Shown here piece after piece: positions 1 through 15,278 of a stretch of 15,278 nucleotides of DNA. The stretch spans positions 1 through 15,278 of the forward strand of contig DATDDN010000106.1 of assembly GCA_036523795.1 (NCBI GenBank). Direction: 5' to 3'. Origin of the DNA: Gallionellaceae bacterium. Its GTDB lineage: Bacteria; Pseudomonadota; Gammaproteobacteria; Burkholderiales; Gallionellaceae. How positions within the stretch are numbered: the first letter of the stretch is position 1; each line of letters begins with the position of its first letter. Made by a program: the position numbers and the translations under genes. The notes under the pieces were generated by a model. It saw nothing but the letters and a program-made list of their open reading frames with translations, did no database searches and was not told the DNA's origin.

Positions 1-1300
1 AGTTGACCAGCACCGGCCCCAGCACGCCGGCTGTGGCCCATGCCGTCAGCAAACGCCCGTGGATGGCGCCCACCATCTGGGTGCCGAAGATGTCGGCCAG
101 ATAGGCCGGCACCGTGGCAAAGCCGCCGCCATACATGGACAGGATGATGCCGAAGGCGGCCACGAACAGCGCCACGTGGCCGGTCTGACCCAGAGTCGGG
201 ATCGACACGTAAAGGATGAAACCGAGCACGAAGAACACGAAGTAGGTGCGCTGGCGGCCGATGTAATCCGAAAATGATGCCCACACGAAACGGCCCGCGA
301 TGTTGAACAGCGACAGCAGTCCGGTGAAGCCCGCAGCGATGGCGGCGATCTGCACCTTCTGCTCCGGCGTCAGCTCATTGAAACTGGCACTGAGCCCGAG
401 CAAGCGGCCGGCAAACACTTCCTGCAGCAGCGGCGAGGCCATGCCCAGCACGCCGATGCCGGCGGTCACATTGAGGCACAGCACGGCCCAGATCAGCCAG
501 AACTGCGGGATGCCCCACACTTTGTTCACATGCACATGCCTGTCGGTGATCATGGCTTTCGCCCTGGGCTCAGGCTCCACCCAGTTGTCCGGTTTCCAGC
601 CTGCGGGCGGCACGCGGTAACCCATGGCGCCGGCCAGCATGAATACAAGATATACAGCCGCCATCACCAGGAAGGTCTCCCACACGCCCACCGAGGTCGG
701 CGTGGCGAAGTGGTGCATCAGCTCGTTGGCCAGCGGTGCGCCTATCATCGCGCCGCCGCCAAAACCCATGATGGCCATGCCGGTGGCCATGCCGCGCCGG
801 TCCGGGAACCATTTGATCAGGGTGGACACCGGCGAGATGTAACCCAGGCCCAGGCCGATGCCGCCGATTACGCCGGAACCCAGCCAGAGCAGGACGATCT
901 GATGCGTGTAGACGCCCAGCGCAGAGATCACCAGGCCGCCAGCCCAGCACAGTGCAGCCACCACGCCAGCCTTGCGCGGGCCGGCATGCTCCAGCCAACC
1001 ACCGAGCAGGGCGGCAGAGGTACCGAGCAGCACGAAGAACAGGGTAAACATCCAGCCCAGCGTGGAAATCTTCCAGTCACAGGTGGTGGAAAACAGCTCT
1101 GCAAAGGAACCCATGTCGCTAGGGCAGACCACCGACTCCTTGATGCCGATGGCGCGCGACAGCGGCAGCCAGAACACGGAGAAGCCATAAGCCATGCCGA
1201 TGCACAGGTGGATGGCCAGCGCCGCCGGCGGCACCAGCCAGCGGTTGTAGCTGGCGTGGGCGATGCTGTGCTCCTTGTCGAGAAAATCCAGAAACGCCAT
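1..1300 (-). CDS. MFS transporter, oxalate/formate antiporter (OFA) family; N-terminal ~433 aa, the 3' end lies left of the window
   Basis: Minus-strand frame starting ATG at 1298-1300 (RBS GGAGAG 5 nt upstream). It translates MAFLDFLDKEHSIAHASYNRWLVPPAALAIHLCIGMAYGFSVFWLPLS..., typical of OFA/OxlT-like MFS permeases with multiple hydrophobic helices. The frame stays open to position 1. Not in the ORF track because it runs off the window. Confidence 0.8.
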   Translation of the reverse strand, partial: MAFLDFLDKEHSIAHASYNRWLVPPAALAIHLCIGMAYGFSVFWLPLSRAIGIKESVVCPSDMGSFAELFSTTCDWKISTLGWMFTLFFVLLGTSAALLGGWLEHAGPRKAGVVAALCWAGGLVISALGVYTHQIVLLWLGSGVIGGIGLGLGYISPVSTLIKWFPDRRGMATGMAIMGFGGGAMIGAPLANELMHHFATPTSVGVWETFLVMAAVYLVFMLAGAMGYRVPPAGWKPDNWVEPEPRAKAMITDRHVHVNKVWGIPQFWLIWAVLCLNVTAGIGVLGMASPLLQEVFAGRLLGLSASFNELTPEQKVQIAAIAAGFTGLLSLFNIAGRFVWASFSDYIGRQRTYFVFFVLGFILYVSIPTLGQTGHVALFVAAFGIILSMYGGGFATVPAYLADIFGTQMVGAIHGRLLTAWATAGVLGPVLVN

Positions 1301-1420
1301 GCGTGCTCTCCCTGCGTAGAGTTGTAAAGAATTCAGGATGCCATGACCTGCCCGCGTACAGAAAACCGGAGCGCGGTCACAGGCGGCGCATGATAACCGT
1401 TTTCATCTGCCCGACACCAT

Positions 1421-3016
1421 TCAGCCTTGCCGGATCGCATCGAACTCCAGCTCAAACCGGGCCAGATATTTGCGCAAGCGGTCGGCATCGTTGGCTTGCT
1501 TCTTCAACTGCCGGGATGCAGAGAACAGCTTGCGGCCAGCCTCTGACAGGCTGGTCGAGTTACGGCACACCTCGATGACCGTGTTGAGCTGGCAGCGATC
1601 GAACATGTCCAGCTCATGACTGCGCGCGCCCAGCACCTGTTCCGCCATATCTTGCTCGACAGGCTCTGCCCAGGCCGCGCGGAGGCGCTCGATTTCTTCC
1701 AGTACGACAGGCTCGGTCACCCGCCCGGCCTCGGCCAGCGTGGCCATGCGTGTCACCGAGGCGGTCAGCTCGCGGAAATTGCCTGGCCAGCGCGCCTCCG
1801 CCGACCGGGCAAAATCCAGATAACGCCGTTTGGCTTCGACATTGAAGCGCACGCGTTCGCCGCTTTCTCCCGCATAACGCTCCAGCTCGAAATCGAGGTT
1901 GGGCTCGATGTCCTCACCGCGCCGCGCCAGACCCAGCAAATCAAATTTCCACATATTGATCCGCGCATAGAGGTCTTCGCGGAACCGTCCTTCCGCCACC
2001 CATTGCTGCAGGTTGCGATGGGTGCCGGCAATCAGCTGGAAGTTGCTCTCCACCTCGCGGTCGCCGCCGAACGGGAAGAAGCGCTTCTCTTCAATGGCCT
2101 TGAGCAGCATGGCCTGTTCGTCCAGCCCCAGCTCGCCGATCTCGTCCAGAAACAGCAGCCCGTCGTCTGCGGCACGCAACAGCCCGGAGCGCTCGCTCTG
2201 TGCGCCGGTAAATGCGCCGCGCACATGTCCAAACAGACTGGACATGGCCGAATCGCCGCGCAGGGTGGCGCAGTTCACTTCGACAAACCTGCCGGACAGG
2301 CGCTGCCGCTGGCGCTTCAACTCATACACGCGGCGAGCCAGGAAAGACTTGCCGGCACCGGTGGGACCGACCAGCAGCATCGGTGCACGCGAACGGCTGG
2401 CGACCTGTTCGATGCGCTCTATGGTGCGGTTGAATTCGGCATTGCGCGTGGCGATACCCGCCTTGAGGAACACCAGCGATTCGTCGTGCTCGCGCGCAAA
2501 GCGCTGAGCAATCTTGTTGTAACGCGACAGATCGAGGTCGATGATTTCATAGCTGCCCACTGAATCGGCCTGCTCTTTCTTGCGCGGCGGCGAAGTTTGC
2601 AGCAGGCGCGCAGGCAGGTAGCGCGCCTCGGCCAGCAGGAACCAGCAGATCTGCGCCACGTGAGTGCCGGTGGTGATGTGGATCAGGTAATCCTCGTGCT
2701 CGATGTCGAACGGGTAGCTGCGCGCCAGGTCGTGCAGCATGGTGTAGACCTCTTCGAAATCCCACGGGTCGCGCAGTTCGATCTGCACCCTGCGCACCTC
2801 GGTCTCCGGCGAAACCGAGGCAATATCGCGGCTCACCCGTTCGGCCAGCGCCGTGCTGCGCGCATCGTGCAGCAGCTCGAAACGGCTCACCAGCAAGTCC
2901 TCCTGCTGGCACAGCGCCACACTGGGACGCCACTTCTCCCAGCGCCCCATGCCTTTGCCGCCATGATCCAGCTGAGTGCCAAGAAATCCGAAAACCACCA
3001 GTCGCTTTTTATCCAT
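1421..3016 (-). CDS. rtcR: Sigma-54-dependent transcriptional activator RtcR (N-terminal CARF-type regulatory domain, central AAA+ sigma-54 activation domain, C-terminal HTH)
   Basis: 531 aa. N-terminus MDKKRLVVFGFLGTQLDHGGKG matches the E. coli RtcR N-terminus pattern (MRKTVAFGFVGTVLDYAG). Central Walker A GPTGAGKS, the GAFTGA sigma-54 contact motif and Walker B LLFLDEIGEL are present. The gene is divergent from an rtcB/rtcA operon. Confidence 0.92.
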   Translation of the reverse strand: MDKKRLVVFGFLGTQLDHGGKGMGRWEKWRPSVALCQQEDLLVSRFELLHDARSTALAERVSRDIASVSPETEVRRVQIELRDPWDFEEVYTMLHDLARSYPFDIEHEDYLIHITTGTHVAQICWFLLAEARYLPARLLQTSPPRKKEQADSVGSYEIIDLDLSRYNKIAQRFAREHDESLVFLKAGIATRNAEFNRTIERIEQVASRSRAPMLLVGPTGAGKSFLARRVYELKRQRQRLSGRFVEVNCATLRGDSAMSSLFGHVRGAFTGAQSERSGLLRAADDGLLFLDEIGELGLDEQAMLLKAIEEKRFFPFGGDREVESNFQLIAGTHRNLQQWVAEGRFREDLYARINMWKFDLLGLARRGEDIEPNLDFELERYAGESGERVRFNVEAKRRYLDFARSAEARWPGNFRELTASVTRMATLAEAGRVTEPVVLEEIERLRAAWAEPVEQDMAEQVLGARSHELDMFDRCQLNTVIEVCRNSTSLSEAGRKLFSASRQLKKQANDADRLRKYLARFELEFDAIRQG

Positions 3017-3111
3017 TTGGATAATTTACTCGATATATATCTATATATTTCAAATTGTCGCACAAGCAACAGCTCTCGCGCTCGAAATTTTACTTATTAA
3101 ATATCATGCGG

Positions 3112-3124
3112 TTATCAATATTTT
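3112..3124. promoter_or_regulatory. IHF-like site (TATCAAtattTTc vs WATCAANNNNTTR) between rtcR and the sigma-54 promoter
   Basis: 12/13 match to the IHF consensus. It lies about 25 nt upstream of the -24 element, where IHF-mediated bending is usual for sigma-54 promoters. An alternating AT tract (cgatatatatctatatattt, 3031-3050) lies further upstream. Confidence 0.3.
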
Positions 3125-3142
3125 CTATCCAACACCCCGGGC

Positions 3143-3158
3143 TGGCACACATTTCGCT
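3143..3158 (+). promoter_or_regulatory. Sigma-54 (-24/-12) promoter, TGGCAC-N5-TCGCT, driving the + strand rtc-type operon
   Basis: Perfect -24 element TGGCAC (3143-3148). GC of the -12 element is at 3156-3157, with the canonical GG-N10-GC spacing. It is adjacent to, and divergent from, the sigma-54 activator gene rtcR. Predicted TSS near 3168-3170. Confidence 0.6.
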
Positions 3159-3285
3159 GTATTGCTGGTGATCGCGGCAAAGCCCCAAAGCCCACGGGCA
3201 GAGGTTGACTAGCCTCTCCGGTGCGCGCCATCCAGGCCCAGGCCGGTCGATGACGTGCATGCCGCTGCTGCAATGTGCGATCGCG

Positions 3286-3334
3286 GGGCAATCTCTGGTG
3301 AGCCCGCCGGGTTCGATTCCCGGATTGCCCACCA
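3286..3334 (+). ncRNA. tRNA-like minihelix: 7-bp acceptor stem (GGGCAAT/ATTGCCC), T-arm (CCGGG-TTCGATT-CCCGG), discriminator A and CCA; no D or anticodon arm
   Basis: Read directly from the sequence. A canonical T-loop TTCGATT is closed by a 5-bp GC stem. A perfectly complementary acceptor stem ends in ACCA at 3331-3334. Only 14 nt (ctctggtgagcccg) replace the D and anticodon arms. It sits in the operon leader downstream of the sigma-54 promoter. Confidence 0.45.
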
Positions 3335-3405
3335 CTGGATAGCTCATTGGGTAGAGCAATCGACTAATCATCGATCTGTCGCGGGTTCGACTCCCGCTCC
3401 ACTGT
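3333..3405 (+). ncRNA. tRNA-like cloverleaf (probable tRNA mimic of the Y-RNA/YrlA type, or a pseudo-tRNA); anticodon position reads AAU
   Basis: Full 73-nt cloverleaf. Acceptor CACTGGA/TCCACTG (6/7 bp, C3-C70 mismatch), U8 and A9. D-arm GCTC-ATTGGGTA-GAGC with G18 and G19. Anticodon arm ATCGA-CTAATCA-TCGAT with U33 but a pyrimidine at position 37 and A34. 5-nt variable loop. T-arm GCGGG-TTCGACT-CCCGC with T54, T55, C56 and A58. No encoded CCA. It overlaps the CCA of the preceding minihelix by 2 nt. Confidence 0.55.
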
Positions 3406-3643
3406 CCTTACACGACAGATATGCAACACCGTAGTACCCGCCGGTTGCGGAATGCGCAAGCACCCGCCGCCGTCCGGGCCGGGCCTGCTGCCACACCGCC
3501 GGCAAGGTCGACAGAAGCAGGAGCGGAATGCTGTGCCGTACGGCAGCACCCGCAAGCGCTCTGCCCAGACCTCCCCGGCCGTGCCGCAGCAGGCACCCGC
3601 CAGGATGGCGCCCGACCGGCACATTTATCGAGGAGAAAGCAAC

Positions 3644-4783
3644 ATGCTGAAACGTTATGTCATCAAGAAAAATGAAAAAGGTTTGCTGTACAAGGACGGC
3701 GACTTCGAGCGCGTCCTCTCTGCAGGCCGCCACCTGTTTGTTGACCCGCTGCGCCGCCTGTCGCTGCAGACTTACCGGATCGACACCCAGATGAACGATG
3801 TATCCCTGGTGGATTACCTGCTCAAGACTGCGCCTGCGCAGGCCAATGAGCACTTTGTGTGCATGGAGCTGGCAGAAGACGAGGCCGGCCTGCGCTATGA
3901 GAACGGCCTGCTGGTCGAGGTGCTGCCGCCTGCCGCACGTCGTGTGTTCTGGAAAGGACTGCTACAGCACCGCCTGGACAAGGCCGACCTGAAGCAGGGA
4001 TACGCGCTGGATGCCCCCCTTGCCGGCCGCCTGGTGCAGACCGGCTTGCGTGGCCGCGCCCTGACCGGACTGACCGGTCTGCTGGTGGTGCAGATTCCCG
4101 CTTACCACGTCGGCATCCTGAAGGTGAACGGCAAGGTACAGCGCGTCCTTGAGCCCGGAGTGGAAGCGTTCTGGCGCTTCAACCGCGAGATCGAGGTAGA
4201 GCTGGTGGACACCCGCCTGCAGAACATGGAAGTCAGCGGGCAGGAGATCCTGACTCACGACAAGGTGGGGCTGCGCCTCAACCTCGCCGCCACCTGGCGC
4301 TACACCGATGCGCTGCAGGCGTTCGAAAAGCTGGTGAAGCCTGCCGAGCACCTGTACCGCGAGCTTCAGTTCGTGCTGCGTGCCGCAGTCGGAACACGCA
4401 GCCTGGATGAGCTGCTGGAAAACAAGCAGGTGATCGACGAGCTGGTCATCGCCCACGTCACCCGCAAGTTCGCCGGCTTCGGCATCGAGGTGACCAGCGC
4501 CGGCGTGAAGGACATCGTGCTGCCGGGCGAGATGAAGACCATCCTCGCCCAGGTGGTGGAGGCCGAGAAGTCGGCGCAGGCCAATGTGATCCGTCGCCGC
4601 GAGGAGACCGCAGCCACCCGTTCGCTGCTGAACACCGCCAAGGTGATGGAGGACAACCCCACCGCCCTGCGACTGAAAGAGCTGGAAACACTGGAGCGCG
4701 TGGCCGAGCGTATCGACCGCATCAGCGTATTCGGTGGACTGGACCAGGTGCTGAATGGCCTGGTGCAGATTCGCGGCGACTAA
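3644..4783 (+). CDS. SPFH/band-7 (stomatin-prohibitin-flotillin-HflK/C) domain protein, 379 aa; no N-terminal transmembrane segment, so apparently cytoplasmic
   Basis: ATG at 3644 with RBS GAGGAG 8 nt upstream. Canonical SPFH core (…IPAYHVGILKVNGKVQRVLEPGVEAFWRF…QEILTHDKVGLRLNLAATWRYTD…SLDELLENKQVIDELVIAHVTRKFAGFGIEVTSAGVKDIVLPGEMK…) is followed by a predicted coiled-coil. The N-terminal ~50 aa (VIKKNEKGLLYKDGDFERVLSAGRHLFVDP) look like a second, partial copy of the SPFH N-terminal strand region. The ORF-track start at 3452 only adds an Arg/Pro-rich, low-complexity extension typical of GC-rich non-coding DNA. Confidence 0.8.
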   Translation: MLKRYVIKKNEKGLLYKDGDFERVLSAGRHLFVDPLRRLSLQTYRIDTQMNDVSLVDYLLKTAPAQANEHFVCMELAEDEAGLRYENGLLVEVLPPAARRVFWKGLLQHRLDKADLKQGYALDAPLAGRLVQTGLRGRALTGLTGLLVVQIPAYHVGILKVNGKVQRVLEPGVEAFWRFNREIEVELVDTRLQNMEVSGQEILTHDKVGLRLNLAATWRYTDALQAFEKLVKPAEHLYRELQFVLRAAVGTRSLDELLENKQVIDELVIAHVTRKFAGFGIEVTSAGVKDIVLPGEMKTILAQVVEAEKSAQANVIRRREETAATRSLLNTAKVMEDNPTALRLKELETLERVAERIDRISVFGGLDQVLNGLVQIRGD

Positions 4784-4788
4784 GCCAT

Positions 4789-4810
4789 GGGCACGCCTGA
4801 TTGCGTGCCC
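4789..4810 (+). other. Intercistronic perfect hairpin GGGCACGC-ctgatt-GCGTGCCC (8-bp stem) with no U-tract
   Basis: Seen directly, 6 nt after the SPFH stop (4781-4783) and 18 nt before the next start codon. No downstream T-run, so more likely an mRNA processing or stability element, or a partial attenuator, than a terminator. Confidence 0.4.
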
Positions 4811-4827
4811 ACTTACCGGAGAACATC

Positions 4828-5238
4828 ATGACAAGTGGAAAACAGCGGCGTGCAGCCATCAAGGCAGCACGTTTGCGCCGGGAATTCAGGCAACAAGCGG
4901 CATTACGTGAAACGACCATGCCATCCTTGCTGCCCTTGCATACCGCAGCCGTCAACCCGGCCTGCCTGGCACCCTACAACAGCTATGGCGAGCCGGATTT
5001 CGTCAACCGCGGTTACTATCAGGACCAGCCGTTCGTGTGCGTGGATTGCGGCGCACCGGGGGTATGGAGCGCGCAGCGGCAAAAATGGTGGTATGAAATA
5101 GCCAAGGGCAACGTCTGGTCCTGCGCCATCCGCTGCCCCACCTGCCGTGCGCGACGCCGCGCCATCAGCGCAGAAGGGCGCCGCACCTGGATGGAAGGCA
5201 TGAAACACAAGCAGGCTGCCTCGCAGCCTGCCAAATAA
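4828..5238 (+). CDS. Small basic zinc-ribbon protein (136 aa) with two CxxC pairs (CVDC…CPTC), function unknown
   Basis: ATG at 4828 with GGAGAA 6 nt upstream. N-terminus Lys/Arg-rich (MTSGKQRRAAIKAARLRREFRQQ). FVCVDCGAP…(28 aa)…CAIRCPTCR forms a 4-Cys Zn-ribbon-like motif. Tightly packed between the SPFH gene and rtcB: 13 nt to the rtcB start, versus 44 nt after the SPFH stop. Confidence 0.6.
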   Translation: MTSGKQRRAAIKAARLRREFRQQAALRETTMPSLLPLHTAAVNPACLAPYNSYGEPDFVNRGYYQDQPFVCVDCGAPGVWSAQRQKWWYEIAKGNVWSCAIRCPTCRARRRAISAEGRRTWMEGMKHKQAASQPAK

Positions 5239-5251
5239 CAAGGAAACAGTT

Positions 5252-6469
5252 ATGGAACATCAAATTCTCGAGGTAGCCCACGGCAAGCCGATCAAGATGT
5301 GGACCCAGGGGGTGCCCGTTGAAGACGAGGCACGCCAGCAACTGATGAACACGGCACGGATGCCGTTCATCTTCAGCCACATTGCCGTGATGCCGGACGT
5401 GCATCTGGGCAAGGGGTCGACCATCGGCAGCGTGATCCCCACCCGTGGCGCCATCATTCCGGCAGCCGTCGGCGTGGACATCGGCTGCGGCATGATGGCG
5501 GCGCGCACCTCGCTCAAGGCGAGCGACCTGCCAGACTATCTGCACGGCCTGCGCAGCGCTATCGAGCGGGCTGTGCCGCATGGCCGCACCAGCACACGCA
5601 GCGGGCGTGACAAAGGTGCCTGGGATACGCCGCCGACAAGCGTGGATGCAATGTGGGGTGAACTGGTACCGGGCTTCAAGCGCATCATCGAGAAGCACCC
5701 GCGCCTGGCCAAAACCAACAACCACAAGCACCTGGGAACGCTTGGAACCGGTAACCACTTCATCGAAGTGTGCCTGGACGAGACCGACACGGTGTGGTTC
5801 ATGCTGCATAGCGGTTCGCGTGGTGTCGGGAATGCCATCGGCACCCACTTCATCGAACTGGCCCAGGCCGACATGCGCCAGCACATTGCCAATCTCCCGG
5901 ATCGCGACCTCGCCTATTTCGAAGAAGGCAGCTCACACTTCGCCGATTATGTCGAGGCGGTGGGGTGGGCGCAGGATTACGCGCGGCGCAATCGTGCAGT
6001 GATGATGCAGAACGTGGTTGCGGCTGCACGCCAGGTGATCGCCAAGCCGTTCGATGCCAGCGTGGAAGCGGTGAATTGCCACCACAACTATGTGCAGAAG
6101 GAAACGCATTTCGGCAGTGAGATTCTGGTCACCCGCAAGGGAGCTGTGTCCGCGCGCAAGGGTGAGCTCGGCATCATTCCCGGCTCGATGGGGGCAAAAA
6201 GCTACATCGTGCGCGGACTCGGCAACGAGGAATCGTTCTGCTCGTGCAGCCATGGTGCCGGCCGTACCATGAGCCGCAATGAAGCAAAGCGCCGCTTTAC
6301 GCTGGAAGACCAGATCGGTGCGACGGCCCATGTGGAGTGCCGCAAGGACGAGGCAGTGATCGACGAAATCCCGATGGCCTACAAGGACATCGATGCCGTG
6401 ATGGAAGCGCAGCGCGCCCTGGTGGAAGTCGTGCATACCCTGCGTCAGGTGGTATGCGTGAAGGGATGA
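5252..6469 (+). CDS. rtcB: RNA-splicing ligase RtcB (3'-phosphate/5'-hydroxyl RNA ligase)
   Basis: 405 aa, collinear over its whole length with E. coli RtcB. Examples: KMWTQGVPVE, MPFIFSHIAVMPDVHLGKGSTIGSVIPT, HLGTLGTGNHFIE, NCHHNYV, GNEESFCSCSHGAGR, TLRQVVCVKG. RBS AAGGAAA. Confidence 0.96.
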   Translation: MEHQILEVAHGKPIKMWTQGVPVEDEARQQLMNTARMPFIFSHIAVMPDVHLGKGSTIGSVIPTRGAIIPAAVGVDIGCGMMAARTSLKASDLPDYLHGLRSAIERAVPHGRTSTRSGRDKGAWDTPPTSVDAMWGELVPGFKRIIEKHPRLAKTNNHKHLGTLGTGNHFIEVCLDETDTVWFMLHSGSRGVGNAIGTHFIELAQADMRQHIANLPDRDLAYFEEGSSHFADYVEAVGWAQDYARRNRAVMMQNVVAAARQVIAKPFDASVEAVNCHHNYVQKETHFGSEILVTRKGAVSARKGELGIIPGSMGAKSYIVRGLGNEESFCSCSHGAGRTMSRNEAKRRFTLEDQIGATAHVECRKDEAVIDEIPMAYKDIDAVMEAQRALVEVVHTLRQVVCVKG

Positions 6470-6488
6470 ACAATTTCAGGAGAAGGAT

Positions 6489-7316
6489 ATGCAACACAAC
6501 AAGCCCGCCATACTGAGTGCGCACCCCATCGCACCCGAGGTGCGACAGCGAGTCATGCAGGCACTCGACGACATCGAGGCCAGGCACGACGTGCAAGTGC
6601 TGTTCGCTTGCGAATCCGGCAGCCGCGGCTGGGGTTTCGCCTCGCCGGACAGCGACTACGATGTGCGCTTCGTATACACGCACCGGCTGCCCTGGTATTT
6701 GAACGTGGAGCCGCAGCGCGATGTGATCGAACTGCCGATCAGCGACGAGCTGGACGTGAGCGGCTGGGAGCTGCGCAAAGCCTTGCGGCTGCTGCGCAGA
6801 TCCAATCCGACCCTGCTGGAATGGCTGGACTCGCCCGTGGTCTATCGCGAGAATCCGGCCGCAGCGGCACGCATGCGTACGCTCGCGCCGGATTTCTTTT
6901 CCAGGCTCAGCGTGCGCTACCACTATCTGGCGATGGCGAAGAAGAACTTTCGCGGCTATCTGCAGGGAGAGTCGGTGCGTCTGAAGAAATACCTGTATGT
7001 ATTGCGGCCCCTGCTCGCAGTGCGCTGGATAGACCGTGGCGGCGGAATGCCGCCCATGCGCTTTGCCGAGCTGGCGGATGCCATGCTTGATGACCTGCCC
7101 CTGCTGGGCGAGATCAATCGGCTGCTCGCCATCAAGATGCAGGCCAACGAGGCGGAATACAGCCCGCGCTGGCCGCTGGTGCACGCATTTATCGTCAGCG
7201 AACTGGAAAAGGTCGAGCGGCAGCTTGACTACAAAAAACCCGTGGGTGACTCGGGCGCGCTGGACCGATTTCTGGCGGATACCGTGCTGTCCTTCACGGC
7301 ACAGCAACTGATTTGA
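6489..7316 (+). CDS. Pol-beta-superfamily nucleotidyltransferase (GS…DxD minimal NTase; from memory it resembles the RtcB-linked RlaP/PF10127-type family)
   Basis: 275 aa. Motif FACESGSRGWGFASPDSDYDVRFVY is the GS-X9-13-DxD nucleotidyltransferase signature. RBS AGGAGAAGG. It lies between rtcB (stop 6469) and rtcA (start 7328) with 19 and 11 nt spacers, so it is an operon member. Confidence 0.85.
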   Translation: MQHNKPAILSAHPIAPEVRQRVMQALDDIEARHDVQVLFACESGSRGWGFASPDSDYDVRFVYTHRLPWYLNVEPQRDVIELPISDELDVSGWELRKALRLLRRSNPTLLEWLDSPVVYRENPAAAARMRTLAPDFFSRLSVRYHYLAMAKKNFRGYLQGESVRLKKYLYVLRPLLAVRWIDRGGGMPPMRFAELADAMLDDLPLLGEINRLLAIKMQANEAEYSPRWPLVHAFIVSELEKVERQLDYKKPVGDSGALDRFLADTVLSFTAQQLI

Positions 7317-7327
7317 GGTAACAAGAA

Positions 7328-8341
7328 ATGAAATTTCTGCTTCTCGATGGCGCCCACGGTGAAGGGGGCGGCCAGATCCTGCGCAGCGCGCTCACGCTTT
7401 CGATGATCACCGGACAGCCGTTCCGCATCGAGCGCATTCGCGCCGGGCGCAACAAGCCTGGCCTGTTGCGCCAGCACCTGACCGCAGTCAATGCTGCCGC
7501 CAGCATCTGCTCTGCAAGGGTCGGCGGCAATGCTGCCGGTTCGCAAACGCTGGAATTCATTCCCGGCCGCGTCAAGGGCGGGGATTACCGGTTTGACATC
7601 GGCACCGCCGGCAGTTGCACCTTGGTGCTGCAGACCGTGCTGCCCGCCTTGTGGTTTGCCGATCAGCCCAGCAGCCTGACCGTCAGCGGCGGCACGCACA
7701 ACGCTGCCGCGCCGCCGGCTGATTTTCTGATGCGCACCTGGCTGCCCGCGATGCAGCGCATGGGCGTCGACACGCATCTCGAGCTGCTGCGGCACGGCTT
7801 CTATCCGGCCGGAGGTGGCGCGGTACGCGCCAGCGTGCGTCCGCTAGCCGCCCTGCAGCCCTTGCACATGACGGAGCCCGGCCGCTCGGCTTCGGTACAG
7901 GCCATCGCCATAGTCGCCGCGTTGCCGGGCGATATTGCACGGCGCGAACTGACACGCCTGCGGCATCATTTCCCGGAGGCTGCGGAAGAAATGCGCGTGC
8001 TCGATGCCCGCGAAGGCCCGGGCAATGTGGTCATGCTCGAAGTGGCGCGCGACAATCACCGCGAGATTTTCAGTGCCTTCGGCGAGCGTGGCGTGAAGGC
8101 CGAGCTGGTCGCCGAACGCGCGGCCGGAGAGGCGCTACGCTACCTGGCCAGCAGGGCCTGCGTCAGCGAGCACCTGGCCGACCAGCTGGTGCTGCCCCTC
8201 GCACTGGCGGGTGGCGGCAGCTTTACGACCACGACGGTGTCGTCGCACCTTGCCAGCAACATGCAGGTCCTCCAGAAGTTCCTGCCGGTCGGGTTTGAGA
8301 TAACGCAGAACGGGGATATCCCGCAGATCGTTGTGCGATAA
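7328..8341 (+). CDS. rtcA: RNA 3'-terminal phosphate cyclase RtcA
   Basis: 337 aa. LDGAHGEGGGQILRSALTLSMITGQPFRIERIRAGRNKPGLLRQHLTAV… and GSCTLVLQTVLPALWFAD…LLRHGFYPAGGG…ADQLVLPLALAGGG are collinear with E. coli RtcA. Confidence 0.94.
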   Translation: MKFLLLDGAHGEGGGQILRSALTLSMITGQPFRIERIRAGRNKPGLLRQHLTAVNAAASICSARVGGNAAGSQTLEFIPGRVKGGDYRFDIGTAGSCTLVLQTVLPALWFADQPSSLTVSGGTHNAAAPPADFLMRTWLPAMQRMGVDTHLELLRHGFYPAGGGAVRASVRPLAALQPLHMTEPGRSASVQAIAIVAALPGDIARRELTRLRHHFPEAAEEMRVLDAREGPGNVVMLEVARDNHREIFSAFGERGVKAELVAERAAGEALRYLASRACVSEHLADQLVLPLALAGGGSFTTTTVSSHLASNMQVLQKFLPVGFEITQNGDIPQIVVR

Positions 8342-8515
8342 TTTGTCAGCCGTTTCCCCTGCTTCCAGTAGGGGATCTTCCCCAGGTTCACCCTCGCAAA
8401 TACCCCCTTCGGGGCATGGCCATCTACCACCAAGGTAAGCCACACCGAATGCCCGCGCAGTCTTATACTTGCAACTGAACTTTGCGGTTCTTTCGCTTAC
8501 TAACTGTCCGTGACC

Positions 8516-9631
8516 ATGTCCGAAAAGCTCATCCACATCGTCGATCACCGTCCCGGCATCCGCATGCCGCGGCTGGCTGGCGCGCTGGAGCAGCCCAGCG
8601 GTTCACTGCGCGACAGCCGTGGCCGCCTGCTGCAGGACCTGCGCATCTCGCTCACCGACCGCTGCAACTTCCGTTGCGTGTACTGCATGCCGAAGGAAAC
8701 CTTCGACAAGGATCACGTGTTCCTGCCGCGCAGCTCGCTGCTCAGCTTCGAAGAGATCGAGCGCATCGCGCGCATCTTCGTGGCGCATGGCGTGCACAAG
8801 ATCCGCCTCACCGGCGGCGAGCCGCTGCTGCGCAAGCACATCGAACAGCTGATTGAGCGCCTGGCACAACTGCGCACCCCGGACGGCCTGCCGCTCGACC
8901 TTACCCTCACCACCAATGGCTCACTGCTGGCGAAGAAGGCACGTGCCTTGAAAGACGCCGGGCTGAGCCGTGTCACCGTGTCGCTCGACTCGCTCGACGA
9001 CACCATCTTCCGCCGCATGAACGACGTCGACTTCCCCGTGTCGGAAGTGCTGCATGGCCTGGAAGCCGCGCACGAAGCCGGCCTCGGCCCGATCAAGGTG
9101 AACATGGTGGTGAAGGGCGGCATGAACGACCAGGAGATCGTGCCGATGGCGCGCTACTTCAAGGGCTCGCCGTTCATCCTGCGCTTCATCGAATACATGG
9201 ACGTCGGCACTTCCAACGGCTGGAAGATGGATGAGGTGATTCCCTCCGCCGAAGTGGTGCGCCGCATCCACGCCGAACTGCCGCTGGAAAAACTTGACCC
9301 CAACCAGCCCAGCGAAACCGCCGCGCGCTGGCGCTATGCCGATGGCTCCGGCGAGATCGGCGTCATCTCCAGCGTGACCCAGAGCTTCTGCCACGAATGC
9401 ACCCGAGCCCGCCTCTCCACCGAAGGTGTGTTGTACCACTGCCTGTTTGCCAGCGAAGGCCATGACCTGCGCGCCCTGCTGCGCGACGGCAGCAGCGACG
9501 AGGCCATCTCCAGCATCATCGCCCAGCTGTGGCGCGCGCGCAGCGACCGCTATTCCGAACTGCGCAGCCAGCAGACCGAGTACGCCGCACCCGAGCGCAA
9601 GCGGGTGGAGATGTCGTATATCGGTGGCTAA
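8516..9631 (+). CDS. moaA: GTP 3',8-cyclase MoaA (radical-SAM, molybdenum cofactor biosynthesis)
   Basis: The [10 protein letters not shown] radical-SAM cluster motif, …LTGGEPLL…, and the C-terminal [21 protein letters not shown]…MSYIGG match E. coli MoaA. An alternative in-frame GTG start at 8510 (MTMSEK) is possible. Confidence 0.93.
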
Positions 9632-9799
9632 CCCCTCCACCAGCCATTTCCCGCTCTAGTTACAAGCAGCAGCCTTCATCGCATGGCGTATACTCGGCTG
9701 ATTTCTCGATTGATAATTCGAGCCTGGCCCCTTTGATTCACTAGACTCTCTTCGGCTGGCAACTTATAGATTTTTTGACCAACGGTCGCAGAGGTAGAA

Positions 9800-10036
9800 A
9801 TGCAGGCCAAGAAAAATAAAATTTACGCAACAAGTAAGAGAGTTAAATCCGCGCTCGTTGGCATAACCAAACATATGATGCTCAATTATATTTTGTTTAA
9901 TTATGTTGATAAGAATAAATGGGTTGATGAGCTGAAAGCGTCTTTTGGAGTTCCATTTGTCGACAATCGAACAGATTTCAACTACTCGAAGTGTTTTTTT
10001 ACTGCATTAATCAAAGAGGCCTTGAACTTGGTTTAA
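9800..10036 (+). CDS. Hypothetical protein, 5' part of a low-GC gene that appears split by a -1 frame change at a T7 run
   Basis: ATG with RBS GAGGTAGAA. GC content drops sharply (about 35% vs about 65% in the surroundings). The ORF ends 36 nt after the run TTTTTTT (9994-10000). The downstream ORF continues in the -1 frame from the same run. Confidence 0.4.
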   Translation: MQAKKNKIYATSKRVKSALVGITKHMMLNYILFNYVDKNKWVDELKASFGVPFVDNRTDFNYSKCFFTALIKEALNLV

Positions 10037-10392
10037 CTTCTAGCCAGTTTTATGAGTACTTGCAGGAGCACGGGATATTGGATCGCGTGTTTATACAAAT
10101 TTCTACACTTGCTCCATTTGTAACCTATGAATACATGCAATATCAATTTATAAAAAACGATGCGCCTGGAATACATAAGAACCGACAAATTCATTTAAAG
10201 AGAAATCCTAGCCCTAACAATGAATTCAAAAAATTCGTTGAGTCCGGGATGCAGAAATTTTGCGAGGATAACGAACTCTATATTCTCGAAGATCAGGATT
10301 TGCGCATGAGAGTTGAAGGGGTATCGTTAGAGTTGTCAAAAGATCAAGCGACAGTTTTCAATTTTTTCTTTGACGACGAGAGCAAGGAATAG
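9991..10392 (+). CDS. Hypothetical protein, 3' part of the same low-GC gene (-1 frame relative to 9800..10036)
   Basis: Open frame of 133 aa with no recognisable motif. Its in-frame start codon is only a GTG inside the T-run, so the 3' part is more plausibly read by frameshift from the upstream ORF than started independently. Confidence 0.4.
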   Translation: MFFYCINQRGLELGLTSSQFYEYLQEHGILDRVFIQISTLAPFVTYEYMQYQFIKNDAPGIHKNRQIHLKRNPSPNNEFKKFVESGMQKFCEDNELYILEDQDLRMRVEGVSLELSKDQATVFNFFFDDESKE

Positions 10393-10517
10393 TTGTCGGC
10401 ACAATTGGAACCTACCTTGCGTTGTGCGTGTAAAGGTGCTGAATCTCCAACGCCCAATTTCAATGGACCGGATTAGAGGGTCGAATCTGCGCCAATCAGC
10501 ATAGTGTGCGCATTAAC

Positions 10518-10805
10518 CTAGAAATCCAACGGGTCCACATCCAGCGACCAGCGCAGCTTCCACGCACGCAGGAACTGCTGCAATGACTTGCGCGTGGCGG
10601 CGGGCACCACGCCGTACACTTCCACTTCACCCTGCACCGCCGTGGCAGCCGCATGCGCCTGCTGCGTGAAGGCATACACCTCGCCTTCGTTCTTGACCTC
10701 TGCCCGCAACAGCGCCTGGAGCACGAACGGAGGGAAGCCGGCCTGTTCGCGCTCGGCCAGCAGGGTGCGCGCCCAGGCCTCATAGTCGTGGACGATCAGC
10801 GCGCG
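10518..10805. repeat. Diverged direct repeat, copy A, of the priA 3'-terminal 369 bp (partner at 11890-12258)
   Basis: Manual alignment. Homology begins exactly at the stop codon and ends near 10805 / 12258. Copy A lacks 30 nt and 51 nt; the second deletion is bounded by TGGCGGC direct repeats. Confidence 0.7.
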
Positions 10806-10895
10806 GCCGTCAGGCGGAAAGAAGCTACGCAGCCAAAAATGGATCCTAAATTGGGTGGACACCTGGCGTACTCTCATGACAACTAGCCCAGCCAT
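10518..10895 (-). pseudogene. Relic of the priA 3' end: a novel 31-aa N-terminus fused to a shortened copy of the last ~94 codons of PriA
   Basis: Translation …ALIVHDYEAWARTLLAEREQAGFPPFVLQALLRAEVKNEGEVYAF…LRWSLDVDPLDF parallels the PriA C-terminus encoded at 11890-12258. Two in-frame deletions (30 and 51 nt), about 9% substitutions, and TAG vs TAA stop. A strong terminator sits immediately upstream of its ATG, so independent expression is unlikely. Confidence 0.6.
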
Positions 10896-10899
10896 CCGT

Positions 10900-10934
10900 A
10901 AAAAAGCAGAACCCGGAACACGGGTTCTGCTTTT
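10900..10934. terminator. Bidirectional rho-independent terminator: A6 - GCAGAACCCG-gaaca-CGGGTTCTGC - T4
   Basis: Perfect 10-bp GC-rich stem with a 5-nt loop, flanked by an A-run on the left and a T-run on the right. About 100 nt downstream of the stop of the minus-strand gene 11031-11651. Confidence 0.7.
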
Positions 10935-11030
10935 ACTCCTGCTGCTTCAGGTTTGAACTCGGGCTGTCACACAGCCTGTGTCCTCCAATCATCTGATGAG
11001 GTCAAAACCCCGTCAAATGACAAACCTTTA

Positions 11031-11651
11031 CTATTTCGCGTTGGCTACGGTATATGTGCCCACGCCGCCATGACCTGTGCCATAGGCAACAATCTTGACT
11101 GGCTGCGTAAAGCCGCCGCCCGACAATACAGTGCCAATTTCAAGGTGGCCAGACGCAATTGCCGTTACAGTCAGTGTGTTGCCAGACAGCGTGCCGGTCA
11201 TCACCAATTTGTTACCGTTATCGCCGTTATTTTCATGGTCCTTTTCTAACCCCTTCTTCTTGCCGTTATCCATTCCATTCTTCTTGCCGCGACCTTGTTG
11301 GTCTTCGTCAATGGAGCCAGTGATAGCCGTCGACGTCGGTACCGGGGCTGGGGCAGCCACTGGGACCGGATCTGGTGCAACTACTGGAGCTGGCGCAACT
11401 GCCGCAGTAGTACTTGTGGTTGTAGTTGGAGCAGTTGCAGTAGTTGTGGTTGGAGCAGTGGTAGTAGTTGTGATTGTGGTTGTGGTTGTAGGCGGACACA
11501 GCACAACTCCTGGCGGAAGAATCATGCCGGGGGGAAGGGTCGTGGTCCCGGGCGGCAGAGGAAAGCACGACAGTGTCTGTGCAGCCACAATTGGAGAGTT
11601 CGACAGCACAGCCAGGAATGCGGTGGCAACTGCGTACTTAGCGATTTTCAT
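11031..11651 (-). CDS. Secreted hypothetical protein with a signal peptide, a Thr/Pro/Ala-rich mucin-like low-complexity linker, a Lys/Asn/Gly-rich charged segment and a small C-terminal Gly-rich domain
   Basis: RBS AAGGAG 7 nt before the ATG. N-terminus [26 protein letters not shown] looks like a Sec signal with an AxA-type cleavage site. T5-T6 runs ([28 protein letters not shown]) are encoded by imperfect tandem nucleotide repeats. A terminator follows the stop. Confidence 0.7.
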
Positions 11652-11831
11652 ATTAACTCCTTATTCAAAATTTAATACAGCAAACAGGTGCGACTTCTTC
11701 CTGACTGAATGATGACTCAGGATAAATGTCTAGTGCAATGCCCATTGGATAGCCGGGGTTCCTAACATGACCAGCGGCCACTCTTCTGCATCAACGGTTA
11801 TCTATTTACGACGAACGGCGCCACAAGCACT

Positions 11832-11843
11832 TGACAATTGTCA
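11832..11843. promoter_or_regulatory. Perfect 12-bp palindrome TGACAATTGTCA (overlapping a TTGACA hexamer) upstream of the secreted-protein gene and just past the priA stop
   Basis: Seen directly. It is a 5-2-5 inverted repeat about 190 nt upstream of the ATG at 11651, a candidate operator for an unknown dimeric regulator. It does not match the LexA, CRP or FNR consensus. Confidence 0.25.
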
Positions 11844-11889
11844 CCTCATGATGGATTTCGGCTCAGTTGGCTGATCACCTTGTCGGCCT

Positions 11890-12258
11890 TTAGAAATCCA
11901 GCGGGTCCACATCCAGCGACCAGCGCAGTTTCTGCGCCGGCAGCGCATCCAGCTGCGGCTTCCAGGCGCGCAGGAACTGCTGCAGCGCCTTGCGCGTGGC
12001 GGCCTGCACCAGCAGCTGCACCAGGTAGTGGTTGGCGCGCTTGGGCATGGCGGCGGGCACCACGCCGTACACTTCCACTTCGCCCTGCACGGCCGTGGCG
12101 GCCGCATGTGCCTGCTGCATAAAGGCGTACACCTCGCCTTCGTTCTTGCCCTCTGCCCGCAACAGTGCCTGGAACACGAACGGCGGGAAACCGGCCTGTT
12201 CGCGCTCGGCCAGCAGGGTGCGCGCCCAGGCTTCGTAGTCGTGCGCGATCAGCGCGCG
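11890..12258. repeat. Direct repeat copy B, the intact 3' end of priA (partner at 10518-10805)
   Basis: See copy A. This copy is contiguous with full-length priA. Confidence 0.7.
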
Positions 12259-14094
12259 GAACAGGGGATGCTCGGGAAAGGCGGTCTGCACCAGCACTTC
12301 GCCCGGCTTGTCGGCACGGCCGGCGCGACCGGCCACCTGTGACAGCTGGGCGAACAGTTTTTCCGAGGCGCGAAAGTCGCTGCTGTACAGCGCGCTATCC
12401 GGGTTGAGCACGCCCACCAGGGTGAGGTTCGGAAAGTCGTGACCCTTGGCCAGCATCTGGGTGCCCACCAGGATGTCCACCGCATCATCCTGGATCTTCT
12501 TGCGCATGGCGGCCCAGCTGCCCTTGTTGCGCGTGCTGTCGCGATCCACCCGCAGGATTCTGGCCTCAGGGAAGTGTGCCTGCAGCGCCGCCTCGATGCG
12601 CTGGGTGCCGATGCCGACCGGCTGCAGGTCGGTGTTGCCGCAGGAGGGACAGGCGTGCGGCACGCGCTGCTGATGGCCGCAGTGGTGGCAGCGCAGGCGG
12701 CGGTCCCTCAGGTGCAACACCAGCTTGCCCGCGCAATGGGGGCAGCCGGACAGCCAGCCGCAGGCGGTGCACATCAGCACCGGCGCATGGCCGCGGCGGT
12801 TGATGAACACCAGGCTTTGTTCCTTGCGCTGCAGGCGCTCACCCAGGGCGGCGAGCAGGGCCGGCGTCATGCCTTCGTGCAGCGGCACGGTGGTGGTGTT
12901 GAGGCAGCGCACCTCGGGCAGGCGCGCCTGCTGGTTGGCGCGCTGGCGCAGCGGCAGCAGGGTGTAGCGCCCGCTGTGCGCGTTGTGCCAGCTTTCCAGC
13001 GAGGGGGTGGCCGAGCCGAGCACGATGGGGACCGATCTTTGATTCGCTCGGAAGATGGCCACGTCGCGCGCCGAATAGCGCAGGCCGTCCTGCTGCTTGA
13101 ACGAGGCATCATGCTCTTCGTCCACGATGATCAGGCCCAGCTCGGGTAGCGGAGTGAATACTGACAGGCGGGTGCCCAGCACGATGCGCGCCTGCCCCGA
13201 CTGCGCGCGCAACCAGTTCTGTGTGCGCTCACCCTCGCTGAGGCCGCTGTGCAGGCTGACCAGCTCGGTCTGCGGGAAGCGGCTCTGGAAGTAATGCTCC
13301 AGCTGCGGGGTGAGGTTGATCTCAGGCACCAGCAGCAGCACTTGGCCACTGCGCTGCAGGAAGTGGTGCATCAGGTGCACGTAGACTTCGGTCTTGCCGC
13401 TGCCGGTGATGCCGTACAGCAGGAAGCTGGCATAGCCTGCGGAGCGGGTGACGGGGTCGACCGCCTGTTGCTGTTCGTCGGTGAGGGTGTGGGCGTTTTC
13501 AAACGCGACTTGGGTGAGTTCGCCCGCTGCCTTGGCATGCTCAGGCGACGATGTTGGCGCACACTCCCGAGCCCAACCGGTTTCCAGCAATGCCTTCAGT
13601 GTGGCCATCGCACTGGGCGAGAGCGCACGCACCTGCTGCGCGCCCAGCGGGCCGGCCTGCAGGGCCGCCAGGATGCGGTGCTGGACCACCTTGCGCTTGG
13701 GCAGCTGCGCCAGATCGAGCGCGCGTCCTGCTTCACTCAGTTCATAAGTCAGCGCCCGCTTCAGCGTGACAGGCTCGCCGCTGCGCACGCGCGCAGGCAG
13801 CGCGGCAAGTACGGTCATACCGAGTGGATGCTGGTAATAGTCGCTACAGAAGCGCAGCAGCTTGAGCAGGTCGGCGGGCAACGGCGGCACGTCGTCCAGC
13901 ACTTGCTGCACCGCTTTGATGCGCTCGGCGGGAACATCGGTTTCACTCAGGCACTCAAGCACCACGCCGACCATCTGCTGGCGGCCGAACGGCACCAGCA
14001 CGCGTTGCCCCACCACTGCAGTGAAATTTTCCGGCAGAAAATAATCAAACAGTGTTGACAGCGGCACGTCGAGTGCAACGCGAACAAAATTCAT
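11890..14094 (-). CDS. priA: Primosomal protein N' (replication-restart helicase PriA)
   Basis: 734 aa. N-terminus MNFVRVALDVPLSTLFDYFLPE (E. coli [22 protein letters not shown]). Walker A GITGSGKTEVY, DEEHD, the Cys-rich Zn-binding region CTACGWLSGCPHCAGKL…CHHCGHQQRVPHACPSCG, and a C-terminal …LDVDPLDF. Confidence 0.95.
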   Translation of the reverse strand: MNFVRVALDVPLSTLFDYFLPENFTAVVGQRVLVPFGRQQMVGVVLECLSETDVPAERIKAVQQVLDDVPPLPADLLKLLRFCSDYYQHPLGMTVLAALPARVRSGEPVTLKRALTYELSEAGRALDLAQLPKRKVVQHRILAALQAGPLGAQQVRALSPSAMATLKALLETGWARECAPTSSPEHAKAAGELTQVAFENAHTLTDEQQQAVDPVTRSAGYASFLLYGITGSGKTEVYVHLMHHFLQRSGQVLLLVPEINLTPQLEHYFQSRFPQTELVSLHSGLSEGERTQNWLRAQSGQARIVLGTRLSVFTPLPELGLIIVDEEHDASFKQQDGLRYSARDVAIFRANQRSVPIVLGSATPSLESWHNAHSGRYTLLPLRQRANQQARLPEVRCLNTTTVPLHEGMTPALLAALGERLQRKEQSLVFINRRGHAPVLMCTACGWLSGCPHCAGKLVLHLRDRRLRCHHCGHQQRVPHACPSCGNTDLQPVGIGTQRIEAALQAHFPEARILRVDRDSTRNKGSWAAMRKKIQDDAVDILVGTQMLAKGHDFPNLTLVGVLNPDSALYSSDFRASEKLFAQLSQVAGRAGRADKPGEVLVQTAFPEHPLFRALIAHDYEAWARTLLAEREQAGFPPFVFQALLRAEGKNEGEVYAFMQQAHAAATAVQGEVEVYGVVPAAMPKRANHYLVQLLVQAATRKALQQFLRAWKPQLDALPAQKLRWSLDVDPLDF

Positions 14095-14179
14095 TTTGCT
14101 AAATTTTTTTCCGGTGATTTCTTCATTATTCAGCCGACGCTGTTGACTGAATTGGAGTTTTTATCTTACCCACACAATC

Positions 14180-14188
14180 TGTGGATAA
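14180..14188 (-). promoter_or_regulatory. Consensus DnaA box TTATCCACA (minus-strand orientation) in the priA upstream region
   Basis: The + strand reads TGTGGATAA at 14180-14188, a perfect 9-mer about 90 nt upstream of the priA start. A single box, so regulatory significance is uncertain. Confidence 0.3.
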
Positions 14189-14311
14189 CTATGTGTGTAA
14201 TCTTAAAATAACTCGGCTAACTACCCATGCCGTATACAGTTTTTTCTGTATGCCTGTTTTGCGAGCAGCCGCAGATATTTTTTAAATTCAATAGCTTGCC
14301 TACAAATGGTA

Positions 14312-14341
14312 GAGGCCGCAGGAAAAATCTCCTGCGGCCTC
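14312..14341 (-). terminator. Perfect 12-bp inverted repeat GAGGCCGCAGGA-aaaatc-TCCTGCGGCCTC downstream of hemE; probable (U-tract-poor) terminator or RNA stability hairpin
   Basis: Seen directly. Lies 48-77 nt past the hemE stop on the minus strand. The downstream U-tract is weak (CCAUUUGU), so it may be a rho-dependent pause or stabiliser rather than a classic intrinsic terminator. Confidence 0.45.
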
Positions 14342-14388
14342 TGCTGTATTCCCGTGCTTGTGCATAAGCGCGGGCTTGTCAAGCACGA

Positions 14389-15278
14389 TTAATGGTATTT
14401 ACGGCTGAGCTCATGCACTGCGGCCACTAGGGCTGCGGCATTGGCCGGGTCGGTAAATTGCGAGATGCCATGGCCGAGGTTGAACACGTGGCCGCTGCCG
14501 AAACCGTAACTGGCCAGGATTTTTTCCACTTCGTCGTTGATGACTTCCGGATTGGAAAACAGCACGGCGGGGTCGAGGTTGCCCTGCAAGGCCACCTTCT
14601 GGCCAACGCGCTGACGTGCCACGCCGATGTCCATGGTCCAGTCCAGGCCGACCGCATCGCAGCCGATGTCGGCGATGCTGTCTATCCACAGACCCCCGCC
14701 CTTGGTGAACACGATGGAGGGGATGCGCACGCCGTCCTTCTCCTTCTTCAGGCCCTGTACGATGCGCTGCATATAGGCCAGGGAGAACTGATGGTAGGCC
14801 GCGTGCGACAGCGCGCCGCCCCAGGAATCGAAAATCATCACGGCCTGCGCGCCGGCGTCGATCTGCGCATTGAGGTACTGCGTCACCGCTTCGGCGGTTA
14901 CCGCCAGCACGTGGTGCATCAGCGCCGGTTCCTTGTACATCAGGGTTTTGACGCGAGCATAGTCGGAGCTGCTGCCGCCTTCCACCATGTAGCAGGCCAG
15001 CGTCCACGGGCTGCCGGAAAAGCCGATCAGCGGCACGCGGCCGTCCAGCGCCTTGCGGATCTCGGACACGGCGTCGGTGACGTAGCGCAGATCCTTGTCG
15101 ATGTCGGGCAGGCGCAGCGCCTTGATGGCGGCTTCGTCATGCAGCGGGTGCTTGAACTTGGGGCCTTCGCCTTCGGTGAAGTACAGGCCGAGACCCATCG
15201 CATCGGGCACGGTGAGGATGTCGGAGAACAGGATGGCGGCATCCAGCGGGAAACGGTCCAGCGGCTGCAGGGTCACCT
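14389..15278 (-). CDS. hemE: Uroporphyrinogen decarboxylase HemE (C-terminal ~296 aa; the 5' end lies right of the window)
   Basis: …[33 protein letters not shown]…[19 protein letters not shown]…[25 protein letters not shown]…HVFNLGHGI…SRKYH is collinear with E. coli HemE. The frame stays open to the window edge. Confidence 0.93.

Follow-up and report, generated by a model that had tools for sequence, protein, structure and literature searches.

A probable RtcR/sigma-54-controlled RNA-repair operon with a structured, tRNA-like leader RNA in a Gallionellaceae bacterium

The window analysed here, a stretch of 15,278 nucleotides from a Gallionellaceae bacterium (contig DATDDN010000106.1), carries rtcR and, divergent from it, a sigma-54 promoter, a leader with two tRNA-like modules and five genes. 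Every one of these elements was confirmed at its position (Table 1), in agreement with a preliminary description of this DNA. Domain assignments lay well above the curated cut-offs of Pfam and NCBIfam: RtcR scored 828.6 bits against NF038308 (cut-off 650), with 292 bits for the RtcR/CARF domain (PF06956) and 169 bits for Sigma54_activat, and RtcA reached 461 bits against NF003246 (cut-off 352). The tight spacing reported previously (11-44 nt) was borne out, as the spacers measure 44, 13, 19 and 11 nt from the Band-7 gene onwards. Scanning positions 2900-8700 revealed neither an internal sigma-70-like promoter nor a terminator on the + strand, and the operon is flanked by genes for MoaA, PriA and HemE.

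Table 1. Positions of the operon features in the window and the basis of each assignment.
Feature	Coordinates	Strand	Basis
rtcR: CARF-type sensor domain, AAA+ sigma-54 activator, HTH	1421..3016	-	NF038308, Pfam
rtcR-operon control region	3017..3142	.	Column conservation, 53-locus MAFFT alignment
Sigma-54 promoter, TGGCAC-N5-TCGC (-24/-12)	3143..3158	+	Read directly, aligned in relatives
Leader, ~475 nt, conserved structured non-coding RNA	3170..3643	+	Alignment, RNAalifold
5' domain	3189..3266	+	Covariation, nhmmer
tRNA-like module 1 (minihelix type)	3286..3330	+	Helix read-out, T-arm scan
tRNA-like module 2 (cloverleaf, 'b7a-tRNA' type)	3333..3405	+	Rfam, ARAGORN
Conserved hairpin 3' of module 2 (CTGTC/GACAG)	3402..3418	+	Compensatory pairs
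3' domain: long irregular hairpin	3440..3620	+	Covariation, nhmmer
Shine-Dalgarno sequence GAGGAG	3630-3635	+	Upstream of Band-7 ATG 3644
Soluble SPFH/Band-7 ('slipin') protein, 379 aa	3644..4783	+	PF01145
Treble-clef zinc protein, Arg/Lys-rich tails	4828..5238 (136 aa, likely ATG 4828)	+	Pfam zf_Tbcl
RtcB 3'-phosphate/5'-OH RNA ligase	5252..6469	+	Pfam RtcB 437.9 bits, full length
RlaP Pol-beta-superfamily nucleotidyltransferase	6489..7316	+	Pfam PF10127 324.8 bits, full length
RtcA RNA 3'-terminal phosphate cyclase	7328..8341	+	NF003246, Pfam RTC and RTC_insert

The Band-7 protein consists of a beta-rich N-terminal region (aa 1 to ~140), an SPFH domain (PF01145, 108 bits over aa 150-321) and a long C-terminal helix. 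Its highest Kyte-Doolittle value over 19 residues was 1.46, confirming the proposed lack of a transmembrane segment. The open reading frame of the zinc protein opens at a TTG (4801) and ends at 5238, giving 145 aa, and the ATG at 4828 yields the 136 aa assigned earlier. The protein matched the treble-clef family zf_Tbcl with 47.6-47.8 bits and has cysteines at 80, 83, 108, 112 and 115 (145-aa numbering).

The promoter, which had been proposed from the window, was read directly, with TGGCAC-N5-TCGC spanning 3143-3157, and its pattern (TGGCA[C/T]-N5-xxGC) aligned at the same position in 53/53 loci with a divergent rtcR, 40 of which also met the strict sigma-54 pattern. In the 53-locus MAFFT alignment, the control region contains short conserved blocks (GATAA at ~3020-3024 and TCA..TTATC at ~3104-3117), possibly sites for an activator or IHF. 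Relatives of the Band-7 gene were found in at least 527 species genomes, and we counted gene content in a set of 53 loci with full flanks. RtcR (divergent) was present in 40/53, RtcB (downstream of the Band-7 gene) in 45/53, RlaP in 30/53, RtcA in 23/53 and the zinc protein in 12/53, and eight loci had all six. The zinc protein is thus an accessory of a minority of loci and no core component. We found the gene order again in 80 loci belonging to Rhodocyclales, Burkholderia, Ralstonia, Pseudomonas and Comamonadaceae, and the layout across Beta- and Gammaproteobacteria, which refutes an arrangement unique to this strain. The operon is real and well conserved in bacteria. A single stress-sensing switch governs its ligase, cyclase, nucleotide-adding enzyme, soluble scaffold protein and tRNA-shaped RNAs. 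We also observed, in RtcR-less loci, that tRNA gene arrays adjoin the same Band-7 module.

Taken together, we consider it likely that the locus is a stress-inducible RNA-repair operon of the 'Band-7/tRNA-like RNA/RtcB' type under RtcR and sigma-54. What we established directly are its parts, their order, the promoter, their conservation and the structure of the RNA. The functional reading proposed earlier, a single RtcR/sigma-54 unit combining ligase, cyclase, template-independent nucleotidyltransferase and tRNA-shaped RNAs placed like the Salmonella Y RNAs, is supported by the domain assignments together with the conservation of promoter and neighbourhood.

The leader runs from near 3170 to the ATG at 3644, and its length and its two tRNA-like modules were as first described. 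Conserved blocks extend from end to end in the 53-locus alignment, and the lengths of its indels are not multiples of three. RNAalifold on 21 leaders predicted 87 pairs, 60 of them with compensatory changes, and searches of the leader against Rfam returned the tRNA model and otherwise weak sub-threshold matches, so that no further Rfam family fitted it. Over its whole length the leader is a multi-domain RNA whose parts covary: a 5' domain, a module resembling a minihelix, a cloverleaf module, a hairpin and, over ~180 nt, a 3' domain. Helices of the 5' domain are 3197-3204/3213-3219, 3220-3228/3253-3263 and 3231-3236/3243-3250, probably closed by 3189-3191/3264-3266. Across 40 sequences (alignment A3), 95.5% of its cells were paired, versus 38-50% with slid partners; its covariation score was 0.509 versus at most 0.117, and 15/20 pairs showed compensatory changes. 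The 3' domain behaved similarly in 33 sequences (alignment A4), with 92.1% of cells paired versus 30-44%, a score of 0.541 versus at most 0.098, and 32/37 compensatory pairs. In this window, the hairpin and the module-2 acceptor strand overlap by the final 3 nt of that strand; the hairpin's pairs (columns 308-324 of alignment A2) include compensatory changes, as at 3405-3415, where 20 sequences have T-A and 25 have C-G. With nhmmer, the 5' domain was found in 78/80 loci, 330-495 nt upstream of the Band-7 gene and including RtcR-less loci (both loci without a match are truncated contigs), and the 3' domain in 57/80, being undetected in Comamonadaceae-type loci.

The leader is invariably found immediately upstream of the Band-7 gene, on the same strand and at a near-fixed distance, and 10 nt separate the end of its 3' domain from the Shine-Dalgarno sequence, as would be expected if it were a structured 5' UTR that mainly controls the downstream genes without a trans-acting RNA. 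Such control could rest on RNase P, Z, E or III processing, on mRNA stabilisation, or on the leader serving in cis as a source of RtcR-activating fragments that amplify induction, since cleaved tRNA-like leaders could supply the cyclic-phosphate tRNA fragments that activate RtcR (PMC7790460). However, the leader contained no terminator-like element, the Shine-Dalgarno sequence lies outside the predicted helices, the element is kept in RtcR-less loci, and YrlA fragments were not detected on induction in Salmonella (PMC7790460). We therefore regard a mainly cis-regulatory leader as quite improbable.

Module 1 has a perfect 7-bp acceptor (GGGCAAT/ATTGCCC, 3286-3292/3324-3330), a 3-bp hairpin (3293-3302) and a canonical T arm (3307-3323, loop TTCGATT), lacks both D and anticodon arms, and gave weak partial Rfam matches to mascRNA, YrlA and Deinococcus Y RNA. 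Two canonical T arms were present in 63/81 leaders. The module-1 acceptor keeps 6-7 bp with highly diverse sequences among leaders and therefore covaries; it is mostly separated from the T stem by 12-22 nt in Betaproteobacteria and by 39-42 nt, a full cloverleaf, in Pseudomonas. Module 2 comprises a D arm (3342-3357), an anticodon-like arm (3359-3375, loop CUAAUCA), a T arm (3381-3397) and an acceptor (3333-3339/3398-3404), and its anticodon stem and acceptor covary. A + strand tRNA-like element occurred in the upstream leader of 57/80 related loci, mostly 230-300 nt before the Band-7 start, and accompanies the Band-7 gene even without rtcR.

Module 2 scored 53.2 bits with the Rfam tRNA model (RF00005), above its gathering threshold, and was called tRNA-Ile(AAT) by ARAGORN, and in P. 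aeruginosa its counterpart carries a tRNA gene annotation (PMC13637947). These calls would fit an ordinary tRNA-Ile gene that, with an unrelated SPFH/zinc-protein cassette, came to lie between rtcR and rtcBA by chance. Yet the window copy has the anticodon AAU, a pyrimidine at position 37 and a C-C mismatch in its acceptor, and it lacks CCA; the 'anticodons' of related loci vary freely and are often malformed, reading 'Met', 'Val', 'Thr', 'Asn', 'Leu', 'Arg' or 'Ser' at the same position; and the arrangement is kept in dozens of genera. Coincidence is already contradicted by these observations and is extremely improbable.

The elbow-forming D and T arms are near invariant whereas the anticodon arm is free in sequence and length, a pattern expected of a shape mimic. 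Instead of repair cofactors, the tRNA-like RNAs might be sponges or competitive inhibitors of an anticodon nuclease or another tRNA-targeting toxin during repair, stabilised or sequestered by the SPFH protein. [quoted passage not shown] However, a decoy for anticodon nucleases should keep a target-like anticodon loop, and this loop is the least conserved part, sometimes 2-4 nt off; the conserved 5' and 3' domains and the strict coupling to SPFH would also be left unexplained. We consider a decoy role unlikely, though deserving of some weight.

The operon type has already been described, and its architecture is not new. According to secondary sources, Burroughs & Aravind (2016) reported that RtcB adjoins a protein of the Band-7 type and a 'band 7-associated tRNA' (cited by Wang et al., 10.1101/312249, where redundancy with Rsr/YrlA is proposed). 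Their system is reported to have likewise a tRNA-like ncRNA predicted next to its Band-7 gene and RlaP as recurrent nucleotidyltransferase partner, with a scaffold and cognate RNA role proposed in parallel to Ro/Y RNA. [quoted passage not shown] Because the Band-7/b7a-tRNA association, the RlaP context and the PAO1 cluster are published, the novelty implied by the preliminary description is unsupported. Loci from other Pseudomonas species (L036-L071) align with the window over the whole leader, but their module 1 is a full cloverleaf and not a minihelix; the zinc protein, for which the reported PA4582-PA4585 cluster has no gene slot, is present in some of the Pseudomonas loci that we fetched and absent from others. 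Compared with the Burroughs & Aravind system as known through secondary sources, the window RNA has at least five covarying elements over ~450 nt and a second, minihelix-type module, of which the accessible literature makes no mention. Any novelty may be limited to the large structured leader RNA.

The Salmonella operon rsr-yrlB-yrlA-rtcB-rtcA shares RtcR/sigma-54 control, RtcB and RtcA, and a tRNA-mimicking ncRNA inside the operon. The leader gave a partial YrlA match where the T arm of module 1 meets the D arm of module 2 (17.8 bits in the window; 33.4 bits, E 2e-5, in the related locus L052), below the gathering score of 69. In contrast to Salmonella, no TROVE/Ro60 was found within the window, in agreement with the absence of Ro60/Rsr noted earlier, and an SPFH protein stands in its place; the RNAs lie ahead of the first gene and not between rsr and rtcB, and a Ro-binding stem was not identified in the window leader. 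E. coli rtcR/rtcBA has the same divergent activator, sigma-54 promoter, ligase and cyclase, but its operon has two genes, with no scaffold protein, operon-encoded RNA or nucleotidyltransferase.

RtcR is switched on by tRNA fragments bearing cyclic-phosphate ends (PMC7790460). By analogy with characterised homologues, its CARF domain would sense tRNA fragments ending in 2',3'-cyclic phosphate and open the promoter; RtcA would generate cyclic-phosphate ends, RlaP would restore nucleotides trimmed off the 3' end of cut RNA, and RtcB would join 5'-OH ends to ends bearing 3'-P or 2',3'>P. In vitro, RlaP orthologues from Pseudomonas extend RNA 3' ends with nucleotides, and RlaP partly restores tRNA-Asp charging, but the product is a 3'-OH that RtcB cannot directly seal, a problem raised by the RlaP authors (PMC12776372) that counts against this repair pathway. 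Nor is the enzymatic pathway fixed, because RtcA is missing from many related loci, and so are RlaP and the zinc protein. Judging from the anatomy of the operon, the first ~450 nt of the transcript would be a folded RNA and not a spacer, probably excised by tRNA-processing enzymes and probably joining the soluble, oligomerising SPFH protein in a ribonucleoprotein scaffold. Broken tRNAs would be recognised by this scaffold, or presented by it, on behalf of the three enzymes, a role parallel to that proposed for Ro60 and Y RNA in Salmonella, with the basic zinc protein as an optional RNA-binding accessory.

The structure model of the Band-7 protein was of moderate confidence (pLDDT 69), with a poorly modelled C-terminus. 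Its predicted SPFH fold and long helix resemble those of ring- or cage-forming stomatin, HflK/C and prohibitin. Unlike membrane SPFH scaffolds (stomatin, HflK/C, prohibitin, flotillin), it has no membrane anchor and no NfeD partner in the window, and its ~140-aa N-terminal region lies outside Pfam coverage. The Pfam Vault repeat was not detected in it, and its likeness to major vault protein (MVP) is weaker than that to stomatin or prohibitin.

All six proteins that the preliminary description assigned to an RtcR/sigma-54 repair operon match their families far above the curated thresholds in Pfam and NCBIfam HMM searches. The genes from Band-7 to rtcA lie on one strand with intergenic spacers of 44, 13, 19, and 11 nt, and less than 470 nt separates the Band-7 gene from rtcB. 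A sigma-54 -24/-12 element precedes them, with a predicted start about 12 nt further on, and the Band-7 ATG (3644) follows a GAGGAG Shine-Dalgarno sequence; the spacers of 11-44 nt, the sigma-54 promoter, and the leader of about 475 nt were each borne out when the sequence was read again. Between 2900 and 8700 we found neither a sigma-70-like promoter nor a plus-strand terminator-like site, and rtcB and rtcA are predicted to share one transcription unit. The gap between the rtcA stop (8341) and the start of the same-strand moaA ORF (8510) contains no terminator-like site either (8342-8509), and given this gap, transcription from the repair operon into moaA may occur. The neighbours are moaA, priA, and hemE, and the scanned window ORFs gave no TROVE/Ro60 match, in agreement with the earlier statement that Ro60/Rsr is absent. 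A 125-aa ORF on the minus strand (10518-10895) matches the PriA C-terminal domain (E 1.6e-6) about 1 kb from full-length priA (11890-14094, minus strand), and may be a piece of a duplicated priA.

Features of the operon and its leader in the window, with the occurrence of the components among the 53 related loci with full flanks
Feature	Position	Strand	Match or structure	Full-flank loci
RtcR	1421-3016	-	NCBIfam NF038308 RNA_repair_RtcR, 828.6 bits (cut-off 650); PF06956 RtcR/CARF and PF00158 Sigma54_activat	40/53 (divergent)
Sigma-54 -24/-12 element	3143-3157		TGGCAC-N5-TCGC	
Leader, 5' domain	~3189-3266			
Leader, module 1	3286-3330		Minihelix type: perfect 7-bp acceptor GGGCAAT/ATTGCCC, 3-bp hairpin, canonical T arm	
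Leader, module 2	3333-3405		Cloverleaf: RF00005, 53.2 bits (gathering score 29); ARAGORN 'Ile-AAT'	
Hairpin 3' of module 2	3402-3418		Covarying pairs	
Leader, 3' domain	3440-3620		Long irregular hairpin	
SPFH/Band_7	3644-4783	+	Band_7, 108 bits	
Zinc protein (zf_Tbcl treble clef)	ORF 4801-5238, probable ATG 4828 (136 aa)	+	zf_Tbcl, 47.6-47.8 bits	12/53
RtcB	5252-6469	+	Pfam RtcB, 437.9 bits	45/53 (downstream of Band-7 gene)
RlaP	6489-7316	+	PF10127, 324.8 bits	30/53
RtcA	7328-8341	+	NCBIfam RtcA, 461 bits (cut-off 352)	23/53
All six components, window-like				8/53 (one Proteobacteria MAG, Azonexus, six Pseudomonas)

At least 527 confirmed relatives were obtained by scanning genomes with an alignment of 12 Band-7 proteins; the best 80 of these loci were analysed and belong to Gallionellaceae, Accumulibacter, Thiobacillus, Azoarcus, Azonexus, Dechloromonas, Burkholderia, Ralstonia, Pseudomonas, and many Comamonadaceae-type Burkholderiales. 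Components were counted by tblastn and HMM mapping in the 53 of these best 80 loci that had full flanks, rather than by greedily taking the longest ORFs of all 80, a count that long antisense ORFs distorted where the DNA is rich in GC. The promoter could be aligned as TGGCA[C/T]-N5-xxGC in 53/53 loci with a divergent rtcR. Because the components recur among the full-flank loci and the promoter aligns in all 53 loci with a divergent rtcR, a neighbourhood unique to this strain, which had been set beforehand as the outcome that would count against the operon, is ruled out.

Several loci depart from the window arrangement. A HEAT-repeat protein of 450-470 aa lies between rtcB and rlaP in four of them (L010:9398-10810, L014:8931-10286, L036:9350-10729, and L048:9351-10727), recognised by Pfam HEAT_2 (E 1e-11 to 2e-15) in three and in L048 by position and length only; it may be an additional scaffold component of the repair system. 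Other operon inserts are proteins without family assignment, none of them TROVE, and a scan of ORFs from the related loci, 10 from operon gaps and the 10 large ones that recur most often, likewise gave no TROVE; the large unknown ORFs of these loci form 162 clusters. Locus L041 has no RtcR, and its Band-7 gene is followed by one for a ClpP-like SDH-type serine protease (L041:7713-8726; PF01972, E 9e-10). Three loci carry a second RtcB paralogue beyond rtcR, with 59-76% identity to the window RtcB (L006:2709-3902, minus strand; L029:1649-2827, plus strand; L031:1925-3133, minus strand), so that two ligase genes surround a single regulator. Band-7 proteins 68-74% identical to that of the window were assigned to an Actinomycetota MAG (P0041), a Desulfobulbus MAG (L016), and Rhodospirillales (L012), all of them distant phyla; the module may have been transferred laterally, or the contigs may be mis-binned. 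In the spacer between rtcR and the promoter, an inverted pair, GATAA (3020-3024) and TCA..TTATC (3104-3117), is kept across 53 loci; these blocks are candidate RtcR or IHF sites.

The leader takes the analysis beyond the preliminary description. In the alignment of the rtcR-to-Band-7 intergenic region from 53 loci, conserved blocks span the entire leader and extend beyond its tRNA-like part, and RNAalifold predicted 87 pairs for 21 diverse leaders, with compensatory changes in 60 of these pairs. The tRNA-like modules are flanked by a 5' and a 3' domain, whose structures were tested on the alignments that they came from, which favours the unslid register, and the margins were large: paired cells amounted to 95.5% in the 5' domain (38-50% when slid) and 92.1% in the 3' domain (30-44% when slid), covariation to 0.509 (at most 0.117 when slid) and 0.541 (at most 0.098 when slid), and compensatory pairs to 15/20 and 32/37, respectively. 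The 5' alignment (40 sequences) was not structure-fitted; that of the 3' domain held 33 sequences. A less likely, rival explanation for these structures is that the leader is purely cis-regulatory. The 5' domain was found by nhmmer 330-495 nt upstream of the Band-7 start in 78/80 loci, including loci without rtcR, and the two loci in which it was not detected are truncated contigs. The 3' domain was found in 57/80 loci and went undetected by nhmmer in Comamonadaceae-type loci. A structured leader is coupled to the Band-7 gene, an RNA partner that far exceeds one tRNA-like unit in size.

Two other readings of the leader were discarded. An in-frame ATG at 3452 raised a coding interpretation, which was rejected because of the covarying helices and the non-triplet indels. 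Long-range pairing of the 5' domain with the block 3436-3446 was also dropped, as the signal of the all-against-all column scan was dominated by clade-level co-variation.

The preliminary description had recognised two tRNA-like modules in the leader. The D and T arms, of which the tRNA elbow is built, hardly vary among loci, and the length of the anticodon arm differs. A plus-strand tRNA-like element was detected by ARAGORN in the upstream leader of 57/80 loci, mostly 230-300 nt ahead of the Band-7 start (239 nt for module 2 in the window). Its 'anticodons' correspond to Met, Ile, Val, Thr, Asn, Leu, Arg, Ser, Ala, Phe, or Lys, or the loop is malformed with 2 or 4 nt in their place. In the window, the loop reads CUAAUCA with C at position 37, pair 3-70 of the acceptor is a C-C mismatch, CCA is missing, and the acceptor's 3' strand is shared in part with the next hairpin; in most loci only 5-6 of the 7 acceptor pairs are formed. 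The module matches the tRNA covariance model and has neither the conserved anticodon and normal loop nor the intact acceptor and CCA context of a decoding tRNA. Module 1 lacks both the D arm and the anticodon arm. In 63/81 leaders there are two canonical T arms, spaced by about 73 nt, and the first is enclosed by a helix of 6-7 bp with many unrelated sequences (among them GGGCAAT/ATTGCCC, GTGCGAG/CTCGCAC, CGACGTT/AACGTCG, GGTGAGG/CTTCACC, and GGCGCGG/CCGCGCC), so that the module-1 acceptor covaries. From this covariation and the paired T arms, the two modules are correctly recognised and are a trait of the family. Between the module-1 helix and the T stem there are mostly 12-22 nt in the minihelix type of the Betaproteobacteria, and 39-42 nt in Pseudomonas, where ARAGORN reports a second full cloverleaf. 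An encoded CCA for module 1 was considered and rejected, since the 'ACCA' that follows the window acceptor is not kept from locus to locus.

The tRNA-like modules are mimics and not decoders. Such mimics might alternatively serve as nuclease decoys; as carriers of the operon include tractable organisms (P. aeruginosa, Burkholderia, and Ralstonia), a scaffold, guide, or decoy role of the tRNA-shaped RNAs is directly testable.

In agreement with the earlier reading, the SPFH protein has no segment of transmembrane strength: on the Kyte-Doolittle scale, hydropathy over 19 residues peaks at 1.46, within a part that the model builds as beta strands. It has the SPFH fold and subsequent coiled-coil helix of the stomatin/HflKC type, but differs from these membrane scaffolds in having no N-terminal transmembrane or hairpin anchor. 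The AlphaFold model (pLDDT 69 overall, 81-89 for the N-terminal 130 residues) consists of a beta-rich N-terminal region, the SPFH domain, and a long helix, and the C-terminal third is nearly invariant among Band-7 relatives. Residues 1-150 modelled alone reached a pLDDT of 56, unusable for a fold search, and Pfam at E<=10 returned only weak Band_7 self-similarity for the N-terminal region (E 0.11). Major vault protein (MVP) was among the structural matches, with scores lower than those of stomatin and prohibitin, and we make no claim of vault homology. In a metagenomic relative of 525 aa (P0005), about 145 aa of the beta-rich region are internally duplicated, which suggests that this region is an independent, repeatable module.

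With RtcR-regulated rtcBA operons, the window shares the divergent bEBP with its CARF and AAA+ sigma-54 domains, the -24/-12 promoter, RtcB, and RtcA. The 2016 abstract by Burroughs and Aravind reportedly names SPFH/Band-7 modules, 'a novel tRNA-like molecule', and a novel nucleotidyltransferase as components of repair systems. As these Band-7/b7a-tRNA (band 7-associated tRNA)/RtcB systems are presented in secondary accounts, the window also shares with them a Band-7 gene beside RtcB and a tRNA-like ncRNA beside Band-7 (Burroughs & Aravind 2016). Both the name RlaP and the placement of its gene between rtcB and rtcA in Pseudomonas have been published (PMC12776372). In P. aeruginosa PAO1, PA4582 and PA4584 are listed among the operon members (PMC8619066), and PA4581.1 is an odd 'tRNA-Arg4' without CCA in the rtcR-rtc intergenic region (PMC13637947). 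Given these published Band-7/b7a-tRNA, RlaP, and PAO1 layouts, the operon architecture is already known; the functional interpretation in the preliminary description was right, its claim of novelty overstated, and the locus adds nothing to known gene architecture beyond one more member. We found no description of the minihelix module or of either flanking domain of the leader in the accessible literature, in which Burroughs & Aravind 2016 is represented by secondary accounts, and the 5' and 3' domains have no Rfam family.

The Rsr (Ro60)/Y RNA module differs in having a TROVE Ro60 orthologue, of which there is none in the scanned ORFs of the window or of the part-surveyed 80 loci. b7a-tRNA occasionally adjoins Rsr, and YrlA occasionally adjoins Band-7 (Wang et al., 10.1101/312249). 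In Rfam searches with the leaders of the window, one Pseudomonas, and one Burkholderia, only tRNA scored above threshold; below it were YrlA, Deinococcus Y RNA, and mascRNA, together with chance-level matches to unrelated families. The YrlA model (RF02553, gathering score 69) gave 17.8 bits for the window, 33.4 for L052, and 18.8 for L022, over model positions ~22-89 only. This partial match corresponds to the junction of the module-1 T arm and the module-2 D arm (33.4 bits, E 2e-5 in Pseudomonas), and it hints at kinship of the tRNA-like modules with Y-RNA-like tRNA mimics, short of YrlA membership.

Operons of this type bear on two questions of RNA repair: which substrates and cofactors bacterial RtcB uses in nature, and what tRNA mimics encoded in operons, such as YrlA, do. 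The analysis establishes the gene content, gene order, and tight spacing of the locus, the conservation of its sigma-54 promoter, and a structured leader. By analogy with Salmonella and E. coli, RtcR would be activated when it binds tRNA fragments that end in a 2',3'-cyclic phosphate (PMC7790460, PMC9650030). If the enzymes act like their characterised homologues, RtcA would produce cyclic-phosphate RNA ends, RtcB would join 3'-P or 2',3'>P to 5'-OH, and RlaP would extend RNA 3' ends. RlaP adds nucleotides to RNA 3' ends and partly restores charging of tRNA-Asp missing a nucleotide; its products carry a 3'-OH and are not ligated by RtcB (PMC12776372). Judging from the anatomy of the locus, the leader is probably processed into a stable RNA, which with an oligomeric soluble SPFH protein would form a substrate-capture scaffold, paralleling the role proposed for Ro60/Y RNA, and the zinc protein would be an optional basic RNA-binding accessory. 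In its full form, this proposal makes the whole leader of ~450 nt a single multi-domain ncRNA and the obligate partner of a cage- or ring-forming soluble SPFH protein, together a vault- or Ro-like RNP that captures broken tRNAs for RtcB, RlaP, and RtcA; we offer it as a conjecture that is rather unlikely to hold as a whole. In this widespread type of operon, the repair enzymes are accompanied by a soluble SPFH protein and by a large RNA with strong covariation, and in a repair system that is experimentally almost untouched this RNA partner is a concrete lead.

In Comamonadaceae-type loci without rtcR, the Band-7/tRNA-like module is preceded on the same strand, ~1-5 kb upstream of the Band-7 gene, by 1-14 arrayed tRNA genes that look ordinary and have canonical anticodons (L039, L040, L047, L061, L064, L065, L069, L070, L073, L075, L077, L079, and L080; for example, 14 genes in L077 and 9 in L075). 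This arrangement echoes the cyanobacterial tRNA arrays linked to rtcB (PMC8421152), and suggests a combined tRNA-backup/repair island. Five Pseudomonas leaders of 435-450 nt (L049, L063, L060, L037, and L045) have lost one or both tRNA-like modules, or carry them in degraded form, and keep the 5' and 3' domains; they are natural deletion variants, useful for asking which part of the RNA matters.

Follow-up and report, generated by a model that had tools for sequence, protein, structure and literature searches.

The window, by which we mean the whole stretch of 15,278 nt that was analysed, carries an rtc RNA-repair operon, a type of operon that is widespread among bacteria, together with the divergent gene of its activator and a long structured leader. 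We compared it with 80 related loci that were fetched; counts given out of 81 sources refer to these loci plus the window. The features of the locus are the following:

1421 to 3016, minus strand: rtcR, a sigma-54 activator with an RtcR/CARF N-terminal domain (Pfam RtcR 1.6e-87, Sigma54_activat 7.8e-50)
3143 to 3158, plus strand: sigma-54 (-24/-12) promoter TGGCACACATTTCGCT, the only TGGCAC-N5-TYGCW match in the window
3170 to 3285, plus strand: Domain I of the leader (helices P1, H3/H4, H5 and P2; alignment A2, 65 loci)
3286 to 3331, plus strand: module 1, a reduced tRNA-like minihelix (T-loop recurrence, covariation)
3333 to 3405, plus strand: b7a-tRNA module, a full tRNA-like cloverleaf with the loop CTAATCA (ARAGORN, Rfam, covariation)
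3402 to 3418, plus strand: 3' hairpin CTGTC/GACAG, directly 3' of the tRNA-like module (covariation, minimum-free-energy fold)
3441 to 3619, plus strand: Domain II, closed by CCGGT (3441-3445) and ACCGG (3615-3619) (RNAalifold, 45 loci)
3644 to 4783, plus strand: Band-7/SPFH (slipin-family) gene, first gene of the operon (Pfam Band_7 7.5e-31; 81 of 81 sources)
4801 to 5238, plus strand: zf_Tbcl treble-clef zinc-finger protein, an optional operon member (PF13451 1.6e-12; 27 of 81 sources)
5252 to 6469, plus strand: RtcB RNA ligase (Pfam RtcB 6.4e-131; 73 of 81 sources)
6489 to 7316, plus strand: RlaP nucleotidyltransferase (Pfam RlaP 5.2e-97; 40 of 81 sources)
7328 to 8341, plus strand: RtcA RNA 3'-phosphate cyclase (Pfam RTC 1.3e-84; 37 of 81 sources)

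The order rtcR, leader, Band-7, RtcB was conserved, with rtcR in the same divergent position relative to the leader in 68 of the 81 sources, and of all the genes Band-7 had the tightest linkage to the leader. This link was still kept in locus L069, which has no RtcB nearby. RtcB was also absent from the vicinity in a Citrobacter locus (L201), where the leader beside the Band-7 gene has a T arm and no full tRNA-like module; a megablast of this Citrobacter leader and slipin gene against the E. coli RefSeq genomes gave no match. That the leader is kept with Band-7 while other genes change suggests a specific partnership with the Band-7 protein. The initial annotation had placed the 73-nt element at 3333-3405 in the leader of an rtc operon, and the RtcR/sigma-54 promoter and the Band-7, RtcB, RlaP and RtcA genes bear this out.

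The structure model of the Band-7 protein resembles stomatin, HflK/C and prohibitin. In this AlphaFold model, built from a 12-sequence alignment, the N-terminal domain is confident and the SPFH half is poor, and a Foldseek search of it against the PDB returned SPFH proteins only, with no clue to RNA binding and no informative structural match for the N-terminal beta-rich domain. Some database entries lengthen the Band-7 protein to 475-525 aa. Reading of the leader as coding sequence was ruled out by the RNA covariation and by the indels in the alignment.

The TGGCAC-N5-TYGCW motif was found once in the window, against 0.07 matches expected by chance, and in 69 of 75 sequences it precedes the T-loop of the tRNA-like element by 232-274 nt (by 232-250 nt in all of these except three). 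Transcription would start near 3170. Neither a sigma-70-like promoter nor a terminator-like site was found in 3000-3700, and the sequence indicates that neither a promoter nor a terminator belongs to the tRNA-like element itself, which is embedded in a structured leader of about 475 nt that begins at the RtcR-dependent sigma-54 promoter and continues into the operon.

Domain I comprises P1 (3170-3175/3277-3282), P2 (3189-3191/3264-3266), which falls in an invariant ATGCCGC motif, H3/H4 (3193-3223) and H5 (3224-3257). In alignment A2, the proportion of paired cells was 94% for P2, 92% for H3/H4 and 90% for H5, and seven of the eight pairs of H5 showed compensatory changes. When P1 was scored column-wise on the MAFFT alignment, 37% of its cells were paired, a figure that arises because the two strands are out of register in that alignment; a per-sequence search found helices of 5-11 bp with many different complementary pairs outside Burkholderia, from which P1 is absent in that register. 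The cross-locus control was uninformative for P1 because the same helix is common to many loci. No Rfam family matched Domain I at a permissive threshold in 3020-3700. A covariance model of Domain I and both tRNA-like modules (R1) scored non-seed family members at 114-239 bits and a Photobacterium locus at 76 bits, a score too close to those of phage tRNA arrays, which reach 71 bits, to separate it, so the homology of Domain I beyond the Betaproteobacteria consists of motifs seen by eye only. A scan of viral contigs for the succession T-loop, 16-24 nt, AGCTC, 30-48 nt, T-loop retrieved phage tandem-tRNA arrays only, and the pattern is unspecific.

Module 1 is made of a 7-bp acceptor-like stem (3286-3292/3324-3330), a 3-bp hairpin with a GG-containing loop (3293-3302) and a T arm (3307-3323) with the loop TTCGATT, followed in the window by A-CCA. 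This second T-loop (GGTTCGAnTCC) recurred 68-83 nt, mostly 72-76 nt, upstream of the main one in nearly all loci. All seven acceptor-like pairs of module 1 showed compensatory changes; 81% of their cells were paired, as were 97% of those of the T arm. N-CCA follows the module in 20 of 58 loci, and the gap to the next module is 3-6 nt. On the other side of the full cloverleaf, the 3' hairpin was paired in 94% of cells, with compensatory changes at three of its four pairs. In the window, 3402-3406 can pair with 3414-3418 in competition with the outer acceptor pairs of the cloverleaf, and the minimum-free-energy fold of 3286-3420 has a 4-bp acceptor plus the 3' hairpin. Domain II, which holds a GCAA-capped hairpin and long internal helices, had 38 pairs predicted by RNAalifold on 45 loci, of which 29 showed compensatory double changes. 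It ends some 10 nt upstream of the ribosome-binding site, GAGGAG (3630-3635). These alignments indicate that the tRNA-like element is one module of a multi-domain RNA of about 475 nt, all parts of which covary and none of which has an Rfam family of its own.

ARAGORN, run on the window, called tRNA-Ile(aat) at 3333-3407 on the plus strand, where the initial annotation had expected a pseudo or undetermined call, and the Rfam tRNA model RF00005 matched 3333-3405 on the same strand with 53.2 bits over model positions 1-71 of 71 (E = 3e-9, whole window; gathering score 29 bits), which was the sole above-threshold Rfam match in the 15.3 kb. The letters of the window contain U8 (3340), A14, A21 and U33, G18 and G19 in the D-loop ATTGGGTA, and T54, T55, C56 and A58, supplied by TTCGA at 3386-3390; the variable loop CTGTC has 5 nt and the anticodon and T stems have 5 bp each. 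The loop, CTAATCA, gives AAU as anticodon and a C at position 37. The acceptor has a C3/C70 mismatch, and the element has no CCA, since a discriminator U is followed by CCT. Both lists of the initial annotation, that of the tRNA hallmarks retained (tertiary nucleotides, 5-nt variable loop, 5-bp stems) and that of the decoding features lost (C37, AAU, the C-C mismatch, no CCA), were verified letter by letter. The thermodynamic z-score of the window copy was -1.26, which is unremarkable taken alone.

The main copy was found at a fixed place, 230-295 nt 5' of the Band-7 start codon, in some 75 of the 80 loci by count of its T-loop motif, and the distance to the Band-7 gene in the window is 238 nt; ARAGORN alone called it in 54 loci and in the window. 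Loci that conserve this position range from the Gallionellaceae and Rhodocyclales to Burkholderia; a Photobacterium has the element in a tandem version, and tandem tRNA-like pairs were seen there as well as in L069 and L076.

Covariation was measured on 70 distinct orthologues, mostly from Betaproteobacteria. The cloverleaf was paired in 92.1% of cells, against 31-44% in slid controls, and 12 of its pairs showed compensatory double changes. The anticodon stem was paired in 97.7% of cells, with four of its five pairs covarying, and the T stem in 100%. A9, G18, G46, T54, T55, C56 and A58 were invariant and G19 was present in 67 of the 70 orthologues. Acceptor pairs 4-7:66-69 were held in at least 96% of cells, while pairing of the outer positions decreased from 70% (3:70) to 49% (2:71) and 31% (1:72). 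The elbow and core hallmarks listed in the initial annotation are thus conserved, whereas the 7-bp acceptor is not a conserved feature, only the inner four or five pairs being kept.

The anticodon loop behaved differently from the elbow. It has 7 nt in only 34 of the 70 orthologues and 4-6 nt in the other 36, and at least 28 carry a GNRA or UNCG tetraloop cap (C-GNRA-G in 17, GNRA in 6, and UUCG or CUCG in 5). A loop of 7 nt with U33 is retained by roughly half of the orthologues, and CUCAUCA is conserved in one clade; elsewhere, loop sequences are unlike even among close relatives, and the ARAGORN calls of the orthologues comprise a dozen different anticodons. The comparison indicates that what is under selection is the core and the elbow of the tRNA (D stem, D-loop GG, T arm and G46), together with the existence of a helix in the anticodon arm, and that the anticodon loop, the outer acceptor stem and the CCA end are not. 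With a covarying cloverleaf, a fixed elbow and a free anticodon loop, the element is an RNA whose tRNA shape has been selected; it neither decodes nor represents a gene in decay, and we consider it very probably a member of the b7a-tRNA kind, conserved as a tRNA mimic that has no part in decoding. The central proposal of the initial annotation, that structure is kept and decoding lost, holds across the 70 orthologues, in which the cloverleaf pairs covary as it had suggested checking, and neither of the comparative observations by which it would have been overturned, a normal tRNA gene or a cloverleaf lacking conservation in orthologous loci, was made.

Our preferred reading is that this selected tRNA mimic in the rtc leader is also the RNA partner of a Band-7 repair complex; we give this reading as a whole a probability of about 0.55. 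The element would be transcribed only once RtcR has switched the operon on and would fold to a tRNA-like L shape. It could then be recognised by factors that read the elbow, such as RNase P and the T-loop modification enzymes, as has been shown experimentally for the analogous YrlA, and it may serve as RNA partner or scaffold of the Band-7 repair complex in the way that Y RNA serves Ro60 in rsr-yrlA-rtcBA. The scaffold or cofactor mechanism in itself is a tentative proposal, drawn by analogy. A further and more speculative version, which we think rather unlikely, is that the whole RNA, or pieces of it released by RNase P, forms a dedicated RNA subunit in a soluble ring or cage of SPFH/Band-7 protein, with tandem tRNA-likes as the ancestral state.

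Because the rest of the leader is as conserved as the tRNA-like element, the functional unit may be the whole leader in cis and not a released tRNA-like RNA. According to this explanation, the tRNA-like modules are cis-acting parts which recruit RNase P or tRNA-processing enzymes and, with Domains I and II, set the stability or translation of the Band-7 mRNA, with no cofactor acting in trans. The position of the element in a continuous leader, its lack of a promoter and a terminator, the near-constant interval between tRNA-like module and start codon, the strongly covarying Domain II closing so near the ribosome-binding site, and the spacing of the two modules, which is what a processing site would predict, all agree with it. 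However, a plain processing signal needs neither two tRNA-like modules nor about 300 nt of extra covarying structure, and the leader keeps company with Band-7 though other genes change. We therefore regard a purely cis-acting leader as the less probable explanation, and it is compatible with the RNA partner reading rather than exclusive of it.

The element could also be a decoy, a sensor or a built-in substrate, cut by anticodon nucleases or competing for them, which would buffer damage or feed RtcR, RtcB, RtcA and RlaP. tRNA fragments with a terminal 2',3'-cyclic phosphate activate RtcR, and YrlA was suggested by the authors of the same study to be a possible competitive inhibitor of an anticodon nuclease (PMC7790460). 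The orthologues with a 7-nt loop and U33, and the clade with CUCAUCA, would suit such a role. However, tetraloops and loops of 4-6 nt are no mimics of an anticodon loop, so the decoy, substrate or ligand role put forward in the initial annotation fits poorly the many loci with a 4-nt tetraloop. The loop differs between close relatives, the position of the promoter implies that the RNA would be made only after RtcR activation, and Salmonella YrlA is not cleaved by the RecA-dependent nuclease (PMC7790460). This role is improbable.

A YrlA-type Y RNA whose partner would be a Ro60 (Rsr) protein from another part of the genome is a much poorer candidate still, for which the rtc operon context, as in Salmonella, and weak local Rfam matches could be quoted. 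At a permissive threshold in 3020-3700, the YrlA model RF02553 scored 17.8 bits against a threshold of 69, locally over model positions 31-81, and Deinococcus_Y_RNA scored 15.5 bits against a threshold of 80, both at 3261-3357; mascRNA-menRNA scored 18.7 bits on module 1 against a threshold of 42.5. Membership in these three families was rejected, the matches being partial and far below threshold. The YrlA match spans two modules, taking its T arm from module 1 and its D arm from module 2 (3333-3405), and false positives from tandem tRNAs in YrlA searches are an artefact of which Chen et al. (2014) warned (PMC4201824). These authors also required YrlA to lie within about 4 kb of rsr, the Ro60/TROVE gene (PMC4201824). 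No Ro60 gene was found in the window, where the large ORFs within 5 kb all belong to other families and no unassigned ORF has the size of Ro60 (Rsr). As to a terminal stem with a Ro60-binding site, the long-range helix P1 closes Domain I; no stem with such a site was identified, and no Ro-binding motif was recognised without a motif-specific model. The Ro-independent YrlA class envisaged in the initial annotation therefore stands as a functional analogy, which the rtc context and the lack of a Ro60 gene fit, and falls as a family assignment, since the Rfam check proposed there scored far below threshold.

The comparative data contradict the two remaining readings. If the element were a tRNA pseudogene in decay, or resembled a tRNA by chance and had no selected function, this would account for the C-C mismatch, the pyrimidine at position 37, the missing CCA and the unremarkable z-score, but not for the same position in about 75 loci, the compensatory double changes at 12 pairs or the invariant and near-invariant tertiary nucleotides. 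To our knowledge, A34 is unmodifiable outside tRNA-Arg(ACG), and this A34, C37 and the discriminator U of the window argue against a genuine decoding gene for tRNA-Ile(AAU). So do the apparent anticodon, which varies by locus, the 36 loops too short to hold one, the partially kept outer acceptor pairs, a 3' side that enters a conserved hairpin in place of a free CCA end, and the stress-induced sigma-54 promoter and location inside an mRNA leader. What the element shares with a decoding tRNA is the elbow (G18, G19, T54, T55, C56 and A58). The ARAGORN and Rfam calls speak for a decoding gene; the positional counterpart PA4581.1 is likewise annotated as a tRNA, tRNA-Arg, and is detectable by qRT-PCR (PMC13637947).

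The element always accompanies the Band-7 gene, within a much larger conserved structured leader. By analogy, rtc operons may carry alternative RNA/protein pairs, Y RNA and Ro60 in some bacteria and a tRNA mimic and Band-7 in others, and the comparative data focus tests on the elbow and core, not on the anticodon loop or the aminoacyl end. If the leader were the RNA subunit of an SPFH cage, it would be part of a new bacterial ribonucleoprotein, devoted to RNA repair and following the logic of Ro60 and Y RNA or of vaults and vault RNA, and it would offer a tractable model for the reason that tRNA look-alikes occur in RNA-repair systems. Cultured hosts with the leader include Burkholderia cenocepacia and Azonexus/Dechloromonas, and the P. 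aeruginosa locus is positionally equivalent. Genome pipelines take such elements for real tRNA genes, as with tRNA-Ile(AAU) in the window and tRNA-Arg of PAO1, which distorts tRNA inventories.

The closest known system is b7a-tRNA (band-7-associated tRNA), predicted and named by Burroughs and Aravind (Nucleic Acids Res 2016) and known to us through its description in the 2018 preprint of Wang, Chen, Wolin and Xiong (bioRxiv 10.1101/312249). It is described there as a predicted, strongly tRNA-like ncRNA beside a Band-7 domain gene and RtcB, proposed as a stand-in for YrlA and Ro60, and as still a prediction without experimental validation at that date. The strong likeness to authentic tRNA (Rfam, ARAGORN and covariation) and the adjoining Band-7/SPFH gene in an RtcB repair operon, with the same layout across the 80 loci, were both found here, and the element showed no difference from b7a-tRNA on these features as that secondary description gives them. 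Since b7a-tRNA had already been predicted in 2016, according to this source, the element is a new example and not a new kind.

PA4581.1 of Pseudomonas aeruginosa PAO1, annotated as tRNA-Arg ('tRNA-Arg4'), lies between rtcR and the SPFH gene PA4582 (PMC13637947; PMC13086221), a position equivalent to that of our element, and it also has no CCA end, with atypical D-loop features (PMC13637947; PMC13086221; PMC8619066). Orthology of the two is by position and description only, and PA4581.1, unlike our element, is treated in annotation and discussion as a tRNA for arginine whose anticodon looks conserved.

The mascRNA of MALAT1 resembles the element as a tRNA-like fold within a longer transcript, with no anticodon function and an expected sensitivity to RNase P. 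It differs in being eukaryotic, in lying at the 3' end of its transcript and in having no homology to the element, for which processing would be assumed by analogy. YrlA carries a permuted tRNA-like domain on a Ro60-binding stem, whereas the leader has a complete, non-permuted cloverleaf and no Ro60 gene beside it. Action of TruB, DusA and RNase P on YrlA is known for the Salmonella and M. smegmatis RNAs only (PMC4201824). YrlA and our element are both non-decoding tRNA mimics in RtcR-controlled rtc operons, both keep the T-loop/D-loop elbow, and both are proposed cofactors of RNA repair.

The near-perfect tRNA cloverleaf reported by the initial annotation at 3333-3405 of the window, which comes from a metagenome-assembled genome of Gallionellaceae, was confirmed. 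ARAGORN called it tRNA-Ile(aat), at 3333-3407, and the Rfam tRNA model covered 3333-3405 end to end (53.2 bits for a threshold of 29, E = 3e-9), the sole above-threshold Rfam match of the window. The tRNA nucleotides U8, A14, G18/G19, A21, U33, T54, T55, C56 and A58 were each present as claimed, together with the 5-nt variable loop and the 5-bp anticodon and T stems, and so were the decoding defects: a CTAATCA loop with the pyrimidine C37, a C3-C70 mismatch in the acceptor stem and the lack of CCA. The discriminator is a U. The folding z-score of the element was -1.26, and such unremarkable thermodynamic stability is usual for tRNAs; the evidence for the element lies instead in the covariance-model score and in the comparative data. 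The features of the locus are as follows.

1421-3016, reverse strand: rtcR (Pfam)
3143-3158, forward strand: sigma-54 promoter match TGGCACACATTTCGCT, the only one in the window
3170-3285, forward strand: Domain I, a multi-helix domain between the sigma-54 promoter and module 1
3286-3331, forward strand: module 1, a reduced tRNA-like module directly 5' of the cloverleaf, conserved in nearly all loci
3333-3405, forward strand: tRNA-like cloverleaf (ARAGORN and Rfam tRNA match)
3402-3418, forward strand: conserved hairpin CTGTC/GACAG, 3' of the cloverleaf
3441-3619, forward strand: Domain II, roughly 180 nt, with CCGGT and ACCGG as its closing helix
3644-4783, forward strand: Band-7/SPFH protein gene (Pfam)
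4801-5238, forward strand: zf_Tbcl zinc-finger protein gene (Pfam)
5252-6469, forward strand: RtcB gene (Pfam)
6489-7316, forward strand: RlaP gene (Pfam)
7328-8341, forward strand: RtcA gene (Pfam)

A scan of 3000-3700 revealed no sigma-70-like promoter and no intrinsic-terminator-like site. With a sigma-54 promoter upstream and neither promoter nor terminator of its own, the element thus lies inside the 5' leader (approximately 3170-3643) of the RtcR-controlled operon and, as read from the sequence, specifies an RNA with a conserved tRNA core, 3' of the RtcR/sigma-54 promoter. Next after RtcA, the window has a MoaA-like radical SAM gene (8510-9631, forward strand). In 80 related loci this gene was absent from the downstream sequence examined, which often ended near RtcA, and it is therefore probably not part of the system.

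These 80 genomic loci were gathered via a Band-7 protein alignment, and the majority belong to Betaproteobacteria (Gallionellaceae, Rhodocyclales, Thiobacillaceae and Burkholderia/Paraburkholderia). ARAGORN placed the main tRNA-like gene 230-295 nt 5' of the Band-7 start codon, on the operon strand, in 54 loci and in the window, and a motif search recovered the element in about 75 loci. Of 75 sequences, 69 had the sigma-54 promoter 232-274 nt 5' of the T-loop, all except three of them within 232-250 nt. The order rtcR, leader, Band-7, RtcB was conserved across loci, with RlaP, RtcA and zf_Tbcl as optional members. The leader stays linked to Band-7, as two variants show: a betaproteobacterial locus (L069) has leader and Band-7 next to FolD, PurE and Sua5, with neither RtcB nor RtcR nearby, and a Citrobacter freundii plasmid (L201, 2966-6919) carries only rtcR, leader, slipin and RlaP, RtcB being absent. 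The Citrobacter leader has the sigma-54 promoter, an element like the H3/H4 helices of Domain I and one T arm, the full cloverleaf being absent.

The alignment of 70 distinct orthologous elements, cut to tRNA positions 1-73, showed that 92.1% of cloverleaf cells are paired, versus 31-44% in controls with the partners shifted one to three columns. Compensatory double changes occurred at 12 cloverleaf pairs, and none of 500 shuffles reached the observed covariation. The T stem was 100% paired, the D stem invariant and the anticodon stem 97.7% paired; four of the five anticodon-stem pairs covaried. Acceptor pairs 4-7:66-69 were present in at least 96% of sequences, while the outer pairs were rarer (3:70 in 70%, 2:71 in 49% and 1:72 in 31%). 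A9, G18, G46, T54, T55, C56 and A58 were invariant, and 67 of 70 sequences had G19. In contrast, just 34 of 70 had a 7-nt "anticodon" loop; C-GNRA-G (17), GNRA (6) and UUCG or CUCG (5) loops were found, the remainder being scattered, and CTAATCA occurred in the window copy alone. We conclude that the L-shaped core, the elbow and the existence of a helix in the anticodon arm are under selection, and that decoding or aminoacylation features are not. This rules out both a working decoding tRNA and a decaying pseudogene, and the claim of a selected mimic with conserved structure and lost decoding features held; judged by its sequence, the RNA cannot decode.

An A replaced U8 in 14 of the 70 sequences, all of the Burkholderia group (Burkholderia and one Paraburkholderia; e.g. 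L045, L054 and L072), where the full 7-bp acceptor stem is retained (TGTTCGR with YCGAACG) and the anticodon arm has a 6-bp stem capped by GAAA, GCAA or GCGA. In another locus (L018, 3668-3749), an anticodon-arm extension of about 9 nt, CCGCGCGGGCCAAGCCCGTTCGG, replaces the loop, which is again seen to be unconstrained.

A far larger conserved RNA contains the tRNA-like element as one of its modules, and it is this structured leader that most merits further study; the Rfam search returned no family for module 1, Domain I, the 3' hairpin or Domain II. Domain I is closed by a long-range helix, includes two arms (90-92% paired, with many compensatory changes) and contains an invariant ATGCCGC motif. 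Module 1 consists of a 7-bp acceptor-like stem with compensatory changes at all seven pairs, a 3-bp hairpin with GG in its loop and a T arm (TTCGATT) paired in 97% of cells. A-CCA lies directly 3' of it in the window, overlapping the cloverleaf at its first two positions; just 20 of 58 loci have N-CCA after module 1. In L069 (1979-2121), in an Accumulibacter (L076, 1161-1311) and in a Photobacterium plasmid (L202, 4665-4806), a second full-length tRNA-like element stands in place of the reduced module, and these tandem pairs overlap or abut by 0-3 nt. This suggests an ancestral tandem pair, with the reduced module 1 derived from a duplicated tRNA-like element. The 3' hairpin (94% of cells paired) overlaps nucleotides 70-72 of the acceptor stem in the window and competes with the outer acceptor pairs, so that only one of the two folds, 7-bp acceptor or hairpin, can form at a time. 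Domain II is preceded by a conserved motif, GCAGTACCCG (GTAGTACCCG in the window), has a variable insertion in its middle and closes about 10 nt 5' of the ribosome-binding site; its predicted RNAalifold structure contains 38 pairs, of which 29 show compensatory double changes.

The predicted structure of the Band-7 protein is that of an SPFH protein resembling stomatin and HflK/C. The N-terminal helix that is usual in membrane-anchored SPFH proteins is absent from the model, in which residues 1-190 (3644-4213) form a confidently predicted beta-rich domain preceding the SPFH domain, with pLDDT mostly 84-91. Comparison of this domain with the PDB gave no informative match and none indicating RNA binding; from the model, the domain is a candidate for binding RNA or a partner. 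Some database gene calls run Band-7 far 5' through the structured leader (P0005, 525 aa; P0062, 475 aa), as does the window ORF 3452-4783. Translation has its conserved start at the ATG of 3644, with GAGGAG ahead of it; the long calls therefore probably reflect misannotation of GC-rich non-coding RNA.

By analogy with tRNA recognition and with YrlA, the tRNA-mimicking Y RNA (PMC4201824), the elbow would be targeted by RNase P and by T-loop and D-loop modification enzymes, and cleavage on the 5' side of each module would free module 1, which in some species would carry a CCA-like end. Gene linkage and the proposal cited in bioRxiv 10.1101/312249 suggest that the RNA may be a partner or scaffold of a Band-7 complex in RNA repair, much as Y RNA is to Ro60. 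A purely cis-acting leader, controlling processing or translation, is plausible and compatible with the partner or scaffold reading. The proposal of a decoy or substrate, here for anticodon nucleases, is weakened by the tetraloops that replace the anticodon loop in orthologues.

According to Wang, Chen, Wolin and Xiong (bioRxiv 10.1101/312249), who credit the prediction to Burroughs and Aravind 2016, RtcB of some bacteria has as neighbours a protein with a Band-7 domain and an ncRNA known by prediction; functional redundancy of this RNA with YrlA was proposed, and its existence was not validated as of that report. The window agrees feature for feature with that description of the b7a-tRNA (band-7-associated tRNA), and the element belongs to this still unvalidated class, as judged from the citing paper's description. 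The non-decoding tRNA mimic of the initial annotation is supported by the orthologues but is not new, its class having been predicted in 2016 according to that source. PA4581.1 of P. aeruginosa, annotated as tRNA-Arg, without CCA and detectable by qRT-PCR, occupies the same position in its locus, between rtcR and the SPFH gene PA4582 (PMC13637947; PMC13086221). The suggested kinship with YrlA as a family failed: on the leader, the Rfam YrlA and Deinococcus_Y_RNA models scored 17.8 bits versus a threshold of 69 and 15.5 versus 80, and the YrlA match spans the module 1 T arm and the cloverleaf D arm, exactly the kind of false positive given by tandem tRNAs (Chen et al. 2014, PMC4201824). No rsr lies near the element and, in an ORF and Pfam survey, no ORF in the window was able to encode Ro60. 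A Ro-binding Y RNA is contradicted by these results, and the element resembles YrlA in role and context without belonging to its family.

Follow-up and report, generated by a model that had tools for sequence, protein, structure and literature searches.

RNA-repair (Rtc) operons are widespread and have non-coding RNAs associated with them. Minihelices that consist of a tRNA acceptor stem stacked on a T-stem and end in NCCA are substrates of bacterial RNase P, of the CCA-adding enzyme and of some aminoacyl-tRNA synthetases. Within RtcB operons that encode a Band-7 protein, Burroughs and Aravind (NAR 2016) predicted a cognate RNA of that protein, the b7a-tRNA, a prediction made without experimental validation (10.1101/312249); our literature search returned no experimental data on an association of b7a-tRNA with the Band-7 protein. 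YrlA, an analogous tRNA mimic, is modified by TruB and DusA, and its counterpart in M. smegmatis undergoes RNase P cleavage and CCA addition (10.1101/312249). Here we describe a genomically encoded tRNA minihelix that lies directly beside a b7a-tRNA in a Gallionellaceae bacterium; throughout, the window denotes the whole stretch of DNA that was analysed (15,278 nt).

Results

The minihelix is a 49-nt element (window 3286-3334, (+) strand) within the ~475-nt leader of a Band-7 operon that diverges from rtcR (Table 1). It lies immediately upstream of the RtcB-linked Band-7/SPFH gene, the location expected of the b7a-tRNA system, and, as originally predicted, it stands in tandem with the next tRNA-like element, both being inside the operon leader. 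The C-terminal half of the Band-7 protein resembles stomatin/HflK, and three beta modules are predicted in its N-terminal residues 1-190. Scanning ten open reading frames of the window against Pfam revealed neither Ro60/TROVE nor an integrase. Two side observations concern the Band-7 protein: it gave one Foldseek match to the human vault cage, and, read as a cage protein, its parts would be three beta modules at the N terminus, the SPFH domain and one long helix.

Table 1. Features of the rtcR/Band-7 locus (window coordinates)
Feature	Position	Strand	Basis or remarks
rtcR (RtcR/CARF N-domain + sigma-54 AAA+ activator)	1421-3016	-	Pfam RtcR 1.6e-87, Sigma54_activat 7.8e-50
Sigma-54-type promoter TGGCAC-N5-TCGC	3143-3157	+	Sole match in window; predicted transcription start near 3168-3170
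Two conserved 5' leader hairpins	~3194-3222, ~3223-3258	+	RNAalifold, 16 loci
Single-stranded block ATGCCGC	3259-3265	+	Invariant in aligned leaders
Minihelix acceptor stem, 5' strand GGGCAAT	3286-3292	+	Pairs with 3324-3330; 7/7 pairs covary across loci
Minihelix connector CTCTGGTGAGCCCG	3293-3306	+	14 nt; candidate vestigial D-arm and variable region
Minihelix T-arm CCGGG-TTCGATT-CCCGG	3307-3323 (3307-3311, 3312-3318, 3319-3323)	+	Conservation, outer-pair covariation
Minihelix acceptor stem, 3' strand ATTGCCC	3324-3330	+	Discriminator A 3331, encoded CCA 3332-3334
b7a-tRNA-like cloverleaf (module B)	3333-3405	+	ARAGORN tRNA-Ile(AAU); Rfam tRNA 53.2 bits (3333-3405/3407)
Small hairpin CUGUC-N7-GACAG	3402-3418	+	Directly 3' of module B; overlaps last 3 nt of nominal acceptor strand
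Long irregular hairpin, ~180 nt	3440-3620	+	RNAalifold; ends 10 nt before Band-7 ribosome-binding site
Band-7 ribosome-binding site GAGGAG	3630-3635	+	ATG at 3644
Operon Band-7(SPFH)-zf-RtcB-RlaP-RtcA	3644-8341	+	Pfam matches
Band-7/SPFH 'slipin' protein	3644-4783	+	Pfam
zf_Tbcl protein	4801-5238	+	Pfam
RtcB	5252-6469	+	Pfam
RlaP NTase	6489-7316	+	Pfam
RtcA	7328-8341	+	Pfam

Reading the sequence directly, we arrived at the parsing of the original prediction, which had recognised the 'top half' of a tRNA: the minihelix shares with a canonical tRNA the 7-bp acceptor stem, the 5-bp T-stem, a TTCRANN loop and a discriminator followed by CCA, with a 14-nt connector between the acceptor 5' strand and the T-arm. 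It does not form the canonical four-arm cloverleaf, and the tRNA called by ARAGORN and Rfam (RF00005) lies at 3333-3405/3407 rather than at 3286-3334. Moreover, it combines the features of a minimal RNase P substrate, namely a 12-bp acceptor/T stack, a T-loop, a 3' NCCA and a 5' leader, a resemblance that speaks to substrate-likeness alone.

Thermodynamic folding recovered part of this structure. The 49-mer folded with a z-score of -3.0 relative to dinucleotide shuffles, and nearest-neighbour folding of the isolated 49-mer kept the acceptor stem, with an alternative inner pairing that outcompetes the T-arm (-25 vs -20.1 kcal/mol); the thermodynamic fold of the whole leader confirmed the acceptor stem and likewise replaced the T-arm by another pairing in the MFE structure. 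Since the MFE inner pairing is not conserved, we did not take it to be the biological fold. Folding alone thus fails to predict the T-arm, and it is conservation that argues for it: GGGTTCGAnnCCC is invariant among orthologues, and the outer T-stem pair covaries (CG 25, UG 8, GC 5, UA 5). The connector had been proposed to replace the D and anticodon arms; its 14 nt indeed form no cloverleaf, but it is not featureless, since it could fold into a 3-bp mini-hairpin (CUC at 3293-3295 with GAG at 3300-3302) that encloses the loop UGGU and is followed by CCCG. The variants seen in related loci (CUC/GAG, CCC/GGG, UUC/GAA, ACC/GGU and GAG/CUC) suggest that this GG-containing hairpin may be kept and may resemble a vestigial D-arm; a shuffle test that accepts any 3-bp hairpin in the connectors gave no discrimination (24/32 observed vs 23/32 shuffled).

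Comparison among loci provided further evidence for the structure. A covariance model built from 10 other loci, with the window left out, returned a single match on the window, at exactly 3286-3334 (56.6 bits, E 4e-11). Across an alignment of 46 distinct sequences, 96.7% of cells are paired and double changes are found at 7/7 acceptor pairs, which are the compensatory changes that the original prediction had named as a check and which favour the structure; the covariation score is 0.485, whereas shuffles gave 0.136, with 0/500 attaining the observed value, and slid registers gave 0.06-0.10. The element also keeps its position: it recurs at the same place in >60 species-level loci from several orders, two T-arms 60-83 nt apart stand just upstream of the Band-7 gene in 68 of 81 sequences (the window and 80 genome loci), and a 9-nt spacer separates the minihelix stem from U8 of module B in most loci. 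Scanning metagenomes for the junction motif, with no requirement on gene context, gave 120 loci, ~68 of them with a nearby Band-7 homologue (24-67% identity in the tblastn table); at 52 non-redundant metagenome loci, a Band-7 homologue lies 200-700 nt downstream on the same strand. Together, these data leave us in little doubt that the minihelix is a real RNA helix maintained by selection.

The slot occupied by the minihelix, which we call module A, holds RNAs of graded size. Firstly, in Pseudomonas and many distant lineages it is a full cloverleaf whose acceptor stem has 7 bp and is often followed by ACCA, and whose anticodon stem is capped by a tetraloop; secondly, in Burkholderiales it is an intermediate form, a stub capped by a GNRA tetraloop; thirdly, in Rhodocyclales and Gallionellaceae it is cut down to the minihelix. 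Mini, intermediate and full forms occupy one and the same slot, and where the minihelix has its connector other lineages carry a GNRA-capped stem or full D and anticodon arms. The minihelix is real, and it is not a free-standing element but very probably a reduced homologue of this full tRNA-like module: the Gallionellaceae and Rhodocyclales would have lost the anticodon arm and most of the D-arm, leaving the acceptor/T coaxial stack, a GG-containing stub and, in the window, an encoded ACCA. Module A is missing in loci L048 and L060 and has its T-arm replaced by an unrelated hairpin in L005, so that some lineages can do without it. At L061 it is module B that has degenerated, next to an intact minihelix and ACCA. 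Candidate culturable hosts are Azonexus caeni, Azovibrio restrictus, Niveibacterium terrae and Formivibrio citricus for the minihelix form and Pseudomonas nitroreducens/citronellolis for the full form.

The neighbouring cloverleaf differs from module A at its acceptor end. Its D-arm, anticodon arm (loop CUAAUCA) and T-arm are canonical, and its anticodon is not conserved across loci. The conserved acceptor helix is limited to UGGA (3336-3339)/UCCA (3398-3401), with acceptor positions 4-7 paired in 34-35 of 35 loci and 1:72 in 3 of 35, and the module closes on its own 3' strand, TGGA/TCCA covarying with TCGA/TCGA. The minihelix had been thought to overlap this cloverleaf, and the ARAGORN/Rfam tRNA call does share 2 nt with the minihelix CCA; since the conserved acceptor stem of module B is only 3-5 bp long, the two elements adjoin but abut rather than truly overlap. 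CCA follows module B at 0/35 mini-type loci, 1/62 non-redundant genome loci and 1/52 Band-7-linked metagenome loci. Right after the 7-bp stem of module A, NCCA is present at 18/35 mini-type and 8/13 intermediate-type loci (26/48 non-redundant loci together) and at 18/47 Band-7-linked metagenome loci, against a naive expectation of ~1/64. The encoded CCA that had been recognised in the window is thus present and enriched but not universal, being absent at about half of the loci and from nearly all full-cloverleaf module A forms in Pseudomonas. Module A, in short, holds a canonical 7-bp stem with NCCA at about half of loci, and the b7a-tRNA has a 3-5-bp acceptor stem and almost never a CCA.

The operon nucleotidyltransferase, RlaP, had been suggested to act on the 3' end of the minihelix. 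We found no association of the minihelix or of NCCA with the presence of RlaP, mini-type modules occurring at 16 loci with RlaP and at 11 without it. According to published biochemistry (PMC12776372), the acceptor 3' end of a folded tRNA mimic is a less preferred site for RlaP than the 3'-OH of a break in the anticodon loop. Because mini-type modules also occur without RlaP, and in light of this substrate preference, the suggestion is not supported.

The surrounding leader is itself a conserved RNA. TGGCA and GC of the sigma-54 site are invariant in 16 aligned orthologous leaders, and neither a sigma-70-like promoter nor a terminator-like site was found in 2950-3750; the minihelix is probably part of a sigma-54-dependent leader transcript. 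The Burkholderiales operon has no adjacent rtcR, and the TGGCAC motif was not seen in the one leader read (L072), so this model is not universal. Leader helices 1-2 are 94-96% paired, with compensatory changes at 14/22 pairs, and helices 3-7 of the long hairpin comprise 43 pairs, of which 28 show compensatory changes, with 92-100% of cells paired. A comparable hairpin of 200-250 nt was seen, in single-sequence MFE folds only, at 12 loci whose Band-7 proteins are 35-46% identical; by eye, CTGTCC..GACAG of the small hairpin is kept in most aligned loci. Apart from the tRNA at 3333-3405, no part of the leader matched any Rfam family at or above its gathering threshold, and permissive thresholds added only weak, sub-threshold similarities to YrlA, Deinococcus Y RNA and mascRNA.

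Discussion

On balance we lean towards reading the minihelix as module A of a conserved pair of tRNA-like RNAs in the Band-7(SPFH)/RtcB leader, a processed mimic of the tRNA elbow and acceptor that works with the b7a-tRNA. RtcR and the sigma-54 promoter would give rise to one transcript carrying the minihelix, module B, the flanking hairpins and the operon mRNA; the 12-bp acceptor/T stack with NCCA would serve as a minimal bacterial RNase P substrate; and a stable, CCA-ended tRNA top half would be set free by a cut at the minihelix 5' end together with a cut, or trimming, in the very short stretch that separates it from module B. The minihelix and b7a-tRNA would then supply tRNA elbow and acceptor surfaces, and with these they may partner the Band-7 oligomer and the repair enzymes as a scaffold, decoy or recruitment handle made of RNA, by analogy with YrlA and Ro60/Rsr. 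Judged from its sequence, RNase P-type processing of the minihelix is plausible; that the minihelix is both processed and trans-acting as a component of an RNP we infer more tentatively, as possible rather than probable.

A purely cis-acting role would explain several of the same observations. The minihelix could be an RNase P/RNase E entry or a protective structure, and so determine where the operon mRNA begins and how stable it is, the freed fragment being functionless: it always lies inside the leader, in fixed order with other covarying hairpins and with no independent promoter or terminator (2950-3750), the operon is kept where module A is lost (L048, L060), and tRNA-like structures are known as processing signals, as in mascRNA/MALAT1 (cited in 10.1101/312249). 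A mere structural block, however, would need neither NCCA enrichment nor an exact 7-bp stem, two different tRNA-like modules are kept side by side over large phylogenetic distances, and the analogous YrlA acts in trans; we regard this explanation as rather unlikely.

The series from full cloverleaf to stub, to minihelix, to absence could instead reflect the decay of a functionless remnant, a pseudogene of the full module A under deletion, as could the replaced T-arm of L005 and the CCA missing at many loci. We consider decay highly improbable, as 7/7 acceptor pairs are compensated, pairing in helix 1 reaches 95%, the T-loop is invariant over dozens of genera, spacing to module B is fixed, and the aligned loci are not recent horizontal copies, their stem sequences differing at every position.

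We give very little credence to the idea that the minihelix is half of a YrlA-like circularly permuted tRNA domain, its T-arm and the D-arm of the next element flanking an acceptor hairpin that is closed. Rfam does give a weak match to YrlA (17.8 bits, E 0.63) that joins the T-arm at 3307-3323 to the D-arm at 3340-3357, and the T-arm-to-D-arm spacing equals that of true YrlA-type loci that the same pattern recovered (such as L131 and L140, which lie beside RtcB). The score is nevertheless far under the gathering threshold of 69, no hairpin can be formed by the 16 nt that separate the arms, the partner of the minihelix 3' strand is the 5' strand upstream of it, as full covariation shows, and module B is closed by its own 3' strand.

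It is also very doubtful that the minihelix is aminoacylatable, or a molecule like the tRNA-like domain (TLD) of tmRNA, with a dedicated synthetase to charge it. In favour of charging, its architecture is shared by known minihelix substrates and by that domain, and tmRNA is reported to be the most frequent RtcB ligation target in E. coli (PMC9650030, via PMC11090510). Against it, 1:72, 2:71, 3:70 and the discriminator vary freely between loci with no conserved G3:U70, CCA is often absent, and ARAGORN returned one tRNA and no tmRNA on the window. An aminoacylation identity for the minihelix was considered and rejected, no identity elements being conserved among the loci.

Finally, a chance tRNA fragment or a relic of integration into a tRNA gene, already doubted in the original prediction, can be dismissed: tRNA 3' ends with CCA are common att sites and the one Burkholderiales locus read (L072) has an HNH endonuclease gene between a nearby tRNA array and the leader, but the acceptor stem has both of its strands, which covary, the element's placement relative to Band-7 is the same in >60 loci from different genera, the window contains no recognisable integrase, and the minihelix is very probably a reduced form of a module that elsewhere is a full cloverleaf.

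Returning to the minihelix as a partner of the b7a-tRNA, Band-7-type Rtc operons carry two tRNA mimics with complementary features, not one. Module A has an acceptor end of canonical form that often carries CCA, and its anticodon arm can be lost, and module B has a full body and a stub acceptor stem; the candidate tRNA surfaces are thereby narrowed to the elbow and acceptor end for module A and the elbow and anticodon stem for module B. The minihelix is also a concrete, mutable target in culturable hosts, and as a naturally encoded, conserved tRNA top half it bears on the idea that minihelices are units of tRNA able to function autonomously. Taken in its entirety, the leader is a large RNA with covarying structure that, tRNA at 3333-3405 aside, lies outside Rfam gathering-threshold matches. 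More speculatively, and in our estimate improbably, the minihelix, the short-stemmed b7a-tRNA and the ~180-nt hairpin might form a ~450-nt multi-module cognate RNA of a soluble SPFH cage protein, with the minihelix also released alone as a CCA-ended RNA; the assembly would be a bacterial RNP like those of Y RNA or vault RNA that presents or sequesters damaged tRNAs for RtcB/RtcA, and the tandem pair would be the kind of duplication intermediate that lies behind the permuted YrlA.

Among described systems, the b7a-tRNA is the nearest: the cloverleaf at 3333-3405 is the b7a-tRNA, and the minihelix shares its type of locus, its transcript and its derivation from tRNA. The minihelix is nonetheless a separate upstream module without an anticodon arm or canonical D-arm, and it differs from the b7a cloverleaf in having a canonical acceptor stem of 7 bp and, frequently, NCCA; the description of b7a-tRNA as bearing a strong likeness to a genuine tRNA (10.1101/312249) holds for 3333-3405 and not for the minihelix. 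YrlA (RF02553) is likewise a tRNA-like module of RtcR/RtcB operons (rsr-yrlBA-rtcBA), with a conserved T-loop/D-loop elbow and the same T-arm-to-D-arm spacing, and a role as RNA cofactor has been proposed for it, with a protein that forms a ring or cage. It differs in being a single permuted module in which the acceptor hairpin is closed and a stem binds Ro60, whereas two open tandem modules are found here and none of the six genes identified in the window encodes Ro60. The tRNA-like domain of tmRNA also combines an acceptor stem, T-arm and reduced D region with a 3' CCA and no anticodon arm; the minihelix, unlike tmRNA, has no mRNA-like domain, pseudoknots or conserved G3:U70, and is embedded in an mRNA leader. 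The mascRNA/MEN-beta tRNA-like RNAs (RF01684) are small tRNA-like structures that RNase P/Z frees from within a longer transcript and that are then given CCA; their model aligned to the acceptor and T-arm of the minihelix with 18.7 bits (E 0.47), below the gathering threshold of 42.5, and as they are eukaryotic and lie at the 3' end of a lncRNA the resemblance is one of analogy, not homology. Synthetic minihelices, lastly, have the same 12-bp coaxial stack, T-loop, discriminator and CCA, but those are laboratory constructs, whereas the minihelix described here is genomically encoded, conserved, and retains a connector of 12-17 nt.

A covarying tRNA top half in tandem with the b7a-tRNA

Reading positions 3000–3720 reproduced base for base the predicted parsing of the 49-nt minihelix at 3286–3334, which lies within the 627-nt gap between rtcR and the Band-7 operon. 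Using the Band-7 protein as query, with one genome per species, we retrieved 80 loci (62–79% protein identity) from Rhodocyclales, Accumulibacter, Azonexus, Thiobacillus, Burkholderiales and Pseudomonas. In 68 of 81 sequences (the window and the 80 loci), two T-arms lie 60–83 nt apart just 5′ of the Band-7 gene, and complementary 7-mers bracket the first, their sequence changing from genus to genus: GGGCAAT/ATTGCCC, GAGTGGC/GCCACTC, GTGCGAG/CTCGCAC, GGTCATG/CATGACC, CGACGTT/AACGTCG and GGTGCCG/CGGCACC.

Coordinates of the minihelix and its neighbours in the window
Feature	Position	Strand	Basis or annotation
Acceptor 5′ strand GGGCAAT	3286–3292	+	Sequence reading
Connector CTCTGGTGAGCCCG, 14 nt	3293–3306	+	Sequence reading
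T-arm CCGGG-TTCGATT-CCCGG	3307–3323	+	Sequence reading
Acceptor 3′ strand ATTGCCC	3324–3330	+	Sequence reading
Discriminator A; encoded CCA	3331; 3332–3334	+	Sequence reading
rtcR	1421–3016	-	RtcR/CARF N-domain and sigma-54 AAA+ activator domain
Sigma-54-type site TGGCACacattTCGC	3143–3157		Single site; invariant in orthologous leaders
Band-7/SPFH protein	3644–4783	+	Operon
zf_Tbcl protein	4801–5238	+	Operon
RtcB ligase	5252–6469	+	Operon
RlaP nucleotidyltransferase	6489–7316	+	Operon
RtcA cyclase	7328–8341	+	Operon

A covariance model built from ten loci, with the window left out, returned one match in the window, at exactly 3286–3334 (56.6 bits, E = 4e-11), and about 40 other full-length copies at the equivalent position. 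Standard pairs fill 96.7% of cells in the resulting alignment, and the comparison of orthologous loci that the original prediction had proposed revealed compensatory changes, with both sides altered, at all seven acceptor pairs. The covariation score was 0.485, against 0.136 for shuffles (0 of 500 reached 0.485) and 0.06–0.10 for slid registers, in an alignment that is model-fitted and biased towards the structure; a register-free listing of the loci gives the same picture. A selected acceptor/T-arm helix, often with an encoded CCA, thus stands in fixed tandem with the b7a-tRNA, bearing out the claim of a tRNA top half abutting the next tRNA-like element. Chance, neutral decay and the alternative of an att relic of a tRNA gene are refuted, because the paired 7-mers covary at the equivalent position across loci, in the register-free listing as well.

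The 49-mer folds more stably than shuffles (z = -3.0); its minimum free energy structure, at -25 kcal/mol against -20.1 for the tRNA-like fold, retains the acceptor stem and swaps the T-arm for other pairing. Connectors in the window's clade possibly start with a 3-bp hairpin with GG in its loop (variants CUC-UGGU-GAG, CCC-GUCGG-GGG, UUC-AUCGG-GAA, ACC-GUCGG-GGU and GAG-GUUGG-CUC), and by the criterion of any 3-bp hairpin, shuffles did not differ discriminatingly from real connectors. Its resemblance to a shrunken D-arm suggests that it could still touch the T-loop.

Three grades of the upstream module

Among the genome loci, the slot 5′ of the b7a-tRNA (module B) holds three grades of an upstream module A: a full cloverleaf in Pseudomonas and some Zoogloeaceae, with D-arm TAGCTCAG..GGTAGAGC and an anticodon stem that often ends in a UUCG-type loop; an intermediate form in Burkholderiales, with a G-rich stretch of ~9 nt and a 3–4-bp stem capped by GCAA, GTAA or GCGA; and the minihelix in a Rhodocyclales/Gallionellaceae group, with a connector of 12–17 nt. 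Scanning metagenome contigs, regardless of gene context, for the pattern "T-arm, 13–19 nt, GGATAGCTCA" yielded 120 loci. A tblastn table placed a Band-7 homologue (24–67% identity) near ~68 of them, and in 52 non-redundant loci it lies 200–700 nt downstream on the same strand; among the other matches are true tandem tRNAs and RNAs of the YrlA type. In most of these distant, Band-7-linked metagenome loci, module A takes the full cloverleaf form, with a 7-bp stem and frequently ACCA. From these sequences, the minihelix appears to be the reduced form of a second tRNA-like module.

Departures from this layout are lineage-specific: L048 and L060 lack module A (about 2600–2665), its T-arm is replaced by an unrelated hairpin in L005 (about 2620–2660), and in L061 (2641–2762) the minihelix and ACCA are intact beside a degenerate module B, which has a UUCG-capped stem and no TAGCTCA D-arm.

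Division of features between the two modules

The b7a-tRNA is the predicted cognate RNA of Band-7 in RtcB operons (Burroughs & Aravind, 2016, as described in 10.1101/312249). ARAGORN and Rfam revealed one tRNA-like cloverleaf in the window (3333–3405/3407; tRNA-Ile(AAU), 53.2 bits), with a C:C mismatch at 3:70 and C37, whose nominal 5′ end shares 2 nt with the minihelix CCA. Module A has a canonical 7-bp stem. Among non-redundant loci, NCCA (discriminator base plus encoded CCA) comes directly after this stem in 18/35 of the mini type and 8/13 of the intermediate type; the figures are only 1/14 for full-type genome loci and 18/47 for Band-7-linked metagenome loci. Module B conserves its D, anticodon and T arms, and its acceptor helix is effectively UGGA/UCCA: positions 4–7 are paired in 34–35 of the 35 mini-type loci, 1:72 in 3 and 2:71 in 11, while CCA occurs 3′ of it in none of these 35, in 1 of all 62 tallied genome loci and in 1 of 52 metagenome loci. 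Since 9 nt separate the end of the module A stem from U8 of module B in most loci, NCCA directly adjoins the short helix of module B. The nominal module B acceptor strand of the window shares its last three bases with the start of a conserved hairpin, CUGUC..GACAG (3402–3418), which fits a short acceptor helix there too. The module B acceptor stem measures 3–5 bp, with an A-rich 3′ tail (UCCAAAAC).

The anticodon loop of module B is hypervariable (CAU, AAU, GAU, AAC, GUU, UGU, GGU, UUU, CCG, ACG, or short loops). This variation extends to close relatives, yet the loops often look genuine (CUCAUAA, CUGAUAA, CUGUUAA, UUUUUGA/UUUUUAA-type Lys loops); Pseudomonas has short UUCG-like loops instead. 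Because module A can do without its anticodon arm, while its acceptor end is the best conserved in the system, we argue that module A may supply an acceptor/elbow surface and module B an elbow/anticodon-stem surface.

Operon and leader RNA

A conserved sigma-54 site precedes the minihelix, whose association with Band-7 genes holds across wide distances. Neither a sigma-70-like promoter nor a terminator-like site was detected between rtcR and the Band-7 gene; given this lone conserved site, the minihelix would most simply be part of a ~475-nt 5′ leader on an RtcR-dependent transcript. RNAalifold of 16 leaders predicted two 5′ hairpins (about 3194–3258) and a long hairpin of ~180 nt (3440–3620), whose 65 pairs show 94.6% pairing, 42 of them with compensatory changes; the covariation score was 0.459 versus ~0.07 in slid registers, for a structure derived from the same alignment. 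A similar long hairpin appeared in single-sequence minimum free energy folds of 12 loci whose Band-7 proteins are only 35–46% identical. No Rfam family matched the leader RNA at or above its gathering threshold. On this comparative evidence, the minihelix is probably one of several domains that make up a large, conserved leader RNA. Along 3169–3643 the order is 5′ hairpins, invariant ATGCCGC (3259–3265), two tRNA-like modules, a small hairpin and the long hairpin, which has conserved internal motifs (GGCA(A/G)GG opposite CCUCCCC).

Nine Burkholderiales loci (L056, L062, L064, L065, L068, L072, L074, L077 and L078) have no rtcR within 3 kb 5′ of the Band-7/RtcB operon; there, a same-strand array of 1–9 ordinary tRNA genes (about 800–1900 of each locus) stops ~800–900 nt short of module A. 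The array and the leader of L072 are separated by an HNH-endonuclease-like ORF, and a TGGCAC motif is not seen there.

No membrane segment is obvious in the Band-7 protein, whose AlphaFold model (mean pLDDT 70.6; 85–90 for residues 1–190) predicts three beta modules of five strands each, followed by an SPFH domain and a long helix. Elsewhere in the window, itself an entire contig from a Gallionellaceae MAG, two patches have low GC (9500–10500 and 14000–14500; 0.41–0.48 versus ~0.62 elsewhere). The first, perhaps a small island acquired between moaA and priA, holds a 133-aa ORF (9991–10392) with only a weak DUF3791 match; a 265-aa ORF beyond the rtcR 3′ end (530–1327) has no Pfam or NCBIfam match.

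Possible processing and function

Bacterial RNase P accepts a 12-bp acceptor/T stack with NCCA as a minimal substrate. In the proposed processing of the minihelix, given the tiny spacer, a cut or trim at the 5′ side of module B would leave a 2–5-nt tail, from N to NCCA, which a CCA-adding enzyme could complete where needed. Going by the YrlA/Ro60 analogy and by the original b7a-tRNA proposal, such processed RNAs might serve the Band-7 oligomer and the repair enzymes as tRNA-shaped partners, decoys or handles. Variation at all identity positions makes specific aminoacylation unlikely. The idea that the operon nucleotidyltransferase, RlaP, acts on the minihelix 3′ end found no backing: mini-type modules occur in 16 RlaP-positive and 11 RlaP-negative operons, with no clear link to NCCA. 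RlaP prefers a 3′-OH at an anticodon-loop break over the acceptor 3′ end, on a folded substrate (PMC12776372).

Comparison with YrlA and other tRNA-like RNAs

A later paper notes that the predicted b7a-tRNA lacks experimental validation and that it is regarded as a functional counterpart of YrlA, a Y RNA that mimics tRNA (10.1101/312249). The searchable papers, a set outside which the 2016 primary description falls, make no mention of a minihelix or tandem module in the Band-7–RtcB system. Membership tests placed the minihelix outside tRNA, YrlA, tmRNA and mascRNA, and it adjoins the b7a-tRNA cloverleaf class without being a member. YrlA-type RNAs have a closed acceptor hairpin between T-arm and D-arm, as in L131 and L140, two compared loci in which they adjoin RtcB. 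The junction pattern also retrieves such RNAs, in L131 (about 6100–6200), L140 (about 1000–1110), L085, L097 and L106; L131 and L140 lack Band-7. This shared pattern explains the weak YrlA match of the window. The T-arm-to-D-arm spacing of YrlA-type RNAs equals that of the module A/B junction, which suggests that the tandem pair could be a duplication intermediate of a permuted YrlA. Among the tRNA-like RNAs of RtcB repair operons, the minihelix is best placed as a new variant that is reduced in form.

Follow-up and report, generated by a model that had tools for sequence, protein, structure and literature searches.

The association of a Band-7 (SPFH) protein with bacterial RNA repair has been predicted by comparative genomics, a 2018 preprint crediting Burroughs and Aravind (2016) with the observation that, in certain bacteria, RtcB is found beside a Band-7 protein and a predicted b7a-tRNA, short for 'band 7-associated tRNA' (bioRxiv 10.1101/312249). 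The same preprint attributes to these authors the occasional exchange of partners between b7a-tRNA and YrlA and describes b7a-tRNA as not experimentally validated as of 2018 (bioRxiv 10.1101/312249). In P. aeruginosa, the SPFH protein PaFlo8 (PA14_60630) is placed inside the rtc locus by a 2026 study, in which its deletion is reported to leave growth, virulence factors, motility, biofilm and survival of oxidative stress unaltered (PMC13086221), and a 2021 report includes PA4582 of strain PAO1 in the rtcB operon as a conserved unknown (PMC8619066). No functional test of the Band-7/RtcB pairing was found in the searchable literature. A related organisation is provided by the rsr-yrlBA-rtcBA operon of Salmonella, in which a ring-forming protein, Ro60 (Rsr), is paired with a tRNA-like ncRNA, YrlA, upstream of rtcB.

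We have analysed a locus of this kind in a Gallionellaceae bacterium (GCA_036523795.1 DATDDN010000106.1:1-15278), the window referred to below being the whole stretch of 15,278 nucleotides, numbered from its first letter. A Band-7 gene, rtcB and an adjacent tRNA-like ncRNA are all present and are conserved in related loci, and the locus thereby looks like a member of the Band-7/b7a-tRNA RNA-repair module, with no essential difference from it. A preliminary description of this DNA had proposed that a soluble, oligomeric SPFH ring or cage accompanying RNA-repair enzymes would represent new biology; the linking of a soluble SPFH protein to RNA repair is, however, an already published comparative-genomics prediction, that of Burroughs and Aravind (2016) as cited in bioRxiv 10.1101/312249. 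Likened by locus description, the protein occupies the same position as PaFlo8 within an rtcR-rtcB-rtcA locus, although the host is different and PaFlo8 is discussed among membrane-associated SPFH factors (PMC13086221). Other Pseudomonas species encode proteins 63-64% identical to the one studied here, in the same gene arrangement. The Salmonella operon shares both operon position and regulator (RtcR, sigma-54) with this locus, but Ro60 is a TROVE/vWA protein, non-homologous to the SPFH protein, and the likeness is functional only; no match to TROVE was detected in the operon with Pfam.

The features of the locus are collected in Table 1. The SPFH gene is preceded by a ribosome-binding site, GAGGAG, at 3631-3636, and its initiating methionine is invariant among 50 aligned homologues of equal length. 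A longer open reading frame beginning at 3452 was rejected because the homologues start at the methionine at 3644, the extension is non-hydrophobic and it overlaps a covarying RNA helix. The divergent regulator gene is identified by a score of 828.6 bits against the NCBIfam RNA_repair_RtcR model (cut-off 650), with Pfam RtcR and Sigma54_activat matched too. SPFH is the first CDS of the operon, as initially proposed, but the transcript itself begins with ∼470 nt of conserved structured RNA. A gap of 44 nt separates the SPFH stop codon from the ATG of the zinc-finger gene at 4828, and the two genes are therefore not coupled in translation by overlap; the translational coupling originally suggested is thus reduced to operon linkage, with rtcB located 469 nt downstream of the SPFH gene. 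An identical protein deposited from a Gallionellaceae metagenome-assembled genome is named 'slipin family protein' by NCBI PGAP, and the JGI name is 'regulator of protease activity HflC'.

Table 1. Genes, protein segments and RNA elements of the locus, by position in the window (aa, residues of the SPFH protein)
Feature	Position	Strand	Details
rtcR, sigma-54-dependent RNA-repair transcriptional activator	1421..3016	-	Divergent from operon
Sigma-54-type promoter	3143..3157	+	TGGCAC-N5-TCGC, read from sequence
Mini tRNA-like module	3286..3334	+	7-bp acceptor-like stem GGGCAAU/AUUGCCC; T-arm CCGGGUUCGAUUCCCGG; 3' ACCA
Full tRNA-like element	3333..3407	+	ARAGORN tRNA-Ile, anticodon AAT; Rfam tRNA 53.2 bits, E 3e-09
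Two small conserved hairpins	3402-3418 and 3447-3467	+	RNAalifold and pair counts, 10 loci: 98-99% of cells paired, little variation
Long leader helix	3468..3610	+	3468-3508 with 3569-3610, 36 pairs; apical part variable
SPFH gene	3644-4783	+	ATG 3644, TAA 4781-4783, 379 aa
Beta-module 1, aa 1-70	3644..3853	+	AlphaFold strands 2-7, 11-17, 20-25, 28-33, 39-45; two short helices within 54-70
Beta-module 2, aa 71-145	3854..4078	+	AlphaFold strands 71-75, 80-86, 89-94, 99-103, 109-115; helix 124-136
Beta-module 3 and alpha/beta core (canonical Band_7 domain), aa 146-294	4079..4525	+	
Long helix aa 295-357, C-terminal segment aa 358-379, stop codon	4526..4783	+	
zf_Tbcl, small treble-clef zinc-finger protein	4828..5238	+	Pfam PF13451, E 1.4e-12
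rtcB, RNA 3'-phosphate/5'-OH ligase	5252..6469	+	Pfam RtcB, E 6e-131
rlaP, RNA-repair-pathway nucleotidyltransferase	6489..7316	+	Pfam PF10127, E 5e-97
rtcA, RNA 3'-terminal phosphate cyclase	7328..8341	+	NCBIfam 461 bits, cut-off 352
moaA	8510-9631		After rtcA

The encoded polypeptide is an SPFH protein of the stomatin type that carries, in place of the membrane anchor, two additional copies of the SPFH domain's first beta-strand module. The SPFH alpha/beta fold is present, Band_7 (Pfam PF01145) being matched over residues 150-321 with an E-value of 7.5e-31 and 108 bits against a gathering score of 23.6, which bears out the original assignment to the SPFH/band-7 class. The absence of a hydrophobic N-terminal helix, also part of that assignment, is confirmed as no TM helix is detected in the protein by Kyte-Doolittle analysis: the peak 19-residue mean is 1.46, at residues 143-161, a segment corresponding to the first beta strand of the third module in the AlphaFold model. 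In the positive control, a canonical slipin from a Rhodococcus plasmid, the corresponding value is 3.25 at residues 4-22, and this helix directly precedes the first SPFH strands of the control. Of the 166 family members with a length of 300 aa or more, P0133 alone lies well above 1.9, at 3.23, and possesses a strongly hydrophobic N-terminal segment.

A repeat of the first SPFH strand region at the N-terminus had been noted previously as a single internal duplication. The repeat is real but consists of two extra copies, not one, creating three tandem modules. Internal comparison yields z-scores of 5.2 for residues 1-60 with 135-200 and 3.8 for residues 1-60 with 60-135, neither being equalled in 500 shuffles (0/500 each), and 2.9 for residues 60-135 with 135-200 (8/500). 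A repeat HMM iterated over the family recovers three copies, at 4-44, 73-115 and 148-189, with E-values that do not constitute independent evidence because the HMM was seeded from these same three segments. In the AlphaFold2 monomer, the three modules are equivalent five-strand units predicted with pLDDT of 84-94, modules 1 and 2 each being trailed by short helices. The SPFH core (193-292) and the helix (295-357) are modelled with moderate confidence, pLDDT 51-76, and the tail is poorly predicted. Conservation across the family is highest in the region comprising the helix and C-terminal segment, and the N-terminal region is mildly basic, with a pI of 9.3 and a net charge of +4.

The best matches in both sequence and fold are stomatin and the archaeal PH1511 stomatin, which belong to the slipin subfamily. 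In a phmmer search, residues 187-374 align with residues 113-300 of human stomatin (E 1.4e-16; profile E 5e-24), an alignment that extends into the C-terminal '...STIVFP' segment of stomatin. The SPFH core, long helix and C-terminal segment thus align between the two proteins, with conservation of those elements through which stomatin assembles. In contrast, stomatins are anchored at the N-terminus by a membrane hairpin or TM helix and often have NfeD as a partner, whereas the protein described here has neither, two extra beta-modules occupying the place of the anchor and none of the six neighbouring operon proteins matching NfeD in Pfam. Membership of the HflK or HflC families was rejected, as the protein scores 35.9 bits against an NCBIfam cut-off of 159.4 for HflK and 25.3 against 134.4 for HflC; the prospect that profile searches would return the protein to a known membrane family of HflK/C type did not materialise.

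The order of domains recalls the one in the major vault protein (MVP), in which a repeat array is followed by an SPFH-like shoulder and then a helix. Vault repeat domains were not found, the Vault-repeat Pfam model having no match. A PDB search using a profile of 80 diverse repeat units produced a best E-value of 0.13, to an unrelated helicase, and Foldseek with the N-terminal model found nothing at E ≤ 0.001, MVP being absent from the 50 matches listed. Designation as an MVP homologue, with no Pfam, PDB-profile or Foldseek support, was dropped, and MVP is retained as an analogy alone because the tests of repeat homology gave no support.

No part of the system is more informative than the tRNA-like RNAs encoded directly upstream of the SPFH gene, which are absent from the preliminary description. 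In about 52 of 75 loci, the sigma-54-type promoter motif recurs at a distance of 450-566 nt upstream of the SPFH start, and the tRNA-like modules, hairpins and helix in the window are all downstream of it and should therefore share one transcript with the SPFH mRNA. The full element at 3333-3407, for which the unusual anticodon AAT is called, is probably the b7a-tRNA of Burroughs and Aravind. With ARAGORN, 59 of 80 loci have an element of this type at 230-347 nt upstream of SPFH, and about 22 different 'anticodons' are assigned across loci. Covariation supports the cloverleaf in 59 related loci: compensatory changes occur in all five anticodon-stem pairs (5/5), the D and T arms are nearly invariant, the acceptor stem is limited to 4 bp, and neither the sequence nor the length of the anticodon loop is constant. 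The element is a tRNA mimic, not a decoding tRNA. It is preceded by the mini module, whose 7-bp acceptor-like stem is perfect and which weakly matches the Rfam family mascRNA-menRNA (18.7 bits, E 0.41), the pairing being visible in the alignment. In 67 of 76 loci, the main T-arm motif has a second one ∼72-75 nt upstream of it, at least one upstream T-arm motif is present in 75/76, and ARAGORN predicts two tandem tRNA-like genes in Pseudomonas loci. A weak match to YrlA also spans the T-arm and D-arm region, at 17.8 bits relative to an Rfam gathering score of 69.

The remainder of the leader is also structured. The long helix, which matches no family in Rfam, shows compensatory changes in 22 of its 36 pairs among 10 sequences. 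When all 53 pairs of the structure are counted, 93.6% of cells are paired, compared with 28-46% when the partners are slid by 1-3 columns, and none of 500 shuffles attains the observed covariation.

The gene neighbourhood is conserved. A scan restricted to one genome per species recovered 80 loci, mostly in Betaproteobacteria and Pseudomonas, encoding 62-79% identical SPFH proteins. Of the 68 evaluable loci, 56 have a divergent rtcR upstream, at a distance of 607-792 nt in 55 and 1718 nt in one, and rtcB is downstream of the SPFH gene in 60 of 69; the linkage to rtc genes on which the preliminary description depended is accordingly conserved across species. rtcA is present in 37/63 loci, rlaP in 28/63 and the zinc-finger gene between SPFH and rtcB in 24/63. 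rtcB was not seen nearby in the relatives L036, L043-L046, L059, L065, L067, L081, L082, L085 and L086.

Association with the tRNA-like RNA extends to some of the more distant relatives. A five-module protein is preceded by four tandem tRNA-like elements in L084, another five-module protein (L087) lies beside a gene for the RNA 2'-phosphotransferase Tpt1/KptA with a tRNA-like element 326 nt upstream, and a three-module relative lacking rtcB (L086) has one such element upstream and a MazE/PIN pair nearby. The seven-module protein of an AT-rich organism (L083) is followed directly by RtcB and RlaP, and the long-array proteins of L081 and L082 are accompanied by neither rtcB nor a tRNA-like element; ARAGORN and Rfam detect no tRNA-like element upstream of these multi-repeat relatives (L081-L083). 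ARAGORN also finds none in L085 or in the Citrobacter locus (L088), the latter keeping one T-arm-like motif. The Citrobacter locus is organised as rtcR-slipin-RlaP and is devoid of rtcB and rtcA, indicating that the SPFH protein is not strictly dependent on RtcB in cis. In this small sample of distant relatives, the protein seems to keep its tRNA-like RNA at least as persistently as it keeps RtcB.

On balance, we consider it most likely, and somewhat more probable than not, that the protein builds a ring or cup of the stomatin type in the cytoplasm, that the tRNA-like RNA is bound by it, and that it serves RtcB-dependent repair as scaffold or cofactor. In this scheme, the sigma-54 promoter, under RtcR control, would drive expression of the leader RNA together with SPFH, the zinc-finger protein, RtcB, RlaP and RtcA. 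As in the SPFH proteins whose assemblies have been solved, the helix and C-terminal segment would mediate homo-oligomerisation of the SPFH protein, giving a ring or cup, here free in the cytoplasm, that would bind the co-transcribed tRNA-like RNA. The resulting ribonucleoprotein would unite damaged RNA with RtcB, and with RlaP, a role parallel to that proposed for Ro60/Rsr with YrlA in the Salmonella operon. Oligomerisation, RNA binding and an effect on repair are what we infer for the SPFH protein. Observations counted against this scheme are the PaFlo8 deletion without phenotype, the moderate model confidence, the mildly basic nature of the N-terminus, and the relatives having no rtcB nearby or no detectable tRNA-like element.

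Other arrangements of the same components were considered. The SPFH assembly could be a regulator or container, holding back RtcB, RlaP or a nuclease or storing tRNA-like RNA, and thereby restricting ligation to proper substrates, in line with the compartment idea of the preliminary description. We regard this as unlikely, despite the facts that the solved SPFH assemblies (HflK/C-FtsH, QmcA-YbbJ and stomatin) are partner-enclosing domes and are the top structural matches, that the helix and C-terminal segment are retained and that the SPFH gene is placed ahead of the enzyme genes: no operon protein was found to carry an SPFH-binding domain, NfeD being unmatched in Pfam, and a single cup would stay open without a membrane to close the dome. 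Inhibition and facilitation are also not separated by these data. A further reading, which we consider decidedly unlikely, would have two stomatin-like cups joined through their N-terminal beta-modules, as are vault halves, into a closed membrane-free RNP shell. The tRNA-like leader RNA would lie inside, perhaps with RtcB and RlaP, and the length of the shell would depend on how many beta-modules the protein has (3 here, up to 11 in relatives). If true, bacteria would possess an equivalent of the vault that is built from SPFH protein and devoted to RNA repair.

The two remaining alternatives separate the protein from the RNA or return it to the membrane. The tRNA-like leader may act mainly alone, as bait or sensor, being cut by anticodon nucleases or stress RNases into 2',3'-cyclic-phosphate fragments that feed back on the CARF domain of RtcR, the SPFH protein having a separate role not centred on this RNA. 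The highly variable 'anticodon' loops, which mimic many tRNAs (CAT, GAT, AAT, TTT, GTT, AAC), the position of the RNA between the promoter and the first CDS, and the activation of the Salmonella operon by damaged tRNAs through RtcR, as reported in PMC7790460, are consistent with this proposal. Nevertheless, many of the loops are tetraloop-like, not tRNA-like, the acceptor stem is limited to 4 bp, and tRNA-like elements still adjoin genes of the SPFH family in L084, L086 and L087, where rtcR and rtcB are missing or were not observed, their retention in these loci pointing to a protein-RNA pairing; we regard the proposal as unlikely. Very improbable is an ordinary membrane SPFH scaffold or protease modulator of the HflK/C, QmcA or flotillin type, the anchor of which had been missed. 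The PGAP and JGI database names and the hydrophobic N-terminus of one family member, P0133, would be in keeping with such a protein, but the hydropathy maximum falls well below that of the control slipin, the start is fixed by the invariant Met1, the upstream in-frame extension is non-hydrophobic and lies within the conserved RNA helix, the HflK and HflC models score far below their cut-offs, and neither an NfeD nor an FtsH gene is found in the operon with Pfam.

SPFH proteins are regarded almost by definition as membrane organisers. This view is clearly contradicted by the present family, which has no anchor and, in many species of proteobacteria, is tied to structured RNA and to RNA-repair enzymes. 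Cages of stomatin, HflK/C, prohibitin, erlin and flotillin have been described in recent cryo-EM structures, and such structures make the key question answerable, namely what an SPFH ring closes onto without a membrane. Handles for experiment are provided by the module boundaries, the promoter, the two-module tRNA-like leader and the long covarying helix outside any Rfam family.

The extent of the family was examined using the N-terminal 148 residues alone as query against 1.84 billion representative proteins, from which 431 clusters were recovered at E ≤ 0.001 and 104 at E ≤ 1e-10. No relative of the SPFH protein was detected in the phage collection, and no near match to the Citrobacter version in complete E. 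coli genomes. Band_7 is C-terminal in every longer member examined while the length of the N-terminal array varies, with three repeats in most members and 4, 5, 7, 9 or 11 in others.

Upstream of the SPFH gene, the leader RNA contains a mini tRNA-like module, followed directly by the full tRNA-like element. The mini-module combines a T-arm with a perfect acceptor-like stem of 7 bp, and its ACCA tail is encoded. This tandem tRNA-like arrangement is observed in 67 of the 76 related loci, and a weak Rfam match to YrlA extends from the T-arm of the mini-module to the D-arm of the next module. Further downstream the leader forms a long helix of 36 pairs, 22 of which exhibit compensatory changes among the 10 loci compared. 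No Rfam family matching this helix was found. By analogy with Y RNAs, which possess a protein-binding stem, the long helix could be a counterpart of that stem, or else it could function as a processing or regulatory element.

Coordinates of features in the window and at related loci
Feature	Sequence	Position	Setting or structure
Mini tRNA-like module	window	3286-3334	abuts full tRNA-like element, two-base overlap
Long helix, leader RNA	window	3468-3610 (arms 3468-3508 and 3569-3610)	between tRNA-like element and SPFH start codon
GC-rich hairpin	window	4789-4810	perfect 8 bp, GGGCACGC-ctgatt-GCGTGCCC
ORF	window	9991-10392	in 35-38% GC segment
priA 3' end, second copy	window	10519-10806	
Gene for Thr/Pro-rich protein, hydrophobic N-terminus	window	11031-11651	between the two priA 3'-end copies
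priA 3' end	window	11891-12259	
Locus of five-module family member	L087	1075-3805	family gene 3' of Tpt1/KptA-type RNA 2'-phosphotransferase gene (PF01885)
rtcR-slipin-nucleotidyltransferase (RlaP-like) locus	L088, Citrobacter freundii NZ_CP151862.1	3966-7919	

Related loci vary in the genes accompanying the SPFH gene. At the C. freundii locus, neither rtcB nor rtcA is present and the spacer is shorter, 448 nt, with a single T-arm-like motif retained. At the locus of the five-module member, the tRNA-like element is located between the PF01885 gene and the family gene; this arrangement suggests that the module pairs with other RNA-repair enzymes too. Seven Burkholderiales loci (L056, L062, L064, L068, L072, L074 and L078) are without rtcR, and at these 2 to 9 ordinary-looking tRNA genes are arrayed 1-2 kb 5' of the SPFH gene, upstream of the tRNA-like element, the SPFH gene and rtcB. 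An Anabaena trcR mutant shows de-repression of a slipin gene, alr0740, together with rtcB and an operon that consists of a tRNA array (PMC10272220).

The family proteins themselves vary in module number. P0131 (787 aa), P0265 (894 aa) and P0194 (637 aa) each contain 7 to 11 detected tandem beta-modules ahead of a single C-terminal Band_7 domain; P0206 (924 aa) likewise has one C-terminal Band_7 domain, with just 4 modules detected despite an extension of ~690 aa. RtcB and RlaP are encoded directly after P0194; the genes for P0131 and P0265 have no RNA-repair genes nearby. Among the proteins examined, only P0133 (416 aa) has a strongly hydrophobic N-terminus (residues 8-26, Kyte-Doolittle 19-residue mean 3.23), located N-terminal to the repeat modules, and a membrane-anchored variant of the family may therefore exist.

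Within the window, the hairpin following the SPFH gene is situated in the 44-nt gap preceding the zinc-finger gene and is without a T run; judged from the window sequence only, it may be an element for transcript stability or processing. At the end of priA, the arrangement across positions 9600-12260 suggests an insertion, the two 3'-end copies being 86-92% identical and preceded by a low-GC segment (35-38% GC at ~9750-10350), with ~61-68% GC in the rest of the profiled stretch.

Follow-up and report, generated by a model that had tools for sequence, protein, structure and literature searches.

An orphan priA 3' end in a Gallionellaceae genome, plausibly left by homology-driven import of a priA end and an adjoining secreted-protein gene

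The locus described here raises the question of how a genome came to hold, 1.4 kb beyond the end of an intact copy of the replication-restart helicase gene priA, a second and shortened copy of that same gene end. The window, meaning the whole 15,278-nucleotide stretch of DNA that was analyzed, is a contig of a Gallionellaceae metagenome-assembled genome (MAG), and its features are listed in Table 1. The explanation that best fits the data, to which we give a probability of roughly 55%, is that the orphan priA 3' end was left behind when a priA end and the secreted-protein (sec) gene next to it were imported by homology into the spacer between priA and moaA.

MAFFT alignment and a repeat finder placed a direct repeat at 10519-10806 and 11891-12259 on the priA coding (minus) strand. 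The copy that completes priA is referred to as copy A and the shorter one as copy B. They differ by 22 substitutions over 287 aligned positions (92.3% identity), which bears out the first-pass annotation of this DNA, where a 288-bp segment was described as about 91% identical to the last 369 bp of priA. The two gaps of 30 nt and 51 nt, already recognized there as multiples of three, were recovered by alignment, and both are in copy B. The repeat is sharply bounded by the stop codon on one side and by codon 613 on the other, and its 5' edge falls on a codon boundary in both copies. The homology had been said to start exactly at the stop codon of both copies; its edge is indeed at the stop codon, but the stops are unlike (TAG in copy B, TAA in priA) and the homology begins at the second base. 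All ten outgroup PriA proteins align gap-free over both gapped segments, which indicates that the 30-nt and 51-nt gaps arose by deletion from the fragment rather than by insertion into priA. The borders of the 51-nt deletion carry the 7-nt direct repeat TGGCGGC (GCCGCCA in coding sense) that had been reported earlier, and those of the 30-nt deletion carry a GAAGC-type microhomology, provided that the ancestor read CAGAAGCTG, as the relative L083 does. At the joint between fragment and insert (10806/10807) a single C is held in common with the priA context, the comparison being made on the priA side only.

Table 1. Features of the priA-moaA region in the window.
Feature	Coordinates	Strand	Basis or content
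moaA, conserved gene beyond the variable spacer, convergent with priA	8510..9631	+	Pfam Radical_SAM and Mob_synth_C
Foreign segment of low GC (36-41%) separating copy B from moaA, outside the repeat pair	9650..10450	+	composition
Flank downstream of copy B (TAGGTTARTGCGCA...GCGCAGATT; the GGTTAATGCGCA flank)	10480..10517	-	homologous to the priA-downstream flank of L093
Repeat copy B, orphan priA 3' fragment (95 codons and TAG)	10518..10806	-	alignment; partial PriA_C match
125-aa mechanical ORF over copy B, 30 codons reaching into the insert	10518..10895	-	ATG 4 nt past the terminator U-tract
Insert between the repeats, 1.08 kb	10807..11890	-	promoter/leader region, secreted-protein gene, terminator, 96-nt tail
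Intrinsic terminator of the secreted-protein gene	10900..10934	-	14-bp perfect stem, 5-nt loop, U6
Secreted-protein (sec) gene, 206 aa	11031..11651	-	signal peptide, CxPLPPG...C motif, Thr/Pro/Ala-rich linker, conserved 55-aa C-terminal domain
priA, intact (primosomal protein N', 734 aa)	11890..14094	-	Pfam PriA_3primeBD, DEAD, Helicase_C, Zn_ribbon_PriA, PriA_C
Repeat copy A, functional priA 3' end (last 122 codons and TAA)	11891..12259	-	gap-free alignment to all outgroup PriA C-termini

Because the window is a MAG contig and the two copies have exact shared stretches of more than 31 nt, the arrangement might have been a chimera in which two strain haplotypes were joined during assembly. However, two read-derived Logan contigs from other samples match the window, L081 (present in 3 samples) over 10749-12077 at 100% identity and L082 over 10685-11891 at 99.9%. 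Both cross the junction between insert and fragment, and the two deletions lie outside their coverage. That junction also fuses non-homologous DNA with the interior of priA, an outcome that k-mer sharing cannot produce, and the deletions of copy B occur in no working priA allele of the relatives. A chimera is therefore barely credible, and since contigs from other samples span the junction, the arrangement is not an assembly artefact. The intact PriA itself is 100% identical to a protein of an NCBI MAG (TPA Gallionellaceae, P0001).

A repeat of the priA 3' end flanks the insert, the priA reading frame is restored, and the gene encodes every domain. Copy B is the dead, decaying copy, as judged from its derived amino acid changes and its loss of conserved core. 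Polarized by the outgroups, four of the five amino acid differences between the copies are derived in copy B, and they are non-conservative. Both deletions take out parts of the PriA_C core that are kept in all relatives, so that copy B is without MPKRANHYLVQLLVQAA and PQLDALPAQK and its Pfam match to PriA_C is partial (profile positions 1-50 of 95). The open reading frame over copy B is probably not expressed, since its ATG comes right after a strong terminator (-22.6 kcal/mol; z = -4.55; equalled by 0 of 200 shuffles) and no Shine-Dalgarno sequence was found for it. In the NCBI annotation copy B is the 114-aa hypothetical protein VIU93_10215 (P0173). The copy had been described as diverged yet still open, and the frame is indeed open and preserved. 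However, selection is not needed to account for this: short direct repeats in the GC3-rich priA are in phase 62-86% of the time, which means that in-frame deletions need no selection. The idea that selection holds the fragment open was rejected on this ground and on the position of the ORF right past the terminator.

The pattern of divergence between the copies bears on where they came from. There are 18 synonymous and 5 non-synonymous changes (dS 0.31, dN 0.024), and the resulting dN/dS of 0.077 departs from the neutral expectation (binomial p = 1.3e-7). This indicates that the copies diverged mostly while both were part of working priA genes in separate lineages; they are allelic priA ends of diverged lineages and not the product of decay after a local duplication. 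An old unequal recombination had been the fallback of the first-pass annotation. More broadly, the priA end might have been duplicated in situ, in tandem or through unequal crossing-over, with neutral decay of one copy. The repeats are direct and just 1.4 kb apart, and short repeats flank the deletions as is typical of decay, which would suit such an origin. However, a dN/dS of 0.077 is incompatible with divergence after duplication, the DNA following the two stop codons is unrelated (Smith-Waterman score 16, with 14.3 as the mean of shuffles), and the second insert copy that this route predicts was absent when searched for with the repeat finder. These data contradict the fallback, and in-situ duplication is very improbable.

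The flanks and the relatives of this genome offer further evidence. The best PriA relatives in the comparison are 83-79% identical. Across most of its length the priA body is nearest to that of relative L093, assembly GCA_035720805.1. The flank downstream of copy B likewise resembles the DNA that follows priA in L093: blastn gave 86.5% identity over 74 nt across the stop codon, and the Smith-Waterman score of 32 was reached in none of 1000 shuffles (mean 13.9, sd 2.3). By Smith-Waterman, the flank of copy A had no match to the L093 flank. On the other side of the spacer, moaA is 79% identical to that of L083, whose PriA is 82% identical to the one in the window. The gene order in L083 is hemE-priA followed by convergent moaA-MFS, with 287 nt between the priA stop and moaA. 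The comparison with relatives proposed in the first-pass annotation thus yielded a candidate empty site, taken from an 82%-identical relative and not from the same species. The insert of the window has no similarity to the L083 spacer or to the L093 flank.

What lies between priA and moaA differs in each relative examined and may be nothing, a toxin-antitoxin pair, an integron-integrase remnant or a lipoprotein gene. In the window the spacer is also marked by a low-GC foreign segment, and the whole priA-moaA spacer is a variable hot spot. This 36-41% GC segment, just beyond the repeats, had not been mentioned earlier. It contains one gene of about 197 aa, split by a frameshift at a T7 run into ORFs 9800-10036 and 9991-10392, which gave no family match above noise and was absent from the viral contigs scanned. 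DNA of intermediate GC separates this gene from the L093-like flank of copy B. A third priA-end remnant beside moaA, as expected if islands had accreted in tandem, was looked for and none was found.

As had been stated previously, the DNA between the repeats carries only the gene for a secreted low-complexity protein and its terminator. The family of this protein includes 16 homologues in which the N- and C-terminal parts are conserved, and the C-terminal domain matches the tail-fibre family PHROG 38233 (8.5e-9). The closest homologue, at 62% amino acid identity, sits directly after priA in L091, a single 2.1-kb contig on which the last 32 nt of priA precede it, and no second priA fragment is present in the 1.25 kb downstream of it. 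This suggests that the proposed donor arrangement, with sec following priA and without a duplication, exists independently in another lineage. A metagenome scan with the alignment of the sec family returned 80 loci, none with priA nearby.

These observations can be put together as follows. The incoming module would have consisted of an allelic priA 3' end of 369 nt and the adjacent secreted-protein gene, and its source would have been a related Gallionellaceae lineage in which the sec gene naturally follows priA. The module would have recombined into the priA-moaA spacer of this genome, so that the incoming end now completes priA. Copy B with its L093-like flank is most likely the displaced resident end; this assignment is made because the flank matches the DNA downstream of priA in L093, and it rests on a 38-nt match and on parsimony. 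The displaced end would have lost its function and then gained four non-conservative amino acid changes and two repeat-mediated deletions. The joining most likely proceeded through homology within priA, for which a dedicated integrase would not be needed. It may have been a single Campbell-type crossover with a circularized fragment, or one homologous crossover combined with one illegitimate join (homology-facilitated illegitimate recombination, HFIR). That the duplicated segment flanks non-homologous cargo, unrelated to the spacers of the relatives, fits a homology-driven insertion-duplication. In the resident state that this explanation predicts, the GGTTAATGCGCA flank would follow a complete B-type priA end and the sec gene would be absent. 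We infer that the fragment is resident rather than imported, which way the transfer went and how the join was made enzymatically. One point against this explanation is that the circular 1.45-kb intermediate has no demonstrated source.

The same final structure would result if the import had run the other way. In that case priA with copy A and the sec gene would be resident, and copy B, its flank and the low-GC gene would have been imported together from a relative. Homology in moaA would have anchored this piece, and an illegitimate join would have attached it on the downstream side of the sec terminator. Copy B continues into low-GC DNA that is clearly foreign, and the linkage of priA and sec is common to L091, both of which agree with this possibility. 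However, the priA body and the flank of copy B are both closest to L093, which is simpler if copy B and its flank are resident, and the intermediate-GC stretch separates that flank from the low-GC gene so that a joint arrival is not required. Import in this direction is considered improbable.

The first-pass annotation had proposed site-specific integration at the priA terminus. In its fullest form this would make the insert a remnant of an integrative element of the e14/phage 21-icd type, carrying its own priA 3' end in attP, using a tyrosine or serine recombinase with a core site in the last 369 nt of priA, and having later lost everything but one cargo gene. Several features agree with such an origin. 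Gene-end direct repeats bracket the insert and the priA frame is restored, and frame-restoring direct repeats of a gene 3' end are exactly what an integrase-borne element leaves, which counts against import by homology. The copies are allelic, as are icd and icdC (PMC13626634), and L083 provides a candidate empty site. In addition, the affinity of the differing sites to L093 changes within the repeat, from 7 for copy A and 3 for copy B in the 5' half to 2 and 7 in the 3' half. This weak switch, seen when the 22 differences were polarized with outgroups (Fisher p = 0.07, not significant), hints at a crossover inside the repeat, as this origin would have it. The sliding-window identity of priA to L093 and L083 showed no breakpoint at codon 613, and the PriA C-terminal domain was the more diverged part in every such comparison. 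Finally, a truncated ORF of an integrase family lies 40 nt after priA in L084 and in no other relative; Pfam finds only Phage_int_SAM_4 in it.

However, the machinery and the distribution expected of such an element were not seen. Pfam scans of five translated frames of 9632-11889 gave no recombinase remnant, and neither did the ORFs of the sixth frame (the sec gene and the fragment ORF), scanned separately, or the other large ORFs scanned in the 15.3-kb contig; the earlier statement that no integrase is visible between the repeats holds. No intI was found in the window by Pfam. The insert amounts to one gene and a terminator, and the shared segment of 369 nt is long for an att site. In L091, where the closest sec homologue comes after priA, the next 1.25 kb contain no second att-like copy, and a second priA end was present at none of 82 related priA loci. 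We read the L084 ORF as IntI-like (integron type); integrases of this type integrate differently, and L084 has no priA duplicate. The PriA C-terminus was found in no viral contig (IMG/VR), and scans of viral contigs, phages and plasmids, covering priA end, sec gene and low-GC gene alike, returned nothing beyond weak matches to the sec C-terminal domain. An element of the e14 type is thus unlikely, if still to be taken seriously. Homology-driven insertion-duplication at the variable priA-moaA locus is more likely than the work of a dedicated integrative element. The part of the original proposal that stands is that a replacement gene end most likely displaced the resident one, given the allelic copies, the L093-like flank and the candidate empty site; the dedicated element is not supported.

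A related but quite improbable alternative is that the priA terminus serves as attB for undescribed, very small non-autonomous modules, each a sec gene with a 369-nt priA end, that would be mobilized in trans by an integrase encoded elsewhere. Under this view L091, where a sec gene also follows priA, would represent a second member that had integrated independently. In the comparison aimed at the same species, a 30-mer conserved in both copies had no exact match in the JGI metagenomes, and a search with the C-terminal 122 aa of PriA found nothing above 78% identity besides the fragment in the window. Short PriA_C-only proteins on long contigs were considered as possible further duplicates, and the one checked, P0165 (L092), is a frameshift-split priA in a long-read assembly.

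If the preferred explanation of homology-driven import is correct, this locus is a natural record of a conserved essential gene serving as the homology anchor for import of an adjoining accessory gene. In its 288 nt the decaying fragment keeps a trace of the order of events, of the copies' allelic origin and of the likely resident flank. In practical terms, VIU93_10215 (114 aa) should be marked as a priA pseudogene fragment, and a possible foreign origin of the final 122 codons is to be kept in mind where the priA of this MAG serves as a phylogenetic marker. The priA-moaA spacer can be flagged as a hot spot of gene flux in Gallionellaceae.

The arrangement resembles several known systems. As with icd and icdC of Escherichia coli K-12 (e14, phage 21), the insert lies at the 3' end of a conserved housekeeping gene, an allelic replacement end from the incoming DNA keeps that gene intact (PMC13626634), the displaced C-terminal fragment is a pseudogene at the far end of the insert, and the copies differ mainly by synonymous and conservative changes (PMC13626634). 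However, e14 is 15 kb long, has its own integrase and excises after SOS induction, whereas the insert here measures 1.08 kb, carries a single cargo gene and lacks a recombinase. The repeat here is also longer (369 nt) than in icd/icdC, and the orphan copy is already 81 nt shorter. Insertion-duplication and HFIR provide another parallel, as in both one homologous exchange in a conserved gene brings in foreign DNA without a dedicated recombinase. In E. coli conjugation experiments the majority of events were single crossovers of circular DNA with gene-end homology, which duplicated 109-950 bp of the lacZ end and were commoner than true HFIR (PMC3240628). Those were laboratory events with plasmids.

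Displacement of effector 3' ends by an HFIR-type event has been proposed for the T6SS loci of V. cholerae and for Rhs loci (PMC5361080). As in V. cholerae T6SS effector-immunity arrays and the orphan modules of Rhs/CDI loci, the upstream region is shared and the old 3' end has been pushed downstream (PMC5361080). Polymorphic-toxin loci leave strings of orphaned 3' regions, whereas the priA case is one occurrence. Moreover, the ends displaced at those loci are variable toxin domains and retention of immunity genes is selected, while the end displaced in the present case encodes the conserved C-terminal domain of an essential helicase and has no visible function. The locus is also like other chromosomal hot spots of gene flux in that spacer content varies by relative, the spacer in the window containing two foreign pieces without relation to each other, the sec module and the low-GC gene. 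Turnover at such sites is usually by double homologous crossover, which normally leaves no duplicated fragment of a core gene; the scar seen here is the mark of an imprecise event. Recombination scars of this kind are already known, and the locus reveals no new system or mechanism.

The 3' end of priA occurs twice in the window, as a direct repeat made up of the end of the functional gene (copy A) and an orphan fragment (copy B), with 22 substitutions over 287 aligned positions (92.3% identity) and alignment gaps of 30 nt and 51 nt, both in copy B. One edge of the homology is the stop codon, TAG in copy B and TAA in copy A, and the other falls on a codon boundary. The junction between insert and fragment is crossed by two Logan contigs from other samples, 100% (10749-12077) and 99.9% (10685-11891) identical to the window, which shows that the arrangement is real and is no MAG chimera. 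The diverged priA duplicate in the first-pass annotation was thus accurately described, as borne out by the alignment, the repeat and these contigs, and an assembly artefact is effectively excluded by the recovery of the junction in read-derived contigs of independent samples. The second Logan contig terminates precisely at the priA stop codon, the point at which the homology begins; this end could be a graph branch from co-existing haplotypes with differing post-priA DNA in sample DRR101460. The window spans an entire 15,278-nt contig of an NCBI Gallionellaceae MAG. Gene order was taken from the ORF listing and Pfam, the first gene being named by its match to a related contig, L083.

Coordinates of features in the window
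Feature	Position	Strand	Content
MFS transporter gene end	1-1327		named by match to L083
Rtc RNA-repair cluster	1421-8341	rtcR -, others +	rtcR, then SPFH/band-7 gene, rtcB, RlaP-family nucleotidyltransferase gene, rtcA
moaA	8510-9631	+	
moaA-priA spacer	9632-11889		2.26 kb
Low-GC segment	9650-10450		36-41% GC; between copy B and moaA, outside the repeat pair
Copy B	10519-10806	-	orphan priA fragment
Insert between repeats	10807-11890		1,084 nt: 238-nt leader, 206-aa secreted-protein gene (11031-11651), terminator, 96-nt tail
priA	11890-14094	-	
Copy A	11891-12259	-	priA 3' end
hemE	14389-15276	-	cut by contig end

Copy B is a pseudogene fragment, annotated by NCBI as a 114-aa hypothetical protein. 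All related PriA C-termini align to copy A free of gaps, so the two gaps are deletions in copy B. The missing peptides are PQLDALPAQK and MPKRANHYLVQLLVQAA; the latter forms the conserved PriA_C core, and in copy B Pfam recovers only half of this domain. Short direct repeats bound both deletions, namely TGGCGGC and a GAAGC-type microhomology (the latter if the ancestor was as in L083). In the GC3-rich priA, 62-86% of the direct repeats of 5-8 nt lying <=100 nt apart are in phase, so in-frame slippage deletions are expected without selection. A mechanical 125-aa ORF over copy B lacks a ribosome-binding site and starts 4 nt past the U-tract of a strong terminator (-22.6 kcal/mol, z = -4.55).

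The substitutions between the copies are mostly silent, with 18 synonymous and 5 non-synonymous changes (Nei-Gojobori dS 0.31, dN 0.024, dN/dS 0.077) against a neutral expectation of about 3/4 non-synonymous (binomial p = 1.3e-7). The bulk of the divergence therefore arose in working priA genes of separate lineages. A local duplication of the priA end followed by decay can effectively be dismissed, because the low dN/dS shows that the copies diverged as functional alleles in different lineages, and the fallback offered in the first-pass annotation, an old unequal recombination, is refuted by the same ratio together with the unrelated flanks of the two copies. Judged against outgroups, copy B carries the derived residue at four of the five amino-acid differences (A>V, F>L, G>V, M>T), which fits a brief, later relaxation of constraint on it. 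Outgroup distance is equal for both copies (77.7% each to L093, the closest relative of all), as would be expected for sister alleles.

In L093 (PriA 83%), GGTTAGTGCGCAGATT... lies directly 3' of the priA stop, and the 38 nt past the copy B stop (10480-10517) match this post-priA sequence (Smith-Waterman 32; shuffle mean 13.9, sd 2.3; 0/1000 shuffles as high). The same L093 sequence has no match to the copy A flank. Copy B therefore sits on an L093-like flank and different DNA follows copy A, the pattern that marks a displaced resident end, though an imported copy B would match too. That mirror-image import, in which copy B and the low-GC DNA were brought in anchored in moaA, appears improbable. 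The low-GC segment (~65% GC elsewhere) carries one ~197-aa gene that a frameshift at a T7 run (~9993-9999) breaks in two; neither a convincing family assignment nor a viral-contig match was obtained, and no third priA remnant was found beside moaA. The L093 flank also has, right behind the priA stop, a short tandem array, (GCGCAGATT)n at 2579-2625, a degenerate version of which is kept after copy B.

A search of relatives for an empty site, as the first-pass annotation had proposed, yielded a candidate in L083 (GCA_025408405.1, PriA 82%), the closest long relative, where hemE-priA and moaA-MFS converge and only 287 nt separate priA from moaA. Two blocks of the window are additional to the L083 layout: the Rtc cluster and the 2.26-kb priA-moaA spacer. 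Post-priA content differed in every relative inspected: moaA follows directly in L083, a 149-aa ORF and a YafQ-type toxin-antitoxin pair precede moaA on the P0003 contig, a lipoprotein gene follows in L092, and a different ORF in L093. In L084 (PriA 80%) a truncated ORF 40 nt past the priA stop (12251-12772, with the contig end beyond it; Pfam Phage_int_SAM_4; ending ...LLYGTGMRL) looks like an integron-type integrase in our reading of the sequence. The last ~45 nt of that contig contain Illumina adapter sequence (AGATCGGAAGAGC), an assembly contaminant. The L083 moaA (12465-13579) is called as two ORFs, and gltB, gltD and priA are each in pieces in L092 (1188-10336), probably through assembly frameshift errors; a frameshift-split priA generates spurious short "PriA_C-only" database proteins.

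Since the MFS gene and moaA adjoin each other in L083, the Rtc cluster counts as a second indel on this short contig. The Rtc leader (3143-3407) has a sigma-54-like -24/-12 motif, TGGCACacattTCGC, at 3143-3157 and a tRNA gene, called as tRNA-Ile with the unusual anticodon AAT, at 3333-3407 (ARAGORN; Rfam tRNA 53 bits). A second end resembling a T-arm and acceptor (GGTTCGATTCCCGG...CCACCA, 3310-3334) directly precedes this gene and is reminiscent of the tRNA-like Y RNAs of rsr-rtcBA operons. A Ro/Rsr gene is absent, and Rfam Y-RNA families gave no match to the leader.

The secreted protein belongs to a small uncharacterised family (16 database homologues), apparently mostly from Nitrosomonadales/Gallionellaceae-like bacteria. 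Its members have a signal peptide, a CxPLPPG...C motif, a Thr/Pro/Ala-rich linker and a conserved Gly-rich C-terminal domain of ~55 residues, also found in phage tail-fibre proteins (PHROG 38233, 8.5e-9). The linker is of low complexity, and the C-terminal domain recurs in many freshwater metagenome contigs. Distant members lie in unrelated genomic contexts. The closest (62% aa, L091) immediately follows the final 32 nt of a priA gene, and the next 1.25 kb contain no further priA fragment. priA followed by the secreted-protein gene is therefore an ordinary chromosomal arrangement in another lineage, as a donor haplotype should look.

We favour, at a probability of roughly 55%, import of an allelic priA end together with the secreted-protein gene by homology within priA. 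The imported end would have arrived along with its neighbour, with priA as the homology anchor; an H-cargo-H layout with allelic H would result if a circle carrying H integrated, or if a single homologous crossover was combined with an illegitimate join. The first-pass annotation had read the locus as a site-specific integration scar. The displaced gene end in that reading is essentially right, but the decayed integrase element, modelled on e14 and icd/icdC, is unproven and, as a mechanism, less likely. No recombinase or remnant was found in any spacer frame or among the contig's remaining large ORFs that were scanned, recurrence was 0/82 related loci, the PriA C-terminus was absent from viral contigs, and phage and plasmid collections yielded nothing. 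Moreover, the cargo is one gene, whose nearest relative adjoins priA without duplication. Database and metagenome look-ups found no genome with PriA identity >83%, so we infer the donor, where the crossover fell and an empty site in the same species. Matches to L093 hint at a crossover inside the repeat (A 7 : B 3 in the 5' half, A 2 : B 7 in the 3' half), which is not significant (p = 0.07), and sliding-window identity along priA gave no breakpoint.

The practical upshot is a pseudogene annotation for copy B and a possibly mosaic priA. The scar is of modest interest, as a fresh instance of a kind already known. e14 with icd/icdC is the model of a dedicated site-specific element with gene-end duplication (PMC13626634), the defining features of which lend that reading no support here. 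Homology-driven insertion-duplication, to which the priA case is likened, has experimental precedent in E. coli, where circular DNA with gene-end homology, recombining with the chromosome by single crossovers, gave duplications of 109-950 bp of the lacZ end; such crossovers were commoner than true homology-facilitated illegitimate recombination (HFIR) events (PMC3240628). HFIR-type 3'-end displacement has also been suggested for both T6SS effector loci and Rhs loci (PMC5361080), and these precedents, taken with the lack of support for an element, favour homology-driven import at priA.
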